Part shown: one piece after another, positions 1-64,000 of the stretch | Position numbering within the stretch: position 1 is the stretch's first letter | Layout: each line of letters opens with the position of its first letter | Origin: Escherichia coli | GTDB taxonomy: Bacteria; Pseudomonadota; Gammaproteobacteria; Enterobacterales; Enterobacteriaceae | Reading direction: 5' to 3' (one strand) | Length of the DNA: 64,000 nucleotides | Assembly (NCBI RefSeq): GCF_045037415.1 | Contig: NZ_CP173438.1 | The notes under the pieces: model-generated | Database searches by the model: none | What the model saw: the letters and a program-made list of their open reading frames with translations, nothing else | What the model was told of the DNA's origin: nothing | Made by a program: the position numbers and the translations under genes

Positions 1-28
1 GATGGATATTCAAAAAAGAGTGAGTGAC

Positions 29-1726
29 ATGGAACCAAAAACAAAAAAACAGCGTTCGCTTTATATCCCTTACGCTGGCCCTGTATTGCTGGAATTTCCG
101 TTGTTGAATAAAGGCAGCGCCTTCAGCATGGAAGAACGCCGTAACTTCAACCTGCTGGGGTTACTGCCGGAAGTGGTCGAAACCATCGAAGAACAAGCGG
201 AACGAGCATGGATCCAGTATCAGGGATTCAAAACCGAAATCGACAAACACATCTACCTGCGTAACATCCAGGACACTAACGAAACCCTCTTCTACCGTCT
301 GGTAAACAATCATCTTGATGAGATGATGCCAGTCATTTACACCCCAACCGTCGGCGCAGCCTGTGAGCGTTTTTCTGAGATCTACCGCCGTTCACGCGGT
401 GTGTTTATCTCTTACCAGAACCGCCACAATATGGACGATATTCTGCAAAACGTACCAAACCATAATATCAAAGTGATTGTGGTGACTGACGGCGAACGTA
501 TTCTGGGGCTTGGTGACCAGGGCATCGGCGGGATGGGCATTCCGATCGGTAAACTGTCGCTCTATACCGCCTGTGGCGGCATCAGTCCGGCCTATACCCT
601 TCCGGTGGTGCTGGATGTCGGCACCAACAACCAACAGCTGCTTAACGATCCGCTGTATATGGGCTGGCGTAATCCGCGTATCACTGACGATGAATACTAT
701 GAATTCGTTGATGAATTTATCCAGGCTGTGAAACAACGCTGGCCGGACGTACTGTTGCAGTTTGAAGACTTCGCACAAAAAAATGCGATGCCGTTACTTA
801 ACCGCTATCGCAATGAAATTTGTTCTTTTAACGATGACATTCAGGGCACCGCGGCGGTAACAGTCGGCACACTGATCGCAGCCAGCCGCGCGGCAGGCGG
901 TCAGTTAAGCGAGAAAAAAATCGTCTTCCTTGGCGCAGGTTCAGCGGGATGCGGCATTGCCGAAATGATCATCGCCCAGACCCAGCGCGAAGGATTAAGC
1001 GAGGAAGCGGCGCGGCAGAAAGTCTTTATGGTCGATCGCTTTGGCCTGCTGACCGACAAGATGCCGAACCTGCTGCCTTTCCAGACCAAACTGGTGCAGA
1101 AGCGCGAAAATCTCAGTGACTGGGATACCGACAGCGATGTGTTGTCACTGCTGGATGTGGTGCGTAATGTAAAACCAGATATTCTGATTGGCGTCTCAGG
1201 ACAGACCGGGCTGTTTACGGAAGAGATCATCCGTGAGATGCATAAACACTGTCCGCGTCCGATCGTGATGCCGCTGTCTAACCCGACTTCACGCGTGGAA
1301 GCCACACCGCAGGACATTATCGCCTGGACTGAAGGTAACGCGCTGGTCGCCACTGGCAGTCCGTTTAATCCAGTGGTATGGAAAGATAAAATCTACCCTA
1401 TCGCCCAGTGTAACAACGCCTTTATTTTCCCGGGCATCGGGCTGGGTGTTATTGCTTCCGGCGCGTCACGTATCACCGATGAGATGCTGATGTCGGCAAG
1501 TGAAACACTTGCTCAGTATTCGCCGCTGGTCCTGAACGGCGAAGGTCTGGTACTACCGGAACTGAAAGATATTCAGAAAGTCTCCCGCGCAATTGCCTTT
1601 GCGGTTGGCAAAATGGCGCAGCAGCAAGGCGTGGCGGTGAAAACGTCTGCCGAAGCTCTGCAACAGGCCATTGATGATAATTTCTGGCACGCCGAATACC
1701 GCGACTACCGCCGTACCTCCATCTAA
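29..1726 (+). CDS. maeA: NAD-dependent malic enzyme (565 aa); 5' end close to window start, in-frame alternative start at 2
   Basis: ORF 2..1726; translation from [19 protein letters not shown] recognised as E. coli MaeA/SfcA; length fits 565 aa. Confidence 0.93.
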
Positions 1727-1733
1727 GCCTGCG

Positions 1734-1762
1734 CCCGGTAGTGAGGGCTACCGGGCAATTTT
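1734..1762 (+). terminator. Intrinsic terminator downstream of maeA
   Basis: 8-bp stem cccggtag/ctaccggg with 6-nt loop, followed by caattttcctctcccttttt. Confidence 0.55.
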
Positions 1763-1859
1763 CCTCTCCCTTTTTCAGATCTCATCCATACTGGGTAGTG
1801 GCGAATAAATCTCATTTGCCTCACCTGCTATGCAGAACATCATCCGAAAAGGAGGAACT

Positions 1860-2870
1860 ATGAAGGCTGCAGTTGTTACGAAGGATCATCATGTTGACGT
1901 TACGGATAAAACACTGCGCTCACTGAAACATGGCGAAGCCCTGCTGAAAATGGAGTGTTGTGGTGTATGTCATACCGATCTTCATGTTAAGAATGGCGAT
2001 TTTGGTGACAAAACCGGCGTGATTCTGGGACACGAAGGTATTGGTGTGGTGGCAGAAGTTGGCCCTGGTGTTACTTCATTAAAACCAGGCGATCGTGCCA
2101 GCGTGGCGTGGTTCTATGAAGGATGCGGTCATTGCGAATACTGTAACAGTGGTAACGAAACGCTCTGCCGTTCAGTTAAAAATGCCGGATACAGCGTTGA
2201 TGGCGGGATGGCGGAAGAGTGCATCGTGGTCGCCGATTACGCGGTAAAAGTGCCAGATGGTCTGGACTCGGCGGCGGCCAGCAGCATTACCTGTGCGGGG
2301 GTCACTACCTACAAAGCCGTTAAGCTGTCAAAAATTCGTCCAGGACAGTGGATTGCTATCTACGGTCTTGGCGGTCTGGGTAACCTCGCCCTGCAATACG
2401 CGAAGAATGTCTTTAACGCCAAAGTGATCGCCATTGATGTCAATGATGAACAGTTAAAACTGGCAACCAAAATGGGTGCAGATTTAGCGATTAACTCACG
2501 CACCGAAGACGCCGCCAAAATTGTGCAGGAGAAAGCCGGTGGCGCTCACGCAGCGGTGGTGACAGCGGTAGCTAAAGCTGCGTTTAACTCGGCGGTGGAT
2601 GCTGTCCGTGCAGGTGGTCGTGTCGTGGCTGTCGGTCTGCCGCCGGAGTCTATGAGCCTGGACATCCCACGGCTGGTGCTGGATGGTATTGAAGTGGTCG
2701 GTTCGCTGGTCGGCACGCGTCAGGATCTAACCGAAGCCTTCCAGTTTGCCGCCGAAGGCAAAGTGGTGCCGAAAGTCGCCCTGCGTCCGTTAGAGGACAT
2801 CAACACCATCTTTACCGAGATGGAAGAAGGCAAAATCCGTGGCCGTATGGTGATTGATTTCCGTCGCTAA
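1860..2870 (+). CDS. adhP: Zn-dependent alcohol dehydrogenase, propanol-preferring (336 aa)
   Basis: ORF 1830..2870; start taken at ATG 1860 ([11 protein letters not shown]) preceded by aaaaggagg SD; GHEGIG and CGHCEYC zinc-ADH motifs. Confidence 0.93.
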
Positions 2871-2879
2871 GAGGTCTTT

Positions 2880-2907
2880 GCTGCGACTGCCATGTTCGGG
2901 TCGCAGC
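2880..2907 (+). terminator. Possible terminator hairpin after adhP
   Basis: 8-bp stem gctgcgac/gtcgcagc with 12-nt loop, followed by ctgtttcg (weak T tract). Confidence 0.35.
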
Positions 2908-3055
2908 CTGTTTCGCGAGACGCTTTCCGTAATTTCACTCTTCTTCTTTTCCTCCCCCATATTTCCCCTCACAATTCGCGAAAACGTAGCGAAATTTGTT
3001 GCGCTGCACGGAACAATAGTGATAGTGTTCCTTTTGAGGGAACAAGGATGAAGAG

Positions 3056-3333
3056 ATGATAATGAATTTCAGACACAAGGGATTGCGTGACTTGTTTCTT
3101 CTCGGCAAAACCTCCGGCGTTATACCGACGCAAGTCAAACGATTACGCCACCACTCGCTGTGATTGATGCAGCATGCTGTCTTGCTGATATCGATATGCC
3201 CGGTTACCGACTACATCCGTTAAGCGGCGATCGCGATGGAATTTGGGCGATATCTGTCTCGGGCAACTGGCGAATCACATTTGAATTCGTCAATGGCGAT
3301 GCATACATACTGGATTACGAGGACTATCACTGA
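3056..3333 (+). pseudogene. HigB-like (RelE/ParE superfamily) toxin gene disrupted by a frameshift near 3158-3163
   Basis: Frame A 3056..3163 = MIMNFRHKGLRDLFLLGKTSGVIPTQVKRLRHHSL*; frame B 3160..3333 = [57 protein letters not shown]; stop overlaps the yddM ATG (tgATG); pattern matches plasmid-maintenance-killer HigB family as recalled. Confidence 0.6.
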
Positions 3334-3617
3334 TGAAAATGGCCAATCATCCCCGCCCGGGGGACATTATTCAGGAATCACTGGACGAACTTAATGTCAG
3401 CCTGCGCGAGTTTGCCAGAGCAATGGAAATTGCGCCCTCAACGGCAAGCCGATTGCTGACCGGAAAAGCAGCTTTGACGCCAGAAATGGCAATAAAACTT
3501 TCCGTGGTGATCGGCAGTTCGCCGCAAATGTGGCTGAATCTGCAAAATGCCTGGAGTCTGGCAGAGGCGGAAAAAACGGTGGATGTGTCGCGACTGCGCC
3601 GTCTGGTTACGCAATAA
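3333..3617 (+). CDS. yddM: HigA-like XRE-family HTH antitoxin / putative transcriptional regulator (94 aa)
   Basis: ORF 3333..3617; HTH motif [26 protein letters not shown]; positioned immediately 3' of the HigB-like frames. Confidence 0.88.
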
Positions 3618-3645
3618 AAAATGGCGCTTCTTAAAGCGCCATTTT
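3618..3645. terminator. Bidirectional intrinsic terminator between convergent yddM and fdnI
   Basis: 11-bp stem aaaatggcgct/agcgccatttt with 6-nt loop; U-runs on both strands. Confidence 0.65.
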
Positions 3646-3666
3646 CAGCTTAAAGTTCAAAAGAGA

Positions 3667-4320
3667 TTATATCCCTTCTTCACTCTCTTTTTTCGCTTCT
3701 GCCTTCTCGATTTCACGATACCAGCGCGGATGGTGTTTCTTCGCCCAGCGACGGCTCACCTTCCCTTCGATCATCCCTTTAATCGATCCTTTCACCCAGA
3801 ATGCCATATACATATGGATCAGGATGGCGTGGATCAGGATGATACCCGCAGCCGCATGGATCAGCAGGCTATAACGGACAACCTGTATCGGGAAGTACTG
3901 CGCAAAGTACGGACGCCAGATAATCACTCCGGTCACCAGCAGCACGAAAATCATGCTCATGATTGACCAGAACATCATCTTTTGCCCGGCGTTGTACTTA
4001 CCGACATCCGCCACTTTGTGCTCATTGCCTTTTAATACTTCGACAATGTTCAACAGCCACGGAATATCTTTCTTATCCGGGATGTTGTGATGCACAAAAC
4101 GCACAAACATAAACATCAGCGCGACGAAAATCGCAATGCCGAAGAACGGGTGCAAAATGCGTCCCATCTGCGGCGTACCGAAGGTTTGCGTCAGCCATTG
4201 CAGCGTCGGGAAGAAGAACGAAATCCCGGACAGCGCCACCAGGAAGAAGCAAATCACCACGGTCCAGTGACAGGCGCGATCAATAAATTTGGTGCGCACA
4301 ATCATTTTCGACTTACTCAT
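3667..4320 (-). CDS. fdnI: Formate dehydrogenase-N gamma subunit, cytochrome b556 (217 aa)
   Basis: ORF 3667..4362 trimmed to the [12 protein letters not shown] start; membrane protein; start overlaps end of fdnH. Confidence 0.92.
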
Positions 4321-5197
4321 GATTTCCCTCCTCCTCATCGTCCACTTCCTTATTCGGGCCAATACCGATGTAGTGGAAAATCAACCCGGCAAAAGTGGCA
4401 ATAAAGCCAGCCGCTGCCAGCGGTTTCAACGCGCCTTTCCACAGGCTTACCGAGGTATCGATCTTCGGATCTTTCGGCAGACCATGATACAGCTCCGGCT
4501 GATCGGCGTGATGCAGCACGTACATAACGTGCGTACCACCGACCCCTTCCGGGTTGTAGACGCCAGCATGTTCGTAACCACGCGCTTTCAGTTTCGCCAC
4601 GCGCTGTTCCGCCAGCTCCAGCATCTCCTTCTTGGTGCCGAAGTGGATAGCCCCGGTCGGACAGGTTTTCACACAAGCCGGTTCCTGGCCGACGCTGACG
4701 CGATCGACACAGAGCGTGCATTTATATACCCGGTTATCCTCTTTGTTGAGGCGCGGAATATTAAACGGACACCCGGCAATGCAGTAACCACAGCCGATGC
4801 AGTTTTCCGACTGGAAATCGACAATCCCGTTAGCGTACTGAATGATTGCACCAGCAGACGGGCATGCCTTCAGGCAGCCCGGATCTTCACAGTGCATACA
4901 GCCGTCTTTACGGATCAGCCACTCCAGCTTGCCGTTCTGTTCGGTTTCGCTAAAGCGCATCACCGTCCAGGACTTGGCGCTCAGATCGGCGGGGTTATCG
5001 TAAACCCCGACGCAGTGCCCCACTTCATCACGGATGTCGTTCCACTCCGAACACGCCACCTGACAGGCTTTACAGCCGATACAAGTGGAAACGTCGATAA
5101 GTTTCGCGACTTCTGCTTTGTAATCACGCACCTGAGAAGGCGGCGTGATGGAGTTAGTTGCGGACCTTTTGATAATGTCCTGCGTTTCCATAGCCAT
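4313..5197 (-). CDS. fdnH: Formate dehydrogenase-N beta subunit, 4Fe-4S ferredoxin-type (294 aa)
   Basis: ORF 4313..5197; multiple CxxCxxCxxxCP iron-sulfur motifs ([23 protein letters not shown]). Confidence 0.93.
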
Positions 5198-5209
5198 CTG
5201 TTCGCCCCC

Positions 5210-8200
5210 TTACGCCTTCTCGATGTTTACTAAGAACGCTTTATATTCCGGCGTTTGCGAGTTTGCATCACCGACATTCGGCGTCAGAGTGTTAGCGATA
5301 TAACCTTTACGCGCGACACCTTCAAAGCCCCAGTGGATTGGAATACCCACCGTTTCAACCTGCTGACCGTTTACATTCAGCGGTTTCAGACGGCGCGTTA
5401 CCACAGCCACCGCGCGGATAAAGCCACGCTTGCTGGAGACAGTGACACGATCGCCATTGGCAATGCCTTTCGCCGCCGCCAGCGTTTCGCTGATTTCCAC
5501 AAACTGTTCCGGCTGAGCAATTGCGTTGAGCAATGCGTGCTTGGTCCAGGTGTGGAAGTGCTCCGTCAGACGATAGGTCGTACCCACATACGGGAACTGC
5601 TCTTTTTTACCCATCCGCAGCGCGTCTTGTTCATACAGACGAACAACCGGGTTAGACACCACGTTCGGATGCAACGGGTTAGTGCCCAGCGGCGTTTCAA
5701 TTGGCTCGTAGTGTTCCGGGAACGGACCTTCCGCCATTTTGTTGATGGCAAACAGGCGTCCCATCCCTTCCGGTTGCATGATAAACGGCCCGGTTGGCGT
5801 ACCCGGCGCGGCATTGCCGAAGTCCGGAATATCGTTACCCGTCCACTTGCTACCGTTCCACTGGATCAGCATCCGTTTCGGATCCCACGGTTTACCGTTG
5901 ATATCCGCCGAAGCACGGTTGTAGAGTACGCGACGGTTGAGCGGCCACGCCCAGGCCCATCCCAGCGTATTCCCCAGACCGGACGGGTCGGAGTTATCGC
6001 GGTTAGCCATCTGGTTGCCCTGCTCGGTCCAGCTACCGGTGTAGATCCAGCAAGAAGATGCGGTTGTACCGTCATCACGCAGATGTGCAAAGCTACTCAG
6101 CAACTGACCTTTCTTCGCAATCAGCACGCCATTAGCGTCATAGAGATCTTCCAGCGCATAGCCGTTATTCTCTTTCGCCACTTCATCAGACTGCGGTTCG
6201 TGCGGCTGCTTGTAGTTCCAGCTCATCTTCATCAGCGGTTCTACGCCTTTACCACCTTCGGCCTGGTACAGCTCGCGCAGATGATGGTAGATACCCGCCA
6301 GAATTTCGCCGTCGTTACGTGCTTCGCCCGGCGCGTCCTGACCTTTCCAGTGCCACTGCAACCAGCGACCGGAGTTAGCGATAGAACCATCTTCTTCAGC
6401 AAAGCAGGTCGAAGGCAGACGGAATACTTCAGTCTGAATAGATGCCGGATCGACATCGTTCGACTCGCCGTGGTTCTGCCAGAAGGTAGAGGTTTCAGTC
6501 ACCAGCGGATCGATAACCACCATGTACTTCAGCTTGCTCAGGCAGCTCACCACTTTGTTTTTGTCCGGGAAGGACGCAACCGGGTTAAAGCCCTGGCAGA
6601 AATAACCGGTGACTTTACCTTCATCCATCATGTTGAAATACTTGATGACGTCGTAGGTCTGGTCCCACTTCGGCAGCCAGTCGTAGCCCCAGTTGTTCTC
6701 TTTCTGCGCGGCATCGCCGTAGAAAGATTTCATCAGGCTAACGAAAAACTTCGGATAGTTGCTCCAGTAGTTCACCTGATCAGCCAGCGTCGCTTTCGGC
6801 GTGTTCGCTTCCAGATACGACTGCAAATCAACCTGTTTTTCTGACGGCAGCGTCAGATAACCTGGCAGGCTGGTAGAGAGCAGGCCTAAGTCAGTCAGGC
6901 CCTGAATGTTGGAGTGACCACGCAATGCGTTCACGCCGCCACCGGCCATACCCATGTTACCGAGCAGCAACTGGATCATCGCCATCGTACGGATGTTCTG
7001 CGCACCCACGGTGTGCTGCGTCCAGCCCAGCGCGTACAGGAAGGTGGTTGTGCGATCCGGTGCGCTGGTGGAGGCCAGCACTTCACACACTTTCAGGAAG
7101 TCGGCTTTTGGCGTACCGCAAATGTTTTCTACTACGTCCGGCGTGTAGCGGGAAACGTGCGCTTTCAGCAGATTCCATACACAGCGCGGATGAGTCAGCG
7201 TGTCATCGCGTTTCGCATAGCCGTTTTCATCGAACTGATAGTTCCAGGACGACTTATCGTATTGACGTTTTTCAGCGTCGTAGCCGCTGAACAGACCGTC
7301 TTCGAAAGCAAAATCATCACGCACCAGCAGGCTGGCGTTGGTGTAATGCTTAACGTATTCGGCGTTGATTTTGTTGTTTTCGATCAGGTAGCGCAAAACG
7401 CCAGACAGGAACGTAATGTCCGTACCGGAACGAATAGGTGCGTAAATATCCGCCACAGAAGCGGTACGCGTAAAACGGGGATCGACAACGATCAAGGTTG
7501 CATCGTTGTTGTTTTTCGCTTCCATCGCCCAGCGGAAACCGACGGGATGCGCTTCAGCAGCGTTACCGCCCATCACCATTACGACGTTAGCGTTTTTGAT
7601 ATCCACCCAGTGGTTGGTCATCGCACCGCGACCAAATGTTGGAGCAAGACTTGCTACCGTTGGTCCGTGTCAGACGCGCGCCTGGTTGTCTACCGCCAGC
7701 ATCCCGAGGGAGCGGGCAAATTTTTGAGTCAGCATCCCGGTTTCGTTGCTGGCACCGGAAGCACACAGCATACCGGTAGAAAGCCAACGGTTTACCGTTA
7801 CGCCCTGCTCGTTCTTTTCAATAAAGTTAGCGTCACGGTCGGCTTTCATCAGCTTCGCAATACGGGAGAATGCTTCTTCCCAGCTAATGCGCTGCCATTT
7901 GTCAGAACCTGGCGCACGATATTCCGGGTAGCGCAGACGGTTTTCGCTGTTGACATAATCCAGCAAACCGGCCCCTTTCGGGCACAGCGCACCACGACTT
8001 ACCGGATGATCCGGGTCACCTTCAATGTGATAAATCGCTTCTCTGGCGTTTTTCGCGCCATCACCCAGGCTATACATCAATAGCCCGCAACCTACGGAAC
8101 AGTATGTGCAGGTGTTACGGATCTCTTTCGCGCGTAATAATTTGTAGTTTCGCGCCTGAGCCAGTGCTTGCTTCGGGGCAAAGCCCAATGCTGCTACTGT

Positions 8201-8257
8201 TGTTCCCGCCATACCGCCCGCGCAGATTTTAAAAAATTGTCTGCGACTGACGTCCAT
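5210..8257 (-). CDS. fdnG: Formate dehydrogenase-N alpha subunit, selenoprotein (1015 aa) with in-frame UGA at 7670..7672 read as selenocysteine; Tat signal peptide
   Basis: Two in-frame ORFs 7670..8257 (ends ...VDNQARV then TGA) and 5210..7621; intervening codons translate HGPTVASLAPTFGRGA with no other stop; N-terminus MDVSRRQFFK is a twin-arginine motif. Confidence 0.93.
7625..7669 (-). promoter_or_regulatory. SECIS-like region immediately 3' of the fdnG UGA codon
   Basis: mRNA segment CACGGACCAACGGUAGCAAGUCUUGCUCCAACAUUUGGUCGC contains complementary GACCAA/UUGGUC and GCAAG/CUUGC arms; bacterial SECIS elements sit directly downstream of the UGA. Confidence 0.55.
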
Positions 8258-8488
8258 TGCTTTCCTCTTTTTTCAGGGGTATTACTGCGCGAGGAAACTA
8301 ACAGTAAAATTCTGAATCTTTTTGCGCGAAATCAAAAAGAACACGTGTTTGCCACAAAATAATCCGCCTGCGCAAATTGACCTACCTCAATAGCGGTAGA
8401 AAAACGCACCACTGCCTGACAGGCCAGTTAAAAAAATGCTATAAAATTCAGCTTAATTTTTAACGGCAAGAGAGACAAAACAGCGAGC
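8258..8488. promoter_or_regulatory. Divergent fdnG / yddG promoter region with FNR-like site (8322..8335) and NarL-like 7-2-7 heptamer pair (8383..8398)
   Basis: ttgcgcgaaatcaa resembles TTGAT-N4-ATCAA; tacctca-at-agcggta resembles inverted TACYYMT heptamers. Confidence 0.45.
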
Positions 8489-9370
8489 ATGACACGTCAA
8501 AAAGCAACGCTCATAGGGCTAATAGCGATCGTCCTGTGGAGCACGATGGTAGGATTGATTCGCGGTGTCAGTGAGGGACTCGGCCCGGTCGGCGGCGCAG
8601 CTGCTATCTATTCATTAAGCGGGCTGCTGTTAATCTTCACGGTTGGATTTCCGCGTATTCGGCAGATCCCGAAAGGCTATTTACTCGCCGGGAGTCTGTT
8701 ATTCGTCAGCTATGAAATCTGTCTGGCGCTTTCCTTAGGGTATGCGGCGACCCGTCATCAGGCGATTGAAGTGGGGATGGTGAACTATCTATGGCCCAGC
8801 CTGACAATTCTCTTTGCCATTCTGTTTAATGGTCAGAAAACCAACTGGCTGATTGTACCAGGATTATTATTAGCCCTGGTCGGCGTCTGCTGGGTGTTAG
8901 GCGGTGACAATGGGTTACATTATGATGAAATTATCAATAATATCACCACCAGCCCATTGAGTTATTTCCTGGCGTTCATTGGGGCGTTTATCTGGGCAGT
9001 CTACTGCACAGTAACGAATAAATACGCACGCGGATTTAACGGAATTACCGTTTTTGTCCTGCTAACGGGAGCAAGTCTGTGGGTTTACTATTTTCTTACG
9101 CCACAACCAGAAATGGTATTTAGCACGCCCGTCATGATTAAACTCATCTCTGCGGCATTTACCTTAGGATTTGCTTATGCTGCATGGAATGTCGGTATAT
9201 TACATGGCAACGTCACCATAATGGCGGTAGGTTCGTATTTTACGCCCGTCCTTTCCTCAGCGCTTGCAGCCGTGCTGCTCAGCGCCCCGCTGTCGTTCTC
9301 GTTCTGGCAAGGCGCGCTAATGGTCTGCGGCGGTTCCCTGCTCTGCTGGCTGGCGACACGTCGTGGCTAA
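8489..9370 (+). CDS. yddG: Aromatic amino acid exporter, DMT family (293 aa)
   Basis: ORF 8489..9370; MTRQKATLIGLIAIVLWSTMVGL recognised as YddG; polytopic membrane protein. Confidence 0.88.
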   Translation: MTRQKATLIGLIAIVLWSTMVGLIRGVSEGLGPVGGAAAIYSLSGLLLIFTVGFPRIRQIPKGYLLAGSLLFVSYEICLALSLGYAATRHQAIEVGMVNYLWPSLTILFAILFNGQKTNWLIVPGLLLALVGVCWVLGGDNGLHYDEIINNITTSPLSYFLAFIGAFIWAVYCTVTNKYARGFNGITVFVLLTGASLWVYYFLTPQPEMVFSTPVMIKLISAAFTLGFAYAAWNVGILHGNVTIMAVGSYFTPVLSSALAAVLLSAPLSFSFWQGALMVCGGSLLCWLATRRG

Positions 9371-9642
9371 AATAATTGTCGGGTCTACGGCCCGGCAGTT
9401 AATCAGATAAATTCTGACAATATTAAAAAATAAATTTCAAATACCAGAAAGTCATTTTAGTTACATTTAGTAACACATATCTGTCTGTTTAATCCACATT
9501 CTGCCCCCGCAGTTACGCTTTCTTATCTATTCTTCTAATCAGCACTTCACCTGATTCATCCTTAATTCTAATAACTGGCTATTGCGCCTTACCTCCTGTT
9601 TTGTCTTTTTTTCATTACCAATGTGTGCATGTGAGGAACAAT

Positions 9643-11031
9643 ATGGCACTGCAAAATGAGAAAAATAGTCGTTATCTTTTACGCGACTGGAAACCAGAAA
9701 ATCCGGCCTTCTGGGAAAATAAAGGAAAGCATATTGCACGAAGAAACCTCTGGATATCAGTCAGTTGTCTACTTCTTGCCTTCTGTGTCTGGATGCTATT
9801 TAGCGCAGTTACTGTTAATCTCAATAAAATCGGTTTTAATTTTACTACCGATCAACTCTTTTTATTAACCGCATTACCCTCCATTTCTGGCGCATTATTG
9901 CGTGTCCCCTACTCCTTTATGGTGCCTATATTCGGTGGACGCCGATGGACGGTTTTTAGTACTGCAATCCTGATTATTCCTTGCGTCTGGCTCGGAATTG
10001 CCGTGCAGAATCCGAATACTCCTTTTGGGATATTTATCGTTATCGCTTTGCTATGCGGTTTTGCAGGTGCGAACTTTGCTTCGAGCATGGGCAATATCAG
10101 TTTCTTCTTTCCAAAAGCCAAACAAGGGAGCGCTCTTGGGATTAATGGCGGATTAGGAAACTTAGGTGTAAGTGTAATGCAGCTGGTTGCACCGCTGGTC
10201 ATTTTTGTCCCCGTATTTGCCTTTCTCGGCGTCAATGGCGTACCGCAGGCCGACGGTTCGGTGATGTCGCTGGCGAATGCCGCATGGATTTGGGTGCCAT
10301 TACTGGCGATTGCCACGATCGCCGCCTGGTCAGGGATGAATGATATCGCCAGTTCACGCGCCTCAATTGCCGACCAGCTCCCTGTCTTACAACGCCTGCA
10401 TCTCTGGCTGCTGAGCCTGCTTTACCTTGCCACCTTCGGTTCGTTTATCGGTTTTTCTGCGGGTTTTGCCATGCTGGCAAAAACCCAGTTCCCGGATGTG
10501 AATATTCTGCGCCTGGCGTTCTTTGGCCCATTTATCGGTGCCATCGCGCGATCGGTTGGTGGTGCTATTTCCGATAAATTCGGCGGCGTGCGGGTGACGT
10601 TGATCAACTTCATTTTTATGGCGATTTTCAGCGCCCTGCTGTTCCTTACCTTACCGGGCACAGGCTCCGGTAATTTCATCGCATTTTACGCCGTATTTAT
10701 GGGGCTGTTTCTGACCGCGGGTCTGGGAAGTGGTTCTACTTTCCAGATGATCGCCGTCATCTTTCGCCAGATAACAATTTATCGGGTGAAGATGAAAGGC
10801 GGTAGTGATGAGCAAGCTCAAAGAGAAGCCGTCACCGAAACGGCAGCCGCTCTGGGCTTTATCTCAGCCATTGGCGCAGTGGGCGGCTTTTTTATTCCGC
10901 AGGCGTTTGGCATGTCGCTCAATATGACCGGCTCTCCGGTGGGCGCGATGAAAGTGTTTTTAATCTTCTACATCGTTTGTGTGCTACTGACCTGGCTGGT
11001 TTATGGTCGGCGGAAGTTCAGCCAAAAATAA
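9643..11031 (+). CDS. narU: Nitrate/nitrite transporter, MFS (462 aa)
   Basis: ORF 9601..11031 trimmed to ATG 9643 (MALQNEKNSRYLLRDW); multi-TM MFS protein. Confidence 0.88.
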   Translation: MALQNEKNSRYLLRDWKPENPAFWENKGKHIARRNLWISVSCLLLAFCVWMLFSAVTVNLNKIGFNFTTDQLFLLTALPSISGALLRVPYSFMVPIFGGRRWTVFSTAILIIPCVWLGIAVQNPNTPFGIFIVIALLCGFAGANFASSMGNISFFFPKAKQGSALGINGGLGNLGVSVMQLVAPLVIFVPVFAFLGVNGVPQADGSVMSLANAAWIWVPLLAIATIAAWSGMNDIASSRASIADQLPVLQRLHLWLLSLLYLATFGSFIGFSAGFAMLAKTQFPDVNILRLAFFGPFIGAIARSVGGAISDKFGGVRVTLINFIFMAIFSALLFLTLPGTGSGNFIAFYAVFMGLFLTAGLGSGSTFQMIAVIFRQITIYRVKMKGGSDEQAQREAVTETAAALGFISAIGAVGGFFIPQAFGMSLNMTGSPVGAMKVFLIFYIVCVLLTWLVYGRRKFSQK

Positions 11032-11125
11032 GAGATCGATGCCTGACACGTCTTATCAGGCTACAACCGTGTCGCATCCGACAAGGCATCAGATCCCAAT
11101 TCATTCCTGGAGCAGGAGTTATGTC

Positions 11126-14100
11126 ATGAGTAAACTTTTGGATCGCTTTCGCTACTTCAAACAAAAGGGCGAAATCTTTGCCGATGGTCACGGACAGGTG
11201 ATGCATAGCAACCGCGACTGGGAGGACAGCTATCGCCAGCGTTGGCAGTTCGACAAAATCGTGCGTTCCACCCACGGTGTTAACTGTACAGGCTCCTGTA
11301 GCTGGAAAATCTACGTTAAAAATGGTCTGGTGACCTGGGAAATCCAACAGACCGATTACCCGCGCACTCGCCCTGACCTGCCGAATCACGAACCTCGCGG
11401 CTGCCCGCGTGGCGCAAGTTACTCCTGGTATCTCTACAGCGCGAACCGCCTGAAATACCCGCTCATTCGTAAACGACTGATTGAACTGTGGCGCGAAGCC
11501 CTCAAGCAACACAGCGATCCGGTACTGGCGTGGGCATCGATTATGAACGATCCGCAAAAGTGCCTGAGCTACAAACAAGTGCGTGGACGCGGTGGTTTTA
11601 TCCGCTCCAACTGGCAGGAGCTAAATCAGCTGATTGCCGCCGCTAACGTCTGGACCATCAAAACTTACGGCCCGGATCGCGTTGCCGGTTTCTCGCCGAT
11701 TCCGGCGATGTCGATGGTTTCTTACGCTGCCGGAACACGCTATCTGTCGCTGTTAGGTGGCACCTGTTTAAGCTTCTACGACTGGTATTGCGACCTGCCG
11801 CCCGCCTCGCCGATGACCTGGGGCGAGCAAACCGACGTACCGGAATCTGCCGACTGGTATAACTCCAGTTACATCATCGCCTGGGGGTCTAACGTACCGC
11901 AGACACGTACGCCGGACGCCCATTTCTTTACCGAAGTACGCTACAAAGGCACTAAAACCATCGCCATTACCCCTGACTACTCTGAAGTGGCCAAATTGTG
12001 CGACCAGTGGCTGGCACCGAAACAAGGCACTGATAGTGCCCTGGCAATGGCAATGGGCCATGTCATTTTAAAAGAGTTTCATCTCGATAATCCCAGCGAT
12101 TATTTTATCAACTACTGCCGCCGCTACAGCGACATGCCGATGCTGGTAATGCTGGAACCTCGCGACGACGGCAGCTACGTTCCCGGGCGCATGGTCCGCG
12201 CATCTGACCTGGTGGATGGACTGGGCGAAAGCAATAATCCGCAGTGGAAAACCGTGGCAGTTAATACCGCAGGTGAATTGGTAGTGCCGAACGGTTCGAT
12301 TGGTTTTCGTTGGGGAGAAAAAGGCAAATGGAACCTGGAATCCATTGCCGCCGGTACGGAAACCGAATTGTCGTTAACCCTGCTCGGTCAACATGACGCC
12401 GTTGCAGGCGTGGCCTTCCCCTACTTTGGAGGCATTGAAAATCCGCATTTTCGCAGCGTAAAACACAATCCTGTCCTGGTGCGCCAATTGCCCGTTAAAA
12501 ATCTGACATTAGCCGATGGTAGCACCTGTCCGGTGGTCAGCGTTTATGATCTGGTACTGGCAAATTACGGCCTCGATCGCGGGCTGGAAGATGAAAACAG
12601 CGCGAAAGATTACGCTGAAATCAAACCTTACACCCCTGCCTGGGGCGAGCAAATTACCGGCGTACCGCGCCAGTATATTGAAACCATCGCCCGTGAATTT
12701 GCCGATACCGCTCATAAAACGCATGGGCGCTCGATGATTATTCTCGGCGCAGGTGTTAACCACTGGTATCACATGGACATGAACTACCGCGGGATGATCA
12801 ATATGCTGATCTTCTGCGGTTGTGTCGGGCAAAGCGGCGGCGGCTGGGCGCACTATGTCGGTCAGGAAAAACTGCGCCCACAAACCGGCTGGTTGCCGCT
12901 GGCCTTTGCGTTCGACTGGAACCGTCCACCGCGCCAGATGAACAGCACCTCGTTTTTCTACAATCACTCCAGCCAGTGGCGCTATGAAAAAGTCACCGCG
13001 CAGGAATTGCTCTCACCGCTCGCCGATGCCAGTAAATACAGCGGTCACCTGATTGATTTCAACGTTCGCGCCGAACGTATGGGCTGGCTCCCTTCTGCGC
13101 CGCAGCTGGGGCGTAACCCGCTCTCCCTGAAAGCTGAAGCCGACAAGGCCGGATTATCCCCCACAGAATTTACCGCCCAGGCGCTGAAATCGGGCGATTT
13201 ACGTATGGCCTGCGAACAACCAGATAGCGGCAGCAATCATCCGCGTAATTTGTTTGTCTGGCGTTCTAACCTGCTTGGCTCCTCCGGCAAAGGCCACGAG
13301 TATATGCAGAAGTATCTGCTGGGGACCGAAAGCGGGATTCAGGGAGAGGAACTCGGTGCCAGCGACGGGATCAAACCAGAAGAAGTCGAGTGGCAAACTG
13401 CGGCGATTGAAGGCAAGCTCGACCTGCTGGTGACGCTCGATTTCCGCATGTCCAGTACCTGCCTGTTCTCCGATATCGTTCTGCCCACCGCCACCTGGTA
13501 CGAAAAAGACGATATGAATACCTCGGATATGCATCCGTTTATTCATCCGCTTTCTGCGGCGGTCGATCCGGCGTGGGAATCACGCAGCGACTGGGAAATC
13601 TACAAAGGTATCGCTAAAGCCTTTTCGCAAGTGTGCGTGGGGCATCTCGGCAAAGAAACCGACGTGGTATTACAACCACTGCTGCATGACTCCCCGGCAG
13701 AGCTTTCACAGCCGTGTGAAGTGCTCGACTGGCGCAAAGGCGAGTGCGATCTGATTCCAGGCAAAACCGCGCCGAATATTGTGGCGGTGGAGCGCGACTA
13801 CCCTGCTACCTATGAACGCTTTACCTCGCTCGGGCCATTGATGGACAAACTTGGCAACGGAGGTAAAGGGATTTCGTGGAATACCCAGGATGAAATTGAT
13901 TTCCTCGGTAAACTCAATTACACCAAGCGTGATGGCCCGGCACAGGGGCGTCCGCTGATTGATACCGCGATTGATGCCTCAGAAGTGATTCTGGCGCTGG
14001 CACCGGAAACCAACGGCCATGTTGCAGTCAAAGCGTGGCAAGCGCTGGGCGAGATCACCGGACGCGAACATACCCATCTGGCGCTGCACAAAGAGGACGA

Positions 14101-14866
14101 GAAGATTCGCTTTCGCGATATTCAGGCGCAGCCGCGTAAAATTATCTCCAGCCCCACATGGTCTGGTCTGGAAAGCGATCACGTCTCCTATAATGCGGGA
14201 TACACCAACGTTCATGAGCTAATTCCGTGGCGCACACTGTCGGGCCGTCAACAGCTTTATCAGGATCATCCGTGGATGCGTGCCTTTGGTGAAAGCCTGG
14301 TGGCTTATCGCCCGCCTATCGACACCCGCAGTGTCAGTGAAATGCGCCAAATCCCGCCAAACGGCTTCCCGGAAAAAGCCCTTAACTTCCTGACACCGCA
14401 CCAGAAATGGGGCATTCACTCAACCTACAGTGAAAACCTGCTAATGCTGACGCTCTCTCGCGGTGGACCGATTGTCTGGATCAGCGAAACCGATGCCCGT
14501 GAACTGACCATTGTCGATAACGACTGGGTGGAAGTGTTTAACGCCAATGGCGCGCTGACGGCCCGCGCGGTGGTCAGCCAGCGTGTACCGCCGGGCATGA
14601 CCATGATGTATCACGCTCAGGAACGCATTATGAATATTCCTGGTTCGGAAGTAACCGGCATGCGCGGCGGCATTCATAACTCGGTCACCCGCGTTTGTCC
14701 GAAACCAACACATATGATTGGCGGTTACGCGCAGCTGGCCTGGGGCTTTAACTACTACGGCACTGTCGGCTCTAACCGCGACGAATTCATCATGATCCGC
14801 AAGATGAAGAACGTTAACTGGCTGGATGATGAAGGTCGCGATCAGGTTCAGGAGGCGAAAAAATGA
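11126..14866 (+). CDS. narZ: Respiratory nitrate reductase Z alpha subunit (1246 aa)
   Basis: ORF 11003..14866 trimmed to MSKLLDRFRYFKQKGE; molybdopterin oxidoreductase motifs; stop overlaps narY start (ATGA). Confidence 0.93.
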   Translation: MSKLLDRFRYFKQKGEIFADGHGQVMHSNRDWEDSYRQRWQFDKIVRSTHGVNCTGSCSWKIYVKNGLVTWEIQQTDYPRTRPDLPNHEPRGCPRGASYSWYLYSANRLKYPLIRKRLIELWREALKQHSDPVLAWASIMNDPQKCLSYKQVRGRGGFIRSNWQELNQLIAAANVWTIKTYGPDRVAGFSPIPAMSMVSYAAGTRYLSLLGGTCLSFYDWYCDLPPASPMTWGEQTDVPESADWYNSSYIIAWGSNVPQTRTPDAHFFTEVRYKGTKTIAITPDYSEVAKLCDQWLAPKQGTDSALAMAMGHVILKEFHLDNPSDYFINYCRRYSDMPMLVMLEPRDDGSYVPGRMVRASDLVDGLGESNNPQWKTVAVNTAGELVVPNGSIGFRWGEKGKWNLESIAAGTETELSLTLLGQHDAVAGVAFPYFGGIENPHFRSVKHNPVLVRQLPVKNLTLADGSTCPVVSVYDLVLANYGLDRGLEDENSAKDYAEIKPYTPAWGEQITGVPRQYIETIAREFADTAHKTHGRSMIILGAGVNHWYHMDMNYRGMINMLIFCGCVGQSGGGWAHYVGQEKLRPQTGWLPLAFAFDWNRPPRQMNSTSFFYNHSSQWRYEKVTAQELLSPLADASKYSGHLIDFNVRAERMGWLPSAPQLGRNPLSLKAEADKAGLSPTEFTAQALKSGDLRMACEQPDSGSNHPRNLFVWRSNLLGSSGKGHEYMQKYLLGTESGIQGEELGASDGIKPEEVEWQTAAIEGKLDLLVTLDFRMSSTCLFSDIVLPTATWYEKDDMNTSDMHPFIHPLSAAVDPAWESRSDWEIYKGIAKAFSQVCVGHLGKETDVVLQPLLHDSPAELSQPCEVLDWRKGECDLIPGKTAPNIVAVERDYPATYERFTSLGPLMDKLGNGGKGISWNTQDEIDFLGKLNYTKRDGPAQGRPLIDTAIDASEVILALAPETNGHVAVKAWQALGEITGREHTHLALHKEDEKIRFRDIQAQPRKIISSPTWSGLESDHVSYNAGYTNVHELIPWRTLSGRQQLYQDHPWMRAFGESLVAYRPPIDTRSVSEMRQIPPNGFPEKALNFLTPHQKWGIHSTYSENLLMLTLSRGGPIVWISETDARELTIVDNDWVEVFNANGALTARAVVSQRVPPGMTMMYHAQERIMNIPGSEVTGMRGGIHNSVTRVCPKPTHMIGGYAQLAWGFNYYGTVGSNRDEFIMIRKMKNVNWLDDEGRDQVQEAKK

Positions 14867-16407
14867 AAATACGTTCGCAAGTCGGCATGGTGCTTAACCT
14901 CGATAAATGTATCGGCTGCCATACCTGTTCGGTGACCTGTAAAAACGTCTGGACCGGTCGCGAAGGCATGGAGTACGCATGGTTTAACAACGTCGAAACC
15001 AAACCGGGCATTGGTTATCCGAAAAACTGGGAAGATCAGGATGAGTGGCAAGGTGGCTGGGTGCGTGATGTGAATGGCAAGATACGCCCGCGTCTGGGCA
15101 GCAAGATGGGCGTAATAACCAAAATTTTCGCCAACCCGGTAGTGCCGCAGATTGACGATTACTACGAACCTTTCACCTTCGACTACGAACATTTGCATAG
15201 CGCGCCGGAAGGCAAACATATTCCCACCGCCCGTCCGCGTTCACTGATTGACGGCAAACGGATGGACAAAGTGATCTGGGGCCCAAACTGGGAAGAACTG
15301 CTGGGCGGCGAATTTGAAAAACGAGCCCGCGACCGCAACTTCGAGGCCATGCAAAAGGAGATGTACGGGCAGTTTGAAAACACCTTCATGATGTACCTGC
15401 CGCGCCTGTGCGAACACTGCCTCAATCCCAGCTGCGTGGCGACCTGCCCCAGCGGCGCTATCTACAAACGCGAAGAAGACGGCATTGTGCTGATTGATCA
15501 GGATAAATGCCGTGGCTGGCGTTTGTGCATTAGCGGTTGTCCGTACAAAAAAATCTACTTCAACTGGAAAAGCGGCAAGTCAGAAAAATGTATCTTCTGT
15601 TATCCGCGAATTGAGTCCGGTCAGCCAACAGTCTGCTCCGAAACCTGCGTGGGTCGCATCCGGTATCTGGGCGTGCTGCTCTACGACGCCGACCGCATCG
15701 AAGAAGCAGCGAGTACCGAACGAGAGGTCGATCTCTATGAACGCCAGTGCGAAGTGTTCCTCGATCCGCACGATCCCTCAGTGATCGAAGAAGCCCTGAA
15801 ACAAGGTATTCCACAAAACGTGATTGACGCTGCCCAGCGTTCGCCTGTCTACAAAATGGCGATGGACTGGAAACTGGCGCTACCGCTGCACCCTGAATAC
15901 CGCACCCTGCCGATGGTCTGGTACGTTCCTCCGCTGTCACCGATTCAGTCCTACGCTGATGCGGGAGGTTTGCCGAAAAGCGAAGGCGTGCTGCCCGCCA
16001 TCGAAAGCCTGCGTATTCCGGTGCAATATCTCGCCAATATGTTGAGTGCCGGTGATACCGGTCCGGTACTGCGGGCGCTGAAACGGATGATGGCGATGCG
16101 CCACTATATGCGTTCACAAACCGTGGAAGGCGTTACTGATACTCGTGCCATCGACGAAGTAGGTCTGAGCGTCGCCCAGGTCGAAGAGATGTATCGTTAC
16201 CTCGCCATTGCCAACTATGAAGATCGTTTCGTCATCCCGACAAGCCATCGGGAAATGGCGGGCGATGCCTTCGCAGAACGCAACGGCTGCGGTTTTACCT
16301 TTGGCGACGGTTGCCACGGTTCGGACAGCAAATTCAACCTGTTCAACAGTAGCCGTATCGATGCCATCAACATCACCGAAGTGCGCGACAAAGCGGAGGG
16401 CGAATAA
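14863..16407 (+). CDS. narY: Respiratory nitrate reductase Z beta subunit, Fe-S (514 aa)
   Basis: ORF 14863..16407; CIGCHTCSVTCK and further Cys clusters. Confidence 0.93.
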   Translation: MKIRSQVGMVLNLDKCIGCHTCSVTCKNVWTGREGMEYAWFNNVETKPGIGYPKNWEDQDEWQGGWVRDVNGKIRPRLGSKMGVITKIFANPVVPQIDDYYEPFTFDYEHLHSAPEGKHIPTARPRSLIDGKRMDKVIWGPNWEELLGGEFEKRARDRNFEAMQKEMYGQFENTFMMYLPRLCEHCLNPSCVATCPSGAIYKREEDGIVLIDQDKCRGWRLCISGCPYKKIYFNWKSGKSEKCIFCYPRIESGQPTVCSETCVGRIRYLGVLLYDADRIEEAASTEREVDLYERQCEVFLDPHDPSVIEEALKQGIPQNVIDAAQRSPVYKMAMDWKLALPLHPEYRTLPMVWYVPPLSPIQSYADAGGLPKSEGVLPAIESLRIPVQYLANMLSAGDTGPVLRALKRMMAMRHYMRSQTVEGVTDTRAIDEVGLSVAQVEEMYRYLAIANYEDRFVIPTSHREMAGDAFAERNGCGFTFGDGCHGSDSKFNLFNSSRIDAINITEVRDKAEGE

Positions 16408-17102
16408 TGCAGATCCTCAAAGTGCTCGGCCTGTTGATGGAGTACCCAGACGAGTTGTTGTGGGAGTGTAAGGACGACGCGCTGGCGCTTATCCGCCGCG
16501 ACGCGCCGATGCTCACCGATTTTGCACTCGACCTGCTCAACGCCCCGCTGCTGGATAAACAGGCCGAATGGTGTGAAGTGTTTGACCGCGGGCGCACCAC
16601 GTCGCTGCTGCTGTTTGAACATGTTCATGCCGAGTCCCGCGATCGCGGCCAGGCAATGGTGGACCTGCTGGCGGAGTATGAAAAGGTCGGTCTGCAACTG
16701 AATTGTAGGGAACTGCCCGATTATCTACCGCTGTATCTGGAGTATTTAAGCGTACTTCCGGACGATCAGGCGAAAGAAGGATTACTCAACGTTGCGCCGA
16801 TCCTCACCCTGCTTGGCGGACGCTTAAAACAACGCGAGGCACCGTGGTACGCGTTATTTGACGCCCTGTTGCAACTGGCAGGAAGCCCTCTGTCAAGTGA
16901 CAGTGTCACAAAACAGATTCGCAGTGAAGAGCGTGACGACACCCGCCAGGCGCTGGATGCGGTGTGGGAAGAAGAACAGGTGAAGTTTATTGAAGATAAC
17001 GCCACGGCGTGTGACAGCTCGCCGCTTAATCAATATCAGCGACGCTTTAGCCAGGATGTCGCGCCGCAGTATGTCGACATCAGTGCGGGAGGTGGGAAAT
17101 GA
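16407..17102 (+). CDS. narW: Nitrate reductase Z assembly chaperone (231 aa)
   Basis: ORF 16407..17102; start overlaps narY stop. Confidence 0.88.
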
Positions 17103-17779
17103 TTCAGTATCTGAACGTCTTTTTTTACGATATCTACCCGTACTTGTGTGGCACGGTTTTTATCCTTGGAAGCTGGCTGCGCTACGACTACGGGCAGTAC
17201 ACCTGGCGCGCCGCCTCCAGCCAGATGCTGGATAAACGCGGGATGGTGCTGTGGTCAAACTTGTTCCATATCGGCATTTTGGGGATTTTCTTCGGGCACC
17301 TGTTCGGCATGTTAACGCCACACTGGATGTACGCGTGGTTTCTGCCGGTGGCGGTAAAACAGCAGATGGCGATGATCCTCGGCGGAATATGCGGGGTATT
17401 GACGCTGATTGGCGGTGCGGGGCTACTGGTGCGTCGTTTAACAAATCCGCGTATCAGGGCGACGTCTTCTGGTGCGGATATCCTGATCCTCGCCATTTTG
17501 TTAATTCAGTGCATTCTCGGGTTAACCACCATTCCTTTTTCAGCACAACATCCGGACGGCAGTGAAATGATGAAGCTGGTGGGCTGGGCGCAAAGCATTG
17601 TCACTTTCCAGGGCGGTGCATCTACGCATCTTGATGGTGTCGCCTTTATATTCCGCGTTCATCTGGTGCTTGGAATGACCATCTTCCTGCTCTTCCCGTT
17701 CACCCGACTGGTGCATGTCTGGAGCGCGCCGTTTGAGTACTTTACTCGTCGGTATCAGATTGTGCGTTCGCGGCGTTAA
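17099..17779 (+). CDS. narV: Respiratory nitrate reductase Z gamma subunit, cytochrome b (226 aa)
   Basis: ORF 17099..17779; membrane heme protein, overlaps narW stop. Confidence 0.9.
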
Positions 17780-17858
17780 TTCTCACGCGGGCCGGATAGC
17801 CCTTCGCTCTCCGGCCACTTGCAGGCTATGATAGTTCTCCAGCCACAGGAGAACGTTA

Positions 17859-18752
17859 ATGAAACCGCAAGTGTACCACGTCGATGCTTTTACCTCTCAA
17901 CCGTTTCGCGGCAATTCTGCCGGTGTTGTTTTCCCCGCCGATAATCTCAGTGAAGCGCAAATGCAGCTTATCGCCCGCGAGTTAGGTCATTCGGAAACTG
18001 CTTTTCTGCTGCACAGCGACGACAGCGATGTGCGCATCCGCTACTTTACGCCAACGGTTGAAGTGCCAATTTGCGGTCACGCGACGGTGGCTGCGCACTA
18101 TGTACGTTCAAAGGTATTAGGTTTGGGAAATTGCACGGTCTGGCAAACGTCGCTGGCAGGAAAACATCGTGTGACTATCGAAAAGCAAAATGATGATTAT
18201 CGTATTTCGCTGGAACAAGGTACGCCAGGCTTTGAGCCACCACTGACAGGTGAAACACGTGCAGCGATTATCAACGCGCTTCATCTCACTGAGGACGATA
18301 TTCTGCCAGGCTTGCCAATTCAGGTGGCAACAACAGGACACTCAAAAGTGATGATCCCGTTGAAACCAGAAGTGGATATCGACGCCCTTTCGCCTGATCT
18401 TGCTGCGTTGACCGCTATCAGCAAACAGATTGGCTGCAATGGTTTCTTCCCGTTCCAGATCCGCCCAGGCAAAAGCGAAACCGACGGTCGCATGTTCTCG
18501 CCTGCGATTGGTATTGTGGAAGATCCGGTGACCGGGAATGCCAATGGTCCGATGGGCGCATGGTTAGTACATCACAACGTATTGCCCCACGATGGCAACG
18601 TGTTGCGTGTTAAAGGCCATCAGGGGCGCGCATTGGGGCGTGATGGTGTAATTGATGTGACGGTGACAATTCGCGATAACCAACCGGAGAAAGTTACCAT
18701 TTCCGGCACGGCGGTGATTCTATTCCATGCTGAATGGGCCATTGATTTTTGA
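17859..18752 (+). CDS. yddE: PhzF-family isomerase-like protein (297 aa)
   Basis: ORF 17859..18752; recognised as YddE. Confidence 0.85.
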   Translation: MKPQVYHVDAFTSQPFRGNSAGVVFPADNLSEAQMQLIARELGHSETAFLLHSDDSDVRIRYFTPTVEVPICGHATVAAHYVRSKVLGLGNCTVWQTSLAGKHRVTIEKQNDDYRISLEQGTPGFEPPLTGETRAAIINALHLTEDDILPGLPIQVATTGHSKVMIPLKPEVDIDALSPDLAALTAISKQIGCNGFFPFQIRPGKSETDGRMFSPAIGIVEDPVTGNANGPMGAWLVHHNVLPHDGNVLRVKGHQGRALGRDGVIDVTVTIRDNQPEKVTISGTAVILFHAEWAIDF

Positions 18753-18753
18753 T

Positions 18754-18837
18754 GCCGTTGCCTGATGCGCTTCGCTTATCAGGCCTACAACCGGACTAAT
18801 GTAGGCCGGATAAGGCATTTACGCCACATCCGGCAAC
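18754..18837. repeat. REP/BIME-type extragenic palindromic repeats (two units)
   Basis: gccgttgcctgatgcgcttcgcttatcaggcctac and tgtaggccggataaggcatttacgccacatccggca match the E. coli REP consensus family. Confidence 0.6.
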
Positions 18838-18847
18838 CTGACATAAA

Positions 18848-19693
18848 TTATTTTCCCGCCTCCGGGTGCGTATCAAACGCCGCCATCACCAGCGCTAACT
18901 CATCCACAGTAAAGCCATGTTTCGCATCATCTACGCCCAGACCAAACTGTTCCTGCATCACGGCATATAACGACGCCACATCTGGTAGATTTCGCTGCTC
19001 AACTGCGTGCCCATTTTCATAATGGGTAAAATGAAAATTGGTCAGCGTTAGCTTGCCACCGTCCGGCAAATGGCGACACATCAGCAAATGATGGCGAAAA
19101 TGCGACTGCGGCCAGTGCGCCGACCAGAAATTGCCTATCACATAATCGCTTTGTTGCTGCTCGCAGAGATCAAAACGGTACATCGACTGCCAGTGCTGAT
19201 GATGATTAAACTGCAATACCCAATCATCACCCTCTTGCAACAACCGATACTCTCCGTGTGGCGTGGTTTGCATGATATCCGGCATTAAACGAATCGGCGC
19301 GGTTAGCGTCTGCCCACCGAAACCGACATCAGCAATCCATTTTTCCCCTTCCAGTTCCACCAACAGCAAACGATGGGTGCGCGGCGGTAATGCTGGCGGA
19401 TTTGATAACACTACGCGACCTAACAAGCTGCGAACGTTAAACCCCAGCTCGCGTAACACCCGCTCAAACACGCCATTCTGCTCAAAACAGTAACCGCCAC
19501 GACGGGCTATCACCAGTTTCTCTTCCAGCGATTGATCATCAAGCTGTATTTCCCTCGGCAGCAAAACGTCGAGATTTTCAAACGGAATGGTGCAATTGTG
19601 TTTCAGGTGCAATGCACGCAGCGTATCAATATTGGCCGCAGCAGCTCCCAACCAGTTAATACGGGCAAAATAATGATTCAGAATGGGCGTCAT
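18848..19693 (-). CDS. nhoA: Arylamine N-acetyltransferase (281 aa)
   Basis: ORF 18848..19693; MTPILNHYFARINW..., NAT family with catalytic Cys region GGYCFEQN. Confidence 0.9.
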   Translation of the reverse strand: MTPILNHYFARINWLGAAAANIDTLRALHLKHNCTIPFENLDVLLPREIQLDDQSLEEKLVIARRGGYCFEQNGVFERVLRELGFNVRSLLGRVVLSNPPALPPRTHRLLLVELEGEKWIADVGFGGQTLTAPIRLMPDIMQTTPHGEYRLLQEGDDWVLQFNHHQHWQSMYRFDLCEQQQSDYVIGNFWSAHWPQSHFRHHLLMCRHLPDGGKLTLTNFHFTHYENGHAVEQRNLPDVASLYAVMQEQFGLGVDDAKHGFTVDELALVMAAFDTHPEAGK

Positions 19694-19867
19694 CAGGCGT
19701 TTCCCTTAGTGGTTTTCTCAACTTATAACCTGGAATAGACGCCGCACTGGCTATTTTGTGCGATCGCGGACATGCATCACGTTCGCAAATCGCCAATCCC
19801 GTTAATTTCGTTACTTATTGCGTTACGAGCTACGCTTTTAAAACACCCTTCATAGCGAGGCGATATC

Positions 19868-20437
19868 GTGAGCCAATTCATTCCCGTCGAATTACACCAT
19901 GCCAGCTGTCTGTTAAATCATGGCCCAACTGTCATGATCACCAGTTTCGATGAGCAATCCCAGCGGCGTAACATTATGGCAGCAGCCTGGTCGATGCCCG
20001 TAGAGTTTGAACCGCCACGCGTGGCGATTGTGGTAGATAAATCGACATGGACCAGGGAGTTGATTGAAGGTAACGGTAAATTTGGCATCGTTATCCCGGG
20101 CGTTGCGGCGACTAACTGGACGTGGGCGGTGGGAAGTGTGTCGGGTCGTGAAGAAGATAAGTTTAATTGCTACGGCATTCCGGTAGTGAGAGGCCCGGTG
20201 CTTGGTTTGCCGCTGGTCGAGGAAAAATGTCTGGCGTGGATGGAGTGTCGCCTGCTACCTGCGACTTCCGCGCAAGAAAAATACGATACGCTATTTGGCG
20301 AAGTGGTATCTGCAGCGGCAGACGCACGAGTATTTGTCGAAGGCCGCTGGCAGTTTGATGATGATAAGCTCAATACGTTGCATCATTTAGGTGCTGGCAT
20401 GTTTGTTACCAGTGGTAAGCGAGTTACGGCAGGTTAA
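19868..20437 (+). CDS. yddH: Flavin reductase-like protein (189 aa), probable GTG start
   Basis: ORF 19868..20437; first codon is gtg; recognised as YddH. Confidence 0.8.
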   Translation: MSQFIPVELHHASCLLNHGPTVMITSFDEQSQRRNIMAAAWSMPVEFEPPRVAIVVDKSTWTRELIEGNGKFGIVIPGVAATNWTWAVGSVSGREEDKFNCYGIPVVRGPVLGLPLVEEKCLAWMECRLLPATSAQEKYDTLFGEVVSAAADARVFVEGRWQFDDDKLNTLHHLGAGMFVTSGKRVTAG

Positions 20438-20507
20438 GCATTACATGCTGTAACCGGGTTTCTTTATCAAAGCCTCCATTTGGGGCGCGATTTCGGCCAG
20501 GGCAAGA

Positions 20508-21644
20508 TTACGAAAGCCCGCTCCCCGCAAGGACTGACGCGAGATAGTTTCTGTCCATGGCTGCTTTTCGCATCTTACGTCTTAACCCTGCCTTGAATAC
20601 CTTATCATTCGTTAAAATATTAATAGCGATGTGCCGTATCCCTGAAAATAATTCTGCGGCGTTTCCTCTTCTTATTTTGCAGTCGTCTTCATTCATTACC
20701 ACGTCCAGACGCCAGTGCAGCTTATTCTCCACGTGCCAGTGGTTTCGGATTGCTGTGGCGAACTTCTCTGCGGTTAAATCAGCAGAACTGATATAATATC
20801 TGACCGTCATTTCTGGCTCTTTCTTTTGTTCTGCTATTATGGACCGAAAGGAGACTGCCACGCATAATTTCTTCAGTCCTTTCCATTCGAACGTGAAATC
20901 AATAAGTTCATCAGGGACATCGCAAACAATATGAAGACGGATTTCTTCTCTGCCGTGACTCTTTTCACTAATGGCGTAACTGTCATGTTCTGGATTATTT
21001 AATTCTTTCAGTGGAAATTTTTCCTCAAAGGCTTTATTAAGCCGCCCCTGATTTCCTTTTACAGCGAATAAATAATCACCGCCCTGTTTTTGTATCTTCT
21101 CTGCAATATCTTTCTGGCAACCCATCGCATCAGTTGTGATGATTTTTCCTTTAATATCCAGCATGTTAAGAAGTTCAGGGATAGGTGTAATTTCATTGGA
21201 TTTCTCATCCGTCCTGATCTGTCCGATGACCAGACTGTGCATTGTTGAGAACGCACTAATGACATGAATCGCTCCCTTGCGGCGACTCTTGTCATAAGAA
21301 TGCCGGAGTGTTTTTCCATCAATTGCGATGACGTCTTTATCATCTGAAGAATGGCAGTCACGCATCCAGTTAATAAAGCACTCGTGAAATTTTGCAGGAC
21401 TGATACAGGATACAACTCTGGCAATGGTATCGTGAACAGGAATACCATTATCAAAATCACCATATTGCTTCAAAAAATCGAGATGTGTTTCCCCAAAATC
21501 CTCTATATCTTCCCAGCCTTCTGCACCCGAAATAACGGCACAAATAGTCAACAGTAGAATATCCGATAATTTATGTTCCACTTTCCAGGCTTGTCTGTAA
21601 TCGGGGATAATAGAAATATGTTCCATCAATTTTTTAAGTTCCAT
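20508..21644 (-). mobile_element. H-repeat-associated protein / ISAs1-family transposase gene (378 aa), AT-rich; element ends not defined
   Basis: ORF 20508..21644; [52 protein letters not shown]... recognised as the YdcC/YhhI/YbfD H-rpt protein family. Confidence 0.82.
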
Positions 21645-22455
21645 TTTGTTCTCCTTAATTATGTAAGGAGTATTTGATCATGTATAAGCAATAAAAAACA
21701 GCTTCAGGTAATGAGGAATATCTCAATTTTTAAACATAAAATGCGAATTATTTAGTACAAAAAAGCAGCGTTACGTGATCTTTCCCTGATATCTTAATCT
21801 GCACATAGCCATCTTAACGTTATGCCCCATACATTAGTAATGTAAATTAAGAATTCGGAATATATTAAATTCACTTCATAAATTAATATTGAGAATGATA
21901 TACACATTAATTATATTGAAGTAATGTTTTAAGAGTTGTAATGCCCATGGAACAGGACTAATTCCAGAAACTCCTGTTGGGCAATAGCGCGTTTATCACC
22001 CTACATGCCTCTTACATTTTTTAGCCTTTTCTGTAATGTCGGCAATTGGCTCATTTAATCAGCAATTGTATTGGTATTTGGCGTATTACCCCTGAAACCC
22101 ATCATGTGCTAGCCCCTCACTATTCATTGAGCCAACCACGCCAGTGTCCACTGCAACCACTGGCGTTCAGAGCGACGAACGAGTGGCGCAAGAGTAGGAC
22201 TGCAGTCAGGTATCATCAAACCAATAGTGGTTGTTTCCGTCATAATTTCATCAGGTTGCTATTTTGTCGCCAGCCGACTTTATCCCCACATATTTATAGC
22301 GGGATTATTTTGCATCGTTACATGATAAAAGGTAGGATTCTGCGCCGACAGTTATACCCATAAAGAATAATGGTGAATCTTGTCATCGCCAGGATGAATA
22401 AACATTGTTCATGGCAACTTATATGACTTTTTCATTAAAGCAATCAGGGAGAGCA

Positions 22456-23955
22456 ATGAGTAAACACAACACCGACACTTCAGATCAACACGCCGCGAAA
22501 CGCCGCTGGCTTAATGCCCACGAAGAGGGGTATCACAAAGCGATGGGCAATCGCCAGGTACAGATGATCGCCATTGGCGGCGCGATTGGTACGGGTTTGT
22601 TTTTAGGCGCGGGGGCGCGACTGCAAATGGCGGGGCCCGCACTGGCACTGGTCTATTTGATCTGCGGCCTGTTTTCGTTTTTTATTTTGCGTGCATTGGG
22701 TGAGCTGGTGTTACACCGCCCTTCCAGTGGCAGTTTTGTCTCTTATGCCCGTGAGTTTTTGGGTGAGAAGGCCGCTTATGTTGCTGGCTGGATGTACTTC
22801 ATCAACTGGGCGATGACGGGGATTGTTGATATTACCGCCGTCGCTCTGTATATGCATTACTGGGGCGCGTTTGGCGGCGTGCCGCAGTGGGTCTTTGCGC
22901 TCGCTGCACTGACCATCGTTGGCACCATGAATATGATCGGTGTGAAATGGTTTGCGGAGATGGAGTTCTGGTTTGCGCTTATTAAAGTGCTCGCCATTGT
23001 AACCTTTTTGGTCGTGGGTACAGTGTTCCTCGGTAGCGGTCAGCCGCTGGATGGCAACACCACTGGCTTTCATTTAATCACCGATAATGGCGGCTTCTTC
23101 CCCCACGGTTTGCTGCCTGCGCTGGTGTTGATTCAGGGCGTAGTGTTTGCTTTTGCCTCCATTGAAATGGTGGGTACAGCGGCCGGAGAATGTAAAGATC
23201 CGCAGACCATGGTACCTAAAGCGATTAACAGTGTGATTTGGCGTATTGGTCTGTTTTACGTCGGCTCCGTGGTGTTGCTGGTTATGTTATTGCCGTGGAG
23301 CGCATATCAGGCGGGGCAAAGTCCGTTCGTGACGTTTTTCTCTAAACTGGGTGTGCCATATATAGGCAGCATTATGAACATTGTGGTGCTGACCGCTGCC
23401 CTCTCCAGCCTGAATTCAGGTCTGTACTGCACCGGGCGTATTCTGCGCTCGATGGCGATGGGCGGTTCCGCACCGAGTTTTATGGCGAAAATGAGTCGTC
23501 AGCATGTGCCGTATGCCGGGATTCTGGCGACACTGGTTGTGTATGTCGTCGGCGTATTCCTCAACTATCTGGTGCCGTCACGCGTATTTGAGATTGTGTT
23601 GAACTTCGCGTCGCTGGGAATCATCGCTTCATGGGCGTTTATCATCGTTTGCCAGATGCGCCTGCGTAAAGCGATTAAAGAAGGCAAAGCAGCGGATGTC
23701 AGTTTTAAACTGCCTGGCGCGCCCTTCACTTCCTGGCTGACATTACTGTTTTTACTGAGTGTCCTGGTGCTGATGGCGTTCGATTACCCGAACGGGACTT
23801 ATACCATCGCGGCGCTGCCGATTATCGGTATTCTGCTGGTTATAGGCTGGTTTGGTGTGCGCAAACGCGTTGCTGAAATTCACAGCACTGCGCCAGTCGT
23901 CGAGGAAGATGAAGAAAAACAGGACATTGTGTTTAAGCCTGAAACGGCGAGTTAA
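22456..23955 (+). CDS. ansP: L-asparagine permease, APC family (499 aa)
   Basis: ORF 22405..23955 trimmed to ATG 22456 (MSKHNTDTSDQHAAKRRW) with gggagag SD. Confidence 0.88.
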   Translation: MSKHNTDTSDQHAAKRRWLNAHEEGYHKAMGNRQVQMIAIGGAIGTGLFLGAGARLQMAGPALALVYLICGLFSFFILRALGELVLHRPSSGSFVSYAREFLGEKAAYVAGWMYFINWAMTGIVDITAVALYMHYWGAFGGVPQWVFALAALTIVGTMNMIGVKWFAEMEFWFALIKVLAIVTFLVVGTVFLGSGQPLDGNTTGFHLITDNGGFFPHGLLPALVLIQGVVFAFASIEMVGTAAGECKDPQTMVPKAINSVIWRIGLFYVGSVVLLVMLLPWSAYQAGQSPFVTFFSKLGVPYIGSIMNIVVLTAALSSLNSGLYCTGRILRSMAMGGSAPSFMAKMSRQHVPYAGILATLVVYVVGVFLNYLVPSRVFEIVLNFASLGIIASWAFIIVCQMRLRKAIKEGKAADVSFKLPGAPFTSWLTLLFLLSVLVLMAFDYPNGTYTIAALPIIGILLVIGWFGVRKRVAEIHSTAPVVEEDEEKQDIVFKPETAS

Positions 23956-23960
23956 TTGCA

Positions 23961-23989
23961 AAATTGCCCGGCTACGTGCCGGGCAAATT
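23961..23989. terminator. Hairpin between convergent ansP and yncE (likely bidirectional terminator)
   Basis: 9-bp stem ttgcccggc/gccgggcaa with 5-nt loop; U-run follows on the minus strand. Confidence 0.5.
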
Positions 23990-24067
23990 CAGACTACTGA
24001 CGAAGGTGCCGGATGCGGCGTGATAAAAGTCAGGCAATTCTTTCCGTTTTCACCCTCGCCATATCTA

Positions 24068-25129
24068 TTACAGCGCAATACGAATCACATCGTCCGGCTG
24101 GGTAGCTTCCTGCTGTTTAGTGGATTTTTGTTTCACACTGACATACAGCGTTTTGCCATCGGCAGACAGCGCCAGACTGTTCGGATGAGTCGGCGTATCG
24201 AACGTTTTCACCACTTTATAGCTTTTCGCGTCAATCACACTGACTTTACCTGCCTGACGATGCGTCACGTAGGCTTCATTACGCGCTGGGTTAAACAGCA
24301 CAGCCAGTGATTCCGGTGCCGCAACCTTCGCCAGAATATTGCCATTACGGGTATCGACCACTAACACTTCTGCCGCTTTAGAATCGGTGATAAATGCACG
24401 CTGATTGGTGGTATCAAGGCTGATGTTGATAAAGAAGTGCTCTTTGCCGTCATCCAGCAGCTTTTTACGGCTGAGGATTTTATTGTCGGTGGTGTCGATG
24501 GTAATCAATTCGCCGTCAGCGTTAGTGGTGTAAAGACGTTTGCCTTTGCTATCCAGCGCCAGACCGGTACTCATTTTACCGGTGTTCTGGATGGCGGTTT
24601 TCAGTTTGATATTCTCGCCATCAACGACCCAAATCACGCTCTCTTTACCAATACCACTGATGTAAACGGTGTTCGTGGTATCGTCAGCTACCAGCTCACG
24701 TGGTTGCAACGGGCGTACCTCTTCCGTGCGCTTACGATCATCCAGCACCAGACGTCCTTTCACTTCGCCCGTTTTGGCATCTATCGCCGTGACCGCACTA
24801 TTTACGGTGTTACCAAACCACAACGTCTGAGTCGTGTTATTGATGGTGGCACCAAACGGCTTGAGATCGTTATGGATCGCCTGCGTCACTTCCAGAGTAA
24901 CCGGATCAAGACGATAAACCACGCCGCCTTTATCCAGTTTGCGGCTTTGCGAAGTGGCAATCCACAGCGCGTTTTCTTGCTGGCTATAAGCCATTTCGTA
25001 GGCACCTTTACCTACCGCTTTACGCAGCATTTCTTCTGCGGCCTGCGTACTGAATGATGAAGCAACGAGCAATGAACCTAACAGTAATGAACCACGCAGG
25101 CGCGATGAAAACAGATGACGTAAATGCAT
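24068..25129 (-). CDS. yncE: Secreted beta-propeller protein YncE (353 aa)
   Basis: ORF 24068..25129; N-terminal signal peptide; recognised as YncE. Confidence 0.88.
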   Translation of the reverse strand: MHLRHLFSSRLRGSLLLGSLLVASSFSTQAAEEMLRKAVGKGAYEMAYSQQENALWIATSQSRKLDKGGVVYRLDPVTLEVTQAIHNDLKPFGATINNTTQTLWFGNTVNSAVTAIDAKTGEVKGRLVLDDRKRTEEVRPLQPRELVADDTTNTVYISGIGKESVIWVVDGENIKLKTAIQNTGKMSTGLALDSKGKRLYTTNADGELITIDTTDNKILSRKKLLDDGKEHFFINISLDTTNQRAFITDSKAAEVLVVDTRNGNILAKVAAPESLAVLFNPARNEAYVTHRQAGKVSVIDAKSYKVVKTFDTPTHPNSLALSADGKTLYVSVKQKSTKQQEATQPDDVIRIAL

Positions 25130-25213
25130 GACGACTCCCTTTGATGAACCGATATTTTTGCTGCTTCACAATGCTTCGCTAAGCGTAATCATCGTTACGC
25201 CCTTGTTATAAAT

Positions 25214-25232
25214 GGGAATGGTAATCATTATT
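25214..25232. promoter_or_regulatory. Fur-box-like site in the yncE / yncD divergent promoter region
   Basis: gggaatggtaatcattatt matches 15 of 19 positions of GATAATGATAATCATTATC (core AATGGTAATCATTAT has one mismatch). Confidence 0.5.
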
Positions 25233-25370
25233 TTCTCAAATGTGGAGCATTTCTTACCGTTATGACTACAATTTTCTCAATTACTTAACGTATTGTGCCG
25301 TTTTGTTTTCCATAAATTTACAATTTTATTACCATGACGGTGTTTTCCCATTCTTAACCTGGCTTTTTTC

Positions 25371-27473
25371 ATGAAGATTTTTTCCGTCCGACAGACCGTT
25401 TTGCCCGCACTGCTTGTCCTTTCCCCCGTTGTTTTTGCCGCTGATGAACAGACCATGATTGTCAGTGCCGCACCGCAGGTGGTTTCAGAACTGGATACCC
25501 CAGCAGCCGTGAGCGTGGTGGATGGCGAGGAGATGCGCCTGGCAACACCGCGCATTAACTTGTCTGAATCACTGACCGGAGTGCCTGGTTTACAGGTACA
25601 AAACCGACAGAACTATGCGCAAGATTTACAGCTGTCGATTCGCGGATTTGGCTCCCGCTCCACTTACGGAATTCGCGGTATTCGCCTGTATGTGGACGGT
25701 ATTCCCGCTACCATGCCCGACGGACAAGGGCAGACATCTAACATCGATTTAAGCAGTGTGCAAAATGTGGAAGTGCTGCGTGGCCCCTTCTCTGCTCTGT
25801 ATGGCAACGCGTCTGGCGGTGTAATGAATGTCACCACCCAGACCGGACAACAGCCACCAACCATTGAAGCCAGTAGTTACTACGGCAGTTTTGGCAGCTG
25901 GCGCTATGGGCTGAAAGCAACGGGCGCAACGGGCGACGGCACACAACCCGGCGATGTCGATTACACCGTCGCAACCACACGTTTTACGACCCACGGCTAT
26001 CGTGACCATAGTGGCGCACAGAAAAATTTAGCCAATGCCAAACTGGGCGTACGCATTGATGACGCCAGCAAATTAAGCCTGATTTTCAATAGTGTGGATA
26101 TCAAAGCAGATGACCCAGGTGGGCTAACCGAAGCAGAATGGAAGGCGAATCCACAACAAGCGCCTCGTGCAGAACAGTACGACATGCGAAAAACCATCAA
26201 GCAAACTCAGGCTGGGTTGCGCTATGAGCGTAGCCTGAGCGCACAAGATGATATGAGTGTGATGATGTATGCCGGAGAGCGAGAAACGACCCAGTACCAG
26301 TCAATCCCCATGGCCCCGCAACTTAACCCGTCACATGCGGGCGGCGTGATTACCCTGCAACGCCATTACCAGGGGATAGACAGCCGCTGGACACACCGTG
26401 GTGAACTGGGCGTTCCAGTCACGTTCACAACCGGCCTGAACTACGAAAACATGAGTGAAAACCGCAAGGGTTACAATAACTTCCGCCTGAATCGCGGCGT
26501 GCCGGAATACGGGCAAAAAGGTGAGTTGCGCCGCGACGAACGCAATTTGATGTGGAACGTCGATCCCTATTTACAAACCCAGTGGCAACTGACCGACAAA
26601 CTTTCGCTGGATGCTGGCGTGCGCTACAGCTCCGTGTGGTTTGATTCCAACGATCATTACGTTACTCCGGGTAACGGCGATGACAGCGGTGATGCCAGTT
26701 ATCACAAATGGCTACCTGCCGGATCGTTAAAATATGCAATGACCGATGCCTGGAATGTCTATCTGGCAGCCGGGCGCGGTTTTGAAACGCCGACGATTAA
26801 TGAACTGTCTTATCGCGCTGATGGACAAAGCGGTATGAACTTTGGTTTAAAACCCTCCACCAACGATACAATTGAGATCGGCAGTAAAACGCGTATTGGT
26901 GATGGACTGCTTAGTCTCGCATTGTTCCAGACCGACACCGATGATGAAATTGTTGTCGATAGCAGTAGCGGTGGGCGTACGACTTACAAAAATGCCGGAA
27001 AGACCCGTCGTCAAGGCGCTGAACTGGCATGGGATCAACGTTTCGCGGGAGATTTTCGCGTAAAAGCGTCCTGGACCTGGCTTGATGCGACCTATCGCAG
27101 CAATGTCTGCAATGAACAGGATTGTAACGGTAACCGGATGCCAGGGATCGCCCGTAATATGGGCTTTGCGTCGATAGGTTATATACCGGAAGATGGTTGG
27201 TATGCAGGCACGGAAGCGCGTTATATGGGCGATATTATGGCAGATGATGAAAATACGGCCAAAGCGCCTTCTTATACACTCGTCGGCTTATTCACCGGGT
27301 ATAAATACAATTACCACAATTTAACCGTGGATTTATTTGGTCGTGTCGATAATTTATTCGATAAAGAATACGTTGGTTCTGTCATTGTCAATGAGTCAAA
27401 CGGGCGATATTACGAACCTGCGCCCGGACGAAATTATGGTGTCGGCATAAATATTGCGTGGCGATTTGAGTAA
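25371..27473 (+). CDS. yncD: TonB-dependent outer membrane receptor (700 aa)
   Basis: ORF 25371..27473; signal peptide, TonB-box-like N-terminus, C-terminal ...INIAWRFE ending in aromatic residue. Confidence 0.88.
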   Translation: MKIFSVRQTVLPALLVLSPVVFAADEQTMIVSAAPQVVSELDTPAAVSVVDGEEMRLATPRINLSESLTGVPGLQVQNRQNYAQDLQLSIRGFGSRSTYGIRGIRLYVDGIPATMPDGQGQTSNIDLSSVQNVEVLRGPFSALYGNASGGVMNVTTQTGQQPPTIEASSYYGSFGSWRYGLKATGATGDGTQPGDVDYTVATTRFTTHGYRDHSGAQKNLANAKLGVRIDDASKLSLIFNSVDIKADDPGGLTEAEWKANPQQAPRAEQYDMRKTIKQTQAGLRYERSLSAQDDMSVMMYAGERETTQYQSIPMAPQLNPSHAGGVITLQRHYQGIDSRWTHRGELGVPVTFTTGLNYENMSENRKGYNNFRLNRGVPEYGQKGELRRDERNLMWNVDPYLQTQWQLTDKLSLDAGVRYSSVWFDSNDHYVTPGNGDDSGDASYHKWLPAGSLKYAMTDAWNVYLAAGRGFETPTINELSYRADGQSGMNFGLKPSTNDTIEIGSKTRIGDGLLSLALFQTDTDDEIVVDSSSGGRTTYKNAGKTRRQGAELAWDQRFAGDFRVKASWTWLDATYRSNVCNEQDCNGNRMPGIARNMGFASIGYIPEDGWYAGTEARYMGDIMADDENTAKAPSYTLVGLFTGYKYNYHNLTVDLFGRVDNLFDKEYVGSVIVNESNGRYYEPAPGRNYGVGINIAWRFE

Positions 27474-27483
27474 TTATCTTTAA

Positions 27484-27515
27484 GCCCGGTATTTGCCGGG
27501 CGTATTTTATTTATC
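27484..27515 (+). terminator. Intrinsic terminator after yncD
   Basis: stem gcccgg/ccgggc with 6-nt loop followed by gtattttatttatc. Confidence 0.6.
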
Positions 27516-27747
27516 GGCTGTATTGCTGGCACAACATAGCAACGTTTTTTTGCATAGTGAGGTTTTCGACAGCCAGAGCAACTGCCATTAACTCCAGTTC
27601 GTAGCGGATCCGATTGATTTCATTTAATTGACGTTTTCCCACTTCCGGAACTGTAAATGCTTGCGCTGGTGCGACAAAGAGCGCATTTACCGAAACCAGA
27701 CGTAAGGAACCGGCGCGCCATGCGGACGCGAGGACAGAACCCAACAT
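27511..27747 (-). pseudogene. Short ORF (78 aa), possible remnant of a transcriptional regulator (mcbR-like) gene
   Basis: ORF 27511..27747 with in-frame stop two codons upstream of its start; lies where K-12 (from memory) has curA and mcbR between yncA and yncD; assignment is inference. Confidence 0.3.
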
Positions 27748-27953
27748 CGGTTACGCTGCGTTTGTTGCCCCATAATGCTCTCCTGTGCTTTTGGCATGAA
27801 TCCATCAATAGTAGCAGGCTCACAGGATTGGTTTTGTTTGCAGCCGTCACATCCCCTCTGCAACACGCAATAATTTCATAGAGGAATCCGTTGCTTCGGG
27901 CTGTTTTCGATAGTATTGATAACATCATCATCATTATTTTATCGAGGCCAGAC

Positions 27954-28472
27954 ATGTCCATCCGTTTTGCCCGCAAAGCCGACTGTGCTGCAATTGCGGA
28001 AATTTATAACCACGCCGTGTTGTATACGGCGGCTATCTGGAATGACCAAACGGTGGATGCGGATAACCGCATTGCCTGGTTTGAAGCGCGGACCATAGCA
28101 GGTTATCCGGTGCTGGTGAGTGAAGAAGATGGCGTAGTGACGGGATATGCCTCGTTTGGCGACTGGCGTAGTTTTGATGGTTTTCGCCATACCGTGGAAC
28201 ATTCGGTTTATGTCCATCCCGATCATCAGGGGAAAGGTCTGGGGCGTAAATTGTTAAGCCGATTAATTGATGAAGCGCGGGATTGCGGGAAGCATGTCAT
28301 GGTCGCCGGGATCGAATCGCAAAATCAGGCCTCGCTGCATCTGCACCAGTCGCTGGGATTTGTCGTCACCGCGCAAATGCCGCAGGTAGGCACTAAATTT
28401 GGGCGCTGGCTGGATCTGACATTTATGCAGTTGCAACTCGACGAGCGCACTGAACCGGACGCGATTGGATGA
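27954..28472 (+). CDS. mnaT: GNAT-family L-amino acid N-acyltransferase (172 aa)
   Basis: ORF 27891..28472 trimmed to ATG 27954 (MSIRFARKADCAAIAEIYNH); GNAT motif QGKGLGRKLL. Confidence 0.85.
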   Translation: MSIRFARKADCAAIAEIYNHAVLYTAAIWNDQTVDADNRIAWFEARTIAGYPVLVSEEDGVVTGYASFGDWRSFDGFRHTVEHSVYVHPDHQGKGLGRKLLSRLIDEARDCGKHVMVAGIESQNQASLHLHQSLGFVVTAQMPQVGTKFGRWLDLTFMQLQLDERTEPDAIG

Positions 28473-28918
28473 ATCAGTCACTTACCCTTGCCTTTTTGAT
28501 TGCAGCCGGGATTGGTCTGGTAGTCCAGAACACGCTGATGGTGCGCATCACCCAGACCTCCTCTACCATTCTCATCGCCATGTTGCTGAACTCACTGGTG
28601 GGGATTGTGCTCTTTGTTTCTATTTTATGGTTTAAACAAGGCATGGCGGGGTTTGGCGAACTGGTGTCCAGCGTGCGCTGGTGGACACTTATACCTGGCT
28701 TGCTGGGATCGTTTTTTGTCTTCGCCAGTATCAGCGGATATCAGAATGTGGGAGCGGCGACAACTATTGCAGTACTGGTCGCCAGCCAGCTGATTGGCGG
28801 TCTGGTGCTGGATATCTTCCGCAGCCATGGCGTACCACTTCGGGCGTTGATCGGCCCAATTTGTGGCGCAATTTTACTTGTGGTTGGCGCCTGGCTGGTG
28901 GCCAGACGCTCATTTTAA
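28469..28918 (+). CDS. ydcZ: Inner membrane protein, DMT superfamily (149 aa)
   Basis: ORF 28469..28918; hydrophobic, four predicted TM segments. Confidence 0.82.
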   Translation: MNQSLTLAFLIAAGIGLVVQNTLMVRITQTSSTILIAMLLNSLVGIVLFVSILWFKQGMAGFGELVSSVRWWTLIPGLLGSFFVFASISGYQNVGAATTIAVLVASQLIGGLVLDIFRSHGVPLRALIGPICGAILLVVGAWLVARRSF

Positions 28919-29152
28919 TCAGAGGATGGTACCGCCTTTGGTTAACTGTTCGTGGCGCGCTTCCATATCTTCTTTATGTTTGCGACCGTGATGAGCAATA
29001 GCGGTGCGCAAACGCTGCTGCAGGGTGTAGCGATCTTCCCGACTTAACTCCGCGTCATCGCTCAGGGCGATTAATAATTCGTTCATATGGGCAATGACGC
29101 TCTCTTCAATCGCGGCATCCACGCGCGCGATGACTTCATCCAGATGCGACAT
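28919..29152 (-). CDS. ydcY: Small conserved protein YdcY (77 aa)
   Basis: ORF 28919..29152. Confidence 0.78.
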   Translation of the reverse strand: MSHLDEVIARVDAAIEESVIAHMNELLIALSDDAELSREDRYTLQQRLRTAIAHHGRKHKEDMEARHEQLTKGGTIL

Positions 29153-29237
29153 ACTTTCTCCTTAGCCACTTGTGAAATTTATCGATTCATCCAAATGATA
29201 TAAGTCTGCGTGGTGCCGTCAAGCCAGTGCATAAGAT

Positions 29238-29411
29238 TTAAAACAGAGAAAACAACAGCGCCACCGGGAAACTCATCGGCCATGTTGCCCCCACCAGAAA
29301 GGCGCTTAAGAGACGGATGCGTTTCTTATCATGAGAAAGAAACCAGGTGATAAGAAATGCGATTGCTGCCATAACCGCATAGAAAACAAGCATGTGTTGA
29401 TAGAGAGACAT
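29238..29411 (-). CDS. ortT: Orphan membrane toxin OrtT (57 aa)
   Basis: ORF 29238..29459 trimmed to MSLYQHMLVFYAVMAAIAFLITWFLSHDKKRIRLLSAFLVGATWPMSFPVALLFSLF; single-TM small toxin. Confidence 0.78.
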   Translation of the reverse strand: MSLYQHMLVFYAVMAAIAFLITWFLSHDKKRIRLLSAFLVGATWPMSFPVALLFSLF

Positions 29412-29606
29412 GTACGGGCGTCCAGCCAGATGAATAAAACGCGCGCAAATATGCGTCATTTTTTGACGTGCATCAAGTTTTTTTCACCAGTTTGAGAAAA
29501 AATCATCAAACAGCAACTTGCCCTTATCCATCTTCAGAATGAGTATTATTGCGGATTTTCTTAACCCGTACTATACACATAGGGGCAATGATAAAAGGTG
29601 GCAAAA

Positions 29607-29702
29607 ATGAATGTTTCCAGTAGAACTGTAGTACTGATAAATGTCTTTGCTGCTGTTGGTTTGTTTACTCTTATCTCTATGAGATTTGGCTGGTTTATTT
29701 GA
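29607..29702 (+). CDS. yncL: Small membrane protein YncL (31 aa), not in ORF track (under 60 aa)
   Basis: ATG 29607 preceded by aaggtgg SD; translation MNVSSRTVVLINVFAAVGLFTLISMRFGWFI*. Confidence 0.7.
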   Translation: MNVSSRTVVLINVFAAVGLFTLISMRFGWFI

Positions 29703-29724
29703 TGTAGTGATTTTGCACGCAGCA

Positions 29725-29759
29725 CGTACTGTCAGAGAAATCAGTGCTCTGACAGTACG
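29725..29759. terminator. Perfect 13-bp inverted-repeat hairpin between convergent yncL and patD
   Basis: cgtactgtcagag-aaatcagtg-ctctgacagtacg; no strong U tract on either side, so function as terminator is tentative. Confidence 0.4.
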
Positions 29760-29798
29760 CAAGATCATCTCATACTCTTACGATCTGCAATATTATCC

Positions 29799-31223
29799 TT
29801 AATGTTTAACCATGACGTGGCGGACGACGGTGTAATCCTCCAGCCCATAAAGTGACATATCCTTGCCGTAACCAGAAAGTTTCTGCCCACCGTGCGGCAT
29901 TTCACTTACCAGCATGAAATGGGTATTGACCCAGGTACAACCATATTGCAGCCGCGCGCTGACGCGATGCGCCCTGCCCACATCTTTCGTCCATACCGAA
30001 GATGCAAGTCCGTACTGACTGTCATTCGCCCAGTTCACCACCTGTTCTTCGCTGTCGAAGAGCGTAACACTCACTACCGGACCAAATACCTCTTTTTGCA
30101 CGATGGCATCATCCTGTAATGCGCCAGCCAGCAGCGTCGGCGCATAGTAATAGCCATTACCCTTGCGCTTTTCACCGCCAGTGATCACTTTGATGTGCCC
30201 TGTCGCTTTCGCCTCTTCTACCGCCTTGCTGACGCGTTCGAGATGCGCCAGCGAGCTTAAAGGTCCAAGCTCCGTAGACTCGTCATCCGGCGAACCCGAT
30301 TTTAACGTTGCCACCGCAGCACCGAGTTTTTCCACCAGCGTATCGTAAATGCCTTTTTGCGCGTAGATCCGACAAGCCGCAGTACAATCCTGTCCGGCAT
30401 TGTAATAGCCAAAAGTACGTACACCTTCGACCACAGCTTCAATATCCGCATCATCAAAAACAATCACTGGCGCTTTGCCACCAAGTTCCATATGAGTACG
30501 CTTAATGGACGGCGCGGTATGGCTGATGATGTGTTCCCCAGTGGCGATAGAACCCGTCAGCGACACCATCCGCACTTTGGGATGTCCGGTCAGCGGATCG
30601 CCCACCGTTTTGCCTCTGCCAAACAGCACGTTAATCACGCCAGCCGGGAAGATATCTTTCGCCAGCTCTGCCAACTTCAACGCGGTCAGCGGGGTAATTT
30701 CTGATGGTTTAAGCACTACGCAGTTCCCTGCCGCCAGCGCCGGAGCCAGTTTCCACGCAGCCATCATCAGCGGATAATTCCACGGTGCGATAGAAGCCAC
30801 GACCCCCAACGGATCGCGACGGATCATCGAAGTATGACCTTCAAGATATTCACCTGCCGCCAGACCATTCAGGCAGCGCGCCGCACCGGCGAAAAAGCGA
30901 AAGACATCGACAATCGCCGGAATTTCATCATTGAACGCACTATGCAGCGGTTTGCCACAATTACGGGACTCCAGTTCGGCAAAAACCTGACCATTTTCTT
31001 CGATAACATCAGCCAGTTTCAGCAGGCATTCCGCACGCGCTTTTGGCGTGGTTTGCCCCCATTCGGCAAATGCTGCATCTGCCGCGCGCACAGCAGCATT
31101 GACCTGCTCTGCGGATGCCTCGGCAATCTCCAGTAAAACGTCCCCCGTTGCCGGATTATAGACAGGCTGTTTTTCCCCTTCGCCGCTAACCAGTTCTCCG
31201 TTAATCAGTAACTTATGTTGCAT
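29799..31223 (-). CDS. patD: Gamma-aminobutyraldehyde dehydrogenase (474 aa)
   Basis: ORF 29799..31223; aldehyde dehydrogenase catalytic motifs (ELGGKAP, GQDCTAA). Confidence 0.92.
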
Positions 31224-31244
31224 AGCATATTCCTGTATCAGTGG

Positions 31245-32039
31245 TTATTGACCATTGTCGCCTTCGCGGGTTAGCCACCAGGCCCCCAGGATCGGCAAGG
31301 TTGTTACCAACATAACCAGCAGTGCCACCACGTTGGTTACCGGTACATCACGCGGTCGCCCAAGCTGATTGAGCAACCACAACGGTAACGTTCGTTCATG
31401 ACCTGCCGTAAAAGTCGTCACGATGATTTCATCGAACGACAAGGCAAACGCCAGCATTCCTCCAGCCAGTAACGCCGAACTGAGATTCGGCAACACTACG
31501 TAGCGGAAGGTTTGCCAGCCATTGGCCCCAAGATCCATTGACGCCTCAACCAGACTCCACGAGGTGCGGCGAAAACGGGCGATGACATTGTTAAACACCA
31601 CCACTACGCAAAAAGTCGCATGACCGACCACGATGGTGAAAAATCCTGGCTCCAGATTGATGGTTTTAAAGGCGGTTAATAGCGCCAGACCAGTGACAAT
31701 GCCCGGCAGCGCAATGGGCAGCAACAGTAACAGCGAAATGGCGTTTTTGCCGAAAAAGTCTCGTCGCCACAGCGCGGCAGCTGCCAGCGTCCCTAACACC
31801 AGCGCGATTAATGTCGCCAGCGCCGCCACTTTAAGTGACAGTGTCACGGCATCAAGGATATCACTACGCTGTGCTGCCACGCTAAACCAGCGCAGCGTCA
31901 GGCCTTGCGGTGGAAAACTAAACGCCGCATCTTCAGTGTTAAACGCATAGGCAGCGATAATCAGGATGGGAAAATGTAGGAAAACCACGCCGCCCCAGGC
32001 CGCCAGTTTGAGGAAAAACGGTGCGCGTTCAGAGTGCAT
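31245..32039 (-). CDS. ydcV: ABC transporter permease (264 aa)
   Basis: ORF 31245..32039; membrane permease, operon with ydcSTU. Confidence 0.85.
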
Positions 32040-32970
32040 CGAACGCTCCCAGACGTTTCACGAACGCCAGGTAAAGTGCGATGAGAACAATCGGCACCAG
32101 GGTGAATGCCGCCGCCATCGGCATATTGCCAATCGCCCCCTGCTGGGAATAAACCATATTGCCGATAAAATATCCTGGAGGGCCAACCAGCTGCGGGACA
32201 ATAAAATCGCCCAGCGTGAGTGAGAAGGTAAAGATAGAGCCAGCGGCAATACCCGGGATTGCCAGCGGCAGCACCACATAGCGAAAGGTTTGTCGTGGAC
32301 GTGCGCCAAGATCAGCCGACGCCTGCAACAATGACGGCGGCAAACGCTCAAGCGCCGCCTGCACCGGGAGGATCATGAACGGCAACCAGATATAGAGAAA
32401 CACCAGAAAGCGCCCCAGCCCGGAAGTTGACAGCGTATTACCTCCCACCGCCGGTAGCGTGAGGAACGCAGTCAGCAGTGGTTCCAGCCCCAGATGTTGT
32501 AAAAACCACTGCGCCACGCCATCTTTTGCCAGCAATAACGTCCAGGCATAGGCTTTAACAATGTAGCTCGCCCACATCGGCAACATTACCGCGATATAAA
32601 AAAACGCTTTCATTTTCCCGCTGGTATAGCGCGCCATATACCACGCCATTGGAAAAGCCAGAATGGCGCTGGCGATAGTGACTGCCACAGCCATGGTCAG
32701 CGTGCGGACAATGATGTCGTAATTCGCCGGATTAAACAGCGCGCGGATATTCGCCAGCGTCAGTTCCGGCGTTACCGACATGGTGAAATCGTCAAAGGTA
32801 TAAAAGCCCTGCCATAACAGCGTCAGCAGCGAGCCGAAATAGACAATGCCAAACCACATTAGCGGGCCAAGCAGCAGCAAAAACAGCCCCAGCCCCGGAT
32901 TACGCCAGAAGAAACCGGACACCTTACCCAGACCTGGACGTGAAGGTGATTGCAATACGTTCATCGCCAT
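32029..32970 (-). CDS. ydcU: ABC transporter permease (313 aa)
   Basis: ORF 32029..32970. Confidence 0.85.
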
Positions 32971-33984
32971 TCACCTCTCCTCAACCAGCGCCACCATCAC
33001 ATCACGTGACCAGGAAACCATCACCTGTTGTCCGGGCGTGAGCGTGGCAGGTAGCTCTTCGCCTGTCATATTGGCCTGACTCACCAGCAGTTTTTCACCG
33101 CCGTTCAATTTCAGTTCAAAACGGGTCGCTGCGCCCTGATATTGCACCGCCTGGATCGTGCCATTAGCCTGCATTTCGCCATGGGTGTTGAGGCGGATAT
33201 GTTCCGGTCGTAGTGCGAAGCTTCCCGTCATGCCACAAAGTTTCTCGGCCATTAGCGGATCAAAAACGTTGGATGTCCCGACGAATCCCGCAACAAACGG
33301 CGTGCGCGGGCGCATATAGAGATCGCGCGGAGAATCGACCTGTTCAATGCGTCCATTATTGAAAACCGCCACCCGATCGGACATCGATAACGCTTCGCCC
33401 TGATCGTGGGTAACGAAGATAAAAGTGATACCGAGAGACTGTTGCAGCTTTTTCAGCTCAAGCTGCATTTGCTCTCGCAATTTGAGATCCAGCGCGCCGA
33501 GCGGTTCATCCAGCAACAACACACGCGGTTCGTTCACCAGTGCTCTGGCGATAGCAACCCGCTGGCGCTGACCACCAGAAAGTTGTGACGGTTTACGTTG
33601 CTGTACAAACCCCAACGCCACTTTCTCAAGCGCCTCTTGCGCCATTGCATGCCGCTGCTTTTTATTCACGCCTTTGACCATCAGCCCGTAGGCTACGTTG
33701 TCAAGAATCGACATATGCGGAAATAGCGCGTAGTCCTGGAAGACAGTATTCACGTCCCGCTCCCACGGTGGCAGATTGCTGGCGGGCGTACCAAAAATAG
33801 AGATAGCCCCGCCGGAAAGCTGTTCGAATCCAGCAATCAGGCGCAGGCAAGTGGTTTTGCCGGAGCCGGACGGCCCCAGCATAGAGAAGAACTCACCATC
33901 TTTTATCGCAATACTGACGCCATCTACTGCGCGCACGTCACCGTACAACCGTGAGACGTTGTCAAACTCCACTGCGTACGTCAT
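32971..33984 (-). CDS. ydcT: ABC transporter ATP-binding protein (337 aa)
   Basis: ORF 32971..33984; Walker A GPSGSGKTT, signature LSGGQRQR. Confidence 0.9.
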   Translation of the reverse strand: MTYAVEFDNVSRLYGDVRAVDGVSIAIKDGEFFSMLGPSGSGKTTCLRLIAGFEQLSGGAISIFGTPASNLPPWERDVNTVFQDYALFPHMSILDNVAYGLMVKGVNKKQRHAMAQEALEKVALGFVQQRKPSQLSGGQRQRVAIARALVNEPRVLLLDEPLGALDLKLREQMQLELKKLQQSLGITFIFVTHDQGEALSMSDRVAVFNNGRIEQVDSPRDLYMRPRTPFVAGFVGTSNVFDPLMAEKLCGMTGSFALRPEHIRLNTHGEMQANGTIQAVQYQGAATRFELKLNGGEKLLVSQANMTGEELPATLTPGQQVMVSWSRDVMVALVEER

Positions 33985-34001
33985 AAAACACCCCAGCGAA
34001 G

Positions 34002-35147
34002 TTAGCGACCGCCCATAATGGCAATGTAATCCTGCGTCCAGCGACTGTAGGGAACAAACTTGCCCCCTTCTGCTACAGGCGTTTTCCAGAAGGCGATTTT
34101 ATCGAAATAGTTAAAACCGTTTGTTTCACAACCTTTCTCGCCTAATAACGGACTGGCTTTACACCCTTGCGGCACTACTGGTAACGAGCCAAACCAGGCC
34201 GCCACATCGCCCTGCACTTTTGGGGTTAATGACCAGTTCATCCATTTGTAGGCGCAAACCGGATGTTTCGCTTCGCTATGTAGCATGGTGGTGTCAGCCC
34301 AACCGGTAACGCCCTCCTTCGGGAAAACGGTAGCGACAGGCTGGCCTTCGGCTTTCAGGGCGTTGGCCTGATAGGGCCATGCACTGGAAGCAACCACACC
34401 CTCGTTTTTGAAATCGCTCATTTGCACGGTAGTGTCATGCCAGTAGCGATGGATCAAACTATGTTGATCGCGCAGCACTTTCAGCACCGCCTGGTACTGT
34501 TCTTCGGTGAGTTGATACGGATCACTGATGCCCAACTGCGGCTGAGTGGCTTTAACGAACAACGCAGCGTCCGCAATGTAGATAGGGCCATCATAAGCCT
34601 GAACGCGGCCTTTATTGCTCTTGCCGTCCGGCAGATTCTGCTCAACAAAAACCACTTGCCAGCTATCCGGCGGCGTCGGGAAGGTTTTAGTGTTGTACAT
34701 CAACAGGTTCGGACCCCATTGGTAAGGTGTGCCATAAACTTTGCCACTAACGTTAAACCAGTCGCCTTTAACCACGCGCGGATCGAGCGTTTTCCAGTTG
34801 GGAATCAAGGCGGTATTAATTGGCTGCACGCGTTTGCCCATAATCAAACGCAGCGAGGCATCGCCGGATGCCGTAACCAGATCGTAACCCCCTTTGGCCA
34901 TCAGACTGACCATTTCATCGGAAGTCGCGGCGGTTTTAACATTCACCGCGCAGCCTGTCTCTTTTTCGAATTGCGTTACCCAGTCGTACTGTTTATCAGT
35001 TTGTCCGCGTTCGATGTATCCCGGCCAGGCGATAATATCCAGTCGCCCTTCCGGATTCTCTAAATTGGTAGGCGGTTCGGCGGCGTGAGCGGTCATTATT
35101 GTCATGCTGAGCGCACACAGGCTGCTGCGGGCAAATGTCTTGCTCAT
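34002..35147 (-). CDS. ydcS: Periplasmic polyamine-type substrate-binding protein (381 aa)
   Basis: ORF 34002..35147; signal peptide; aggag SD. Confidence 0.85.
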   Translation of the reverse strand: MSKTFARSSLCALSMTIMTAHAAEPPTNLENPEGRLDIIAWPGYIERGQTDKQYDWVTQFEKETGCAVNVKTAATSDEMVSLMAKGGYDLVTASGDASLRLIMGKRVQPINTALIPNWKTLDPRVVKGDWFNVSGKVYGTPYQWGPNLLMYNTKTFPTPPDSWQVVFVEQNLPDGKSNKGRVQAYDGPIYIADAALFVKATQPQLGISDPYQLTEEQYQAVLKVLRDQHSLIHRYWHDTTVQMSDFKNEGVVASSAWPYQANALKAEGQPVATVFPKEGVTGWADTTMLHSEAKHPVCAYKWMNWSLTPKVQGDVAAWFGSLPVVPQGCKASPLLGEKGCETNGFNYFDKIAFWKTPVAEGGKFVPYSRWTQDYIAIMGGR

Positions 35148-35391
35148 AAGGTCTTACTCCTGTCGTAATTAATTGTTCAGCCGCCGTGCCGTAAAAATAT
35201 CTCCTTGTTTAACCATAGACGGCGGCTTGCAGGCACACCTTCGGCCCTGAGAAAATTTAATCAGGTTGTGAGCTACCGCGCATTATGCCGTCTGTAAGGT
35301 TATCTTCTGGAGTATAGACAAGGAGTTAGGATATATGACTGCTATTCGAAATTCATATTACCCAACCTGAGAGGAATTAAATTAAACGCTA

Positions 35392-36798
35392 TTACAGCCG
35401 TTCTTGAATAAGTTTGCCTAATTGTTTTACCGCCTGTTCTTCACGTTCTCCCCACTGCCACGCGGTATTAAAACGAAAAAAACGTGACCAGTTTTCACCG
35501 GTAGAAAACATATTACCCGGCGCAATACTGATATGATGCGTCAGTGCCACCAGGCTTAATTCTCCTGCATCTAACGGCTCGGGGAGCTCCAGCCAGAGAA
35601 AATAACCGCTGTCATTGTGATGAATTTTGACTTCCGCAGGCAGATAACGCAGCAAAGCCTGCCAGGCGCGTTGTTTACGTTCCGCAAGCTGGCGACGCAG
35701 GCGACGAAGATGAGCATCGTATCGGCGAGTAGAAAGGTAATCCACCAGCGCAAGCTGCATCGGTGAGCTGGTGGAAAGCGTACTCATCAACTGCAAGCGT
35801 TGAATTTTACGTGCATGTTTTCCGGCGGCGACCCAACCAATACGAAAACCAGGCACCAGACATTTCGAAAACGAAGAGCAATGCAAAACACCATCGTGGC
35901 GATCCCACGCTTTCGCAGGCAGCGGTTTTTCCCGTCCAAAATAAAGTTCGCTATAAACGTCATCTTCAATCAGCGTTACGTTGTACTGATTGAGCAACGC
36001 TACCAGCCGCACTTTTTTCTGCGGCGTTAAGGTAAATCCAAGTGGGTTCTGGCTATTAGTCATCAGCCAGCACGCTTTCACCGGATACTCCTGCAACGCC
36101 AGTTCCAGCGCCTGAAGATCGATCCCTTCTTTAATATCCGTCGCTACCGATAACGCCTTCAGCCGTAACCGCTCCAGCGCCTGCAACGCGCCGTAGAAAC
36201 AAGGATTCTCTACTATCACCCAATCGCCCGGTTCAGTTACCGCTTGCAAACTGAGGTTTAATGCCTCTAACGCCCCGGCGGTAATGACAATTTCATCAGG
36301 AGAAATGGTGATGCCCTGTAAGGCATAGCGACGAGCAATAGCCTGACGCAGTTCTGCGTTTCCTGGCGGTAAGTTTTCAATCACGCTCATCGCCGTGGCG
36401 GTTTTGCTTACCTGCGCCAGCGAGCGGTTTAGTTGTTGGAGGGGGAAAAGTCGCGGGTCGGGAAAGGCCGAGGCAAACGGAACTACCGACGGATCGCGAC
36501 TGGCCTGCAACATATCAAAAATATAGGTGTTGATATCGACTGCTTCATCTCGTGTGACTGGAATGACTGTCGCTTTCGGCATTTTTATTGCCTGTGGCGC
36601 AACGTAATAACCCGATTGCGGTCGCGCGATAATATATCCCTGACTTTCGAGCAACTGATAGGCATGGCTGACAGTCATAAAGCTCATGCCAGAAAGCGCC
36701 ACCTGGTCACGCAACGAAGGCAAACGATCGCCGGGTTGCCAGATACCCGACGCAATCTGCTCGCGTAATTGTTCTGCAAGCTGCTGGTATTTTTTCAT
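35392..36798 (-). CDS. ydcR: MocR/GntR-family regulator fused to aminotransferase-like domain (468 aa)
   Basis: ORF 35392..36798; N-terminal HTH, C-terminal PLP-fold domain. Confidence 0.85.
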   Translation of the reverse strand: MKKYQQLAEQLREQIASGIWQPGDRLPSLRDQVALSGMSFMTVSHAYQLLESQGYIIARPQSGYYVAPQAIKMPKATVIPVTRDEAVDINTYIFDMLQASRDPSVVPFASAFPDPRLFPLQQLNRSLAQVSKTATAMSVIENLPPGNAELRQAIARRYALQGITISPDEIVITAGALEALNLSLQAVTEPGDWVIVENPCFYGALQALERLRLKALSVATDIKEGIDLQALELALQEYPVKACWLMTNSQNPLGFTLTPQKKVRLVALLNQYNVTLIEDDVYSELYFGREKPLPAKAWDRHDGVLHCSSFSKCLVPGFRIGWVAAGKHARKIQRLQLMSTLSTSSPMQLALVDYLSTRRYDAHLRRLRRQLAERKQRAWQALLRYLPAEVKIHHNDSGYFLWLELPEPLDAGELSLVALTHHISIAPGNMFSTGENWSRFFRFNTAWQWGEREEQAVKQLGKLIQERL

Positions 36799-36876
36799 TA
36801 TCGAATCGTAATTATGTGCAGATGATTCGGCAGTCTATATCAGTTGTTAAAAATGACAACTTTTCGTTAACTGTAA

Positions 36877-37116
<240 letters not shown>

Positions 37117-37291
37117 TTACCTCCGTGTGTAATGTGCTCGAAAATAGCACTAAATCGCCGCAACGGCAGAATTCAATGCAAAATCAGGAAGGAAGATTCC
37201 AGAATTTCTTTGCTCTAATTTGCAAAACTGAATAATAACCTCAAGAAACGATCGGCATCATAGCGGCAAAAGGTTAGAAAAAGGTGGCGGG

Positions 37292-37522
37292 ATGTTTTCG
37301 AAGGCGTTATCGGTTGTCTTATTAACGTGTGCACTGTTCTCAGGACAACTCATGGCAGGGCACAAAGGACATGAATTTATGTGGGTAAAGAATGTGGATC
37401 ATCAGCTGCGTCATGAAGCGGACAGCGATGAATTGCGTGCTGTGGCGGAAGAGTCGGCGGAAGGTTTGCGCGAGCATTTTTACTGGCAAAAATCGCGCAA
37501 ACCAGAAGCGGGACAGCGTTGA
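37292..37522 (+). CDS. yncJ: Small secreted protein YncJ (76 aa)
   Basis: ORF 37292..37522; signal peptide MFSKALSVVLLTCALFSGQLMA. Confidence 0.8.
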   Translation: MFSKALSVVLLTCALFSGQLMAGHKGHEFMWVKNVDHQLRHEADSDELRAVAEESAEGLREHFYWQKSRKPEAGQR

Positions 37523-37534
37523 GTCATTTGTTGC

Positions 37535-37565
37535 CGGATGCGGCATGACGCCTTACCCGGCAGGC
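37535..37565. repeat. REP-like palindromic element between yncJ and ydcP
   Basis: ttgccggatgcggcatgacgccttacccggcagg resembles the REP consensus. Confidence 0.4.
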
Positions 37566-37613
37566 AATATCATGCAGATTTGATGAGTGGTGAGTAACCC
37601 GAAAACTGGCGTT

Positions 37614-39575
37614 TTACCCTTTTCGCTTCGGCAATGTTTTCAGCAGATCATCCGGACTTACGGATGCCACTACGCTTCCCGGTAACGGCATTTTCAGTAT
37701 GTGATTTTTGATTTTGCCAATGACGTGCATCTCGCATGGGCGGCAATCAAACTTTAGCGTTAATACTTCATCGCCGTTAACCAGTTGCATTGGCGTCGCC
37801 TTCCAGCTTTTGATATTGCCTTTCGCCTGTTTCGGGCACAGATTGAAGGCAAAGCGCAGACAATGCTTGGTGATCATCACCGGGACTTCGCCCTTCTCTT
37901 CATGTGCCTCATACGCCGCGTCAATCAGTTGCACACCATAGCGATGATAAAATTCACGCGCTTTCTGGTTGTATACGTTCGCGAGGAAACTCAGATGCGT
38001 TTGCGGATAAACCGGCGCAGGATCAGCAACCGGTTTACGGCTGCCGCGCTGGTAACTGGCAAGACGCGCAGCATCAAGCATATCGGCGGCTTCACGGCGG
38101 AACTGGTTTAACAGACTGTTTGGTACAAACAGCGCCCCCGGCAAATTAATTTGCACATTGCGGGCGTAATAGATGGTTTGCCCCAGTTTTGTCAGACCAT
38201 CCTTCAGATTGTTCATTGCTTTTTCGGCGTTATTGGCTTCGTCGAACTGCCCGTCCAGCGTATGCGTGACGCTGACGCCCTCTTCACTGGTCAGGGTCAG
38301 AATCAGTTGTTCCTGCCAGCCGCCCAGTTCAATGTCTACCGCCACCCGACGTTCGCTGGAGGTTTTTGTCAGTGCCTGGTGCCAGTTATGATCAAGATTA
38401 CGGTTTAGTGGGTGATGCGGGCGAATTTTGTGCAAATCTGCTGGCATTTCATTTGGCCAGACGCGGTACTGATTTTCTCCGGTTTTCTCTACCGTATTGG
38501 CACGAAAACCGACGACTTCACGTTTAATCATCACGTTCAGGCCATCGCCATTTGCCAGTGGCTCGGTAACGGCAACATCAATATGATCTTTCGCTACTTT
38601 CAATACTTCGCCCACCGGCAGGCCGATAAATTTCGGCGAATCGAACGCGCCAATATCGCCTTTACGGGCATTCACAAAATAATCTGTGCTACCACGGTGG
38701 AAAGTCTTTTCCGTCGATGGAACAAAGAAATGTTCAGTACGACCTGATGAAGCGCGCGCCAGATCGCCACGTTCTTCAATAATGGCATCCAGCATCTGGC
38801 GATAATGGGCGGTGATATTCTTCACGTAGCTCATATCTTTGTAACGCCCTTCAATCTTGAAGGAGCGTACGCCAGCATCAATCAGCGCGCCGAGGTTGGC
38901 AGTCTGATCGTTATCTTTCATCGACAGCAGATGTTTTTCATAGGAAACCACCCGCCCCTGATCGTCTTTCAATGTGTATGGCAAACGGCACGCCTGCGAG
39001 CAATCGCCACGGTTGGCGCTACGCCCTGTTTGCGCATGAGAAATGTAGCACTGACCCGAATAGGCCACGCACAATGCGCCATGAATAAAGAATTCAATGG
39101 TCGCGTTCGTGGCCTGGTGAATCGCGCGGATCTGCTCAAGATTCAGTTCTCGCGCCAGCACAATCTGCGTGAAGCCAACATCAGAGAGGAACTTCGCTTT
39201 TTCTACTGTACGAATATCGCACTGCGTACTGGCGTGCAGTTCAATCGGCGGAATATCAAGTTCCAGAATCCCCATATCCTGAACAATCAGCGCATCGACA
39301 CCGGTCTGGTAGAGGTCAGTAATCAGCCGTTGCGCGGGTTCCAGCTCATCATCATGCAAAATGGTGTTAAGCGTGACGAAAATTTTTGCACCATAACGAT
39401 GGGCAAACGGCACCAACTCGGCAATATCTTTCAGGCTATTACTGGCATTATGACGGGCACCAAAACCAGGGCCGCCGATATAAACAGCATCGGCACCGTG
39501 CAAAATAGCTTCGCGGGCAATGGCGGCATCGCGTGCCGGGCTTAACAGTTCAAGACGATGAGAAGATACGGTCAC
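37614..39575 (-). CDS. rlhA: U32-family peptidase-like protein / 23S rRNA 5-hydroxycytidine synthase (653 aa from internal GTG; ORF extends to 39617)
   Basis: ORF 37614..39617 (667 codons, GTG start); start at GTG 39575 gives the 653-aa length I recall for YdcP/RlhA. Confidence 0.8.
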   Translation of the reverse strand: MTVSSHRLELLSPARDAAIAREAILHGADAVYIGGPGFGARHNASNSLKDIAELVPFAHRYGAKIFVTLNTILHDDELEPAQRLITDLYQTGVDALIVQDMGILELDIPPIELHASTQCDIRTVEKAKFLSDVGFTQIVLARELNLEQIRAIHQATNATIEFFIHGALCVAYSGQCYISHAQTGRSANRGDCSQACRLPYTLKDDQGRVVSYEKHLLSMKDNDQTANLGALIDAGVRSFKIEGRYKDMSYVKNITAHYRQMLDAIIEERGDLARASSGRTEHFFVPSTEKTFHRGSTDYFVNARKGDIGAFDSPKFIGLPVGEVLKVAKDHIDVAVTEPLANGDGLNVMIKREVVGFRANTVEKTGENQYRVWPNEMPADLHKIRPHHPLNRNLDHNWHQALTKTSSERRVAVDIELGGWQEQLILTLTSEEGVSVTHTLDGQFDEANNAEKAMNNLKDGLTKLGQTIYYARNVQINLPGALFVPNSLLNQFRREAADMLDAARLASYQRGSRKPVADPAPVYPQTHLSFLANVYNQKAREFYHRYGVQLIDAAYEAHEEKGEVPVMITKHCLRFAFNLCPKQAKGNIKSWKATPMQLVNGDEVLTLKFDCRPCEMHVIGKIKNHILKMPLPGSVVASVSPDDLLKTLPKRKG

Positions 39576-39647
39576 TTTCTTATCCAGTAGCTGAAAAATG
39601 GCGGCTATTTTAGCCACAAGCGCGACGTTGCGAAATAGTTTTCCCGC

Positions 39648-40184
39648 TTAACTGCGCGGGTAATGGATGAGGGAATGAAAATGTACGGTTTGCTCCCCAC
39701 CATTACGATAGACATGCGTGACGTCTGCAGCAAATCGAACGCCTTCCCCACAATTAAGGCTCTGCCATTCACCATCAACACACAGATCAAGTTGTCCATC
39801 AATGACGACGACATGTTCGATTACCCCCTTTTCATGGGGCATCGATTCGCTTATTGCACCGGGTGCCATCTGAATCGAGAAGTGTTCAAAGCAGAGTTGT
39901 GGATCATAAGGAAACAGCGAAGTGATCACCATCGCCTGCCGTTGTGGATCATAAACTGAAGGCGTAGCGGACTGCGGCGGAGAAATAAATGTTGAAAATG
40001 GCACGTTCAACCCGGTGGCAATTTTCCATAATGTCGCGACCGTCGGGCTGGATTCATTACGCTCAATCTGCCCTAACATCGCTTTAGAAACGCCCGTCGC
40101 TTCTGCCAGTCGCGAAAGACTCCAGCCGCGCTGCTGACGTAGTTGTTTAAGTGTGGTGGATAAAAAACGAGCGAGATTTTCCAT
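39648..40184 (-). CDS. ydcN: XRE-HTH plus cupin-domain regulator (178 aa)
   Basis: ORF 39648..40184; N-terminal HTH (LSRLAEATGVSKAMLGQIER). Confidence 0.85.
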   Translation of the reverse strand: MENLARFLSTTLKQLRQQRGWSLSRLAEATGVSKAMLGQIERNESSPTVATLWKIATGLNVPFSTFISPPQSATPSVYDPQRQAMVITSLFPYDPQLCFEHFSIQMAPGAISESMPHEKGVIEHVVVIDGQLDLCVDGEWQSLNCGEGVRFAADVTHVYRNGGEQTVHFHSLIHYPRS

Positions 40185-40275
40185 GCGACTCCTCCGGCAA
40201 AACGGAAGTTTATCACTTGTGCGTTATAACGGACAAATGCTACGGTACCTGTACGTTATAACGCACGAGGTGACT

Positions 40276-41448
40276 ATGCGTCTGTTTTCTATTCCTCCAC
40301 CCACGCTACTGGCGGGGTTTCTGGCGGTATTAATTGGCTACGCCAGTTCAGCGGCAATAATCTGGCAAGCAGCGATTGTCGCCGGAGCCACCACTGCACA
40401 AATCTCTGGCTGGATGACGGCGCTGGGGCTGGCAATGGGCGTCAGTACGCTGACTCTGACATTATGGTATCGCGTACCTGTTCTCACCGCATGGTCAACG
40501 CCTGGCGCGGCTTTGTTGGTCACCGGATTGCAGGAACTAACACTTAACGAAGCCATCGGCGTTTTTATTGTCACCAACGCGTTAATAGTCCTCTGCGGCA
40601 TAACGGGACTCTTTGCTCGTCTGATGCGCATTATTCCGCACTCGCTTGCGGCGGCAATGCTTGCCGGGATTTTATTACGTTTTGGTTTACAGGCGTTTGC
40701 CAGTCTGGATGGTCAATTTACGTTGTGTGGCAGTATGTTGCTGGCATGGCTGGCAGCCAAGGCCGTTGCGCCGCGCTATGCGGTAATTGCCGCGATGATT
40801 ATTGGGATCGTCATCGTTACCGCGCAAGGTGACGTTGTTACAACTGATATTGTCTTTAAACCCGTTCTCCCCACTTATATTACCCCTGATTTTTCGTTTG
40901 CTCACAGTCTGAGCGTTGCACTCCCCCTTTTTCTGGTGACGATGGCATCGCAAAACGCACCGGGTATCGCAGCAATGAAAGCAGCCGGGTATTCGGCTCC
41001 TGTTTCGCCGTTGATTGTGTTTACTGGATTGCTGGCACTGTTTTTTTCCCCTTTCGGCGTTTATTCCGTCGGTATTGCGGCAATCACCGCGGCTATTTGC
41101 CAAAGCCCGGAAGCGCATCCGGATAAAGATCAACGTTGGCTGGCCGCTGCCGTTGCCGGCATTTTTTATTTGATCGCAGGTCTGTTTGGTAGTGCCATTA
41201 CCGGGATGATGGCTGCCCTGCCCGTAAGTTGGATCCAGATGCTGGCAGGTCTTGCGCTGTTGAGTACCATTGGCGGCAGTTTGTATCAGGCGCTGCATAA
41301 TGAGCGTGAGCGCGACGCGGCGGTGGTGGCATTTCTGGTAACGGCAAGTGGATTGACGCTGTTCGGGATTGGTTCTGCGTTTTGGGGATTAATTGCCGGA
41401 GGCGTTTGTTACGTGGTGTTGAATTTAATCGCTAACAGAAACCGATAA
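40276..41448 (+). CDS. ydcO: BenE-family inner membrane transporter (390 aa)
   Basis: ORF 40153..41448 trimmed to ATG 40276 (MRLFSIPPPTLLAGFLAVLIGY). Confidence 0.83.
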   Translation: MRLFSIPPPTLLAGFLAVLIGYASSAAIIWQAAIVAGATTAQISGWMTALGLAMGVSTLTLTLWYRVPVLTAWSTPGAALLVTGLQELTLNEAIGVFIVTNALIVLCGITGLFARLMRIIPHSLAAAMLAGILLRFGLQAFASLDGQFTLCGSMLLAWLAAKAVAPRYAVIAAMIIGIVIVTAQGDVVTTDIVFKPVLPTYITPDFSFAHSLSVALPLFLVTMASQNAPGIAAMKAAGYSAPVSPLIVFTGLLALFFSPFGVYSVGIAAITAAICQSPEAHPDKDQRWLAAAVAGIFYLIAGLFGSAITGMMAALPVSWIQMLAGLALLSTIGGSLYQALHNERERDAAVVAFLVTASGLTLFGIGSAFWGLIAGGVCYVVLNLIANRNR

Positions 41449-41455
41449 TAAAAAG

Positions 41456-41475
41456 CGCCATCTAACGATGGCGCG
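41456..41475. terminator. Bidirectional terminator between convergent ydcO and ydcL
   Basis: stem gcgccatc/gatggcgc with taac loop; minus-strand U-run (ttttatt). Confidence 0.6.
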
Positions 41476-41482
41476 TCTGGAA

Positions 41483-42151
41483 CTACTTTTTGTTAACGTC
41501 AAACATGGTGGCATCGGTCGCCATGTCATCAATAACTTGTTTAATATTTTCGAAAGCCATTGGCGTACTTTCGTTATTCAGGTCTTTACCTTCGCCCTGA
41601 CGAACGACTTTGATAACCGGTTTATTAGTCGCTGCATCAATCAGCTCACCTTCAAAATACAAGCGAGTATCCATGGTACGGTGGCCTGTAGCCATTTGCG
41701 TCCCCGCAACCACTAATGCAACAGGAACCACTTCATAGAATTGCAGCCCTTCTTTGCTGGTATCTACACCGGTAATGGCCCCACGGAAAATCAGACTACG
41801 CGGCCCAGCGGTGGTAACCAGTGGTTTACGCTGCGCTATCGCTTCTTTCATTTCGGTGTTGGTATAGTTCAAAATTTTATCCAGAACTTTCTGCCCTACC
41901 TGGGTAGAAGGTTTCGGTACCGGATAATAAGTGATTGGGTTCCAGACGATGCTGTCATATTTGCTTTGATCAAAACTCGGGTCTACCCAACGTAAAACAG
42001 GTTTACCTGTTGCCGAGGTTGTTTCTTTTAAATCAGAGTAATTGTTTAAAAAACCAGAATATTTATCTGGCTGGGTGATTTTAGAGGCACAACCAGACAG
42101 AGCCAACAAGCCGCATAAAGCTGCAACTTTCGCAAATGATGTGGTACGCAT
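41483..42151 (-). CDS. ydcL: Lipoprotein YdcL (222 aa)
   Basis: ORF 41483..42151; signal peptide with lipobox LSGC. Confidence 0.85.
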   Translation of the reverse strand: MRTTSFAKVAALCGLLALSGCASKITQPDKYSGFLNNYSDLKETTSATGKPVLRWVDPSFDQSKYDSIVWNPITYYPVPKPSTQVGQKVLDKILNYTNTEMKEAIAQRKPLVTTAGPRSLIFRGAITGVDTSKEGLQFYEVVPVALVVAGTQMATGHRTMDTRLYFEGELIDAATNKPVIKVVRQGEGKDLNNESTPMAFENIKQVIDDMATDATMFDVNKK

Positions 42152-42453
42152 GAATAGTTTCCTGAGATGATTATATTACTTTTTAAGTTATAGCAAAAAG
42201 CGCCGCTTCGTGTTGTGGCAAAAAAAGTGTTGGTGAAAATAAATTTTTTAGCCCCTTTTCAGACGACATAGTCAATGCCGAAAAAGGGGCTAAGTCAATC
42301 ATCAGTAGTTAAATTTCAGTACGTTAAGCGGCTAAAAAACTTCGACTACTGTGATTAATTTCACATCCCTTCGATAAAAAATATGCTTACCGAAAAGAAG
42401 AACAGTAAACCATCTCAGCGTGGGGAATTTTCACGCGCTTTGTTCTTACCGGA

Positions 42454-43047
42454 TCATTTTTTACGTGCCAGCATCGTGGCGAAACGCAGTTTAATACGAT
42501 TACCGTTGGCGTCGGTGCGGTGCAGCTCGCCGACGTCTTCATTGTATTTCACCATCTCCCAGCCTTCGTAATATCGACGTAATTCCCCCTCTTTGAAGGC
42601 AAACGGGAAGCCGACGGTACATGGATAATCAGCGGTATCCATCGCCGCCACAATCAGGTTGTAACCGCCAGGTTTAGCGCAACGTTGCATATTGGCAATC
42701 AGCCCTGGGATGGTTTTAGCCTCAAGGAACATCAGCACCACAGTCGAAAGAATAAAATCGTACTGTCCATCAAATGTGAGGTTATTCAGATCAACGACCC
42801 GGGTGTGTAAATTATCCAGATTTTCAATGGACTTAATGCGCTCGACGTTGGCGATACTCATGGCATTTTTATCCCATGCGTCAACATCATAACCATTGGC
42901 TGCCAGGTAAAGACTGTTACGACCATTGCCACAGCCCAGATCCAGCGTTTTACCCGGTTTAACCACTTTCACCGCTTCCAGCACTTCAGAGTGTGTGCGG
43001 GTTAATTCATATTTATCAGTAAAATAGTTTTCATCACGAATGATCAT
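42454..43047 (-). CDS. tehB: Tellurite methyltransferase (197 aa)
   Basis: ORF 42454..43047; SAM-binding motif [11 protein letters not shown]. Confidence 0.9.
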
Positions 43048-44036
43048 TCTTTGTCCTCTGCTTTCATTAAAACGGCGCGCTCGGTTCTGACTAACAATTT
43101 TCCCTGCATCAGAAGCGCAAAAGTACGGATGAGCAGTATTGCAATAATAAAATTGGTAAAGATAAACAGCGGCACCGCCAGCGTATGGAAAAATCCATTA
43201 TCGCTGCCACTCCCCAGATGCAAACCGGTGGTTGCCAGTGCAGATACGCCGAACGAGAAACTCCAGAATGAAGCATTAAATGGCTGGGAGAGATACCATG
43301 GCATCAGACATAGCATAAACAGCAGTTGCAGCAGTCCATAACCGAAAAGCATTTTCGCCAGCGTGTCACCCTCGCCGCCGTTGACGCTCAGCCAGGCACT
43401 ACAGGCCACCAGCGCAGGAGCGAGCTGAATGCCGAGTGATGTCCTCAGTGCCGTGGGTAATTCTCCCGAACTGCGCAGACGCTGCAAGATCACCGGTTCC
43501 AGGCTTAGCCATGAGAAAACGCCTGCGCCTAAAAACACCAGACCGGCGTCGGTGTAGCCCAACGCACCACAGGCCATTGCGCTGATAAAGTTGTTGGCAA
43601 CTGTCGGCAGATACAGTCCAGGCGTGGTAGCTTCTTCAGGGTGAGATCCACGCCATAATCCCGCAGTTTGCCAGGCGGCATAAGCCAACTGAACCACGAC
43701 ACCAAAACTGAACAGGCACACCGCCAGTGGGCGAAACCACGGAACAAAACCAATCGCCACCAGCATCGTCGTTGCCGGAAACAAACTCACAAAACTGCTC
43801 AGCACTGGATGGCGCACTTCTGCCAGCACGCTATGCGGAAAGCGTATGAGTCGGGTAATAAATGCGCCAGTCAATAATCCCCAGATGATCATCGCCAGAA
43901 TCACCAGCCCATCCCCCAACCAGTGGCTGACCTGCCAAACCTGGCTGGCATAGCGCCAGGCAAATCCCATCCCTATCGTCCCCAACACAATACCAAAGTA
44001 GCCTGCCGGCAAATTGAGCACTTTATCGTTCTGCAT
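43044..44036 (-). CDS. tehA: Tellurite resistance / dicarboxylate transporter family membrane protein (330 aa)
   Basis: ORF 43044..44144 trimmed to [30 protein letters not shown]; stop overlaps tehB start. Confidence 0.88.
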
Positions 44037-44159
44037 CTTCTTACTCATTTTGTTTAATTTATAAAGTATATTTGAAATGCATTTTATGGAATTTTCTCGA
44101 GCATAGCCAGAGCCGCAGAATTTGCTACGGTTATAGTAAGTCACCTGTGGGAAAACGCT

Positions 44160-45140
44160 ATGCGTAAATATCGTCTAAGTGAAGAACAGCGAGCCTTTAG
44201 TTATCAGGAAGATGGCACTAAAAAAAGTGTGTTATTACGGCAAATTATCGCCATGAGCGATTTTAACGATGTGATAGCAGGAAGCGCTGGCGGCTGGATC
44301 GATCGCGAAACGGTGTTAGCACAGGAAGGAAATTGCTGGATTTACGACCAGAATGCTATTGCGTTCGGCGGAACGGTGATTTCCGGGAATACGCGTATCA
44401 CCGGCACCAGCGTGCTGTGGGGAGAGGTTTACGCAACGGATAATGTCTGGATCGATAATAGTGAAATCAGCCAGGGTGCATATATAAGTGACAGTGTCAC
44501 CATTAGTGACTCATTAGTTTGCGGTCAATGTAGAATATTTGGTCACGCCTTAATTGATCAACATTCTATGATCGTCGCCGCACAAGGCTTAACGCCCGAC
44601 CATCAACTCCTGCTACAAATTTATGATCGCGCAAAGGTTAGCGCCTCGCGTATTGTCCACCAGGCACAAATTTATGGCGATGCCGTCGTCCGGTATGCTT
44701 TTATTGAACATCGCGCCGAAGTTTTTGATTTTGCCAGTATTGAAGGTAATGAAGAGAACAACGTCTGGCTATGCGATTGCGCTAAAGTTTACGGTCACGC
44801 GCAGGTGAAAGCTGGCATAGAAGAAGATGCCATTCCGACGATTCATTACAGTTCACAGGTGGCGGAATATGCCATTGTGGAAGGTAATTGTGTGTTAAAA
44901 CATCATGTCTTGATTGGCGGAAATGCCGTGGTACGTGGCGGACCGATTCTGCTCGACGAGCACGTTGTAATACAAGGTGAGAGCCGTATTACAGGTGCGG
45001 TGATAATTGAAAACCATGTGGAGTTAACTGACCACGCCGTCGTTGAAGCCTTTGATGGCGACACGATTCATGTCCGTGGTCCAAAAGTCATTAACGGCGA
45101 GGAGCGCATTACGCGAACGCTGCTGGCAGGGTTATTGTGA
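44160..45140 (+). CDS. ydcK: Beta-helix repeat protein YdcK (326 aa)
   Basis: ORF 44160..45140. Confidence 0.83.
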
Positions 45141-45671
45141 ATCGATAATACGCGCGTATAAGTTCACATCATCATAGGCATCATTCAGAAACTCAGCCTG
45201 TTTCAGGCAACCTTCAAGGATAAAACCATTGCGCAACGCTACCTGGTTGCTTTGCGGATTGTCCACCCGACATTTGATCACGAAGCGTCTAAGTTCACCA
45301 GACTGAGCGTAATGATGAATCAATGCCTGCAGCGCCTGAGAAATGATCCCCTGCCCCTGATGAGGTTCGTCCAGCCAGTAGCCGATTTCAGCGGTTTTAT
45401 TCAGTGGTTCAATACGATTAAAAGAGATAACGCCGATAAGTTCATCTTCTTTGAAAATCATGAACATTTTGGCATAGCCGCGTTGATGCAACATCACATT
45501 ACCCTGCACCGTTTTTCGCGTGTCCTCTTCACTTTGAACAAACTGCGGCCAGTTTAGCGACTGCTGTAACCAGGTTTTATTTTTACAGATTAACTGATAA
45601 AGAAGTGTGACATGACTTTCCGCAACAGCATGTAATTCAAGTGATTCGCTTACTTTTATCGTTTCAGTCAT
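45132..45671 (-). CDS. rimL: Ribosomal protein L7/L12-serine N-acetyltransferase (179 aa)
   Basis: ORF 45132..45686 trimmed to ATG 45671 ([16 protein letters not shown]); GNAT motif [10 protein letters not shown]. Confidence 0.85.
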
Positions 45672-45733
45672 CTTATCTCCAGTCAATCCATGCAGCTGTT
45701 AAAAAAGCCGCCTGGCTGGCGGCTTAGGAAAGT

Positions 45734-45958
45734 TTACACCTCTTTGACGCTCACCTGCTGCAGGATTTTGAGCATCTCATCTTTTAACTGTAGCTTTTGT
45801 TTTTTCATGCGGACCACTTCCGCATTGTACCCTCGACCGTCGGAACCTTCCTTTCTGGCAATTTCATGATCAAGTTTATTGTGTTTATCGAACAAGGACA
45901 TAAAGCGAGGATTTTCGTTTTTCAGACGGGATATTAAATCTCGGTATTCTGGAAACAT
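45734..45958 (-). CDS. ydcH: DUF465-family small protein (74 aa)
   Basis: ORF 45734..45964 trimmed to ATG 45958 (MFPEYRDLISRLKNENPRF). Confidence 0.8.
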   Translation of the reverse strand: MFPEYRDLISRLKNENPRFMSLFDKHNKLDHEIARKEGSDGRGYNAEVVRMKKQKLQLKDEMLKILQQVSVKEV

Positions 45959-46097
45959 ACGCACTCCCTGTTAGTGGCTGACAAGGTGTATCTGAAATAC
46001 ACACCAGCAGATTACTCATTTAACTTAGGAAAAAATGCGAGCGGGATCGTGTTTAACCAGACGGCACCTCCCGAAGAAGATGCCGAAGAAAAAACGA

Positions 46098-47753
46098 TTA
46101 ACTCATCACGCGGTCATCAACATACTGACGTTTATCCGGCGCTGGCGGGAAATACTGATATAACCATGTTTCACTGATAGCGTCGCCCTGACAACGCAGA
46201 TACATCCGCATATCGACCGGATCAGTGGAGTCCGAAGTCGGATACCAGTCAAACTGAATACGATAACCATCAATGGGTTCAATATAGAGAATTTCGATTT
46301 GCTTCGCTTCCCCACTGGAAAGCGTAATCACCGGCTCAATGCCTTTTGGCGCGGCAGCTTTCAGATCGCCACCAACGAAATCGACGGCAAAACGTCGCGC
46401 CCATTTTTCGGGATAGTGTTCACCTGGCGCCCAACCTTCCGGGAAACCGCCCATGCCGGTACGCGTCGCCATAACGCGCGCTAATGGGCAATGAACAGGC
46501 GGTTGCGCACTCCAGTACAGACGATACTGGAATGCAAACTCATCACCCGCTTTTACAGCTTTTTCTGGCTGCCAGAAGCAAACAATGTTATCCAGCGTTT
46601 CCCCCGTAGTTGGGATTTCCATCAGGCCGATGGTGCCCTTACCCCACTTGTTACGCGGTTCCACCCACAGACTTGGGCGTTTGTTATACCAGCCCATAAT
46701 GTCCTGATAATGGGAGAAATCACGATCCAGTTGCAATAAACCAAACCCTTTCGGGTTGTTGTCGGTGTAAGCATTGAACTGCAATTTTTGCGGATTGTTC
46801 AGCGGACGGCAAATCCACTCGCCGTTGCCCCGCCACATGGACAGACGATCAGAGTCATGGATTTGCGGATGAATGGTGTCGCACATCCGACGTTCATTAG
46901 TACCGCAGCTGAACATACTGGTCATCGGTGCAATGCCCAGCTGTTTAATGTCTTTGCGCGCATACAGGTGATTTTCCACATCCATAATCACCTGATTTTT
47001 CTCACAATGGATAGTGAACTTATAGGCACCAGTAATGCTGGCGCTATCGAGCAACGCATAAACGGTAAAGGTGGTTGCCCCTGGTTTTACCGTATCAAAC
47101 CAGAAGGCGGTAAAGTCGGGGAACTCTTCTTTGCTGTCGGTGTAAGTGTCGATCGCCAGGCCGCGGGCCGACAAACCGTATTGATATGTGTCATCAACGG
47201 CGCGGAAATAACTCGCGCCGAGGAATGATACTACATCACGGCGCGCCAGTTCGGGGGCTTTAAACACGCGAAAACCGGCAAAACCGAGATCGCTTTGCCC
47301 TTCTAATTGTTTGGTATCCACACCCGCATCGTTGTATTTGAACAACTCCGGGCGAAAGTGAATTTCACGCGCCAGATGTGTTGCTGGATCTACAGAAAAC
47401 ATACGAACGCGGCGACGGAATCCCATTCCCATATGGAAAAACTGAGCGTCCAGTTGACGGTTCTCAACGTTATGCCAGAGCGATTTTTCGGCGTCGTATT
47501 GAATACTGTTATAAGCCTGCGGCGTCATTGTCGCCAGAGTATCAGGTAACGGACGTGGTGCACCACGCCATGCTGTTTGCGCTAAGTCGTGCGCCATTGA
47601 CTGTAGAATGGAGAAGTCAAAACGCTGGGTTTGCCCGTCGGCAATATCAGAATCGGCCGCGAATGCCGCCTGAGAAAAAAGAGAAGCAATGCCGCTGGTA
47701 CCGCACACGGCGGCCATAGCCATTGAACCTTTAATAAATCGTCTACGATCCAT
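46098..47753 (-). CDS. mdoD: Glucans biosynthesis protein D, periplasmic, Tat-exported (551 aa)
   Basis: ORF 46098..47753; twin-arginine signal [16 protein letters not shown]... Confidence 0.9.
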
Positions 47754-47977
47754 ACCTGAAAGTGAGTCCTTCTGGTGTTGTGAATGGTCCCGCGCTGGTC
47801 ATTTTCAGCGGCAAGAAAGTGCTTATTTATGACCGCTCACTCTAGACAATATTTATTAATAATCCAATTGTTGAAATCAGAGAATATGCATAAATTGGCA
47901 TTTTTTTTATGTCGATGGGATGAGCCTGATTCGTTTGTAAAATCAGGCAAATTTTTGCAAAGGCGGATGGTCAGAAT

Positions 47978-49321
47978 TTAAAGCAAACCACAGCGACGTT
48001 TACTGCGTTCTTCCGCTTCCTGATAAAGCTGGAACTCATCCAAAACCGGACACCCCAACGCCTGCTCAAATGCTTCGCGACTGGCATCACCGTGATTGCA
48101 TGCCTGCGTTTCATTACCCAGATTTGACTGGAAGATCCCCGCCGCGCTAACGGGCAAGAAATCTTCATAGGTAATGGGTTGCGCCACTACCCAACCACGT
48201 TCTATTAAGGGCTGTGGATCGTCTCCGGGATGAATCGCCTGACGATGCGCCTCACCCGAAGGCGTCAGACGGTACCGGAACCATCCCAGCCCTTGCTGAC
48301 GCATTAAAAACTCACTGTCAGGAAAAGTGCGGAAGGTTTCCTGTAAATGCATTTGGTGAGTGAGATTATCCTGCCCGGTTCCAGCGTTCCGCAGAAGATC
48401 ATCATACAGTTGTCGCCCTTTCGGCGTTAATGCCACACCACGCTGCTCAATTTCACCAAAGCGCGCGGTATGTGTGCCCTGTTTCTGCCCCGCAAACAAC
48501 ACCGTCTCTTCCAGTGCTTTAAAGCTGGTCTGGCGTAGTAAAATCGGCACCTCGCGGCGCGGCGGCCCTTCGATCAGAATTTTGGGTTCAATTCCGCATT
48601 CAGGCATCATCGACTGCACCCGGTCAATATCCAGCGTGCGTGGCGTCAGGTGGTTGATATGGCATCCAGGAAAACAGACCACATCAGCAATCAACCGATG
48701 TTCTTTGTGCAAGGCGCGATAGGTTTTTTCATCTACCGTTGCTGACTGGTGCCAGCGAAACGTTTCCAGGGCTTCCTGCACAAACTCCTGTGCCTGTGTT
48801 TCGTTAAAACCGCCCCGCTGCTCATATTCCTGTAACAGTTGTCGACAACGTGGGGTGAAGATATCGCGCTGACGCAGAATCTCCGCCGCTTTCTGGCGTA
48901 ATAATTCGTTCTCGATAAGCTCAAGGCGGAGTAATGAGGTAAAAACGCGGAAGGGATTACGCGCCAGAGAAGCAGCATCAATGGGCCGAAATGCTGTCGA
49001 ATGTACCGGCACCCCTGCCTGCGAGAGATCGTAATAGCTCACCGGGTACATCCCCATAATGGCAAACATCCGCCGAAGAGTAGCAAGCTCTTGTGCAGTC
49101 CCAACGCGAATCGCCCCATGACGTTCAACATTCAGTCGCGCCAGTTCGTCTGCATTTACCATTTTTTCGTGCAGTTGAGGATTGTTTTCCAGCACCGCCA
49201 GATTTACATCAGCTACCAGTTCCAGCAGCGTGCCGTACTGCGGAACTTCTTGCTGGTACATGGCTGACATTGCCTGCGAAAACTGTTCCCGAATCTCATC
49301 CGCCGTGATGCTGTTCGCCAT
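47978..49321 (-). CDS. ydcJ: DUF1338-family metalloenzyme-like protein (447 aa)
   Basis: ORF 47978..49321. Confidence 0.85.
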   Translation of the reverse strand: MANSITADEIREQFSQAMSAMYQQEVPQYGTLLELVADVNLAVLENNPQLHEKMVNADELARLNVERHGAIRVGTAQELATLRRMFAIMGMYPVSYYDLSQAGVPVHSTAFRPIDAASLARNPFRVFTSLLRLELIENELLRQKAAEILRQRDIFTPRCRQLLQEYEQRGGFNETQAQEFVQEALETFRWHQSATVDEKTYRALHKEHRLIADVVCFPGCHINHLTPRTLDIDRVQSMMPECGIEPKILIEGPPRREVPILLRQTSFKALEETVLFAGQKQGTHTARFGEIEQRGVALTPKGRQLYDDLLRNAGTGQDNLTHQMHLQETFRTFPDSEFLMRQQGLGWFRYRLTPSGEAHRQAIHPGDDPQPLIERGWVVAQPITYEDFLPVSAAGIFQSNLGNETQACNHGDASREAFEQALGCPVLDEFQLYQEAEERSKRRCGLL

Positions 49322-49537
49322 AGTGTCTGCCTCCAGTGGTCAGTAATCTGGAGTGTAGGTAACCGCATTCACTCCGGCTGGAAGAATTTACAAACTGTGA
49401 TCTCGCCGCGAAAACATCAATATTATCCATTTTGCTGTAACATAGTTGCTTTAATTGTTAATAATATTTTGCAATCAAGTTATCATAATAAAACAACTTC
49501 ACTTGTCAGCGACACCGCTTCGTTTTTAACATCGCTT

Positions 49538-50461
49538 ATGGAAAAAAATAGTCTGTTTAGTCAGCGCATCCGTTTGCGCCACCTTCATACATTCGTAGCT
49601 GTCGCACAACAAGGAACTTTGGGGCGCGCGGCTGAAACCCTTAATTTGAGTCAACCTGCGCTCTCTAAGACATTGAATGAACTGGAGCAGCTGACGGGCG
49701 CTCGCTTGTTTGAGCGTGGTCGTCAGGGGGCGCAACTTACCTTACCCGGCGAACAATTTTTAACGCATGCAGTCAGAGTTCTTGACGCCATCAACACTGC
49801 CGGACAGTCGCTTCATCGTAAAGAAGGTCTTAATAATGATGTCGTCAGGGTTGGTGCGCTACCTACTGCGGCACTAGGGATATTACCTTCGGTTATAGGT
49901 CAGTTTCATCAGCAACAAAAAGAGACGACCTTGCAAGTTGCGACAATGAGTAACCCTATGATTCTGGCGGGTTTAAAAACCGGGGAAATCGATATCGGCA
50001 TTGGTCGGATGTCAGATCCTGAACTGATGAACGGGCTTAATTACGAACTACTGTTTCTTGAATCGCTGAAGCTGGTTGTCCGCCCTAATCACCCGCTACT
50101 TCAGGAGAACGTAACGCTAAGCCGGGTGCTGGAATGGCCGGTCGTTGTATCACCAGAAGGCACTGCGCCACGCCAGCATTCAGATGCATTAGTGCAGAGC
50201 CAGGGATGTAAAATTCCTTCGGGTTGTATCGAAACGCTGTCTGCTTCGCTATCTCGTCAACTTACGGTTGAATACGATTACGTGTGGTTTGTCCCTTCTG
50301 GCGCTGTAAAAGACGACCTGCGTCATGCCACGCTGGTAGCCCTGCCTGTTCCGGGACATGGTGCAGGCGAACCGATTGGAATACTGACCCGCGTAGATGC
50401 GACGTTCTCTTCTGGTTGCCAGTTGATGATTAACGCTATTCGAAAATCAATGCCGTTCTGA
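49538..50461 (+). CDS. ydcI: LysR-family transcriptional regulator (307 aa)
   Basis: ORF 49397..50461 trimmed to ATG 49538 (MEKNSLFSQRIRLRHLHTFVAVAQQGTLGRAAETLNLSQPALSKTL), LysR HTH. Confidence 0.85.
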   Translation: MEKNSLFSQRIRLRHLHTFVAVAQQGTLGRAAETLNLSQPALSKTLNELEQLTGARLFERGRQGAQLTLPGEQFLTHAVRVLDAINTAGQSLHRKEGLNNDVVRVGALPTAALGILPSVIGQFHQQQKETTLQVATMSNPMILAGLKTGEIDIGIGRMSDPELMNGLNYELLFLESLKLVVRPNHPLLQENVTLSRVLEWPVVVSPEGTAPRQHSDALVQSQGCKIPSGCIETLSASLSRQLTVEYDYVWFVPSGAVKDDLRHATLVALPVPGHGAGEPIGILTRVDATFSSGCQLMINAIRKSMPF

Positions 50462-50498
50462 AAGGTGAAGGGATCTGTCGATCCCTCCTTTAACATTT

Positions 50499-51020
50499 TC
50501 ACACCGTAGCAAAACTAACTGGTTCACCCGCTCCTCGTGGTTCTGCCGACACAGAATGTTTGTTCAGACGGAATACGTCCACCGCCTCAGTTAGTCGTGC
50601 CGCCTGTTCTTCAAGGGACACCGCCGCCGTTGAGGCCTCTTCTACCAGAGAAGCATTCTGTTGCGTCACCTTATCCATTTCAGAAATCGCCTGGCTAACC
50701 TGCGTTATGCCTCGACTTTGTTCACCCGAGGCGGTGGCGATTTCCTGCATGATATGTGTGACACTCGCGACGGCATCAACAATAGTGCACATGGTTTTCC
50801 CTGCCGTTGCCACCTCATCCGATCCCAGGTCAATTAACCTGACTGATTCACTGATCAAGCCTTCAATCTCTTTCGCCGCCTGGGCGCTGCGGCTTGCGAG
50901 TGTCCGTACTTCGCTGGCGACAACGGCAAATCCACGGCCTTGCGAGAGTAACGAATGATTAAACTGGCTAAACCGAATGACGAAAAATTCTGGAAAGCAG
51001 CACGCGATTTCGTCAGGTGA
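50499..51020 (-). pseudogene. 5'-truncated methyl-accepting chemotaxis protein (trg-like) remnant: C-terminal signalling domain only
   Basis: In-frame translation ...[34 protein letters not shown]...VSFATV*; MCP homology starts near 50942; upstream in-frame segment (to stop at 51021..51023) is unrelated and has no ATG/GTG/TTG; no TM, periplasmic or HAMP region. Confidence 0.6.
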
Positions 51021-51099
51021 TTATTTTCGTCCCTAAGGAAACCACATAGGATGCTCACGGGTGCCTGAGACTTTCTGTTTTCAGGCTAACCTGGAATCA

Positions 51100-51145
51100 G
51101 AAAGACGAAGGCCCCGACCGATATTTCTATCAACCGAGGCCAACG

Positions 51146-51175
<30 letters not shown>
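51100..51175 (-). ncRNA. sokB: Expected position of the SokB antisense RNA (approximate)
   Basis: Placement by analogy with hok/sok loci where the antisense RNA overlaps the mok translation-initiation region; exact ends not determinable from sequence. Confidence 0.3.
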
Positions 51176-51354
<179 letters not shown>

Positions 51355-51425
51355 GGGCAAGCGCGGGGGTTTTCCCCGCGCATCTGACTAGCGGATTCAT
51401 TTTCTCATGGCCCCCCTTTTACACT

Positions 51426-51599
51426 TCAGTTAGTGCATGTTTTTTTCGATGCACTAATAGAACCATCATTACAGACAAATTTGCCGCCTGCCGTACAGTG
51501 TGAGATCCCCCCTTTCGAACCAGAACAGGGTTTGCGCCCGGCATCGGCATAAAAGGAAACAAGCGTTCCCATAACCAGGATAAGTGCCAGTTTTTTCAT
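51426..51599 (-). CDS. ydcA: Small secreted protein YdcA (57 aa), not in ORF track
   Basis: Translation MKKLALILVMGTLVSFYADAGRKPCSGSKGGISHCTAGGKFVCNDGSISASKKTCTN*; ggagg SD; signal peptide. Confidence 0.75.
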   Translation of the reverse strand: MKKLALILVMGTLVSFYADAGRKPCSGSKGGISHCTAGGKFVCNDGSISASKKTCTN

Positions 51600-51769
51600 A
51601 TAACCTCCATGATTTATCGAATCTTATGTTCGATTTGAACGTTATACGCTGGTTTATTTTGATACCGTTGATGAGATCAAAGATCGGGTGAATTGATTAA
51701 AGATAAGCCAGATGGACGTATAGACAAGGATTATGGTTTTATTTGTCATACAAATAAATATAATAGGCG

Positions 51770-51833
51770 CTTCCGATGTAGGCCCGTATTCTTCGCCTGT
51801 ACCACGGGTCGGTTTTAGTACAGGCGTTTTCTT
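51770..51833 (+). ncRNA. rydC: RydC small regulatory RNA
   Basis: cttccgatgtaggcccgtattcttcgcctgtaccacgggtcggttttagtacaggcgttttctt matches the RydC sequence as recalled; terminal hairpin cgcctgtac/gtacaggcg plus U tract; sits between ydcA and cybB. Confidence 0.7.
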
Positions 51834-51843
51834 TAAATATCCT

Positions 51844-52374
51844 TCAGGAACGTTTACGTGGCATCATGCGTAGAAGTGTGTTGTCCTTCCAGAAATAGTG
51901 GTGTGCCAGTGCAGCCGCAGCGTGCAACCCGATGACAAAATATCCCAGATTCGCCAGCGTTTCATGCCACGACTTTAAGCTATCAACCCGCTCGAAATTG
52001 GCCTCTGAAGCGTAAGGCATCGTCAAACCAAACGCAAACCACGGGTTGCCCCGGTTATACATCATCACCAAACCAATCACCGGCAGCGCAATAAACAGGA
52101 GATAAATCACCAAATGGCCCAAATGCGCCAGTCCCGTCATCATCGGTTTTGGCTTAGGTATAATCGGCGGGGTTGGGTATTTCAGCCTTAACAAAAGACG
52201 AACCACCATCAGTACGAGAATTGAGATGCCACAGGAAACATGAATCATGTTGATGAGGGGCCGATCGCTACGTGGGAAGAAACCACGAAACTCCATTGCG
52301 CAATACGCTACGATAACCAGCAAAAAGACCAGCCAGTGAATGCTGATTTGTAACCTTGAGTATTTATTTCCCAT
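51844..52374 (-). CDS. cybB: Cytochrome b561 (176 aa)
   Basis: ORF 51844..52410 trimmed to ATG 52374 (MGNKYSRLQISIHWLVFLLV); heme-ligand histidines in TM helices. Confidence 0.88.
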   Translation of the reverse strand: MGNKYSRLQISIHWLVFLLVIVAYCAMEFRGFFPRSDRPLINMIHVSCGISILVLMVVRLLLRLKYPTPPIIPKPKPMMTGLAHLGHLVIYLLFIALPVIGLVMMYNRGNPWFAFGLTMPYASEANFERVDSLKSWHETLANLGYFVIGLHAAAALAHHYFWKDNTLLRMMPRKRS

Positions 52375-52562
52375 AACATTTCCTGCTTTAACATAATTTG
52401 CCGTTAACATAACGGGCTTTTCTTAAAATTTCATTAAATATTGTTCACCCGTTTTCAGTACGTTACGTTTCACTGCAAGAATGTAGATTGCCCATCCCGC
52501 CATCCTGGTCTAAGCCTGGAAAGGATCAATTTTCATCCGAACGTTCCTGACAGGAGAAGACC

Positions 52563-53564
52563 ATGAGTAAAGTTGGTATTAATGGTTTTGGTCGTATCGG
52601 TCGACTGGTGTTGCGTCGATTACTTGAAGTCAAAAGCAACATAGACGTTGTCGCTATTAATGATCTCACTTCCCCAAAAATTCTCGCCTACCTGCTGAAA
52701 CATGATTCAAACTACGGACCGTTCCCCTGGAGCGTTGATTATACGGAAGATTCACTTATCGTTGATGGGAAAAGTATCGCGGTTTACGCCGAAAAAGAGG
52801 CTAAAAATATTCCGTGGAAAGCGAAAGGCGCAGAAATCATTGTCGAATGTACAGGCTTTTATACCTCCGCCGAGAAATCGCAGGCGCATCTTGATGCTGG
52901 CGCGAAGAAGGTGTTGATTTCCGCCCCTGCCGGTGAAATGAAAACCATCGTTTATAACGTCAATGACGACACTCTGGATGGCAACGACACCATTGTTTCC
53001 GTGGCGTCATGCACCACTAACTGCCTTGCGCCGATGGCCAAAGCCTTGCATGACAGTTTCGGGATAGAAGTCGGCACGATGACGACCATTCATGCCTATA
53101 CCGGCACCCAGTCACTGGTGGATGGCCCGCGTGGTAAAGATTTACGTGCTTCACGCGCAGCGGCAGAAAATATCATTCCCCACACTACGGGGGCGGCAAA
53201 AGCCATTGGCCTGGTGATCCCGGAACTGAGCGGCAAACTGAAAGGTCATGCGCAACGCGTGCCGGTGAAAACAGGTTCGGTCACTGAACTGGTGTCGATT
53301 CTCGGAAAAAAAGTGACTGCCGAAGAGGTGAACAACGCGCTTAAAAAGGCGACAAACAATAACGAGTCATTTGGTTATACCGATGAAGAAATAGTCTCTT
53401 CCGATATCATTGGCAGCCATTTCGGTTCGGTGTTTGATGCCACGCAAACGGAAATTACCGCCGTGGGCGATTTACAACTGGTGAAAACGGTCGCCTGGTA
53501 CGATAACGAATATGGCTTCGTCACGCAGCTTATTCGCACCCTCGAAAAATTCGCTAAACTCTGA
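52563..53564 (+). CDS. gapC: Glyceraldehyde-3-phosphate dehydrogenase paralog, intact (333 aa)
   Basis: ORF 52563..53564 uninterrupted; NAD-binding [10 protein letters not shown] and catalytic [10 protein letters not shown]. Confidence 0.88.
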
Positions 53565-53571
53565 CGCGCAC

Positions 53572-53595
53572 AGGCGGAGGAAAAAACCTCCGCCT
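53572..53595. terminator. Hairpin between convergent gapC and aldA
   Basis: stem aggcggagg/cctccgcct with aaaaaa loop, followed by ctttc. Confidence 0.5.
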
Positions 53596-53605
53596 CTTTC
53601 ACTCA

Positions 53606-55045
53606 CTACGACTGTAAATAAACCACCTGGGTCTGCAGATATTCATGCAAGCCATGTTTACCATCTGCGCCGCCAATACCGGATTTACGCCATCCAGCGT
53701 GGAAGCCTTGCATAGCTTCGAAGTTTTCACGGTTGATGTAAGTTTCACCAAACTTCAGCCCTTTAATGGCTTTCATCGCGACGTTCAGATTTTGGGTATA
53801 GATTGATGAGGTCAGGCCGTAATCACTGTCATTAGCCATTGAGATAGCCTCTTCCAGCGTGTCAAATGCGACCACCGGCAGAACCGGACCAAAGGTTTCC
53901 TCATGCATAATCGACATTTCCTGGCGAACATCCAGCAGCAATGTCGGCGGATAATAATATCCTTTCCCCTCTACCGCTTTGCCACCCAACGCCACTCTCG
54001 CCCCTTCTTCTACTGCGCGCGCCACTTTTTGCTCAACCCTTTCCAGCGCCGCGGCGTTAATCAACGGTCCCATCGCAATGTCGTTGCGTTCAGCAGGGTT
54101 ACCAAATTGAACCGCCTGCATCGCTTCACCCAGCCGATTGACGAACTGATCATAAATGCTTTTCTGTACATAAACACGTTCTGCACAGTTACACACTTGC
54201 CCACTATTAATGACGCGTGAATCAACGATGGCTTTGACTGCCAGTTCAATATCGGCATCGTCCATTACGATAGCCGGTGCTTTACCCCCCAATTCCAGGC
54301 ACACTTTGGTGATGTTTTTCGCCGCAGTCGCCATAATCTTTTCACCTGCAGAGACGCTGCCTGTCATACTGACCATTGCAACCTTTGGGTTACCCGCCAG
54401 TTCTTGCCCAACGTTTTCACCACGCCCGAGTACAAGGTTAAACACGCCGCGCGGAAGGCCTATTTCATCAACGATTTTGGCGAATGCAATCGCATTGTTT
54501 GGCGTAAATTCACTGGGTTTAATGACGATGGTATTACCGGTCAAAAGAGCGGGAGCCATTTTGCGGGCAATGAGGAAGAACGGAAAGTTCCACGGCAGAA
54601 TGCCGGTAGTCACGCCAAGCGCACGTTTAAACAGAAGGATATTTTCTCCTGGACGATCGCTTTGAATAATCTCGCCCTCGTAACGCCGTGCCCACTCCGC
54701 CATATAATCGATATAGTCCGCAGTAAAAGCCACTTCGACTTCAGCCAACTGCTGGATCTTGCCCCCTTCTTCGACAATCAGCGCACTGATTTCACTGGCA
54801 CGTTCCCGGATCCCGGCGGAGATTTTGCGCAACCAACTGGCGCGTTCAATAGCAGGCAACGCTTCCCATTCTGGTTGTGCACGTTCTGCTGCATCGATTG
54901 CCTTACGGGCATCCTCGGCCTGACCATCGGGAATGCGGGAAATGACAGCCTCTGTAGCAGGGTTAACCACATCAATCCATGCGTCTCCACGCCAGGTAAC
55001 AAACTGTCCATCGATATACATAGGATGTTGAACGGGTACTGACAT
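53606..55045 (-). CDS. aldA: Lactaldehyde/aldehyde dehydrogenase A (479 aa)
   Basis: ORF 53606..55045; ALDH motifs (ELGGKAP, GQVCNCAER). Confidence 0.92.
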   Translation of the reverse strand: MSVPVQHPMYIDGQFVTWRGDAWIDVVNPATEAVISRIPDGQAEDARKAIDAAERAQPEWEALPAIERASWLRKISAGIRERASEISALIVEEGGKIQQLAEVEVAFTADYIDYMAEWARRYEGEIIQSDRPGENILLFKRALGVTTGILPWNFPFFLIARKMAPALLTGNTIVIKPSEFTPNNAIAFAKIVDEIGLPRGVFNLVLGRGENVGQELAGNPKVAMVSMTGSVSAGEKIMATAAKNITKVCLELGGKAPAIVMDDADIELAVKAIVDSRVINSGQVCNCAERVYVQKSIYDQFVNRLGEAMQAVQFGNPAERNDIAMGPLINAAALERVEQKVARAVEEGARVALGGKAVEGKGYYYPPTLLLDVRQEMSIMHEETFGPVLPVVAFDTLEEAISMANDSDYGLTSSIYTQNLNVAMKAIKGLKFGETYINRENFEAMQGFHAGWRKSGIGGADGKHGLHEYLQTQVVYLQS

Positions 55046-55254
55046 GGGCGACTCCTGTGATTTGCATGTTTGTTTTTGGTAAATTTATTGTTAATTAACA
55101 TCAATCATCAGAGAGACGGCATCGTGAAAGGACAATTCTGTGAAGGGCTTCATAAAAACAAGTGTAAAAGGAATTAAAGGCAGAAATAAAAGGCAGAAAT
55201 AAAAGTCAGAAATCATGCCCGTTTGCAAACAAGTGGTTCACAAACGGGCAATTT

Positions 55255-56055
55255 TTAACGTAACGAGCGACTTTCCATCGCCTCGATGAGCACCGCATCA
55301 TGTTTCAGCGTTTGCCATGCCTGAATGACTTCTGCCGGAAAATCAACGTGAACGATAAAATCTCGCCCGCGGGGGCCGTAGCCATCGCTATCATCGCGTA
55401 AACGCGGCAGCTCGCCAGTGAGTAGCGATAGATAACGCTCAACCGGCCATAATCCTTGCAACGGATTAACAAAGATTACACTCTCTGCGTTATTTCCTAA
55501 CTGAGGAACGAATCCGGGATAACTTAACCAGCGTGGTGCATCGGGATTATCCCCGGTTATACGGCGGAACGTCGCCATCGTGCGCCGCTGCATGGTGGGG
55601 TCCTGAACAACGATAGCCGTATGAACTCGTTCTACAGCCTGATTCAATAACGCGATGCTAAAGCGTGCGTTTTCACCGCAGTTTGTTGACTGGTCTTCAA
55701 TCCAGATTTTTTCATGCGGAATATGCCAGAACTGATGAGCGATATCCGCCAGAATGGTAGCTTCTGCTCTGCCAGTGGTGCGGATAGTGTTGTAGTGCGG
55801 ATGCTGTGCGATGGCGCTATACAAAAAAGTTGTCGAGTGACCGATACCACCACTAATCAGTAAAGGAATTTGCTGATCGCGGGCAATCTTACATGCCGCA
55901 TCGATAGTCGGCATAACCGCATTGCCTGCAAGGATCACGCAATCGGCCTGATACGGCACCTCACCGGAGAAATCATCCTGCGCCAGCCACTGTCCGATAA
56001 CATTTATGGCATCTATGGTTGCCGGCGAAAGCGTCGGAAACGGGGTAATATTCAT
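55255..56055 (-). CDS. ydcF: DUF218-domain protein YdcF (266 aa)
   Basis: ORF 55255..56055. Confidence 0.85.
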
Positions 56056-56327
56056 GGTTCCTCCTTATCGTTCCCTTAAGAATACTGCGTGAGATAATAG
56101 TGAGAAGCGGAGCACTCTGAAAGGAGGAAGTCGTATTTCCTGAACTGCCACTCCGCAAGCCTGACATATCTTTTAAGGAAATGCTGTAGATAAACATTAT
56201 TCATCTTGCAGCAGAGAATTGTATTTTTCTGAACTCCTGAATTTTTTCCCTTATCGTTTTTAGAATTAATAAAAAACCCGGCGCTAAATGCTTACCGGGT
56301 TTTAGATTTATCAGGCAAATAGCAGTG

Positions 56328-59300
56328 TTAACCGCTAATCTGCTCCATCGCCTGCAAAATACGCTTATCCGAAATCGGATAAGGCGTGCCAAGTTGTTGA
56401 GCGAAGTAACTAACGCGCAGCTCTTCTATCATCCAGCGGACCTCTTTCACGTCTTCATCCTCACGACGTGCAGGCGGTAGTTTGTTGATCCATTGCTGCC
56501 ACGCCTGCTGGACGTTTTCGACTTTCAGCATCTGAGCACGGTCGCGATGTGGATCGACCGCCAGTTTTTCCAGTCGTTTTTCAATTGCCTGCAAATATCG
56601 CAGCGTGTCGCCCAGTCGTTTGAAGCCGTTACCAGTGACAAAACCGCGATACACCAGCCCGCCCATCTGCGCTTTAATGTCAGAAAGCCCCAGCGCCATG
56701 GTCATATCCACCCGCCCTTTCAGACGTTTGTTGATATTGAACACCGCAGTGAGGATTTGCTCGACCTGCTTCGCAATATCCACCACCGTGTCGTTCAGTT
56801 CAGCACGGACTTTTTCATGCAGCGCAGCAAAGCCTTCTTCCGTCCAGACCGGGCCACCATTGGCGTCGATCAGTTGATCCACACCGCAGGAGATACAGTC
56901 ATCGATCAGCTCCAGCACTTTGCCATACGGGTTAAAGTACAGCCCCAGCTTGGCTTTGTTTGGCAGCTTTTCGTGCAAGTACTTGATCGGCGATGGAATA
57001 TTTAGCAGCAGTAAACGGCGAAGACCGTTCCACATTGCCTGCTTCTGTTCCAGCGGGTTATCAAACAGTTTGATCGCTACGCTGTCACGCTCATCCACCA
57101 GCGCCGGCCAAGCCTTCACTTTGTAGTTGCCGCGCTTCTGCTCGTAGCTTTCCGGCAGTTGACCAAAACTCCAGATATGTAAACCGCTCTGCTCGATACC
57201 GTCATCCGCCACGGCAGACAGCGTTTCCTGCACTTTGCCTTTCAGGGCGTCTTTCAGATCCTGTAATGAGCGCCCTTCTTTTAGCTTCTTGTTTTTGTCA
57301 TCCACCACGCGGAAGGTGATTTTCAGGTGATCGGGCACCTGATCCCAGTGCCAGTCTTCGCGGTCAACGGTGACGCCAGTCATCCGCCGAAGCTCTCGTT
57401 CAAGGCTGTCGAGCAACGGCAATTCCAGCGGTGTGACGCGGCCTAAAAACGCTTCGGCATAGTTTGGCGCAGGTACAAAATTACGGCGTACCGGCTTCGG
57501 CAACGATTTAATCAGGGCGATGATCAGCTCACGGCGCAGGCCGGGGATCTGCCACTCAAACCCGCTCTCCTCAACCTGGTTAAGCAGCGGCAGCGGAATA
57601 TGTACGGTCACGCCGTCAGCATCTGCCCCCGGCTCAAACTGATAACTCAAACGCAGCTTGAGATTGCCCTGATGCCAGAAGTTCGGGTAATCCAGCTTGC
57701 TGATTTTTTCCGCCCCTTCTTTGATCAACATGCTCTTTTCAAAGTTGAGCAAATCAGGCGTTTCGCGGCTGACTTTTTTCCACCAACTGTCGAAATGGCG
57801 TGCAGAGATCACATCGTGACTGATGCGCTGGTCGTAGAACTCAAACAACGTTTCGTCATCCACCAGAATATCGCGGCGACGAGTTTTGTGTTCCAGCTCT
57901 TCTACTTCCGCCCGTAGTTTCAGGTTTTCGCGGAAGAATGCGTGACGCGTCTGCCAGTCACCTTCCACCAGCGCGTGGCGAATAAAGAGTTCACGACATA
58001 ACGCCGGATCGATCTGGCTGTAGTTGACCTTGCGCGCGGCAACAATCGGCAAACCATAAACAGTGACTTTTTCCGTTGCCATCACCGCGCCCTGCGCCCG
58101 TTCCCAGTGCGGTTCGCTGTAGGTGCGTTTAATCAAATGCTGAGCAACTGGCTCCACCCATTCCGGGTCGATCCGCGCAGCAATGCGCCCCCACAGGCGG
58201 CTGGTTTCTACCAGTTCCGCCACCATTACCCATTTCGGCGGCTTTTTGAATAAACCAGAACCGGGGAAGATGGAGAAACGCGCGTTACGTGCGCCGGTAT
58301 ATTCTTGTTTATCGGCATCTTTCATGCCGATATGCGAAAGCAAACCGGTCAGCAACGCAATGTGAATTTCGCGATAATCCGCCGGTTCGCTGTTAACCGG
58401 AATGCCAAGTTCTTTCACCACCTGGCGCAACTGGGTGTAGATATCCTGCCATTCGCGCACGCGCAGATAGTTGAGATAATCGGTACGACACAGGCGACGG
58501 AAGGCGTTTGAAGAAAGCGCCTTTTGCTGCTCGCCAAGATAATTCCACAGATTCACAAATGCCAGGAAGTCAGACTCTTTGTCGTGGAAGCGACGATGTT
58601 TTTCGTCAGCTGCCTGCTGTTTATCCATCGGACGCTCGCGCGGATCCTGAATGGAGAGCGCGGACGTGATAATCATCGCCTCACGCACGCAGCCATGTTT
58701 TTGCGCTTCCAGCACCATACGCGCCAGACGTGGGTCGACAGGCAACTGCGAGAGCTGACGACCGAGCGGCGTCAGTTTATAAGCACTTTGCTGTTCATCA
58801 GTGGTGATCGCGCCCAGTTCTTCGAGCAGACGCACGCCATCCTGGATATTGCGTTTATCCGGTGCTTCGACAAACGGGAATGCGGCGATATCGCCCAAGC
58901 CCAGTGCGGTCATCTGCAAAATAACCGAGGCCAGGTTGGTACGCAGAATCTCCGGATCGGTAAACTCCGGGCGCGAAAGGAAATCGTCTTCGGAATAGAG
59001 ACGAATACAGATCCCTTCGGACACACGACCACAGCGGCCTTTACGCTGATTAGCTGAAGCCTGCGAAATTGGCTCAATCGGCAAACGCTGCACTTTGGTG
59101 CGATAGCTGTAGCGGCTGATACGCGCTGTACCTGGGTCGATAACGTATTTAATACCCGGTACGGTCAGCGAGGTTTCCGCGACGTTGGTCGCCAGTACAA
59201 TGCGTCGCCCGCTGTGCGACTGGAACACGCGGTTCTGTTCGCTGTTGGAAAGCCGTGCATAAAGCGGCAAGATTTCGGTATGGCGTAAGTTCAGCTTGTT

Positions 59301-60230
59301 CAGCGCATCGGCGGTATCGCGAATTTCTCGCTCGCCGCTCATAAAGATCAGAATGTCGCCAGGGCTTTCCTGGCTCAGTTCGTCTACGGCGTCAAAAATC
59401 GCCTGCAACTGATCGCGCTCGGTATCATCGGCTTCTTCAACAATCGGGCGATAGCGCACTTCCACCGGATAGGTCCGACCGGAGACTTCGATAATCGGCG
59501 CATTATTAAAGTGGCGCGAAAAGCGTTCCGGGTCGATAGTCGCGGAAGTGATAATGATTTTTAGGTCAGGACGCCGCGGCAGCAACTCTTTCAAATAGCC
59601 GAGCAGAAAATCGATATTCAGGCTGCGTTCGTGCGCTTCGTCAATAATGATGGTGTCGTACTGCATCAGCAGGCGGTCTTGCTGGATCTCCGCCAGCAGG
59701 ATACCGTCGGTCATCAGCTTGACCATCGTGTTATCACTGACGTGATCGCTGAAACGCACTTTGTAACCGATGCAACCGCCCGGCTCCGTTTTTAGCTCTT
59801 CCGCAATACGGTTCGCCACCGTTCGCGCCGCCAGCCGACGCGGCTGGGTATGGCCGATCAGCCCTTTAATCCCGCGCCCCAGCTCCATACAGATTTTCGG
59901 TAGCTGAGTCGTTTTACCGGAACCCGTTTCCCCGGCGACGATCACCACCTGGTGGTCACGAATCGCTTCGAGAATGTCCTGCTTTTTCTGACTAACCGGC
60001 AAATTGTCCGGGTAAGTAATCTCCGGTCGTGCCGCTTCACGCAGCAGGACTTTCCCTGCCGCATGGTCAATCTCTTTCGCCATCTCCTGGAAAATGGCCT
60101 GTTGTGCATCAGGATTTTTAACCTTCTTCACACCGTGCAGACGGCGAGAAAAACGCAATCTGTCACGCAGCATCAACGAATCCAGCCGCTGCTGCAAGGC
60201 AGTAAAGGTCAATTTTTGTTGTTCTGTCAT
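56328..60230 (-). CDS. hrpA: ATP-dependent RNA helicase HrpA, DEAH-box (1300 aa)
   Basis: ORF 56328..60230; Walker A GETGSGKTTQ, DEAH box IIDEAHERS. Confidence 0.93.
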   Translation of the reverse strand: MTEQQKLTFTALQQRLDSLMLRDRLRFSRRLHGVKKVKNPDAQQAIFQEMAKEIDHAAGKVLLREAARPEITYPDNLPVSQKKQDILEAIRDHQVVIVAGETGSGKTTQLPKICMELGRGIKGLIGHTQPRRLAARTVANRIAEELKTEPGGCIGYKVRFSDHVSDNTMVKLMTDGILLAEIQQDRLLMQYDTIIIDEAHERSLNIDFLLGYLKELLPRRPDLKIIITSATIDPERFSRHFNNAPIIEVSGRTYPVEVRYRPIVEEADDTERDQLQAIFDAVDELSQESPGDILIFMSGEREIRDTADALNKLNLRHTEILPLYARLSNSEQNRVFQSHSGRRIVLATNVAETSLTVPGIKYVIDPGTARISRYSYRTKVQRLPIEPISQASANQRKGRCGRVSEGICIRLYSEDDFLSRPEFTDPEILRTNLASVILQMTALGLGDIAAFPFVEAPDKRNIQDGVRLLEELGAITTDEQQSAYKLTPLGRQLSQLPVDPRLARMVLEAQKHGCVREAMIITSALSIQDPRERPMDKQQAADEKHRRFHDKESDFLAFVNLWNYLGEQQKALSSNAFRRLCRTDYLNYLRVREWQDIYTQLRQVVKELGIPVNSEPADYREIHIALLTGLLSHIGMKDADKQEYTGARNARFSIFPGSGLFKKPPKWVMVAELVETSRLWGRIAARIDPEWVEPVAQHLIKRTYSEPHWERAQGAVMATEKVTVYGLPIVAARKVNYSQIDPALCRELFIRHALVEGDWQTRHAFFRENLKLRAEVEELEHKTRRRDILVDDETLFEFYDQRISHDVISARHFDSWWKKVSRETPDLLNFEKSMLIKEGAEKISKLDYPNFWHQGNLKLRLSYQFEPGADADGVTVHIPLPLLNQVEESGFEWQIPGLRRELIIALIKSLPKPVRRNFVPAPNYAEAFLGRVTPLELPLLDSLERELRRMTGVTVDREDWHWDQVPDHLKITFRVVDDKNKKLKEGRSLQDLKDALKGKVQETLSAVADDGIEQSGLHIWSFGQLPESYEQKRGNYKVKAWPALVDERDSVAIKLFDNPLEQKQAMWNGLRRLLLLNIPSPIKYLHEKLPNKAKLGLYFNPYGKVLELIDDCISCGVDQLIDANGGPVWTEEGFAALHEKVRAELNDTVVDIAKQVEQILTAVFNINKRLKGRVDMTMALGLSDIKAQMGGLVYRGFVTGNGFKRLGDTLRYLQAIEKRLEKLAVDPHRDRAQMLKVENVQQAWQQWINKLPPARREDEDVKEVRWMIEELRVSYFAQQLGTPYPISDKRILQAMEQISG

Positions 60231-60421
60231 AACGTTAGTGGGCAGTAGGCTGCCTGATTAATTTTCTTTTAAATGATAGATATAGAGTACCACATCGCAG
60301 CTTTCTATGCGTTGTTCAATAAATTCGAACATAGGCTTCGATTTATTGCGCTATCTCTGTGGCAGGATTGTGAATAAAGTGTCAACAAGCAACGGGGCAT
60401 TGCCCATTCAAATATCTATAA

Positions 60422-61036
<615 letters not shown>

Positions 61037-61047
61037 GATTTATGATG

Positions 61048-61077
61048 CCTCCCACGAAAGTGGGAGGTTTTTTATTT
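61048..61077 (+). terminator. Intrinsic terminator after azoR
   Basis: stem cctcccac/gtgggagg with gaaa loop followed by tttttattt. Confidence 0.7.
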
Positions 61078-61942
61078 AACCCGCCTTTTGCGCAATACTG
61101 TCCAGCGTTGCCAGCACGTCATCCGTTAGCACTAATTCATCGGACGCCATATTCTCCCGCAGATGCCCCACCGAAGAGGTGCCAGGAATCAGCAAAATAT
61201 TCGGTGAACGCTGTAACAGCCACGCCAGCGCCACCTGCATTGGTGTCGCATTAAGGCTTGTAGCAACATCGGAAAGCGTGGAGGATTGCAGCGGCGTAAA
61301 GCCCCCGAGCGGGAAGAACGGCACGTAGGCAATGCCATCACGAGCCAAAGCATCAATCATTGCGTCATCAGCACGGTGGGCAATGTTGTATTCGTTCTGC
61401 ACGCAGACGATTTCGGCAATCTTTCGCGCCTCTGCAACCTGCGTCGGTGTGACGTTACTCAGGCCAAGATGTTTTACCAGACCTTGTTGTTGCATCTCCG
61501 CCAGCACTGTCAGGCTGGCCTCAATCGATCCTTCCGCTGGGCCATGACCATCCCCCATCATAACGCGCAGGTTAACCACATCCAGTACGTCCAGGCCGAG
61601 ATTACGTAGATTATCGTGTACCGCTTTTTGCAGCTCTGCCGGAGAAAATGCGGGTAACCAGGATGCGTCCTCTCCACGCCGCGCACCAATTTTAGTGACA
61701 ATTGTCAGGTCGTCAGAGTAAGGATAAAGCGCTTCGCGGATAATCTGATTGGTGACGTGCGGACCATAAAAGTCGCTGGTATCAATATGATTGACGCCCA
61801 ATGCCAGCGCCTCGCGCAGCACGGTTATAGCGACGTGGCGATCTCTTGGGGGGCCAAAAACCCCAGGACCAGCCAGTTGCATCGCGCCATAACCAAGACG
61901 GTTAACGGATTTTGTACCGAGAGTAAATGTGTTGCTGCTCAT
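61076..61942 (-). CDS. ydbC: Aldo/keto reductase family oxidoreductase (288 aa)
   Basis: ORF 61076..61942. Confidence 0.83.
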   Translation of the reverse strand: MSSNTFTLGTKSVNRLGYGAMQLAGPGVFGPPRDRHVAITVLREALALGVNHIDTSDFYGPHVTNQIIREALYPYSDDLTIVTKIGARRGEDASWLPAFSPAELQKAVHDNLRNLGLDVLDVVNLRVMMGDGHGPAEGSIEASLTVLAEMQQQGLVKHLGLSNVTPTQVAEARKIAEIVCVQNEYNIAHRADDAMIDALARDGIAYVPFFPLGGFTPLQSSTLSDVATSLNATPMQVALAWLLQRSPNILLIPGTSSVGHLRENMASDELVLTDDVLATLDSIAQKAG

Positions 61943-62161
61943 CGCACCCTGCCCTGTAATAAAACGGATTAAGAAAAATCAGTATAGAAACGAAAAGAGA
62001 TAAATAATGCGAGGGTGTAAACAAGATTGCGGGATGAGTTGTACTGTTGCCCTGAAAGACACGAAACCCCAGGCAGGTTAAGACACGTCAAGCACCGCAT
62101 CCGGCAATAAAAAAACCGCAACCTGTATCAGCGTTGCGGTTTATGCATTACATGCTAAAAA

Positions 62162-64000
62162 TTAGAACGTTTTCTTGAAGTTTAGCATCACACCTTTATC
62201 ACTGATGCCGTCTTCTTTCCAGTGGAATGCATCTACCTGCAACGCACTTTCCTGGCTGCTGTATTTCACACCCATTGTCGCCAGGCTGTTGAAACCACCA
62301 CCATTCTGACCATCATCAATGTTGAAACGCTGGCTTCCCGCGCCCGAAACGCTCGCAGTTCGCTGGCTTTTCACATAGCTCAGGTTCGGGCCGCCTTCCA
62401 GCGTGGCGTTCGCACTCCAGCCGTCCTTACCGGCATAGTCCAGTTTCAGCCCAACAATGCTGTCCACTGCCGTTTCGCTACCGCTGTTCATGCTCAGGTT
62501 AAAGTCACCCGCATTGCGTTCCTGATAGCCACCCTCCAGTGTGTGACGCAGTTTAACCCCGGCATATGGCGTGACGTTCAGCCCTTCACGCAGCTCAAAG
62601 GTTTTCGCCCCTTCACTACGGAACTCCAGGTACTGTTGTTTCACATTAGCATCGGCTGTTTTATTGATATCGCCGTACGCTACCGAGCGGCTGCTGTCGA
62701 GCTGGTGCACATCATAACGCAGGGCGTTATTCCAGTTCATACCGTTGTCAAAGGCCATCTGGTGTTTCAGACCGAAGAACTGGCTGTAACCGCCTGTCAC
62801 TCCGTTATCGCCTGCGGTATCTGAACCATTACCCTCCAGACGCGCAATCCCGTATTCCAGACTCAGGTTCTGATGTTCAGTCAGCGTCAGAGATTTACGC
62901 AGCGCCATCATGTCGTACTGTGTGTCGTTACCCAGTTCAGCACGCGGGTCGCCTTTCGCTACCACGTTGAAGGCCAGACCGTTTGCGACTTCCGGTGCTG
63001 CATCGGACAACATGCTGAAGCGGTTACTTAACACTCGTGCTTCATTGAATACCGTTGTTGCCTGGCTGCCGCTGACCTGTTTCAGCGCACTGTTCAGTTC
63101 CGCCGTGGTGCCTACGTTCAGGCTGCTGTACAACTCGTTGTTGGTATAGCCCGCATCCAGTACCTGCGCGACGGTGTTAACAGATGAATCTGTTGCTACA
63201 TCGGTGTAGGCATTTTTAGTCATCGTGACATCAACGTTGCCGCTGGCGTCAGTAGTGCCTTGCGCGTTCCATACCACAGAGGTCGATGTAATCGTCTCTG
63301 CGTCGGTCAGATTACTGCCCTGAACGACGTTGTCGAAGGTCACGGAGGTGGAGCTGGTTCCAGCCGTAAATCCGGTGTTAACAGAAACCCCTTTCAGGCT
63401 TGCATTGTTCACTTTCAGCTTGCCGGCACTGCCGTCAGAACTGGTTCCTACAACATAACCATTCAGTTTGTTCTGGCTTCCGTCACTGGACGGGGTGCTG
63501 GCCGCAACAGAAACCGACGAGCCAGGTACATCAGGCAAAGTGTAATCAGCATAATGCACTTCGCTATTGTTACCGTTATTGCCGTTCACACCTTCAATGT
63601 TAACGCTGTCACCTTGCTTGATTAGCCCGGAACCTGTCACTCCATCGGCAATAGTCACTGTGCCGTTGTTCACGAGGTGGCCTACGGAACCCAACATGCT
63701 AAATGCAAAGGAGTTGTTGGCGTAAATGTTGATGGCGCCATTGTTCTCAATGACCGCATCAGCTGTCGTGCCGCTGTCCAGTTGCATCCCGATCATGCCC
63801 GTGTCGGTCGTGCCCGACGTTCCGAGGTTGATCGTGCCGTTGTTAACCAGTCGTGCGTTTTTATCCCCTTCCATCGCAATAGCGTTATTACCGCTAATAT
63901 TCATGGTGCCGTCATTCTGCGCAACGTAATTGCTGTGAATGAATTTCACTGCAACGCCGCTGTCTTTATCAAAATTGACGACCCCATTGCTCTGGTTCCA
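62162..64000 (-). CDS. ydbA: Autotransporter-type outer membrane protein (YdbA-like), C-terminal part; 5' end lies beyond the window
   Basis: ORF 62162..63949 stays open in frame to 64000; Gly/Thr/Asn-rich passenger repeats and C-terminal beta-domain ending ...LNFKKTF. Confidence 0.75.
   Translation of the reverse strand, partial: WNQSNGVVNFDKDSGVAVKFIHSNYVAQNDGTMNISGNNAIAMEGDKNARLVNNGTINLGTSGTTDTGMIGMQLDSGTTADAVIENNGAINIYANNSFAFSMLGSVGHLVNNGTVTIADGVTGSGLIKQGDSVNIEGVNGNNGNNSEVHYADYTLPDVPGSSVSVAASTPSSDGSQNKLNGYVVGTSSDGSAGKLKVNNASLKGVSVNTGFTAGTSSTSVTFDNVVQGSNLTDAETITSTSVVWNAQGTTDASGNVDVTMTKNAYTDVATDSSVNTVAQVLDAGYTNNELYSSLNVGTTAELNSALKQVSGSQATTVFNEARVLSNRFSMLSDAAPEVANGLAFNVVAKGDPRAELGNDTQYDMMALRKSLTLTEHQNLSLEYGIARLEGNGSDTAGDNGVTGGYSQFFGLKHQMAFDNGMNWNNALRYDVHQLDSSRSVAYGDINKTADANVKQQYLEFRSEGAKTFELREGLNVTPYAGVKLRHTLEGGYQERNAGDFNLSMNSGSETAVDSIVGLKLDYAGKDGWSANATLEGGPNLSYVKSQRTASVSGAGSQRFNIDDGQNGGGFNSLATMGVKYSSQESALQVDAFHWKEDGISDKGVMLNFKKTF

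Follow-up and report, generated by a model that had tools for sequence, protein, structure and literature searches.

A chromosomal higBA operon of Escherichia coli with a frameshifted toxin gene and an intact antitoxin gene, yddM

Genes and signals between adhP and fdnI

The stretch of DNA analysed here, which we call the window, comprises 64,000 nucleotides of Escherichia coli (contig NZ_CP173438.1). Near its beginning, a pair of short genes on the plus strand lies between two core genes, adhP (positions 1860-2870, plus strand) and fdnI (3667-4320, minus strand). A spacer of 185 nt separates adhP from the first gene of the pair, a toxin gene of the HigB family (PF05015) carrying a 1-bp deletion (higB, 3056..3333), whose native start is the ATG at 3056 and whose native stop is the TGA at 3331-3333. 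The second gene is yddM (3333..3617), which is intact, convergent with fdnI, and encodes a HigA antitoxin of 94 aa that belongs to the HTH-XRE repressors. The pair has the architecture of a higBA operon: the toxin gene stands upstream of the HTH-XRE HigA gene, and the two overlap in the sequence TGATG, where the toxin stop (3331-3333) and the yddM ATG (3333-3335) have one base in common. This overlap had been claimed in the first-pass annotation of the DNA and is confirmed. In addition, yddM is preceded by a Shine-Dalgarno sequence of its own, GAGGA, at 3319-3323.

The same annotation had described two consecutive frames, 3056-3163 and 3160-3333, which would jointly encode a HigB-type toxin, and we found both exactly as described. 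They were missing from the earlier list of open reading frames only because each of them is shorter than 60 aa. Frame A (3056..3163, plus strand) runs from the native start to a premature TGA at 3161-3163 and gives a product of 35 aa, MIMNFRHKGLRDLFLLGKTSGVIPTQVKRLRHHSL, whose first 32 residues are native and whose last three are H-S-L. Frame B (3160..3333, plus strand), read from a GTG at 3160-3162, gives 57 aa (VIDAACC...DYEDYH) and corresponds to the native frame, residues 36-92, cut off from the higB start codon. It is fully open, and its GTG overlaps the stop of frame A as GTGA (3160-3163).

Alignment of the window (CGCCACC|ACTCGC) with an intact allele (CGCCACCGACTCGC) revealed that one G is absent between positions 3152 and 3153 of the plus strand. 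The loss alters codon 33, CGA (Arg), and reading then continues as CAC TCG CTG TGA. It had been proposed that adding one base near 3158-3163 would restore an ORF of about 92 aa; the size was right, as the repaired protein has 92 aa and reads ...KRLRHRLAVIDAA... at the junction, while the site had to be moved to 3152|3153 by the alignment with the intact allele. The missing G is the sole difference within the gene between the window and the intact allele of strain EC5654. Hence, the window holds no single uninterrupted higB ORF, reading being stopped after 35 codons, and its copy is a pseudogene of the HigB family and not a working member.

Upstream of higB, a block at 2996..3051 on the plus strand (TTGTTGCG...GGAACAATAGTGATAGTGTTCC...GGAACAAGGA) contains the half-sites GGAACA (3010), TGTTCC (3026) and GGAACA (3039), together with the higB Shine-Dalgarno sequence AAGGA at 3044-3048. 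Two inverted repeats were detected in it, GGAACAATA/TAGTGTTCC and TGTTCC/GGAACA (labelled I2 and I6). B2 E. coli, Citrobacter and toxin-less E. coli all keep the block, while its flanks diverge. It is likely to comprise the promoter and a putative operator of the operon. A promoter consensus scan returned one promoter-like site, at 3034-3063 and partly within higB, which is no more than the chance expectation.

Downstream of yddM, a hairpin with a 12-bp stem at 3618..3645 (-16.2 kcal/mol; z = -4.8 against shuffles) is common to both convergent genes, yddM and fdnI, and is likely to be a bidirectional terminator. A terminator consensus scan of the locus found none, though this hairpin folds strongly. 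When positions 2800-3750 were scanned against Rfam, no known RNA was detected, and the sub-threshold matches all fell on the terminator hairpin. One of them, over 3606-3651, was to the Salmonella sRNA STnc320, with 31.5 bits (gathering score 50), and probably reflects terminator similarity only. We also observed that the spacer between yddM and fdnI (3615-3667 in the window; L002:2246-2480 and L003:1928-2340 in two compared loci) varies by 0 to 2 copies of a REP-containing unit of about 178 bp, with none in the window, one in EC5654 and two in K-12. Every such unit has a terminator-hairpin copy at its border, which argues that the copy number varies through recombination between hairpin copies.

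Family identity of the repaired toxin and its partner

The first-pass annotation had called for a profile search with the joined translation, and the result bears out the proposed family. The repaired 92-aa protein matched Pfam PF05015 (HigB-like_toxin) with E = 4.2e-17, residues 4-92 aligning to positions 2-91 of the 91-position model, and Proteus vulgaris HigB (PDB 4MCT_B) with E = 1.2e-31, residues 1-92 aligning to 2-93. The structures of HigB from the P. vulgaris plasmid Rts1 (PDB 4MCT, 4MCX, 4PX8 and 4YPB) were matched end to end with 57% identity, so that the similarity of the predicted product to HigB is far beyond chance. The identity to 4MCT also implies a RelE-type microbial RNase fold. 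Among the NCBIfam profiles scanned with the repaired toxin, only TIGR02385 (RelE/StbE) matched, with 17.4 bits against a cutoff of 27.9, and no HigB-specific model fired. Since this score is below the threshold, the gene is to be assigned to HigB rather than to RelE/StbE, and as judged from these comparisons its kinship with RelE/ParE lies at the superfamily level only. The names ‘ParE-2’, used for the locus in the literature (PMC7232551), and ‘RelE/ParE family’, used by RefSeq, are superfamily names.

His54, Asp90, Tyr91 and His92, which are critical for HigB activity (Schureck et al., PMC5027501), are invariant in the alignment of the E. coli protein with the prototype. In an AlphaFold model of the intact allele, with a mean pLDDT of only 69, helices are predicted at residues 10-15 and 24-39 and strands at 51-55, 63-68, 72-79 and 82-90, and codon 33, where the frame is lost, lies midway along helix 2. 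According to the model, frame A includes helix 1 and breaks off within helix 2; its 35-aa product has neither the sheet nor any of the catalytic residues. Frame B, in turn, holds the entire beta-sheet and the four residues His54, Asp90, Tyr91 and His92.

The partner had been described as antitoxin-like and intact, and this holds. YddM scored 93.7 bits with the equivalog model TIGR02607 (antidote_HigA), whose cutoff is 47.7, and its sequence shows 100% identity to the HigA of E. coli CFT073 whose structure has been solved (PDB 2ICP/2ICT; PMC3968373). Residues 7-87 of YddM align with P. vulgaris HigA (E = 1e-18). Ser23, Thr37 and Arg40, reported to contact operator DNA in the prototype HigA (PMC12266136), are kept in YddM, as read from its sequence. 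In K-12, YddM (Xre family, 94 aa) was among 16 candidate transcription factors chosen for ChIP-exo validation, and a yddM deletion strain was built for RNA-seq (PMC6237786).

Among characterised systems, the HigB-HigA pair of plasmid Rts1 from P. vulgaris (4MCT/4MCX; ribosome-bound 4YPB and 4ZSN) provides the closest frame of reference in our comparison: the order is toxin-first with an overlapping stop and start, both toxins have 92 aa with 57% identity from end to end and the same four catalytic residues, and inverted repeats precede the operon in both. The differences are that Rts1 higBA is plasmid-borne, whereas the E. coli locus is chromosomal, placed between core genes and common to Citrobacter; that YddM has 94 aa and Rts1 HigA 104 aa; and that the toxin gene of the window is broken. 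The locus has been listed as ParE-2/HigA-2 (TA20) in the AIEC strain NRG857c and the UPEC strain CFT073, with a toxin gene of 279 nt and an antitoxin gene of 285 nt, K-12 and HS having the antitoxin only (PMC7232551). NRG857c and CFT073 have the same genes at the identical chromosomal site, but their toxin is intact with 92 aa, whereas the window carries the deleted-G allele. The HigBA system of K-12 (ygjN-ygjM) resembles the locus in name, in its toxin-first order and in belonging to the RelE superfamily, but it lies at another locus and belongs to another subfamily; the PDB sequence matches of the repaired toxin, at E values up to 1, did not include K-12 HigB. At the ygjN-ygjM locus, B2 strains have only an orphan higA (PMC7232551).

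Alleles and origin of the locus

Using positions 2871-3660 of the window as the query, we searched 5,426 complete E. coli genomes. The yddM region was present in 5,412 of them, and the toxin part was covered in only 1,328. In EC5654, an uninterrupted gene of 279 nt stands at the equivalent position and encodes WP_000605675.1 (92 aa). The exact 60-mer centred on the deletion of the G was found in 544 of the 5,426 genomes and the corresponding intact 61-mer in 493, and another 171 genomes carried a diverged allele; WP_000605676.1, the one that we sampled, is uninterrupted and differs by one amino acid. The deletion occurs, among others, in the ST131 references JJ1886 and JJ1887 and in strains recorded as ‘O25b:H4’ and ‘O25b:H4-ST131’; the deleted-G allele marks ST131-type genomes. 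In SK1144 and JJ1886, PGAP annotates a ‘type II toxin-antitoxin system RelE/ParE family toxin, frameshifted’ with identical boundaries. The alignment with other Enterobacteriaceae suggested in the first-pass annotation has therefore defined the exact indel and shown that other E. coli, as well as Citrobacter, have intact alleles.

Two strains, FCI17 and FCI23, have the 790-bp haplotype of the window but retain the G, and an intact toxin is annotated in them. Over 50 kb, apart from the G, only 11 scattered SNPs and a single indel in a homopolymer separate FCI17 from the window. Because such a near-identical genome keeps the G, the deletion is recent on this haplotype and one step from an extant intact allele. 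The rest of the deleted-G higB is identical to intact alleles, and the lineage is too young for further decay to confirm the loss of function.

One could argue that the frameshift arose in sequencing or assembly and that this strain in truth has an unbroken gene, as the intact allele is only one base away and the near-identical FCI17 and FCI23 show the G. The allele counts obtained with the 60-mer and the 61-mer centred on the indel led us to reject this idea, to which we give practically no chance: the deleted 60-mer recurs in complete genomes from many laboratories and years, JJ1886, JJ1887 and O25b:H4 strains among them, the site CCACC|ACTC has no homopolymer run of the kind that usually gives rise to indel errors, and the fragments of 35 and 57 aa have been deposited independently many times. 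It had been stated earlier that a continuous frame on resequencing would refute the pseudogene, and the same deletion in 544 independent complete genomes answers this concern.

Programmed -1 ribosomal frameshifting, giving a low level of full-length toxin, would likewise make the two frames a working gene, and a -1 shift anywhere in 3091-3160 would indeed join them. However, no slippery heptamer of the form X XXY YYZ occurs in the frame overlap at 3091-3163, an unbroken ORF is both the ancestral condition and the widespread one, and the deletion is recent and restricted to one haplotype, unlike a conserved recoding signal. We regard this explanation as exceedingly improbable, and the frameshift as a true, inactivating deletion.

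Other lesions of higB were found elsewhere. Strain 04-00955 has an in-frame deletion of 9 bp, and strain AH21G053 a deletion of 17 bp between ACGC direct repeats, which is also annotated as frameshifted. We observed that three independent higB lesions fall within about 25 nt (3128-3153 of the window; L005:1427-1696 and L006:1429-1690 in the compared loci), and this clustering looks like a small deletion hot spot.

The toxin gene is wholly absent from about 4,100 genomes (about three quarters), K-12 included, all of which keep yddM. In the four toxin-less genomes that we inspected (K-12, B7A, WB61 and FDAARGOS_1281), adhP and yddM are invariably separated by a spacer of 145 nt (L003:1501-1645, L008:460-605, L009:301-445 and L010:301-445), equivalent to positions 2871-3332 of the window. 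This spacer keeps the TTGTTGCG..GGAACAATAaTGATAGTGTTCC..GGAAC block and the last few bases of higB beside the yddM start. An initial MAFFT alignment had placed the K-12 remnant at the start of the toxin gene; this was rejected, as pairwise realignment puts it at the 3' end of higB, by yddM. K-12 has the same YddM protein as the window, with 9 synonymous and no non-synonymous differences, and the same upstream block, but it has lost nearly all of the toxin gene, which in the window is complete but for one base. As a separate observation, an 11-nt segment between 9-nt arms (ATTATTGTT/AACAATAAT) is inverted in B7A relative to K-12.

The YddM protein is identical across all seven E. coli loci compared. 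Their yddM genes differ by 5-9 nucleotides per pair and all these differences are synonymous, which points to purifying selection whether the toxin is present or absent. An orthologous higB-higA pair occupies the adhP-fdnI position in Citrobacter sp. NCU1 (L012:4001-4563), a genome that also has an additional ABC-ATPase gene between maeA and adhP. Between Citrobacter and E. coli, dN/dS is 0.11 for higB and 0.08 for higA, with dS of about 0.7. Given the pair at the same site in Citrobacter and this purifying selection, the presence of both genes is the ancestral condition, and selection maintained the toxin for a long time.

The G+C content of the locus is unremarkable. Plasmid homologues are at most 57% identical, except three records at 90% or more, one of which is a 385-kb E. 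coli record with 100% identity. A recent plasmid origin was considered and rejected, plasmid homologues being below 60% identity apart from those three. On the strength of these comparisons, the locus is a resident chromosomal module, with no recent import from a plasmid.

Loss of the toxin and retention of YddM

Taken together, we are highly confident that the locus is a chromosomal type II higBA operon whose toxin gene was knocked out when this lineage recently lost one G from codon 33. The ancestral, intact state is a toxin-first operon between the core genes adhP and fdnI. By homology with the P. vulgaris Rts1 system, intact HigB would act as an endoribonuclease that depends on the ribosome and cuts mRNA within the A site, a dimer of HigA (YddM) would bind and neutralise it, and HigA would repress the operon via inverted repeats overlapping the promoter. 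The intact E. coli allele is presumably toxic, in view of its 57% identity to the characterised prototype. In the window, translation from the higB start stops after 35 residues, before the beta-sheet and the four catalytic residues, so that the annotated start gives no active toxin. YddM, with its own ribosome-binding site, is still intact and would act on as an autorepressor. In the prototype system, HigA alone represses robustly (PMC12266136). We consider it most likely that YddM still autoregulates in the lineage of the window, where it may bind the conserved upstream block.

A two-piece toxin has also to be weighed, in which reinitiation at the GTG at 3160-3162 would yield the 57-aa C-terminal fragment with some activity alone or together with the 35-aa peptide. 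The GTGA stop-start overlap exists, all the catalytic residues are retained in frame B, and translation of this frame would preserve the TGATG coupling to yddM. If this were true, ST131 would have a split or attenuated HigB, the 57-aa fragment, still restrained by YddM. Nevertheless, there is no Shine-Dalgarno sequence ahead of the GTG, where the bases read ACCACTCGCT. The break falls in the predicted helix 24-39, with residues 33-35 lost, and the helices, which have to pack against the sheet in this fold, also contact 16S rRNA (PMC5027501). Other lineages have lost higB destructively, through the 17-bp deletion or the deletion of the whole gene, which suggests that the loss is tolerated or favoured. 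For these reasons, we find the two-piece toxin very unlikely, and favour an inactivated higB beside an intact yddM. This agrees with the first-pass annotation, which saw a decayed higBA module with its toxin inactivated and its HTH antitoxin kept, the single-base indel being its only lesion.

The higB pseudogene itself is already known: RefSeq marks it as frameshifted in hundreds of genomes, the locus is in the literature and the structure of YddM has been solved. In public protein databases, the 35- and 57-aa fragments appear as ‘Killer protein’ or hypothetical protein. The literature that we searched on yddM, CFT073 higBA and ST131 higB contained no study that put this E. coli HigB to an experimental test, and that on ST131 higB no paper specifically about the frameshift. 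An excess of orphan antitoxins has been reported in ST131 and other B2 lineages (PMC10790755).

Two further observations concern toxin-antitoxin genes elsewhere in the window. A hicB remnant at 36877-37113 (minus strand) represents a second decayed module; it is a partial pseudogene lacking the N-terminus according to the annotation of FCI17, a 67-aa ORF survives at 36877-37080, and no adjacent hicA is annotated. An orphan toxin gene, ortT, lies at about 29239-29412 (minus strand), again following the annotation of the near-identical FCI17, and the window and FCI17 differ in the length of a T-run at 29484, just downstream of it.

As to what YddM may do without its toxin, it possibly acts in regulation or protects against related toxins. 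A role as guard against a close plasmid-borne HigB was rejected, there being no close plasmid counterpart bar the three records at 90% identity or more. The case is one of ordinary gene decay and not a new system, and it is of little importance alone. It is, though, a clean example of a toxin lost repeatedly by different routes while the antitoxin stays unchanged, and the deleted G may offer an easy lineage marker by which to recognise ST131-type genomes. The repeated loss of the toxin, set beside a yddM that is kept in 5,412 of 5,426 genomes with only synonymous changes, argues for a function of YddM that is independent of HigB, and we infer such a toxin-independent role for it.

Follow-up and report, generated by a model that had tools for sequence, protein, structure and literature searches.

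The minus-strand gene at 5210..8257 of the window (the whole 64 kb stretch of DNA that was analyzed) is, with very little room for doubt, E. coli fdnG, in which the UGA at codon 196 is recoded as selenocysteine (Sec) by means of a SECIS hairpin 3' of that codon, and the product of which would be exported by the twin-arginine (Tat) route. The recoding site, the hairpin and the Tat signal of fdnG are already known, having been described since 1991. The strain carries the canonical, invariant fdnG SECIS, one of the three formate dehydrogenase SECIS elements of E. coli, the best characterized in bacteria, and nothing new is added beyond confirmation. fdnG is intact here, and the appropriate annotation is a single selenoprotein coding sequence with a transl_except at codon 196, as in RefSeq.

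The fdnG coding sequence (5210..8257, minus strand) comprises 1015 codons and a stop, and its translation contains one internal stop, the TGA at 7670..7672 (minus strand), which is codon 196. A naive ORF track splits the gene because of this in-frame UGA. The initial annotation had held that the two fdnG ORFs are separated solely by the TGA, with 16 linking codons, and the translation agrees: both mechanical ORFs lie in one frame, and the linker that runs from the TGA to Met213 (the ORF list resumes at this ATG, at 7621) consists of the 16 sense codons HGPTVASLAPTFGRGA. In the RefSeq annotation of a near-identical genome, fdnG is found at the same coordinates. The gene, its parts and its operon partners are as follows.

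5210..8257, minus strand: fdnG, formate dehydrogenase-N alpha subunit (translation, 1kqf_A, TIGR01553, RefSeq annotation)
7670..8257, minus strand: mechanical ORF, 5' part of fdnG, 195 aa
5210..7621, minus strand: mechanical ORF, 3' part of fdnG, 803 aa
7670..7672, minus strand: UGA codon 196, decoded as Sec196 (aligned with X196 of 1kqf_A)
7982..8110, minus strand: [4Fe-4S] cluster-binding cysteines C50, C53, C57 and C92 (PF04879 and translation)
4313..5197, minus strand: fdnH, beta iron-sulfur subunit (TIGR01582, 482 bits; annotation)
3667..4320, minus strand: fdnI, gamma cytochrome b subunit (NF007558, 486 bits; annotation)

The identity of the encoded protein was established from profile and structure searches. 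TIGR01553 scored 1621 bits on FdnG against a curated cut-off of 814.2, and the Mo-bisPGD and 4Fe-4S domain models PF04879, PF00384 and PF01568 each scored above their cut-offs, with PF04879 (Molybdop_Fe4S4) covering residues 44-104 (E = 1.5e-16). The PDB was searched with the FdnG translation in which Cys had been substituted at residue 196, and residues 1-1015 were aligned with chain A of 1kqf at 2393 bits. In this solved structure of FDH-N the residue opposite the TGA is residue 196, given as X (Sec); Sec196 is a ligand of the Mo center. An alignment with the FdnG, FdoG and FdhF selenoproteins, proposed as a check in the initial annotation, placed the UGA at Sec196, Sec196 and Sec140, respectively, and the context ARV-U-HGP is common to the fdnG described here, K-12 fdnG, Sec196 of FdoG and Sec140 of FdhF.

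The paralogue fdoG, encoding formate dehydrogenase-O, was considered as an alternative identity for the locus. The two genes share an exact run of 71 nt over the UGA and the entire hairpin (against K-12 fdoG, the run starts 3 nt ahead of the UGA and ends 65 nt past it), as well as Sec196 and a Tat-type N-terminus, and the FdnG and FdoG proteins are 77% identical. Since the 71-nt run is identical, the SECIS alone cannot separate fdnG from fdoG. The remainder of the locus does so, and makes fdoG an exceedingly improbable reading: at the nucleotide level K-12 fdoG is just 74.6% identical overall (approximately 75% outside the shared run), whereas only 60 differences in 3048 nt separate the gene from K-12 fdnG. 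fdoG occupies a separate locus adjoining fdhD and fdhE, while the neighbors here are yddG, narU, narZ, yddM and adhP, in the order adhP-yddM-fdnIHG-yddG-narU-narZ. The downstream gamma subunit scored 486 bits with the FdnI equivalog model NF007558 versus 270 with the FdoI model NF007924. The DNA of the locus is also 100% identical to fdnG-annotated DNA of other E. coli genomes, and the window differs from strain SK1144 by 7 mismatches in 50 kb. The assignment of the gene to fdnG, and not to fdoG, is therefore supported. A sigma-70 promoter scan upstream of fdnG returned no match, as expected for a promoter that is activated by FNR and NarL.

The mRNA directly 3' of the UGA was examined for a SECIS element, and two nested features were delimited.

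7617..7675, minus strand: SECIS element, the full Rfam SECIS_3 match with lower and upper helices (RF01989)
7641..7658, minus strand: predicted minimal SelB-binding upper stem-loop, GG-U-AGCAA-GUC-UUGCU-CC (MFE fold, Rfam structure, covariation)

The SECIS_3 model (RF01989) matched over positions 1-59 of 59 and scored 84.3 bits, above its gathering score of 63 (E = 1.4e-18 over the full 64 kb); this was the sole SECIS match in the window. With numbering that begins at the U of the UGA, the upper stem-loop spans nt 15-32 and is separated from the UGA by the 11-nt spacer CACGGACCAAC; the bulged U17 lies at 7656 and the loop bases G23-U24-C25 at 7650..7648. The ViennaRNA MFE fold of the UGA and the following 48 nt, at -14.6 kcal/mol, has a 5-bp plus 2-bp upper stem that is interrupted by a bulged U and capped with a GUC loop. 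The published criteria for E. coli SECIS elements (PMC8659212) are an upper stem-loop that starts 11 nt past the UGA, a U17 that is bulged, and an apical loop containing G23 and U24; the fdnG hairpin displays all of them in the MFE fold and the Rfam structure alike. The bSECIS consensus comprises a loop of 3-9 nt, an upper stem of 4-16 bp, a G within the first two bases of the loop, a UGA-to-loop distance of 16-37 nt and a free energy of at most -7.5 kcal/mol (PMC13188914); the fdnG hairpin lies within each of these limits, with a 3-nt loop, a 7-bp stem, G in first position, a spacing of 19 nt and -14.6 kcal/mol. The complementary arms that had been noticed 3' of the UGA are thus borne out by both the MFE fold and the SECIS_3 match. 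The proposed folding of the RNA for comparison with the SECIS consensus revealed the apical-loop and bulged-U features, and a fold lacking them was not seen. The lower stem reaches approximately 7625, so the range originally suggested for folding (7620..7672) was adequate.

In the lower stem, the Rfam register contains two non-canonical positions in this sequence (A5-C45 and A9-G41), and ViennaRNA favors a shifted lower helix over that register. Assignment of the element to Rfam SECIS_2 (RF01988, fdhF-type) was rejected, the score of 28.8 bits falling below the gathering score, 70; the element is of the SECIS_3 (fdnG/fdoG) type. When the stability of the fold was compared with that of dinucleotide shuffles of the 61-nt stretch, z was -0.46 and 65 of the 200 shuffles were equally stable, and free energy was therefore dropped as a discriminator. 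What makes the SECIS significant is its covariance-model score together with positional features and covariation; free energy contributes nothing.

Covariation was assessed among homologues collected with a scan pattern that placed no constraint on the upper stem-loop. The scan gave 82 distinct sequences from Proteobacteria, Actinomycetota and Chloroflexi, all with the same TGA and an intact frame downstream. Paired cells amounted to 85.3% across the 82 homologues versus 28-48% in slid registers, and double-sided changes were seen in 61 cells against a shuffle mean of 21, a count reached by none of 500 shuffles. Such changes occurred in 4 of the 7 upper-stem pairs, including pair 18-30 (GC in 52 sequences, AU in 14, UA in 4) and pair 21-27 (AU in 45, CG in 25). 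The covarying positions 18-30 and 21-27 are all third-codon positions, with the changes falling at synonymous sites. Both U17 and U24 are invariant (82/82), U24 despite being a third-codon position. Conservation is weaker in the lower stem, with 81% pairing among the 82 homologues. Approximately 11 of the 82 sequences are off the SECIS_3 register, their upper stem being of another kind (TGTACCGGCTCTGGCAGA, for instance). They are largely of deltaproteobacterial type, carrying PALAES or AALGES instead of ASLAPT; they were kept in the pair counts and are the source of most of the unpaired cells.

Within E. coli, the best match to the 59-mer was at least 99% identical in 5432 of the 5433 records holding it, and 5425 of 5426 genomes retain the 59-mer with its TGA. 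The median is two copies per genome, which is consistent with one copy in fdnG and one in fdoG.

These observations bear on whether the TGA could be a true nonsense mutation, with fdnG a pseudogene in two ORFs and the hairpin incidental. The break in the mechanical ORF list and a hairpin free energy no better than that of shuffles are what such a pseudogene would produce. However, a nonsense mutation would be hard to reconcile with the retention of the 59-nt stretch across all but one of the E. coli genomes, with the recurrence of the TGA in 82 distinct homologues that remain in frame beyond it, with a SECIS_3 score that exceeds the gathering score, or with the alignment of the TGA to Sec196 of the full-length protein in its crystal structure. 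The likelihood that fdnG is a pseudogene is accordingly minimal.

Readthrough of the UGA by a near-cognate Trp or Cys tRNA, independent of SelB and with the hairpin merely slowing the ribosome, is a further alternative to Sec recoding. Termination at UGA is weak when the next base is C, and the C after the UGA is invariant in the alignment, but that C is part of a conserved His codon. A roadblock would need none of the U17, G23, U24 and 11-nt spacing that are kept at synonymous sites, and the solved structure has Sec at residue 196. Moreover, the fdnG stem-loop is reportedly required for Sec decoding (Berg, Baron and Stewart 1991), and K-12 selB or selC mutants reportedly lose FDH-N. SelB-independent readthrough is consequently most improbable, and recoding of codon 196 as Sec is the reading adopted here.

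The element was compared with the known SECIS systems of E. coli. The fdnG gene of K-12 has the same codon position, operon and chromosomal context. The K-12 FdnG protein differs from that of the strain at 5 of 1015 residues, and the 60 nucleotide differences are silent or conservative and lie outside the SECIS, amounting to strain-level variation without functional difference between the two genes. K-12 has an identical SECIS region over nt -9 to +66 relative to the UGA. SelB binding and Sec incorporation have been published for this K-12 fdnG sequence, according to references in PMC13188914, which cites the 1991 work of Berg et al. (Berg, Li, Heider and Stewart; Berg, Baron and Stewart) on the UGA of fdnG and the adjoining stem-loop.

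The hairpin of fdhF (Rfam SECIS_2, RF01988), the reference SelB-binding SECIS, has the same layout as that of fdnG: the UGA is followed after 11 nt by a stem with a GG/CC base, U17 is bulged, and the loop contains G23 and U24. It differs in its upper part, which has a 4-bp stem and a 4-nt GGUC loop (17 nt) versus 5 bp and a 3-nt GUC loop (18 nt) in fdnG, and its lower stem is unlike that of fdnG. Unlike FdnG, FdhF is cytoplasmic and is without a Tat signal.

The N-terminus of FdnG was inspected for export features, and one was delimited.

8159..8257, minus strand: Tat signal peptide, residues 1-33 (direct reading; PMC10609526)

The twin-arginine motif SRRQFFK that had been reported at the N-terminus is present at residues 4-10 (window 8228..8248, minus strand), where it fits the S/T-R-R-x-F-L-K consensus with F replacing L. 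It is followed by an h-region, ICAGGMAGTTVAALGFA (residues 11-27), with a mean Kyte-Doolittle value of 1.51, and by the AxA cleavage motifs ALA/AQA at residues 31-35, where the precursor is probably cleaved. Tat models were not reported in the whole-protein Pfam scan of FdnG. When the N-terminal 45 residues were examined, the profiles TIGR01409 and PF10518, both short models of low information, aligned the right residues, with scores of 12.3 against a cut-off of 16.7 and 12.8 against a cut-off of 22.7, respectively. The FdnG and FdoG signals are described as typical Tat peptides in a review (PMC10609526).

Taken with established knowledge of the system, these features suggest how FdnG would be made. 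The mRNA directly 3' of the UGA would fold into the SECIS hairpin, exposing the bulged U17 and the loop bases G23 and U24, which would be bound by the C-terminal domain of the specialized elongation factor SelB. SelB-GTP carrying Sec-tRNA(Sec) would thereby be tethered 11 nt from the UGA, at the correct distance, and upon arrival of the UGA in the ribosomal A site the complex would compete with release factor 2 and insert selenocysteine. The full-length precursor would have 1015 residues, with the twin-arginine signal SRRQFFK at its N-terminus. After cofactor insertion, folded FdnGH would be moved to the periplasmic face of the membrane via Tat, where it would join FdnI. Neither sel genes nor the selC tRNA (tRNA-Sec) were found within the 64 kb window, and established biology would make the strain dependent on the sel machinery (selABCD).

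The 71-nt run, sited exactly on the SECIS, is the longest exact run shared by fdnG and fdoG, at double the length of any other. It continues for approximately 20 nt 3' of the hairpin, through GAMTNHW to window position 7605. Combined constraint on the protein and the hairpin could alone account for the run, but need not be the whole cause. Recurrent gene conversion centered on the SECIS, or an RNA requirement that extends beyond the defined SECIS (for instance in the spacing or sequence of the stretch that the ribosome must unwind), is a conceivable but rather unlikely contributor.

The formate dehydrogenase-N alpha subunit gene, fdnG, appears in the ORF list as two pieces in one common frame:

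7670..8257 (-), ORF of 195 aa
5210..7621 (-), ORF of 803 aa

Translated whole, 5210..8257 (-) runs to 1015 codons, interrupted only by a TGA stop at 7670..7672 (codon 196), which 16 sense codons (HGPTVASLAPTFGRGA) separate from the ATG at 7621. That ATG simply marks where the ORF lister, after the TGA, next meets a start-type codon, and the RefSeq annotation gives fdnG as one CDS spanning the UGA. The initial annotation had described two ORFs parted by a lone in-frame TGA and 16 codons, and translation and the ORF list showed all of its coordinates to be correct. With cysteine placed at position 196, FdnG matched residues 1-1015 of PDB 1kqf chain A, the E. coli nitrate-inducible formate dehydrogenase major subunit, with 2393 bits. 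Codon 196 was aligned with the X (selenocysteine, Sec) of the deposited chain, in agreement with the earlier reading of this UGA as a Sec codon.

The identity of the gene was also examined. FdnG scored 1621 bits on the formate dehydrogenase-N alpha equivalog model (NCBIfam TIGR01553, cut-off 814) and contains 4Fe-4S, molybdopterin and dinucleotide-binding Pfam domains. The beta and gamma subunit genes lie downstream:

FdnH, ORF downstream of fdnG: TIGR01582, 482 bits
FdnI, ORF downstream of fdnG: NF007558, 486 bits, against 270 on the FdoI model

The neighbours (adhP, a frameshifted relE/parE-like gene, yddM, fdnIHG, yddG, narU and narZ) are those of the fdn context, and the fdoGHI-fdhE/fdhD setting of the paralogous formate dehydrogenase-O was rejected for this locus. 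A 1051-nt fdnG query was 100% identical to fdnG-annotated DNA of several complete E. coli genomes and was present in 5420 of 5426 genomes. Positions 1..50000 of the window differ from strain SK1144 by 7 mismatches. The gene differs from K-12 fdnG at 60 nucleotides and 5 amino acids, none of them in the stretch from 30 nt upstream to 90 nt downstream of the UGA.

Across all 64 kb of the window, Rfam returned a full-length match to the SECIS_3 model (RF01989) at 7617..7675 (-), with 84.3 bits (gathering score 63; E-value 1.4e-18), and no further SECIS match. The fdhF-type model, SECIS_2, was rejected for this element (28.8 bits against 70). The ViennaRNA minimum-free-energy fold of the UGA plus 48 nt (-14.6 kcal/mol) and the Rfam structure concur on the upper part of the hairpin, in which, counting the U of UGA as position 1, the features are:

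11-nt spacer from the UGA to the upper stem-loop, CACGGACCAAC
G15 and G16 paired with C31 and C32, upper stem
U17, bulged
A18-A22 paired with U26-U30, upper stem
G23, U24 and C25, apical loop

The complementary arms that the initial annotation had noticed 3' of the UGA are confirmed by the RF01989 match and by the U17 bulge and G23/U24 loop of the fold. The hairpin shows every feature that PMC8659212 reports for the E. coli SECIS: the stem-loop lies 11 nt from the UGA, U17 is bulged, and G23 and U24 are part of the loop, U17 and G23 being the bases contacted by SelB. The hairpin also agrees with the general bSECIS consensus of a 3-9 nt loop, a 4-16 bp upper stem, G in the first two loop positions, 16-37 nt between UGA and loop, and a free energy of -7.5 kcal/mol or lower (PMC13188914). 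The lower helix is less clean, with two non-canonical positions in the Rfam register and a register shifted by ViennaRNA. Hairpin stability alone was not significant (z = -0.46 for the 61-nt stretch; 65 of 200 shuffles folded equally well). Compared with the fdhF SECIS (GG-U-UGCA-GGUC-UGCA-CC), that of fdnG has one base pair more and a 3-nt loop, whereas U17, G23 and U24 stand at identical distances from the UGA.

Conservation was investigated by scanning one genome per species for TGA-CAY-NNN-CCN followed 39 nt further by ATGACNAAYCAYTGG, a pattern that leaves the upper stem-loop wholly unspecified. The scan gave at least 120 loci, and the matches listed contained 82 distinct 72-nt segments, which aligned without gaps and came from Entero-, Beta- and Gammaproteobacteria, deltaproteobacterial groups, Actinomycetota, Chloroflexi and others. 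Among these 82, standard pairs occupied 85.3% of cells on the SECIS_3 structure, against 28-48% when the 3' partners were slid by 1-3 columns. Two-sided changes numbered 61 cells (shuffle mean 21; reached in 0 of 500 shuffles), and covariation was seen in four of the seven upper-stem pairs. Pair 18-30 was GC in 52, AU in 14 and UA in 4 segments, and pair 21-27 was AU in 45 and CG in 25. All four positions are third-codon positions (in Val, Ala, Leu and Ala codons); the compensation is therefore synonymous, and protein constraint does not explain it. Although U24 stands in the third position of a Ser, Gly or Ala codon, it was T in 82 of 82 listed segments; at nearby four-fold sites all four bases were in use.

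Most unpaired cells stem from about 11 of the 82 listed segments, largely of deltaproteobacterial type, in which the upper stem is built differently. The deviant loci (L007, L019, L024, L025, L034, L056, L073, L097, L103, L112 and L115 of the contig scan) are formate dehydrogenase alpha genes, largely of the type ...U-H-S/G-P-T-V-P/A-A-L-A/G-E-S..., that retain the UGA together with the invariant U17 and U24. The upper stem of these genes, e.g. UGUACCGGCUCUGGCAGA with C at position 23, lies outside the SECIS_3 register.

Of the 5433 E. coli records having the 59-mer, 5432 showed a best match of 99% identity or more; the median copy number per genome was two, as fits the presence of both fdnG and fdoG. 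Overall, fdnG is 74.6% identical to K-12 fdoG, and their longest exact run, 71 nt at 7605..7675 (-), is located precisely at the UGA and SECIS, reaches about 20 nt past the hairpin, and is double the length of the second-longest (35 nt). Gene conversion, an extra RNA-level constraint, or both might underlie this identity, although we consider this improbable.

These observations confirm the UGA/SECIS arrangement of fdnG and support its interpretation. It is already known and nothing here is new: as cited in PMC13188914, UGA as a Sec codon and the mRNA stem-loop requirement in fdnG were demonstrated by Berg, Li, Heider and Stewart (1991) and Berg, Baron and Stewart (1991). The present element, identical in sequence to that of K-12, is the one studied there. 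The anatomy is observed here; the following steps draw on established knowledge summarised in PMC13188914. SelB-GTP carrying Sec-tRNA(Sec) would bind the upper stem-loop, and the approaching ribosome would unwind the lower helix. With the UGA in the A site, the tethered complex would deliver Sec in competition with RF2. Sec196 would then serve as a ligand of the Mo-bisPGD centre, and cofactor insertion would precede Tat export of folded FdnGH. Such a mechanism would imply dependence on selA, selB, selC and selD; no tRNA or sel genes were found within the 64-kb window.

The FdnG N-terminus (MDVSRRQFFKICAGG...) carries the twin-arginine motif previously proposed, SRRQFFK, at residues 4-10 (window 8228..8248), which fits S/T-R-R-x-F-L-K with F replacing L. 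Residues 11-27 are moderately hydrophobic (mean Kyte-Doolittle 1.51), and ALA/AQA occurs at residues 31-35. Two generic Tat HMMs aligned the right residues and scored below cut-off (TIGR01409, 12.3 against 16.7; PF10518, 12.8 against 22.7). The signal peptides of FdnG and FdoG are described as typical of Tat substrates in a review (PMC10609526). This N-terminus (8159..8257, -) thus has a textbook motif yet falls under both cut-offs, so profile cut-offs can miss an accepted Tat substrate.

In the region upstream of fdnG (8262..8398, -), a sigma-70 consensus scan found no promoter. A promoter without a sigma-70 consensus match is expected if it is activator-dependent, anaerobic and nitrate-induced. 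Candidate elements upstream of fdnG were:

8322..8335, FNR-like half-palindrome TTGATTTCGCGCAA, 2 mismatches to TTGAT-N4-ATCAA
8383..8398, NarL-type inverted heptamer pair TACCGCT-at-TGAGGTA
8275..8281, perfect TACCCCT heptamer, within 24 nt upstream of the start codon

Directly downstream of fdnI, a RelE/ParE-family toxin gene (3056..3617, +), annotated as frameshifted in a near-identical genome, adjoins yddM (HigA-family antitoxin); the two resemble a type II toxin-antitoxin pair in decay. Rfam also placed the sok antitoxin RNA, which overlaps the hokB locus, at 51059..51210 (+) (108 bits), and the sRNA RydC at 51770..51833 (+) (90.5 bits). Four further regions carry gene-remnant or mobile-DNA labels taken from the annotation of a near-identical reference genome:

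50499..50942 (-), truncated trg, N-terminus missing
36877..37113 (-), partial hicB
27550..27773 (-), GntR-family fragment
20508..21644 (-), ISEc1 (ISAs1-like) transposase gene ydcC

Follow-up and report, generated by a model that had tools for sequence, protein, structure and literature searches.

The fdnGHI control region has been a model for dual control by oxygen and nitrate since the 1990s, and the closest described system is the same locus in E. coli K-12 (Li & Stewart, 1992; Li, Kustu & Stewart, 1994; Darwin, Li & Stewart, 1996; Darwin et al., 1997; Wang & Gunsalus, 2003). Anaerobic induction of fdnG is reported to be fnr-dependent (Li & Stewart, 1992), and a phospho-NarL footprint and narL-dependent induction by nitrate are likewise reported (Li et al., 1994; Darwin et al., 1996, 1997; Wang & Gunsalus, 2003). 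Babujee et al. (2012; PMC3349551), who cite Darwin, Li & Stewart (1996), place FNR at -42.5 in the E. coli fdnG promoter and the NarL heptamers at -77, -100, -109, and -124. In FNR-activated promoters, the site lies at -41.5 ± 4 in 19 of 23 cases, and -42.5 falls inside this class II range. Published ChIP work classes fdnG as FNR-activated together with nitrate and NarL, and a 2025 review restates the joint control of fdnGHI by FNR and phospho-NarL. RegulonDB/CoryneRegNet lists four NarL sites for b1474 (fdnG), CGGATTA, TGAGGTA, TACCGCT, and AGTGGTG (MotifAdjuster Additional file 4), of which TGAGGTA and TACCGCT are flagged as the 7-2-7' pair 3a/3b, and fdnG is one of the four genes for which a 7-2-7' has been reported.

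The DNA analyzed here is a 64,000-nucleotide stretch from E. coli (the window), in which divergent fdnG and yddG genes are separated by a 231-bp intergenic region at 8258..8488 (Table 1). A 431-bp query over this region was 100% identical to E. coli chromosomes annotated with fdnG and yddG, and it was matched in 5413 of 5426 complete E. coli genomes; 6 of 5415 matches to this chromosomal region in the E. coli genome collection were in records labelled as plasmids. An Rfam match at gathering score placed SECIS_3 of fdnG at 7617..7675 on the minus strand, following the in-frame TGA, whereas the same search detected no RNA family within the intergenic region. Elsewhere in the window, Rfam matches at gathering score were obtained for the sok antitoxin RNA of a hok/sok locus (51059..51210, plus strand) and the sRNA RydC (51770..51833, plus strand). 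The intergenic region carries three SNPs relative to K-12 MG1655 (8344-8345 and 8370), none of which touches a site considered here, and the four NarL heptamers, the FNR site, and the -10 element are identical to those of K-12. We conclude with high confidence that the region controls fdnGHI, the E. coli operon for formate dehydrogenase-N, and is composed of a class II FNR-dependent promoter and a NarL 7-2-7 pair. Both motifs are the classical, experimentally mapped fdnG sites, so that their recovery is a rediscovery of what was already known and by itself of little consequence. The sequence, geometry, statistics, and motif conservation reported below were obtained in this analysis, and FNR and NarL binding, dependence on these regulators, and the transcription start are taken from the literature.

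Table 1. Features of the fdnG-yddG region. Positions are those of the window; promoter coordinates are relative to the fdnG start.
Feature	Position	Strand	Details
fdnG N-terminal coding segment	7670..8257	-	ATG at 8257; 195 codons to the selenocysteine TGA; from the ORF list and RefSeq annotation of identical DNA
Inferred fdnG transcription start (an A)	8286	-	29-nt leader
fdnG extended -10, TGtTAGTTT	8295..8303	-	No -35; the FNR site replaces the -35
FNR site	8322..8335 (centre 8328.5)	-	Reads TTGATTTCGCGCAA in fdnG sense; -42.5, class II position
Weak NarL heptamer TAATCCG (-77)	8360..8366	+	Listed for b1474; PWM 4.25 bits
Second FNR-like site	8377..8390		TTGAGGTAGGTCAA in fdnG sense, TTGACCTACCTCAA on the plus strand; -97.5; overlaps the -100 NarL heptamer
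NarL/NarP 7-2-7 inverted heptamer pair	8383..8398		TACCGCT-AT-TGAGGTA in fdnG sense; heptamer centres -109 and -100; pair centre -104.5
Weak NarL heptamer CACCACT (-124)	8407..8413	+	Listed for b1474; PWM 1.7 bits
Predicted yddG extended -10, TGcTATAAA	8437..8445	+	Read from sequence
yddG, aromatic amino acid exporter, divergent neighbour of fdnG	8489..9370	+	From the ORF list and RefSeq annotation of identical DNA

The initial annotation, made from the letters of the window, had proposed an FNR-like half-site pair and an inverted heptamer pair upstream of fdnG and had suggested a comparison with the mapped promoter elements. In this comparison, the centres at 8328.5, 8363, 8386, 8395, and 8410 reproduced all five published positions (-42.5, -77, -100, -109, and -124) with a single start at 8286. 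Because this is the only start that reconciles the five positions with the annotated heptamers and the window sequence, we infer that +1 of fdnG lies at 8286. With this start, the -10 hexamer would occupy -14 to -9, which is 2 nt upstream of the canonical location and counts against the reading given above. A scan of 8200..8550 for consensus promoters and terminators gave no matches, since its rules exclude both promoters of the region, that of fdnG for having no -35 and that of yddG for a -10 ending in A.

The proposed FNR pair was found at the place and with the letters given, TTGCG-CGAA-ATCAA on the plus strand, and read as TTGAT-TTCG-CGCAA in fdnG sense it matches the TTGAT-N4-ATCAA inverted repeat at 8 of 10 half-site bases. 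A position weight matrix (PWM) built from 62 ChIP-supported sites (Myers 2013, Table S6), with the fdnG entry left out, scored it at 10.4-10.5 bits, which ranked 11th among the ≈64,000 positions of the window; 64 of 3000 dinucleotide-shuffled versions of the intergenic region scored as high. This score lies below that of the weakest training site (11.8 bits) and below the genome-wide cut-off of Myers 2013, whose listed site at this locus is another one. By score alone, therefore, the -42.5 site is modestly above chance and only suggestive. The top FNR match of the window was TTGACGTGCATCAA at 29463..29476 (16.0 bits). Its reverse complement is the yncL/ydcX site, which Myers 2013 place under an FNR ChIP-seq peak and which belongs to the training set.

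The heptamer pair likewise reads as had been noted, TACCTCA-AT-AGCGGTA on the plus strand; it is inverted with a 2-bp spacer, and each heptamer matches the TACYYMT consensus at 6 of 7 bases. It corresponds to the pair annotated for b1474, whose four heptamers lie in the window at 8360..8366, 8383..8389, 8392..8398, and 8407..8413. With a NarL PWM built from 68 annotated heptamers, b1474 sites left out, the 7-2-7 scored 12.25 bits, ranking 3rd among the ≈64,000 positions of the window, and its score was attained in 4 of 2000 shuffles. The NarL pair is thus convincingly strong by score alone. NarP reportedly binds the same fdnG 7-2-7 without activating. The two 7-2-7-like matches that scored above the fdnG pair were TACTCCTTTTGGGATA at 10017..10032 (13.4 bits) and TACCGATGAAGAAATA at 53378..53393 (13.1 bits). 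The -77 and -124 heptamers and the higher-scoring FNR-like site over the -100 heptamer had not been listed in the initial annotation.

A scan of one genome per species yielded 80 Enterobacteriaceae loci with FdnG N-termini that were 88-100% identical, and yddG was divergent to fdnG in 74 of these 80 species; counts out of 81 below include the window. TTGATTTnnCnCAA was found in all 81 sequences, in which the two central bases of the FNR spacer vary freely and the CGCAA half-site stays imperfect in all but a few species, which have CTCAA instead. The fdnG extended -10 is at least 90% conserved across 80 species, and in 76 of the 81 sequences its first base is 28.5 bp away from the centre of the FNR site. 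The highest-scoring 7-2-7 within each intergenic region also keeps a nearly fixed place in 76 of 81 sequences, its distance upstream of the FNR centre being 62 bp in 73 of them and 61 bp in 3. At this offset it occurs as 63 distinct 16-mers, which implies that the motif itself, and not merely common ancestry, is conserved, and the aligned columns give TA[AC]YCC[CT]-WW-AGGR[GT]TA, the consensus for NarL/NarP. By position, the median score of NarL heptamers peaked only at -109 (4.9 bits) and -100 (7.1 bits), where 77% and 89% of the sequences, respectively, scored at least 4 bits, and was below 3 at all other positions from -135 to -56. Thus, the comparison adds to the known architecture a core that is shared across 80 Enterobacteriaceae species and consists of a weak FNR site, an extended -10, and a 7-2-7 at -104.5.

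In the population of E. coli records, the site segments held fewer variants than the spacers, a comparison to be read as descriptive only since few independent SNP events underlie the counts. A 32-bp segment with the 7-2-7, which also holds the second FNR-like site, was identical in 5354 of 5415 records (98.9%), and a 46-bp segment with the FNR site and -10 was identical in 5219 (96.4%), compared to 4070 (75%) and 5068 (94%) for two 32-bp spacer controls. Among the orthologous loci, three metagenome bins (L005, L015, and L034) look mislabelled. The yddG-fdnG region of a 'Citrobacter sp.' MAG agrees with that of the E. coli window in all aligned columns shown. In a 'Delftia acidovorans' MAG the locus is enterobacterial, with a promoter most like that of a Klebsiella MAG (L032), and the promoter of an 'uncultured Raoultella' MAG is identical to that of C. 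braakii in the same alignment.

The auxiliary heptamers behaved differently from the pair. As a NarL-like motif, the -77 heptamer was not conserved in the orthologous promoters of other genera (median score -0.8), and the -124 heptamer was not conserved in the orthologous promoters of genera outside Escherichia. A separate block, ACTATTWAGKRGG, at 8351..8363 on the minus strand (fdnG -77 to -65), hardly varies in ≈75 of the 81 Enterobacteriaceae promoters and is better conserved than the NarL pair itself, and E. coli departs from it with ATTATTTTGTGGC. LSJC7, Tenebrionibacter, and Cedecea have a good 7-2-7 centred at -81.5 opposite this block, where the alignment crosses an indel of ≈10 bp. 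The fdnG leader contains a perfect consensus NarL heptamer, TACCCCT, at +6 to +12 (8275..8281, minus strand), and the Salmonella and Citrobacter leaders (L007, L010, L023, L031, and L033) are ≈48-57 bp longer at this point. In E. coli the leader heptamer is probably accidental, because it appears to have formed at a deletion junction. Another regulator, CpxR, has been linked to the region. In a 2022 paper (PMC9600279), one CpxR box is predicted in the fdnG-yddG intergenic region, this region is among those chosen for CpxR gel-shifts, with CpxR said in general to bind the tested promoter fragments, and CpxR-dependent changes in expression of both fdnG and yddG are reported.

That the motifs are chance matches without function in an AT-rich intergenic region is scarcely credible. 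An FNR-like site of this score does arise in ≈2% of shuffles, and single NarL-like heptamers are common, with 0.3-5% of window positions reaching the scores of the four annotated heptamers. However, chance would require loss of the motifs in most orthologues, which was not seen, and this explanation is already contradicted. Both motifs keep fixed positions across 80 species while the adjoining sequence diverges, and database annotation, ChIP peaks, and the genetic literature point the same way. As judged from the 80 orthologous promoters, conservation places both motifs far beyond chance; the initial annotation had made its proposal depend on sites that are conserved and score above background, as both proved to be. 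Its reading that the spacings fit anaerobic activation of fdnGHI by FNR and nitrate activation by NarL is borne out by the agreement of published positions, annotation, and conservation. A more substantial question is raised by the second FNR-like site, to which this analysis also points, since it lies over a NarL site and is listed genome-wide instead of the classical site. FNR might act mainly or additionally through TTGAGGTAGGTCAA at -97.5, competing with NarL for the -100 heptamer, and FNR bound there might damp expression without nitrate until displaced by phospho-NarL. This site scored 15.8 bits, ranked 2nd among the 64,000 window positions, and was reached by only 2 of 3000 shuffles; Table S6 of Myers 2013 has no other site under the yddG/fdnG ChIP-seq peak and gives this one at 1545292, which corresponds exactly to 8377..8390, and the peak centre (1545309, window 8373) is 10 bp from it and 44 bp from the -42.5 site. 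Moreover, its half-sites are kept in E. albertii, and it stands 55 bp from the -42.5 site, similar to the 45-53 bp that separate the paired sites of yfiD, cydA, and ompW. We rejected the peak centre as an arbiter between the two sites, as peaks and motifs elsewhere in these tables are 40-76 bp apart, with ≈42-76 bp for fnr, fnrS, ydfZ, and ynfE, and the FNR ChIP-chip and ChIP-seq peaks inside the intergenic region have too coarse a resolution to separate -42.5 from -97.5. The identity of the 32-bp segment in 5354 of 5415 E. coli records also speaks for the second site, but it is inseparable from conservation of the overlapped NarL heptamer. Against this possibility, -97.5 is not an activating class II position, and the site is restricted to Escherichia (E. 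coli, E. albertii, and the cryptic clades), missing from all other genera although these keep the promoter, the 7-2-7, and the -42.5 site; Pseudocitrobacter has an independent analogue 5 bp away. A literature search found no experiment on the -97.5 site, and literal searches of papers for the site sequences returned only primers and one unrelated match. The site may have arisen merely from the heptamer together with a chance GGTCAA. We regard action of FNR through -97.5, including a functional tandem site that competes with NarL, as unlikely.

The 7-2-7 might also, or instead, regulate yddG. The predicted yddG promoter reads CTGACA-18 bp-TGcTATAAA, in which the -35-like CTGACA (8416..8421) is found in E. 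coli only, and TGnTATAxx is present in 69 of 81 sequences. In 68 of these 69 it lies 48.5-52.5 bp from the 7-2-7 centre, and in 51 its first base is 49.5 bp from that centre, a steadiness that is kept despite divergence of the intervening sequence. If the predicted start lies 7 nt downstream of the hexamer, the 7-2-7 would be at about -61.5 for yddG, a class I-like position. However, the constant distance may only mean that the region is compact and poor in indels, the yddG start is itself predicted from sequence, and Myers 2013 attribute the effect of the FNR peak to fdnG and not to yddG. Transcription of yddG is reported to be constitutive (Tsyrenzhapova, 2009), and a literature search found no paper tying yddG to nitrate or NarL. 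Regulation of yddG from the 7-2-7 is thus very doubtful. The statement in the initial annotation that the same region serves the divergent yddG holds only trivially, in that a conserved predicted yddG extended -10 also lies there, but nothing shows that FNR or NarL controls yddG.

The reading with the strongest support is the established one, a class II FNR-dependent promoter with a NarL 7-2-7 upstream. According to this model, the promoter consists of an extended -10, TGtTAGTTT, with no -35, and the imperfect FNR site TTGATTTCGCGCAA at -42.5, from which [4Fe-4S]-FNR recruits RNA polymerase under anaerobiosis. In the model, the FNR site is deliberately weak, as its CGCAA half-site is conserved in weak form, and such weakness means that full expression also needs phospho-NarL. 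A NarL dimer binds the 7-2-7 at -109/-100, with the -124 and -77 heptamers as auxiliary sites in E. coli. As a result, fdnGHI is made only when oxygen is absent and nitrate is present, in parallel to narGHJI. A bolder version, which we consider improbable, would add FNR bound at -97.5, in Escherichia only, that damps the class II promoter without nitrate and is displaced by phospho-NarL, and, separately, a 7-2-7 that acts in both directions. If this were true, what is called nitrate activation would in part be relief of repression, with NarL and FNR acting both as competitors and as partners.

Compared to other known systems, fdnG shares its regulatory pattern with narGHJI, where a class II FNR site (-41.5) is combined with a requirement for phospho-NarL, bound well upstream, for full activity. 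In contrast to fdnG, with its 7-2-7 at -104.5 and no annotated IHF site, narG has no 7-2-7 and instead has heptamer clusters at about -89 and -195, with IHF needed between them. The inverted TACYYMT-N2-AKRRGTA arrangement for a NarL (or NarP) dimer is found at napF, nirB, nrfA, yeaR, and ogt as well as at fdnG. In these other promoters the 7-2-7 is nearer the start, at -44.5 in napF, -43.5 in yeaR (midpoints of -40 to -49 and -38 to -47, respectively), -44.5 and -77.5 in ogt, about -69.5 in nirB, and about -74.5 in nrfA. By contrast, the fdnG pair is at -104.5 and works together with FNR. A further likeness is to promoters with two FNR-like sites. At yfiD, the upstream FNR has a damping role. 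The two sites are 45-53 bp apart in each of yfiD, cydA, and ompW (Myers 2013, Table S6), compared to 55 bp in fdnG; unlike in these promoters, the upstream FNR-like site of fdnG is putative, restricted to Escherichia, and overlaps a NarL heptamer.

Follow-up and report, generated by a model that had tools for sequence, protein, structure and literature searches.

In the stretch of Escherichia coli DNA analysed here (the window: 64,000 nucleotides of contig NZ_CP173438.1), the genes yddG and narU stand next to each other with a short AT-rich interval between them. This raises the question of what the interval represents: is it one allele of a locus that is occupied by other genes in other strains, does it hold all that is needed to control narU, and does the short palindrome within it have a function?

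The interval between yddG and narU

Both flanking genes lie on the plus strand: yddG (8489–9370) encodes an aromatic amino acid efflux transporter of the DMT type (293 aa) and reaches 472.8 bits with NF008676, the YddG equivalog model of NCBIfam (cut-off 194), whilst narU (9643–11031), the first gene of narUZYWV, encodes a nitrate/nitrite transporter (462 aa) and reaches 1020.8 bits with the NarU model NF011608 (cut-off 836). Both genes have the same identities in the RefSeq annotation of SK1144, a near-identical strain. With yddG ending at 9370 and narU starting at 9643, the coordinates bear out the initial annotation, according to which the two genes directly adjoin with 272 bp and no gene between them: the gap (9371–9642; 35% GC) contains no credible open reading frame in the ORF list, neither a porin nor a leucine-rich-repeat gene is present in it, and an Rfam scan of 9250–9760 at E ≤ 1 returned zero matches. 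In the ORF list, fdnG (5210–8257, minus strand) is split into one ORF of 803 aa and another of 195 aa, which is consistent with its in-frame TGA selenocysteine codon; in SK1144 it is a single gene of 3,048 nt (RefSeq).

Just 3' of the yddG stop codon lies a GC-rich hairpin (9373–9401, plus strand) with a 13-bp stem and a 3-nt loop, for which RNAfold gives −18.2 kcal/mol. No U-tract follows it on the plus strand, so that it does not have the form of an intrinsic (rho-independent) terminator, and a consensus terminator scan returned 0 terminators, leaving the hairpin uncalled. Comparable CCGGG...CCCGG hairpins are also found downstream of yddG in Citrobacter and Enterobacter. At the other end of the gap, the Shine-Dalgarno sequence GAGG of narU (9633–9636, plus strand) is situated 6 nt 5' of the ATG and is kept in the cross-genus alignment described below. 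We consider it very probable that the allele in the window is the island-free form of a known variable locus and includes a complete narU control region, and, with the same good confidence, that the 272 bp contain the yddG hairpin, a 12-bp allele junction, this control region and the 5' leader of narU with its Shine-Dalgarno sequence.

An island-free allele of a variable locus

The initial annotation had placed yddJ, yddK and yddL at this site in K-12 and suggested a strain-specific island difference, which could have been overturned by the same adjacency in K-12. The annotation of NC_000913.3 does list yddL, yddK and yddJ between yddG and narU, and the latter two genes are 2,227 bp apart in this strain. 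In pairwise BLAST, homology between the window and K-12 is broken between 9454 and 9457, where K-12 exhibits an extra segment of 1,956 bp with 33.7% GC, as opposed to 49–50% GC in the flanking genes. The uninterrupted yddG-narU arrangement was found in 1,130 of 5,426 complete E. coli genomes (about 21%) and island DNA in 4,291 of them (about 79%): together with the alignment break, these counts support the island difference. An 86-mer spanning the junction occurs in full in 1,118 genomes, among them the phylogroup B2 strains CFT073, Nissle 1917 and SaT040. The window thus carries the ordinary allele of the B2 lineage.

The junction of this allele (9448–9459), identified by BLAST and by a junction comparison that took in K-12, O157, strain 405, SMS-3-5 and HH97, consists of 12 bp, AAAGTCATTTTA, that are specific to the island-free state; at this point other strains carry an island of 2–4.2 kb. 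According to the junction comparison, a clean deletion would not generate AAAGTCATTTTA from either end of the island, and the longest matches of AAAGTCATTTTA inside four island variants equalled the shuffle expectation. The 12 bp are tied to the empty allele regardless of the type of flank: HH97 (locus L088, 742–1074) is a mosaic that combines K-12-type SNPs in both flanks with the same island-free junction. Alleles of the HH97 type are very rare: only a few of the 5,426 genomes have one, and their identities are graded.

Where the island is present, its content varies. The O157:H7 version spans about 4.2 kb and contains an intact gene for a 366-aa OmpC-family porin, leucine-rich-repeat genes and espR1, annotated as a T3SS effector gene. 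The island of SMS-3-5 is colinear with this version (95.4% identical) and likewise carries the porin and leucine-rich-repeat (EspR1-like) genes, whilst the islands of strain 405 and K-12 are versions with internal deletions. In K-12, yddL covers codons 1–92 of the porin gene, and both yddK and yddJ can be aligned to O157 EspR1 at 86–89% protein identity. A tblastn search with the O157 porin and EspR1 gave matches in K-12, O157 and strain 405, and no match in the near-identical island-free locus L002. Judged from these alignments, K-12 appears to carry a derivative of the island with internal deletions; for comparison, an insertion of yddK into the island has been proposed (PMC3079680). The island DNA is of atypical composition relative to its surroundings, with parts of the O157 version ranging from 28% to 44% GC between flanks of 49–51%. 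No integrase is annotated at the compared island loci, and a search for flanking direct or inverted repeats of a mobile element gave nothing convincing, only short GTTA/TTA runs.

Further variation was observed at individual loci. In EC23HZZ201 (locus L005, 3231–4250), IS1A has taken the place of the yddG 3' end and of almost the entire island, and the last 64 bp of island DNA are intact, as is the OmpR-type site described below. The right island end in K-12 and O157 (K-12 locus L001, 5989–6010) reads GGTTAGCTTG-TTAGTTACAT-TTAGTAACAC, which amounts to three tandem 10-mers. In SMS-3-5 (locus L089, about 5990–6005), 12 bp are missing at this end (GGTTA|CATTT), as if through slippage between GTTA repeats; since the missing base pairs belong to the tandem 10-mers, the number of OmpR-like half-sites varies between alleles.

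Deletion or insertion of the island

The island-free state probably arose through a deletion in the B2 lineage. The alternative is that the empty site is ancestral in E. coli and that the porin/leucine-rich-repeat island was inserted later into non-B2 lineages, which we regard as possible but doubtful. The low GC content of the island would agree with such an insertion, as would the 12 allele-specific junction base pairs that a simple deletion does not explain. A scan for YddG in species-representative genomes yielded 80 loci, and here the gene order speaks for deletion: an OmpC-family porin directly follows yddG in Citrobacter, in Salmonella arizonae and diarizonae, in Enterobacter and in Lelliottia, thus in at least four other genera, and these syntenic porins share 68–75% identity with that of O157. 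For most loci of Citrobacter and several of Enterobacter, the full order is yddG, porin, SmvA-family pump, TetR regulator and narU. However, homology between the yddG-porin intergenic regions of E. coli and Citrobacter is limited to about 40 nt at the ribosome-binding site and start codon of the porin, and a search for remnants of smvA, smvR or GFA in the E. coli alleles produced nothing above noise; both results fit an insertion. The E. coli porin is also lower in GC (44% versus 49–52% in the syntenic porins) and only about 70% identical to them, and could therefore have been re-acquired, which counts against the deletion polarity.

SMS-3-5, a member of phylogroup F, the sister group of B2, provides a second line of evidence. 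Its island lies between B2-like flanks right up to both junctions, and its narU upstream region is 98.4% identical to that of the window, compared to 93–95% for K-12; an island imported through recombination would have been expected to bring the flanks of its donor. Furthermore, island copies from different strains have diverged by 4–8%, at least as much as their flanks, which indicates that the island is old. Thus, porin synteny in other genera, the B2-like flanks of SMS-3-5 and the divergence of the island copies together favour deletion. HH97 does resemble a K-12-flank allele that never received the island, as an insertion would predict, and the rarity of such alleles weighs against this.

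Two divergent Escherichia genomes, labelled E. coli E69 (locus L008, 2951–3267) and SCPM-O-B-8794 (locus L009, 9847–10190), also have yddG next to narU, and this shared adjacency would likewise fit an ancestral empty site. In both, however, the last yddG codons are altered (TRRG* to TRHR* or TRQR*) and the left half of the spacer is unrelated to that of the window: the adjacency stems from a different event, an independent deletion. E. albertii and E. fergusonii were absent among the yddG loci from the species-representative genomes and so did not serve as outgroups. In Escherichia sp. MOD1-EC7003 (locus L006, 9877–18876), the 9 kb downstream of yddG contain no detectable narU, and yddG is followed by a 281-aa minus-strand ORF taken as nhoA-like and then by yddB-like ORFs.

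An OmpR-type site upstream of narU

The palindrome of the initial annotation, GTTAC-ATTTA-GTAAC, does exist, but it is located at 9460–9474 and not at 9456–9470, 4 bp away. By itself it is no more than chance would provide: there are 4 perfect inverted repeats with 5-nt arms in the 272 bp, equal to the expectation of 3.6 ± 2.3 from dinucleotide-preserving shuffles, and a second exact GTTAC-N5-GTAAC, which we treat as chance, is found at 26661–26675 inside the coding region of a 700-aa ORF (25371–27473). These numbers would suit a functionless feature of AT-rich DNA. Such a reading is nevertheless extremely improbable, effectively refuted by conservation and by chromatin immunoprecipitation: the palindrome corresponds to one of only two blocks that are invariant in 18 narU upstream regions, and the site coincides with an OmpR ChIP-exo peak.

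The conservation became apparent from an alignment of these 18 regions, which come from seven named genera (Escherichia, Citrobacter, Enterobacter, Kluyvera, Pseudocitrobacter, Raoultella and Pseudenterobacter) and the two divergent Escherichia genomes. Besides the Shine-Dalgarno GAGG, only two invariant blocks remain in about 215 bp of otherwise scrambled DNA. The first, TTACA-N4-GTAACA (9461–9475), reads TTAGTTACATTTAGTAACAC with its flanks and belongs to an OmpR-type binding site (9457–9479, plus strand) that contains the palindrome and stays about 180 bp away from the narU ATG in all 18 regions. The sequence TTAGTTACAT at 9457–9466 is a perfect match, and the sole one in the 64 kb, to KWWGTTACAT, the motif derived from OmpR ChIP-exo (Seo et al. 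2017, PMC5438342). The site can be divided into two tandem 10-bp half-sites, GTTACATTTA and GTAACACATA; a repeat finder detected the direct 10-mers TTTAGTTACA and TTTAGTAACA. Compared with the tandem repeat GTTACATTTTGTTACAT, it agrees at 14 of 17 positions and is the only match within 3 mismatches in the 64 kb.

The window is identical to K-12 over 9457–9483. When we apply an offset of 1,976 bp between NC_000913.2 and NC_000913.3, a value assumed from the known IS1 and IS5 insertions rather than computed, the 20-bp site falls at 1542248–1542267 in K-12. This is inside the OmpR ChIP-exo peak P10 (1542224–1542283) of a study that described the narUZYWV promoter of K-12 as "extensively occupied by OmpR", and in which knock-out of ompR changed narU by log2 −5.56, a 47-fold drop, and narZYWV by about −3 to −3.9 (PMC5438342). 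Based on the motif match, the ChIP-exo peak and the identity to K-12, 9457–9479 is best read as a set of OmpR tandem half-sites and not as a functional palindrome. The published occupancy and expression data, together with the cross-genus conservation, also support the gap as the narU promoter region, as first proposed. Phosphorylated OmpR would be expected to bind the tandem half-sites and, by analogy to K-12 under osmotic stress, the bound protein would activate narUZYWV from a promoter further downstream.

We also considered whether another OmpR-family regulator (RstA, CpxR) or a dimeric factor reading the palindrome might be the main user of the site. The sequence TACATTTAGTAACA (9462–9475) differs by one mismatch from the published RstA box TACATNTNGTTACA and is the sole such match in the 64 kb, with 0.17 expected. 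In the case of CpxR, the minus strand in other genera reads GTTAC-N5-GTAAA, resembling the CpxR consensus, GTAAA-N5-GTAAA. Against these similarities stand OmpR occupancy and the loss of narU expression, both published for the identical K-12 sequence, whilst a literature search gave no narU data for either RstA or CpxR; a main role for any of these factors is hence quite unlikely. The OmpR and RstA readings are, however, mutually compatible: both regulators are listed for ompF, and the csgD and ompF promoters use both. Other candidates, namely NsrR, FNR, NarL, ArcA, DeoR and GntR, were rejected as their spacing or half-sites do not fit; ArcA, for instance, requires a spacing of 11 bp and here it is 10 bp.

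The OmpR-type site is kept in all alleles, including those of B2, K-12, O157, SMS-3-5, the IS1 variant and the divergent Escherichia genomes, and in every comparison homology begins, and the allele boundaries fall, 0–3 bp upstream of it.

A candidate narU promoter

The second conserved block, TTTCTTATCTATTCTTC (9519–9535, plus strand, from the cross-genus alignment), contains the invariant sequence TTATCTAT(T/C)CTT at about 9523–9534 in the 18 regions and exhibits a −10-like box, CTATTCT (9527–9533), about 60 bp downstream of the OmpR-type site. We infer that this box would serve as the −10 element of the narU promoter, with a sigma-S-like C at −13, which would place the centre of the OmpR site near −70. 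As far as its sequence can indicate, CTATTCT fits a promoter of the sigma-S type (CTAYRCT, with C at −13). A scan with the generic sigma-70 consensus revealed no plus-strand promoter and one promoter-like match on the minus strand, which is at chance level. narZ is RpoS-dependent, and narU is listed as Crl-activated in the paper on the regulon of Crl, a cofactor of sigma-S.

Possible consequences for narU regulation

Both the polymorphism of the locus and its control by OmpR have already been published, and our finding is an ordinary strain difference to which we add only two small points: the OmpR site is conserved across genera, and the rearrangement boundaries lie right beside it. The former bears on the suggestion that OmpR regulation of narUZYWV may be unique to K-12 (PMC5438342). 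Conservation of the site across genera, as read from the alignment, argues against K-12-only activation and would correct this suggestion: if true, OmpR control of narU is an ancient enterobacterial trait and not a peculiarity of K-12. The island-free allele itself cleanly marks strains of the B2 type, for example CFT073 and Nissle 1917; otherwise, this is a routine presence/absence polymorphism at an already described locus and carries little weight alone.

The structure of the locus also matters for the interpretation of narU-upstream mutations. The K-12 mutation T1538580C, selected with ciprofloxacin, raises narU expression about 10-fold (PMC11417348). It is located 263 bp upstream of the K-12 narU ATG (position 5924 of locus L001), inside the island and within a GTAAC pentamer, TTAATATGTAACC, and the window lacks an equivalent of this −263 element. 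Upstream of narU, about 70% of clinical genomes were reported as "mutated" (PMC11417348), a figure that probably reflects the natural island polymorphism: scoring such mutations against the K-12 reference misreads a natural indel as a mutation.

Loss of the island may also have rewired the control of narUZYWV in B2, such that NarZ expression could differ from that in K-12-like strains, but we advance this only tentatively and think it rather unlikely. Three changes would follow from such a loss. Only about 85 bp now separate the end of the co-directional yddG from the OmpR site, and the −263 element of K-12 is missing. Moreover, as no U-tract follows the yddG hairpin, transcription could conceivably continue from yddG into narU in island-free strains; we note such read-through, like the missing −263 element, as a possible, speculative lead.

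Comparison with known systems

Among the closest known systems is the narUZYWV promoter of K-12, which shares with the window the site, the motif and its spacing from the narU ATG. Further upstream, the sequences are unrelated: the site is preceded by the yddG 3' flank in the window and by island DNA in K-12. With regard to the island, the corresponding system is O-island 62 of O157:H7 EDL933, the counterpart of yddLKJ in K-12, whose low GC content has been noted (Okeke et al. 2011, PMC3079680). O-island 62 and yddLKJ occupy the same yddG-narU site and have the same low-GC, strain-variable content, whereas the window carries the empty allele of this site, which is not described in that work (PMC3079680).

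The yddG-ompD-smvA-smvR region of Salmonella and Citrobacter resembles the window in that narU lies downstream of yddG in the same orientation and is preceded by an OmpR-type site and a −10-like box. In these genera, a porin, a 126-aa ORF, an SmvA-family MFS pump and a TetR regulator are placed between the two genes, none of which is found in the window.

Finally, the site appears to resemble the OmpR sites of ompF (F1–F3), ompC (C1–C3) and csgD. The window contains only one strong 20-bp unit, as the adjacent segment 9480–9499 matches poorly and is not conserved across genera. The unit itself would correspond to those of the known promoters: all are built as 20 bp from two direct 10-bp half-sites of the GTTACA type, and in the window, as in ompF, ompC and csgD, the OmpR unit would be situated upstream of a weak promoter.

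Follow-up and report, generated by a model that had tools for sequence, protein, structure and literature searches.

A cluster of five nitrate respiration genes at positions 9643-17779 of a 64,000-nucleotide stretch of Escherichia coli DNA (the window, hereafter, meaning that stretch at its full length) raises the question of which nitrate reductase it encodes, and whether it does so intact. E. coli narUZYWV, a duplicated operon of respiratory genes, has been in the literature since 1990 and belongs to textbook knowledge. We conclude that bases 9643-17779 are almost certainly this narU-narZYWV operon, intact and ordinary, and none of our results speaks against this identification; its biology is already known, and the operon itself is nothing new.

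Identity and setting of the five genes

The cluster consists of the following genes:

narU, 9643-11031, + strand: NarK-family MFS nitrate/nitrite transporter, 462 aa
narZ, 11126-14866, + strand: catalytic alpha subunit of nitrate reductase Z, 1246 aa
narY, 14863-16407, + strand: Fe-S beta subunit, 514 aa
narW, 16407-17102, + strand: NarJ-type assembly chaperone, 231 aa
narV, 17099-17779, + strand: dihaem cytochrome b gamma subunit, 226 aa

Five intact open reading frames on the same strand, free of internal stops, are given consistently by the ORF listing, the RefSeq annotation and translation, and the cluster limits of 9643 and 17779 given in the initial annotation are exact by both the open reading frames and RefSeq. 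A Shine-Dalgarno-like GGAG motif precedes every one of the five starts. Longer in-frame starts appear in the ORF list for narU (TTG at 9601) and narZ (ATG at 11003); the annotated starts of these two genes are supported by end-to-end matches to family models, by an N-terminus held in common with NarG, and by the GGAG-type motifs.

All five proteins score above the curated NCBIfam cut-offs. NarU matches NF011608, 'nitrate/nitrite transporter NarU', from end to end (residues 1-462 of 462; 1020.8 bits, cut-off 836), as well as the NarK-family model TIGR00886 (341.2 bits, cut-off 311.7). The narG, narH and narI equivalog models are matched by NarZ (TIGR01580, 2330 bits, cut-off 1084), NarY (TIGR01660, 981 bits, cut-off 524) and NarV (TIGR00351, 414.5 bits, cut-off 105.6), respectively. 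NarW, the NarJ-family chaperone whose gene sits between those of the beta and gamma subunits, matches NF011628 end to end (residues 1-231 of 231; 504.8 bits, cut-off 410) and the narJ model TIGR00684 (116.4 bits, cut-off 59.35). The closest solved structure to NarZ is NarG (1q16_A, 2415 bits over its full length). Relative to the residues that we take to be the cofactor ligands of the NarGHI structure 1Q16, every position is kept (5 of 5 for NarG, 16 of 16 for NarH and 4 of 4 for NarI): NarZ conserves the FS0 ligands His50, Cys54, Cys58 and Cys93 of the N-terminal H-x3-C-x3-C...C motif and the Mo ligand Asp223, NarY conserves all 15 cluster cysteines of NarH, arranged in four groups, as well as the Trp that replaces a fourth Cys at the 3Fe-4S site, and NarV conserves all four haem His ligands (aligned to NarI positions 56, 66, 187 and 205).

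The window represents E. coli chromosomal DNA. Compared directly with strain SK1144 (NZ_AP018784.2), it is collinear throughout and differs at 7 bases in 64 kb. The top megablast matches to window positions 9000-18500 are reported as 100.0% identical, SK1144 among them, and the same query finds the locus in 5,412 of 5,426 complete E. coli genomes. Over the narU-narZYWV stretch the window and SK1144 differ at a single base; narU codon 81 encodes Ile in the window and Val in SK1144. The RefSeq annotation of SK1144, transferred by the relation window = record - 2,494,319, gives the same genes, with the beta and gamma genes labelled 'narH' and 'narI'. Upstream of the cluster, it places two further features:

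fdnGHI, 3667-8257, minus strand: transcribed divergently, away from the nar cluster
yddG, 8489-9370, + strand: between fdnGHI and narU

The initial annotation had put the cluster beside fdnGHI. This holds in that the two are near one another, but they are not directly adjacent: fdnGHI lies on the opposite strand, and the 1,385 bases from the fdnG start to the narU start include yddG and two intergenic regions, so that 'near' fits better than 'beside'. Together, the nar cluster and fdnGHI account for the local density of molybdoenzyme and Fe-S genes, and the identification settles how some 8 kb of the window should be annotated. In a search against Rfam no RNA family was found within the cluster, and the sole match nearby was the fdnG SECIS.

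Nitrate reductase Z or nitrate reductase A

Both K-12 nitrate reductase loci were fetched and their proteins compared with those of the window by BLASTP. In each case the protein is closer to its K-12 Z-set counterpart than to the paralog: NarU is 99.4% identical to K-12 NarU and 75.8% to NarK, NarZ 99.3% to K-12 NarZ and 78.8% to NarG, NarY 99.6% to K-12 NarY and 78.7% to NarH, NarW 95.7% to K-12 NarW and 56.2% to NarJ, and NarV 88.1% to K-12 NarV and 75.6% to NarI. This is the alignment with the narGHJI paralogs that the initial annotation had suggested, and it places NarZ, NarY, NarW and NarV with the Z set. The K-12 narU-narZYWV locus (b1469-b1465) contains the same five genes in the same order, with the same strand relations and the same lengths (462, 1246, 514, 231 and 226 aa), and shares yddG and fdnGHI upstream and yddE and nhoA downstream. 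It differs from the window in having yddJ (a pseudogene), yddK and yddL between yddG and narU, in a narU-narZ spacer that is 13 bases shorter, and in a 360-base tract of narV that is not Escherichia-like.

The narK-narGHJI locus, encoding nitrate reductase A (1Q16), has the same subunit set in the same order (transporter, alpha, beta, delta, gamma), the same cofactor ligands, proteins that are 56-79% identical, and downstream genes that likewise have overlapping start and stop codons. That our cluster might be this primary locus under the wrong name is therefore a reading to be weighed, and the generic narG, narH and narI equivalog models, which do not separate the paralogs, would allow it, as would the RefSeq labels 'narH' and 'narI' on the beta and gamma genes. 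However, identity to K-12 NarG/H/J/I is just 56-79%, as against 88-99.6% to the Z set, and the NarU-specific model NF011608 and the model NF011628, which NarW matches end to end, are both above their cut-offs. The neighbours are yddG, yddE and nhoA, as at the K-12 narZ locus, and not narXL, which adjoins narGHJI, nor ychS or tyrTV; the alpha gene is preceded by a 94-base spacer lacking NarS, where the nitrate reductase A locus has a regulated narK-narG region of 515 bases that includes this sRNA. Identities and the neighbours of both K-12 loci thus refute the nitrate reductase A reading, to which we give next to no chance, and the original call of a paralogous nitrate reductase Z operon with its transporter is borne out by the margin over NarK/G/H/J/I and by synteny. 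The description of the cluster as a second copy concerns something invisible inside the window, and is confirmed from outside it: narZ DNA matches two places in SK1144 by blastn (median of two per genome, with matches in 5,424 of 5,426 complete E. coli genomes), the other of which justifies the term as a paralogous narG locus elsewhere.

A duplicate of this kind might also be decaying or partly inactive, with narV damaged in the window strain. NarV and NarW are more diverged from K-12 than are NarU, NarZ and NarY, and the physiological role of NRZ has been described as unclear (PMC8139620), both of which would be in keeping with decay. Yet the locus has no frameshifts and no internal stops, NarV keeps its four haem ligands, the codon differences between the two narV sequences (59 synonymous and 27 non-synonymous) are as purifying selection predicts, the window NarV shares 98-100% identity with its counterparts in other Escherichia species, and the locus is retained in all but 14 of the 5,426 genomes. 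Decay is accordingly very improbable, and the 12% difference of NarV from K-12 is due instead to an allelic tract within the gene. Given the retained haem ligands and the excess of synonymous over non-synonymous change, both forms of NarV appear functional.

A dimorphic tract in narV

The divergence of narV from K-12 is concentrated in one segment:

17329..17688, + strand: allelic tract inside narV, 360 bases; E. coli is dimorphic for it, and the window has the Escherichia-type version

In steps of 200 bases, identity to K-12 is mostly 94-98.5% over narU, narZ and narY, with one bin at 92.5%, and drops to 71.5-84% midway through narV. The 360 bases of the tract include 91 differences from K-12, an identity of 74.7% as against 92.5% over the remainder of narV, and the tract accounts for 22 of the 27 amino-acid differences between the two NarV proteins. 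Its edges are sharp, the 60 bases on either side differing at only 1-2 positions. Among 5,454 E. coli records, the window-type tract is present at an identity of at least 95% in 1,294; a further 241 fall at 80-90% and 3,917 at 60-80%, with the caveat that the records sampled from the lower ranges cover just 280 of the 321 query bases in alignment.

The question is then which of the two versions is native. The window tract is 88.5-97% identical to those of E. albertii, E. whittamii and Escherichia sp. E1V33, whereas the K-12 tract is 73-78% identical to the same three, which leads us to reject the window allele as the foreign one. The best matches to the K-12 tract, at about 81%, come from the Klebsiella oxytoca group, Citrobacter sedlakii/amalonaticus and Intestinirhabdus, among 80 loci in a one-genome-per-species scan that were chosen by similarity to the window allele, such that donors of the K-12 type are under-sampled and Salmonella is absent. 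Gene conversion from narI was considered as a source of the tract and likewise rejected: where the two narV alleles differ, narI agrees with the window at 51 sites, with K-12 at 37 and with neither at 27, and both alleles are just ~57-73% identical to narI within the tract.

With an Escherichia-like tract in the window and a distant one in K-12, the window tract is, as judged from these identities, the ancestral version, vertically inherited in Escherichia, and the commoner K-12-type tract appears to have been acquired long ago from a donor outside the sampled genomes. It is tempting to extend this to a broader scenario, in which most E. coli, K-12 and O157:H7 included, would carry a tract imported from an unsampled non-Escherichia enterobacterium that replaced the central helices of NarV, with roughly a quarter retaining the ancestral form and quinol-site properties that might differ between the two; we hold this scenario only tentatively, and consider it rather less probable than its being wrong in some part. 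A literature search for narV recombination or polymorphism among phylogroups returned nothing relevant by title and abstract. The matter is of some consequence to users of K-12 NarV as a reference, given that it is the K-12 gene, and not that of the window strain, that appears to carry a foreign 360-base tract.

Overlapping gene junctions

The initial annotation had described ATGA overlaps at all three junctions from narZ to narV. This is correct for narZ/narY (AAAAATGAAAA) and narW/narV (GGAAATGATTC), each a 4-base overlap. At narY/narW (GAATAATGCAG), however, the overlap is a single base, TAATG, in which the stop codon TAA shares its last A with the ATG. The corresponding order in K-12 narGHJI is ATGA, ATGA, TAATG, as opposed to ATGA, TAATG, ATGA in narZYWV, and the narGHJI pattern may be the origin of the slip. 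Each of the three overlaps has a GGAG-type motif 6-10 bases upstream, inside the preceding gene. Across narZ-type loci from Escherichia, Citrobacter, Klebsiella, Enterobacter, Kluyvera, Raoultella and other genera, the narY/narW TAATG overlap is kept in 77 of 79 and the narW/narV ATGA in all 79. The narZYWV overlap pattern, kept across enterobacterial genera and distinct from that of narGHJI, may be of small use to others.

Start/stop overlaps at three junctions, together with their conservation across genera, make translational coupling a reasonable expectation, as had originally been proposed, and narY, narW and narV are probably coupled to the gene preceding each. The overlaps fit such coupling without proving it; overlaps of this kind are common in bacterial operons, which counts against taking them as proof, and our literature searches, which were aimed at other topics, found no paper showing coupling in nar operons. 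If coupling does occur, translation of Y, W and V would depend, through the overlapping junctions and their internal Shine-Dalgarno motifs, on translation of the gene before, and this would help to keep subunit ratios fixed.

Spacers and expression

Three regions outside the coding sequences were considered for signals:

9371..9642, + strand: yddG-narU intergenic region, putative regulatory region of narUZYWV, 272 bases
11032..11125, + strand: narU-narZ intergenic region, 94 bases, with an imperfect palindrome at ~11033-11095 and the narZ Shine-Dalgarno
17780..17858, + strand: narV-yddE spacer, containing two hairpins but lacking a T-run

Approximately the last 190 bases of the yddG-narU region align with K-12 sequence upstream of narU, and a consensus scan of the + strand in 9371..9642 gave no sigma-70 match. 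Over 8200-18200, neither promoter-like sites (5, against a shuffled mean of 8.6) nor terminator-like sites (13, against 11.4 expected) are more frequent than chance. Folded as RNA, the narU-narZ spacer reaches -27.4 kcal/mol (z = -1.87); 8 of 200 shuffled sequences do as well, which makes it only weakly distinctive. The terminator scan found no site in it, and it resembles neither the 515-base narK-narG region nor the NarS sRNA. A REP element was considered for this spacer; two REP consensus patterns have no match in the window. A 57-base element of this spacer was found at one place in SK1144 and at a median of two per genome in a search that is insensitive to short repeats, and the element can be described only as an imperfect palindrome. 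The narV-yddE spacer folds at -29.9 kcal/mol (z = -2.75), and the terminator scan likewise returned nothing across 17780..17858.

It is most likely that the five genes are transcribed as one unit from upstream of narU. A point mutation in front of narU, studied in a different E. coli strain, increased promoter activity and the transcript levels of all five genes (PMC11417348), and narZYWV has been reported to be constitutive and not under the control of FNR or NarL (PMC7005491). PMC8139620, citing Blasco 1990 and Spector 1999, treats narZYWV as a duplicated operon that plays a part in stressed cells and is RpoS-dependent in Salmonella. Salmonella stiA is narZYWV, the same duplicated operon, described as RpoS-dependent and stress-related in work cited by PMC11417348 and PMC8139620. 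The layout of the narU-narZ spacer fits these reports of an upstream mutation acting on five transcripts, of constitutive expression and of a stress role. While narGHJI is regulated by FNR/NarL, narZYWV is constitutive or RpoS-linked, and the narZ locus is without the long FNR/NarL-controlled region that precedes the alpha gene of narGHJI. According to the literature, expression is either low and constitutive or RpoS/stress-dependent.

A model for nitrate reduction by the Z enzyme

From the conserved ligands and the established biochemistry of NarGHI, we infer that the products of the operon work as follows. NarU is a NarK-family MFS carrier, which would take nitrate in and let nitrite out. 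Nitrate reductase Z is made up of NarZ, with Mo-bisMGD and the FS0 4Fe-4S cluster, NarY, with three 4Fe-4S clusters and a single 3Fe-4S cluster, and NarV, whose two b haems lie in the membrane. It is a respiratory membrane-bound enzyme of the type II DMSO reductase family, facing the cytoplasm, oxidising quinol and built like NarGHI. NarW is its NarJ-type chaperone; it would bind apo-NarZ while the cofactor is inserted, and stays outside the final enzyme. Quinol would be oxidised at NarV on the periplasmic side of the membrane. Electrons would pass through the two haems of NarV and then from cluster to cluster in NarY and NarZ until they reach Mo-bisMGD, the site at which nitrate becomes nitrite in the cytoplasm; nitrate reduction by this route would add to the proton-motive force. 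Quinol-dependent nitrate reductase activity is thus predicted by homology with NarGHI, and NarZYWV-dependent nitrite production has been reported from mutants of E. coli CFT073 (PMC7005491).

Variation within narV and narW

In the second nitrate reductase operon (narU-narZYWV), a sharp-edged tract of 360 bases within narV (17329-17688) has only 74.7% identity to K-12 narV, while its flanks are far closer. The species has two forms, with the K-12-type tract in ~72% of E. coli genomes and the window type in ~24%. Because it is the window type that outgroup Escherichia species match, the K-12-type tract appears, from these sequence comparisons, to have been acquired from a different genus of enterobacteria; its best match reaches ~81%. 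Divergence from K-12 is also raised in two smaller patches of narW (16429-16548 and 16849-16968), at ~17-18 differences per 120 bases, and in these bins, as at the narV tract, Escherichia sp. E1V33 is nearer to the window than to K-12. These patches may be further small recombination tracts.

The narU-narZYWV region also has 25-38 matches on plasmid-labelled records in the RefSeq E. coli collection, where an operon of the core chromosome would not be expected. Possible explanations are wrongly labelled replicons, errors of assembly and genuine transfer.

Intervals flanking narU

Upstream of narU, K-12 carries yddJ (a pseudogene), yddK and yddL in a yddG-narU interval of ~2.2 kb (9062-11288 in L003, the K-12 narZ locus), whereas the window has only a 272-base spacer (9371-9642), so the distal upstream region of narU varies between strains. 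Downstream, the narU-narZ interval contains an imperfect palindrome (11033-11095) and is 13 bases longer than its K-12 counterpart. The palindrome is reminiscent of a REP element, but a search of the window with two patterns for the REP consensus gave no match. The long form reaches at least 80% query coverage in 3,834 of 5,419 genomes.

Other features of the window

Several other features, including gene remnants, toxin-antitoxin genes and a transposase gene, occur elsewhere in the window:

3056-3617: RelE/ParE-family (HigB-like) toxin gene, annotated as frameshifted, adjoining the intact HigA-family antitoxin gene yddM
7617-7675 (-): SECIS_3 (Rfam; 84.3 bits, gathering score 63), within fdnG (5210-8257, -)
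20508-21644 (-): ydcC, ISAs1-like ISEc1-family transposase gene, between yddH and ansP
27550-27773 (-): GntR-family regulator fragments, annotated remnants
36877-37113 (-): hicB antitoxin fragment without N-terminus, annotated remnant
50499-50942 (-): trg (methyl-accepting chemotaxis protein), annotated fragment without N-terminus
51059-51210: sok antisense RNA (Rfam, 108 bits)
51770-51833: RydC sRNA (Rfam, 90.5 bits)

The fdnG reading frame is split by an in-frame TGA (7670-7672), which in formate dehydrogenase-N is known to encode selenocysteine, and the SECIS_3 match lies directly downstream of it. Between adhP and fdnI, the frameshifted toxin gene and yddM look like a degraded toxin-antitoxin pair. 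Directly after the trg fragment come hokB with its sok antisense RNA and the RydC sRNA.

Follow-up and report, generated by a model that had tools for sequence, protein, structure and literature searches.

A doublet of REP units between the convergent genes yddE and nhoA of Escherichia coli

The palindromes between the convergent genes yddE and nhoA of Escherichia coli raise the questions of whether they belong to the REP family, which kind of element they form, and what they might do to the two genes that they separate. REP/BIME elements, of which each genome has several hundred, were first described in E. coli some 40 years ago. We analyzed the locus within a stretch of 64,000 nucleotides of E. 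coli DNA (the window; positions are counted from its first letter). The joint explanation that best accounts for the results, to which we assign a probability of roughly 85%, is that the spacer carries an old doublet of one Z1 unit and one Y unit of the REP family, which serves as a target of the transposon IS1397 and which would affect RNA through hairpins lying close to the stop codons.

The gene yddE, which encodes a PhzF-family isomerase, occupies positions 17859 to 18752 on the plus strand, and nhoA, which encodes an N-hydroxyarylamine O-acetyltransferase, occupies positions 18848 to 19693 on the minus strand; both were identified from open reading frames and from the annotation of identical E. 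coli records. The spacer (18753 to 18847) consists of the 95 nt between the convergent stop codons, which are TGA at 18750-18752 for yddE and TAA, the complement of 18848-18850, for nhoA. It reads TGCCGT / TGCCTGATGCGCTTCGCTTATCAGGCCTAC / AACCGGACTAAT / GTAGGCCGGATAAGGCATTTACGCCACATCCGGCA / ACCTGACATAAA, and the whole doublet lies inside it. A repeat finder identified three inverted repeats in the spacer. The inner arms are CTTATCAGGCCTACA / TGTAGGCCGGATAAG, and the outer arms, GTTGCCTGATG / CATCCGGCAAC, are located at 18757-18767 and 18827-18837, in agreement with the extent of 18754 to 18837 given in a preliminary description of this DNA. The third repeat is formed by the Y unit's own arms. 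Over the 2 kb around the doublet, the window shows 100% identity to several complete E. coli chromosomes in which yddE and nhoA are annotated, and the same 2-kb stretch was found in 5399 of 5426 E. coli genomes. Matches to the spacer were found in 5425 of the 5426 genomes, at a median of at least 40 places per genome. The yddE/nhoA spacer of K-12 is also 95 nt long, and the K-12 RefSeq record has no repeat features annotated for it. A literature search on yddE, nhoA, and REP returned nothing relevant, and the supplements of three papers had no nhoA or yddE entries.

The first unit is a short Z-type palindromic unit of 30 nt (Z1; 18759 to 18788). It lies on the minus strand, where it starts with GTAG and reads GTAGGCCTGATAAGCGAAGCGCATCAGGCA; on the plus strand, which is the sense of the yddE mRNA, it appears in the inverted form (iREP), with CTAC at its end. 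The second unit is a Y-type palindromic unit of 35 nt on the plus strand (18801 to 18835), with an intact 5' GTAG and the sequence GTAGGCCGGATAAGGCATTTACGCCACATCCGGCA. A 12-nt linker, AACCGGACTAAT (18789 to 18800), lies between the CTAC and GTAG ends. In an edit-distance scan, Z1 differed from the 30-nt short-Z consensus by 1 substitution. The Y unit was identical to the published 35-nt consensus, GCCGGATGCGGCGTGAACGCCTTATCCGGCCTAC, at 32 of 35 positions (3 substitutions); the Y consensus used in the scan equals the published one. Shuffled windows gave 0.15 Y matches per window at 10 or fewer edits, and the short-Z threshold was looser, with 7.1 matches at 9 or fewer edits. The GTAG-proximal 14-mer GTAGGCCKGATAAG had 3 matches with at most 2 mismatches, compared to 0.23 expected, and both exact matches are in the doublet, on opposite strands. 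A single fixed-gap REP pattern had no match in the window, because loop lengths vary among unit types.

We also used two covariance models with the expected hairpin built in, R1 for Y units (23 units aligned) and R2 for short Z units (7 units). The training units were gathered by pattern scan from E. albertii contigs totaling ~154 kb; the orthologous Z1 copy was excluded, and the orthologous Y copy is identical to copies used from other loci. In unfiltered searches of the window, R1 matched the Y unit with 57.4 bits (E = 2e-18) and R2 matched the Z1 unit with 53.4 bits (E = 9e-16). Each unit was also matched by the opposite model, at 27-29 bits. The preliminary description had placed REP palindromes between yddE and nhoA and had named a scan with REP consensus models as the way to check this. 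Both units match such models, and the claim is borne out in the form of two inverted units that agree with the consensus sequences and with the covariance models.

Both units are predicted to fold in the same way: GTAG stays unpaired, the stem has 7 bp, and a short upper stem follows after a 2-nt mismatch. In the Y unit, the mismatch sets AA opposite AC, and the upper stem beyond it has 3 bp. In the definition of the REP family, GTAG precedes the foot of the stem on its 5' side, and the stem is interrupted by a 2-nt mismatch. The Z1 hairpin has a folding energy of -13.2/-12.9 kcal/mol (z = -4.1/-3.0) and the Y hairpin one of -18.1/-19.4 kcal/mol (z of about -5), with z ranging from -3 to -5.3 over both hairpins. 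The whole spacer folds with -34.8 kcal/mol, and with -40.7 kcal/mol on the minus strand (z of about -3.8). We concluded that the Y unit is a Y-type REP: it agrees with the consensus, is an imperfect palindrome with GTAG, is extragenic, and is highly repeated. Hairpins are generally abundant between genes, and this is the one point in favor of regarding the two palindromes as GC-rich sequences that arose by chance and are unrelated to the REP family. Against such an origin stand E values of 1e-15 to 1e-18 obtained with models made from copies in another species, the at least 40 copies per genome, and the insertion of the REP-specific IS1397 in the loop of the Y unit, which is described below. 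We consider chance a vanishingly improbable source of this sequence.

The arrangement Z...CTAC/GTAG...Y is also present in E. albertii, Citrobacter, Kosakonia, and Pseudocitrobacter. The preliminary description had taken the palindromes as marks of typical E. coli chromosomal DNA. The window is indeed E. coli chromosome, but that assignment rests on the flanking genes and not on the REPs. Exact enterobacterial Z-linker-Y doublets were also observed in a contig of a Bacteroidales metagenome-assembled genome and in a 262-bp contig of Desulfosporosinus sp. OT; these are likely to reflect enterobacterial contamination or mis-binning.

IS1397 inserts specifically into E. coli REPs. In strain SK0832, a copy of IS1397 (positions 1522 to 2952 of contig L001) is inserted in the loop of the yddE/nhoA Y unit, with its ends, TGAAC...GTTCA, lying between ...GATAAGGCATTT and ATTTACGCCACATCC. 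Strain EC28 (contig L009) has IS1397 at the identical point of the same Y unit, within a different flanking allele. The insertion point in both strains is between GGCATTT and ATTTACGCC, which is equivalent to 18820/18821 in the window, and the target duplication is 3-4 bp, ATT(T). Either IS1397 inserted recurrently at one point, or it inserted once, long ago, and the flanks later recombined. We also searched with an 81-nt query across the BIME/IS1397 junction, at least 80% of which was covered in 152 genomes, with the locus established for SK0832 and EC28. Since a REP-specific element is inserted in its loop, the transposon treats the Y unit as a REP. We concluded that the doublet is a demonstrated natural target of IS1397.

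We also examined the doublet for the features of a TnpA-REP substrate. In vitro, this protein needs a GTAG-REP with a stem mismatch together with an inverted REP on the same strand that bears CC/T cleavage motifs (slashes mark the cleavage position). A GTAG-REP and an iREP are present on both strands of the doublet. The motif TGCC/TGAT is located in the iREP at 18759-18766, and the motif GGCC/TACA is located at 18782-18789 and, on the other strand, at 18807-18800. The doublet thus carries every sequence feature that TnpA-REP needs in vitro and is a predicted substrate. We regard it as an old, immobile, and non-autonomous remnant of the REP family; the spread of this family has been ascribed to RAYT/TnpA-REP (rayT/yafM).

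To which class of BIME the doublet belongs depends on the naming of its Z unit. In the published scheme, a BIME-1 has one Y and one Z1 with a long conserved L linker between them, often with an IHF site; a BIME-2 has tandem Y and Z2 units with short linkers, usually 2-12 units; and the remaining arrangements are called "atypical." Most sources name the units that flank rayT in K-12 Y and Z2, and the Rfam consensus for the Y-l-Z2 repeat of REP325/naRNA4 contains the same long Z form. The naming of Z units is not uniform, as one paper calls the long units flanking rayT z1. We rejected the label Z2 for the 30-nt unit of the doublet, as Z2 is the 37-nt long form found at the rayT flanks of K-12, GCCTGATGCGACGCTGGCGCGTCTTATCATGCCTAC. 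Because the long Z of the rayT flanks and of REP325/naRNA4 is called Z2, the 30-nt unit is Z1 on majority usage, a label assigned by elimination.

Like a BIME-1 (RIB/RIP), the doublet has one Z1 and one Y in inverted orientation, with the CTAC and GTAG ends facing inward, in a single copy, and it sits at the 3' end of transcription units. Unlike the L motif of a BIME-1, which is 32-34 nt long and has an IHF site, the linker here is 12 nt long and lacks the IHF core consensus. With a BIME-2 the doublet shares a Y paired with an inverted Z over a short linker, and such Y units are preferred gyrase cleavage sites; it differs from a BIME-2 in that its Z is the 30-nt short form rather than the 37-nt Z2 and in that it is a single doublet, not an array of 2-12 tandem units. 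We concluded that the doublet has the composition of a BIME-1 with a 12-nt linker in place of L, which makes it an "atypical" BIME under the published scheme. In a census of linker lengths covering E. albertii and other genera, some short Z units had L-like linkers of 25-34 nt (e.g., CTGCAATATATTGAATTTGCAC...), and others had short ones, of 6-24 nt. A Z1 and a Y joined by a short linker are therefore a common variant and not an oddity. The element between yddE and nhoA is an ordinary REP doublet of an already described kind. Its importance is small, as the copy is typical, old, and fixed, and its value lies mainly in correcting the earlier reading of the locus.

That reading had included binding of IHF and gyrase as possible functions, and neither fits this locus well. 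In BIME-1, the site bound by IHF is the long, conserved L linker. The 12-nt linker cannot hold the 13-nt IHF core, WATCAANNNNTTR, which had 0 matches in the whole window. IHF binding is not expected here, since both the L linker and the IHF core consensus are missing. For gyrase, enrichment in vivo has been documented for a subset of multicopy BIME-2 arrays, mainly at their Y units, and in gel shifts BIME-2 is bound with higher affinity than BIME-1. The case for gyrase binding is weak, the locus being a single Z1-Y doublet and the documented enrichment concerning BIME-2. By analogy, the single Y unit could be a weak gyrase site, which we regard as less likely.

The broader proposal that the main role of the doublet is to recruit proteins, whether gyrase, IHF, or nucleoid factors of the HU/naRNA type, draws on the preference of gyrase for Y units within BIME-2, where it cleaves loops and stem mismatches; on reports that REPs bind gyrase and DNA polymerase I; and on a match of the Y unit to the Y half of Rfam naRNA4 with 34.3 bits. 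That match is far under the gathering score of 59.5 bits, however, and reflects the shared Y hairpin only. The doublet is not a BIME-2, having a short Z and a single pair of units, and it has neither an L linker nor the IHF core consensus. A protein-binding site is a very unlikely main role. The naRNA4 family (RF02564, derived from REP325) thus resembles the doublet in its Y hairpin and differs from it in its second hairpin, which is Z2, and in its linker. Rfam has no REP family, and a scan of the whole window gave no gathering-level match at the doublet, naRNA4 being the sole match below threshold.

Two other known systems bear comparison with the doublet. In Pseudomonas fluorescens, inverted REP doublets (REPINs) are regarded as the mobile unit. 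Like a REPIN, the doublet can be folded into one long hairpin (-40.7 kcal/mol, minus strand) and is accompanied by a RAYT in the genome. Unlike in a REPIN, its arms are of different types (Z1 and Y), so that the long hairpin is imperfect, and the copy is old and fixed, with no sign of recent mobility. The subterminal hairpins of IS200/IS605 elements are likewise imperfect and carry a guide-like tetranucleotide on their 5' side; a Y1 HUH transposase recognizes them in single-stranded DNA. They differ from the doublet in that no transposase gene lies between the hairpins here and in that TnpA-REP is a monomer supplied from one distant locus.

We determined the age of the doublet from the orthologous spacer of E. 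albertii, which is flanked by sequences matching the 3' ends of the two genes. This spacer has Z1, a 12-nt linker, AACCGGGCTACT, and Y, and the distances from the units to the two stop codons, 6 nt and 12 nt, are equal in the window and in E. albertii. An equal doublet with equal spacing in E. albertii indicates that the insertion is older than the split between E. coli and E. albertii. Within E. coli, all six alleles have a spacer of 95 nt. We concluded that the doublet is old and fixed.

Identity to K-12 is 89.5% for the spacer, compared to 94.0% for the whole of yddE (86.2% at third codon positions) and 96.2% for the whole of nhoA (91.8% at third codon positions). The spacer therefore drifts roughly neutrally, at about the synonymous rate, and this near-synonymous divergence argues against strong selection on its sequence. 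In the window allele and in E. albertii, the Y unit retains GTAGGCC and the Z1 stem is intact (-13.2 and -12.3 kcal/mol, respectively), whereas in K-12 and most of the sampled alleles the Y unit has GTATGCC and the Z1 stem is weaker, with -6.7 kcal/mol at the lowest stability. As most other alleles have GTAT in place of GTAG, TnpA-REP recognition has not been preserved here. For the Y hairpin, folding energies lie between -18 and -21 kcal/mol across the six E. coli alleles and E. albertii alike. At sites 18784 and 18804, the window allele is ancestral-like. We considered whether the changes C/T at 18784 and G/T at 18804 are compensatory and rejected this, as the two sites belong to adjacent pairs of the long hairpin and not to one pair.

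These patterns bear on whether the doublet is now a functionless relic, that is, selfish DNA that entered a permissive convergent spacer long ago and has no measurable effect today. The identity of the spacer to K-12 falls within the range of the flanking third codon positions (86-92%), and K-12 and most of the sampled alleles carry mutations in both the Z1 stem and the Y unit's GTAG, as such a relic would predict. A relic accounts less readily for the Y hairpin, which is retained in every allele and in E. albertii, and for the distances to both stop codons, which are unchanged between the species; moreover, stable hairpins so near to stop codons are reported to have effects elsewhere. Complete loss of function seems somewhat unlikely, and we continue with the preferred reading, in which the stop-adjacent hairpins of the doublet would act on RNA.

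A terminator scan found 0 T-tract terminators between 18500 and 19100 on either strand. Given that no T-tract terminator is present, both convergent transcripts probably enter the doublet, where they would fold into two stable hairpins. The doublet could itself be a bidirectional transcription terminator for yddE and nhoA, for GC-rich hairpins lie right after both stop codons and BIMEs have been reported to aid Rho-dependent termination. Neither hairpin is followed by a T tract on either strand, though, in line with the negative scan, and the lack of a T tract makes intrinsic termination unlikely. We regard a dedicated terminator as quite unlikely, and return to hairpins that would form in transcripts that run into the doublet.

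Pairing in the Z1 hairpin starts 7 nt past the stop codon of yddE, and pairing in the Y hairpin starts 13 nt past that of nhoA. REP hairpins impede 3'-to-5' exonucleases and thereby stabilize the upstream mRNA, as established in work of the Newbury/Higgins era. Stabilization of mRNA is also listed among the functions of BIMEs. The hairpins of the doublet would protect the 3' ends of the yddE and nhoA mRNAs, and by analogy such stabilization, which the preliminary description had also raised, is plausible. In addition, according to a secondary summary of the study by Liang et al. (2015), REPs located 15 nt or less from a stop codon are reported to stall terminating ribosomes and to lower translation. 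At both genes, a unit lies within this distance, at 6 nt from the stop codon of yddE and at 12 nt from that of nhoA, and the hairpins could attenuate translation of both.

A single doublet might in this way tune both mRNA decay and translation termination of the two genes, with a strength that depends on the lineage. If so, the difference between a Z1 hairpin of -13.2 kcal/mol in the window, also intact in E. albertii, and one of -6.7 kcal/mol in K-12 would lead to heritable differences in yddE expression among E. coli lineages. The same decay of the Z1 hairpin in other lineages counts against an RNA role. We consider this lineage-dependent tuning unlikely. The locus offers a natural test bed for a stop-adjacent REP, with an intact lineage, the decayed form of K-12, and strains that carry IS1397.

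The preliminary description had named two further REP-like sites in the window. The first, given there as 37535..37565, is a real but degenerate Y unit: a solitary copy on the minus strand at 37532..37565, with GCCT instead of GTAG, was matched by R1 with 28.5 bits (E = 7e-8) and by the consensus scan with 6 edits. The convergent genes yncJ and rlhA flank this copy, which forms a hairpin in the minus-strand fold. At megablast stringency it is single copy, and it is in place in 5413 genomes. The second site, placed with reservation at 23990..24010, proved to be a half-unit remnant on the plus strand at 24007..24023. It consists of an exact match to a 17-mer, TGCCGGATGCGGCGTGA, of the GTAG-distal arm of Y, compared to 0.27 matches expected at 3 or fewer mismatches. 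The suggestion of a REP-derived sequence nearby was correct, but the remnant is not a full unit: no partner arm was found, and neither R1 nor R2 matched it. The genes on either side, ansP and yncE, are convergent. The same spacer also has a strong GC-rich hairpin of 9 bp at 23964..23986, TTGCCCGGC TACGT GCCGGGCAA, which is unrelated to REP. On the minus strand, this hairpin is followed by AATTTTG and may be a weak terminator of yncE, although the terminator scan made no call there.

All three sites named in the preliminary description lie between convergent genes, as it had stated. We found two further candidates that it did not include. On the minus strand at 11040..11064, R2 matched a degenerate unit resembling a short Z (GTA-GCCTGATAAG...TGTCAGGCA) with 16.2 bits (E = 0.005), and the consensus scan matched it with 7 edits; it lies 8 nt past the narU stop codon, in the spacer between the co-directional genes narU and narZ. 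The sequence that follows it, up to 11090, is CTAC-AACCG...CGCATCCGACA and resembles the start of the yddE-nhoA linker joined to the tail of Y. The stretch 11040..11090 may be a decayed Z1-Y doublet from which most of Y has been deleted. A doubtful REP-like remnant on the plus strand at 62069..62106 was matched by R1 with 12.9 bits (E = 0.04), with an exact right arm, CGCATCCGGCA; it lies in the spacer between two minus-strand open reading frames. A separate terminator-like sequence, a hairpin with a T run, is located at about 62108..62143. Since the sites at 11040..11064 and 62069..62106 lie between co-directional genes, the REPs of the window are not confined to convergent boundaries.

Several features unconnected with REPs were also observed in the window. 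A transposase gene of the ISAs1-family element ISEc1 (ydcC-like) is located at 20508..21644 on the minus strand, 70 nt past yddH. There is no pptA-like open reading frame in 20438..21644, where pptA of K-12 overlaps the end of yddH. Rfam matches at gathering level were obtained for the sok antitoxin RNA of a hok/sok locus at 51059..51210, for the small RNA RydC at 51770..51833, and for a selenocysteine insertion element at 7617..7675 on the minus strand, inside fdnG.
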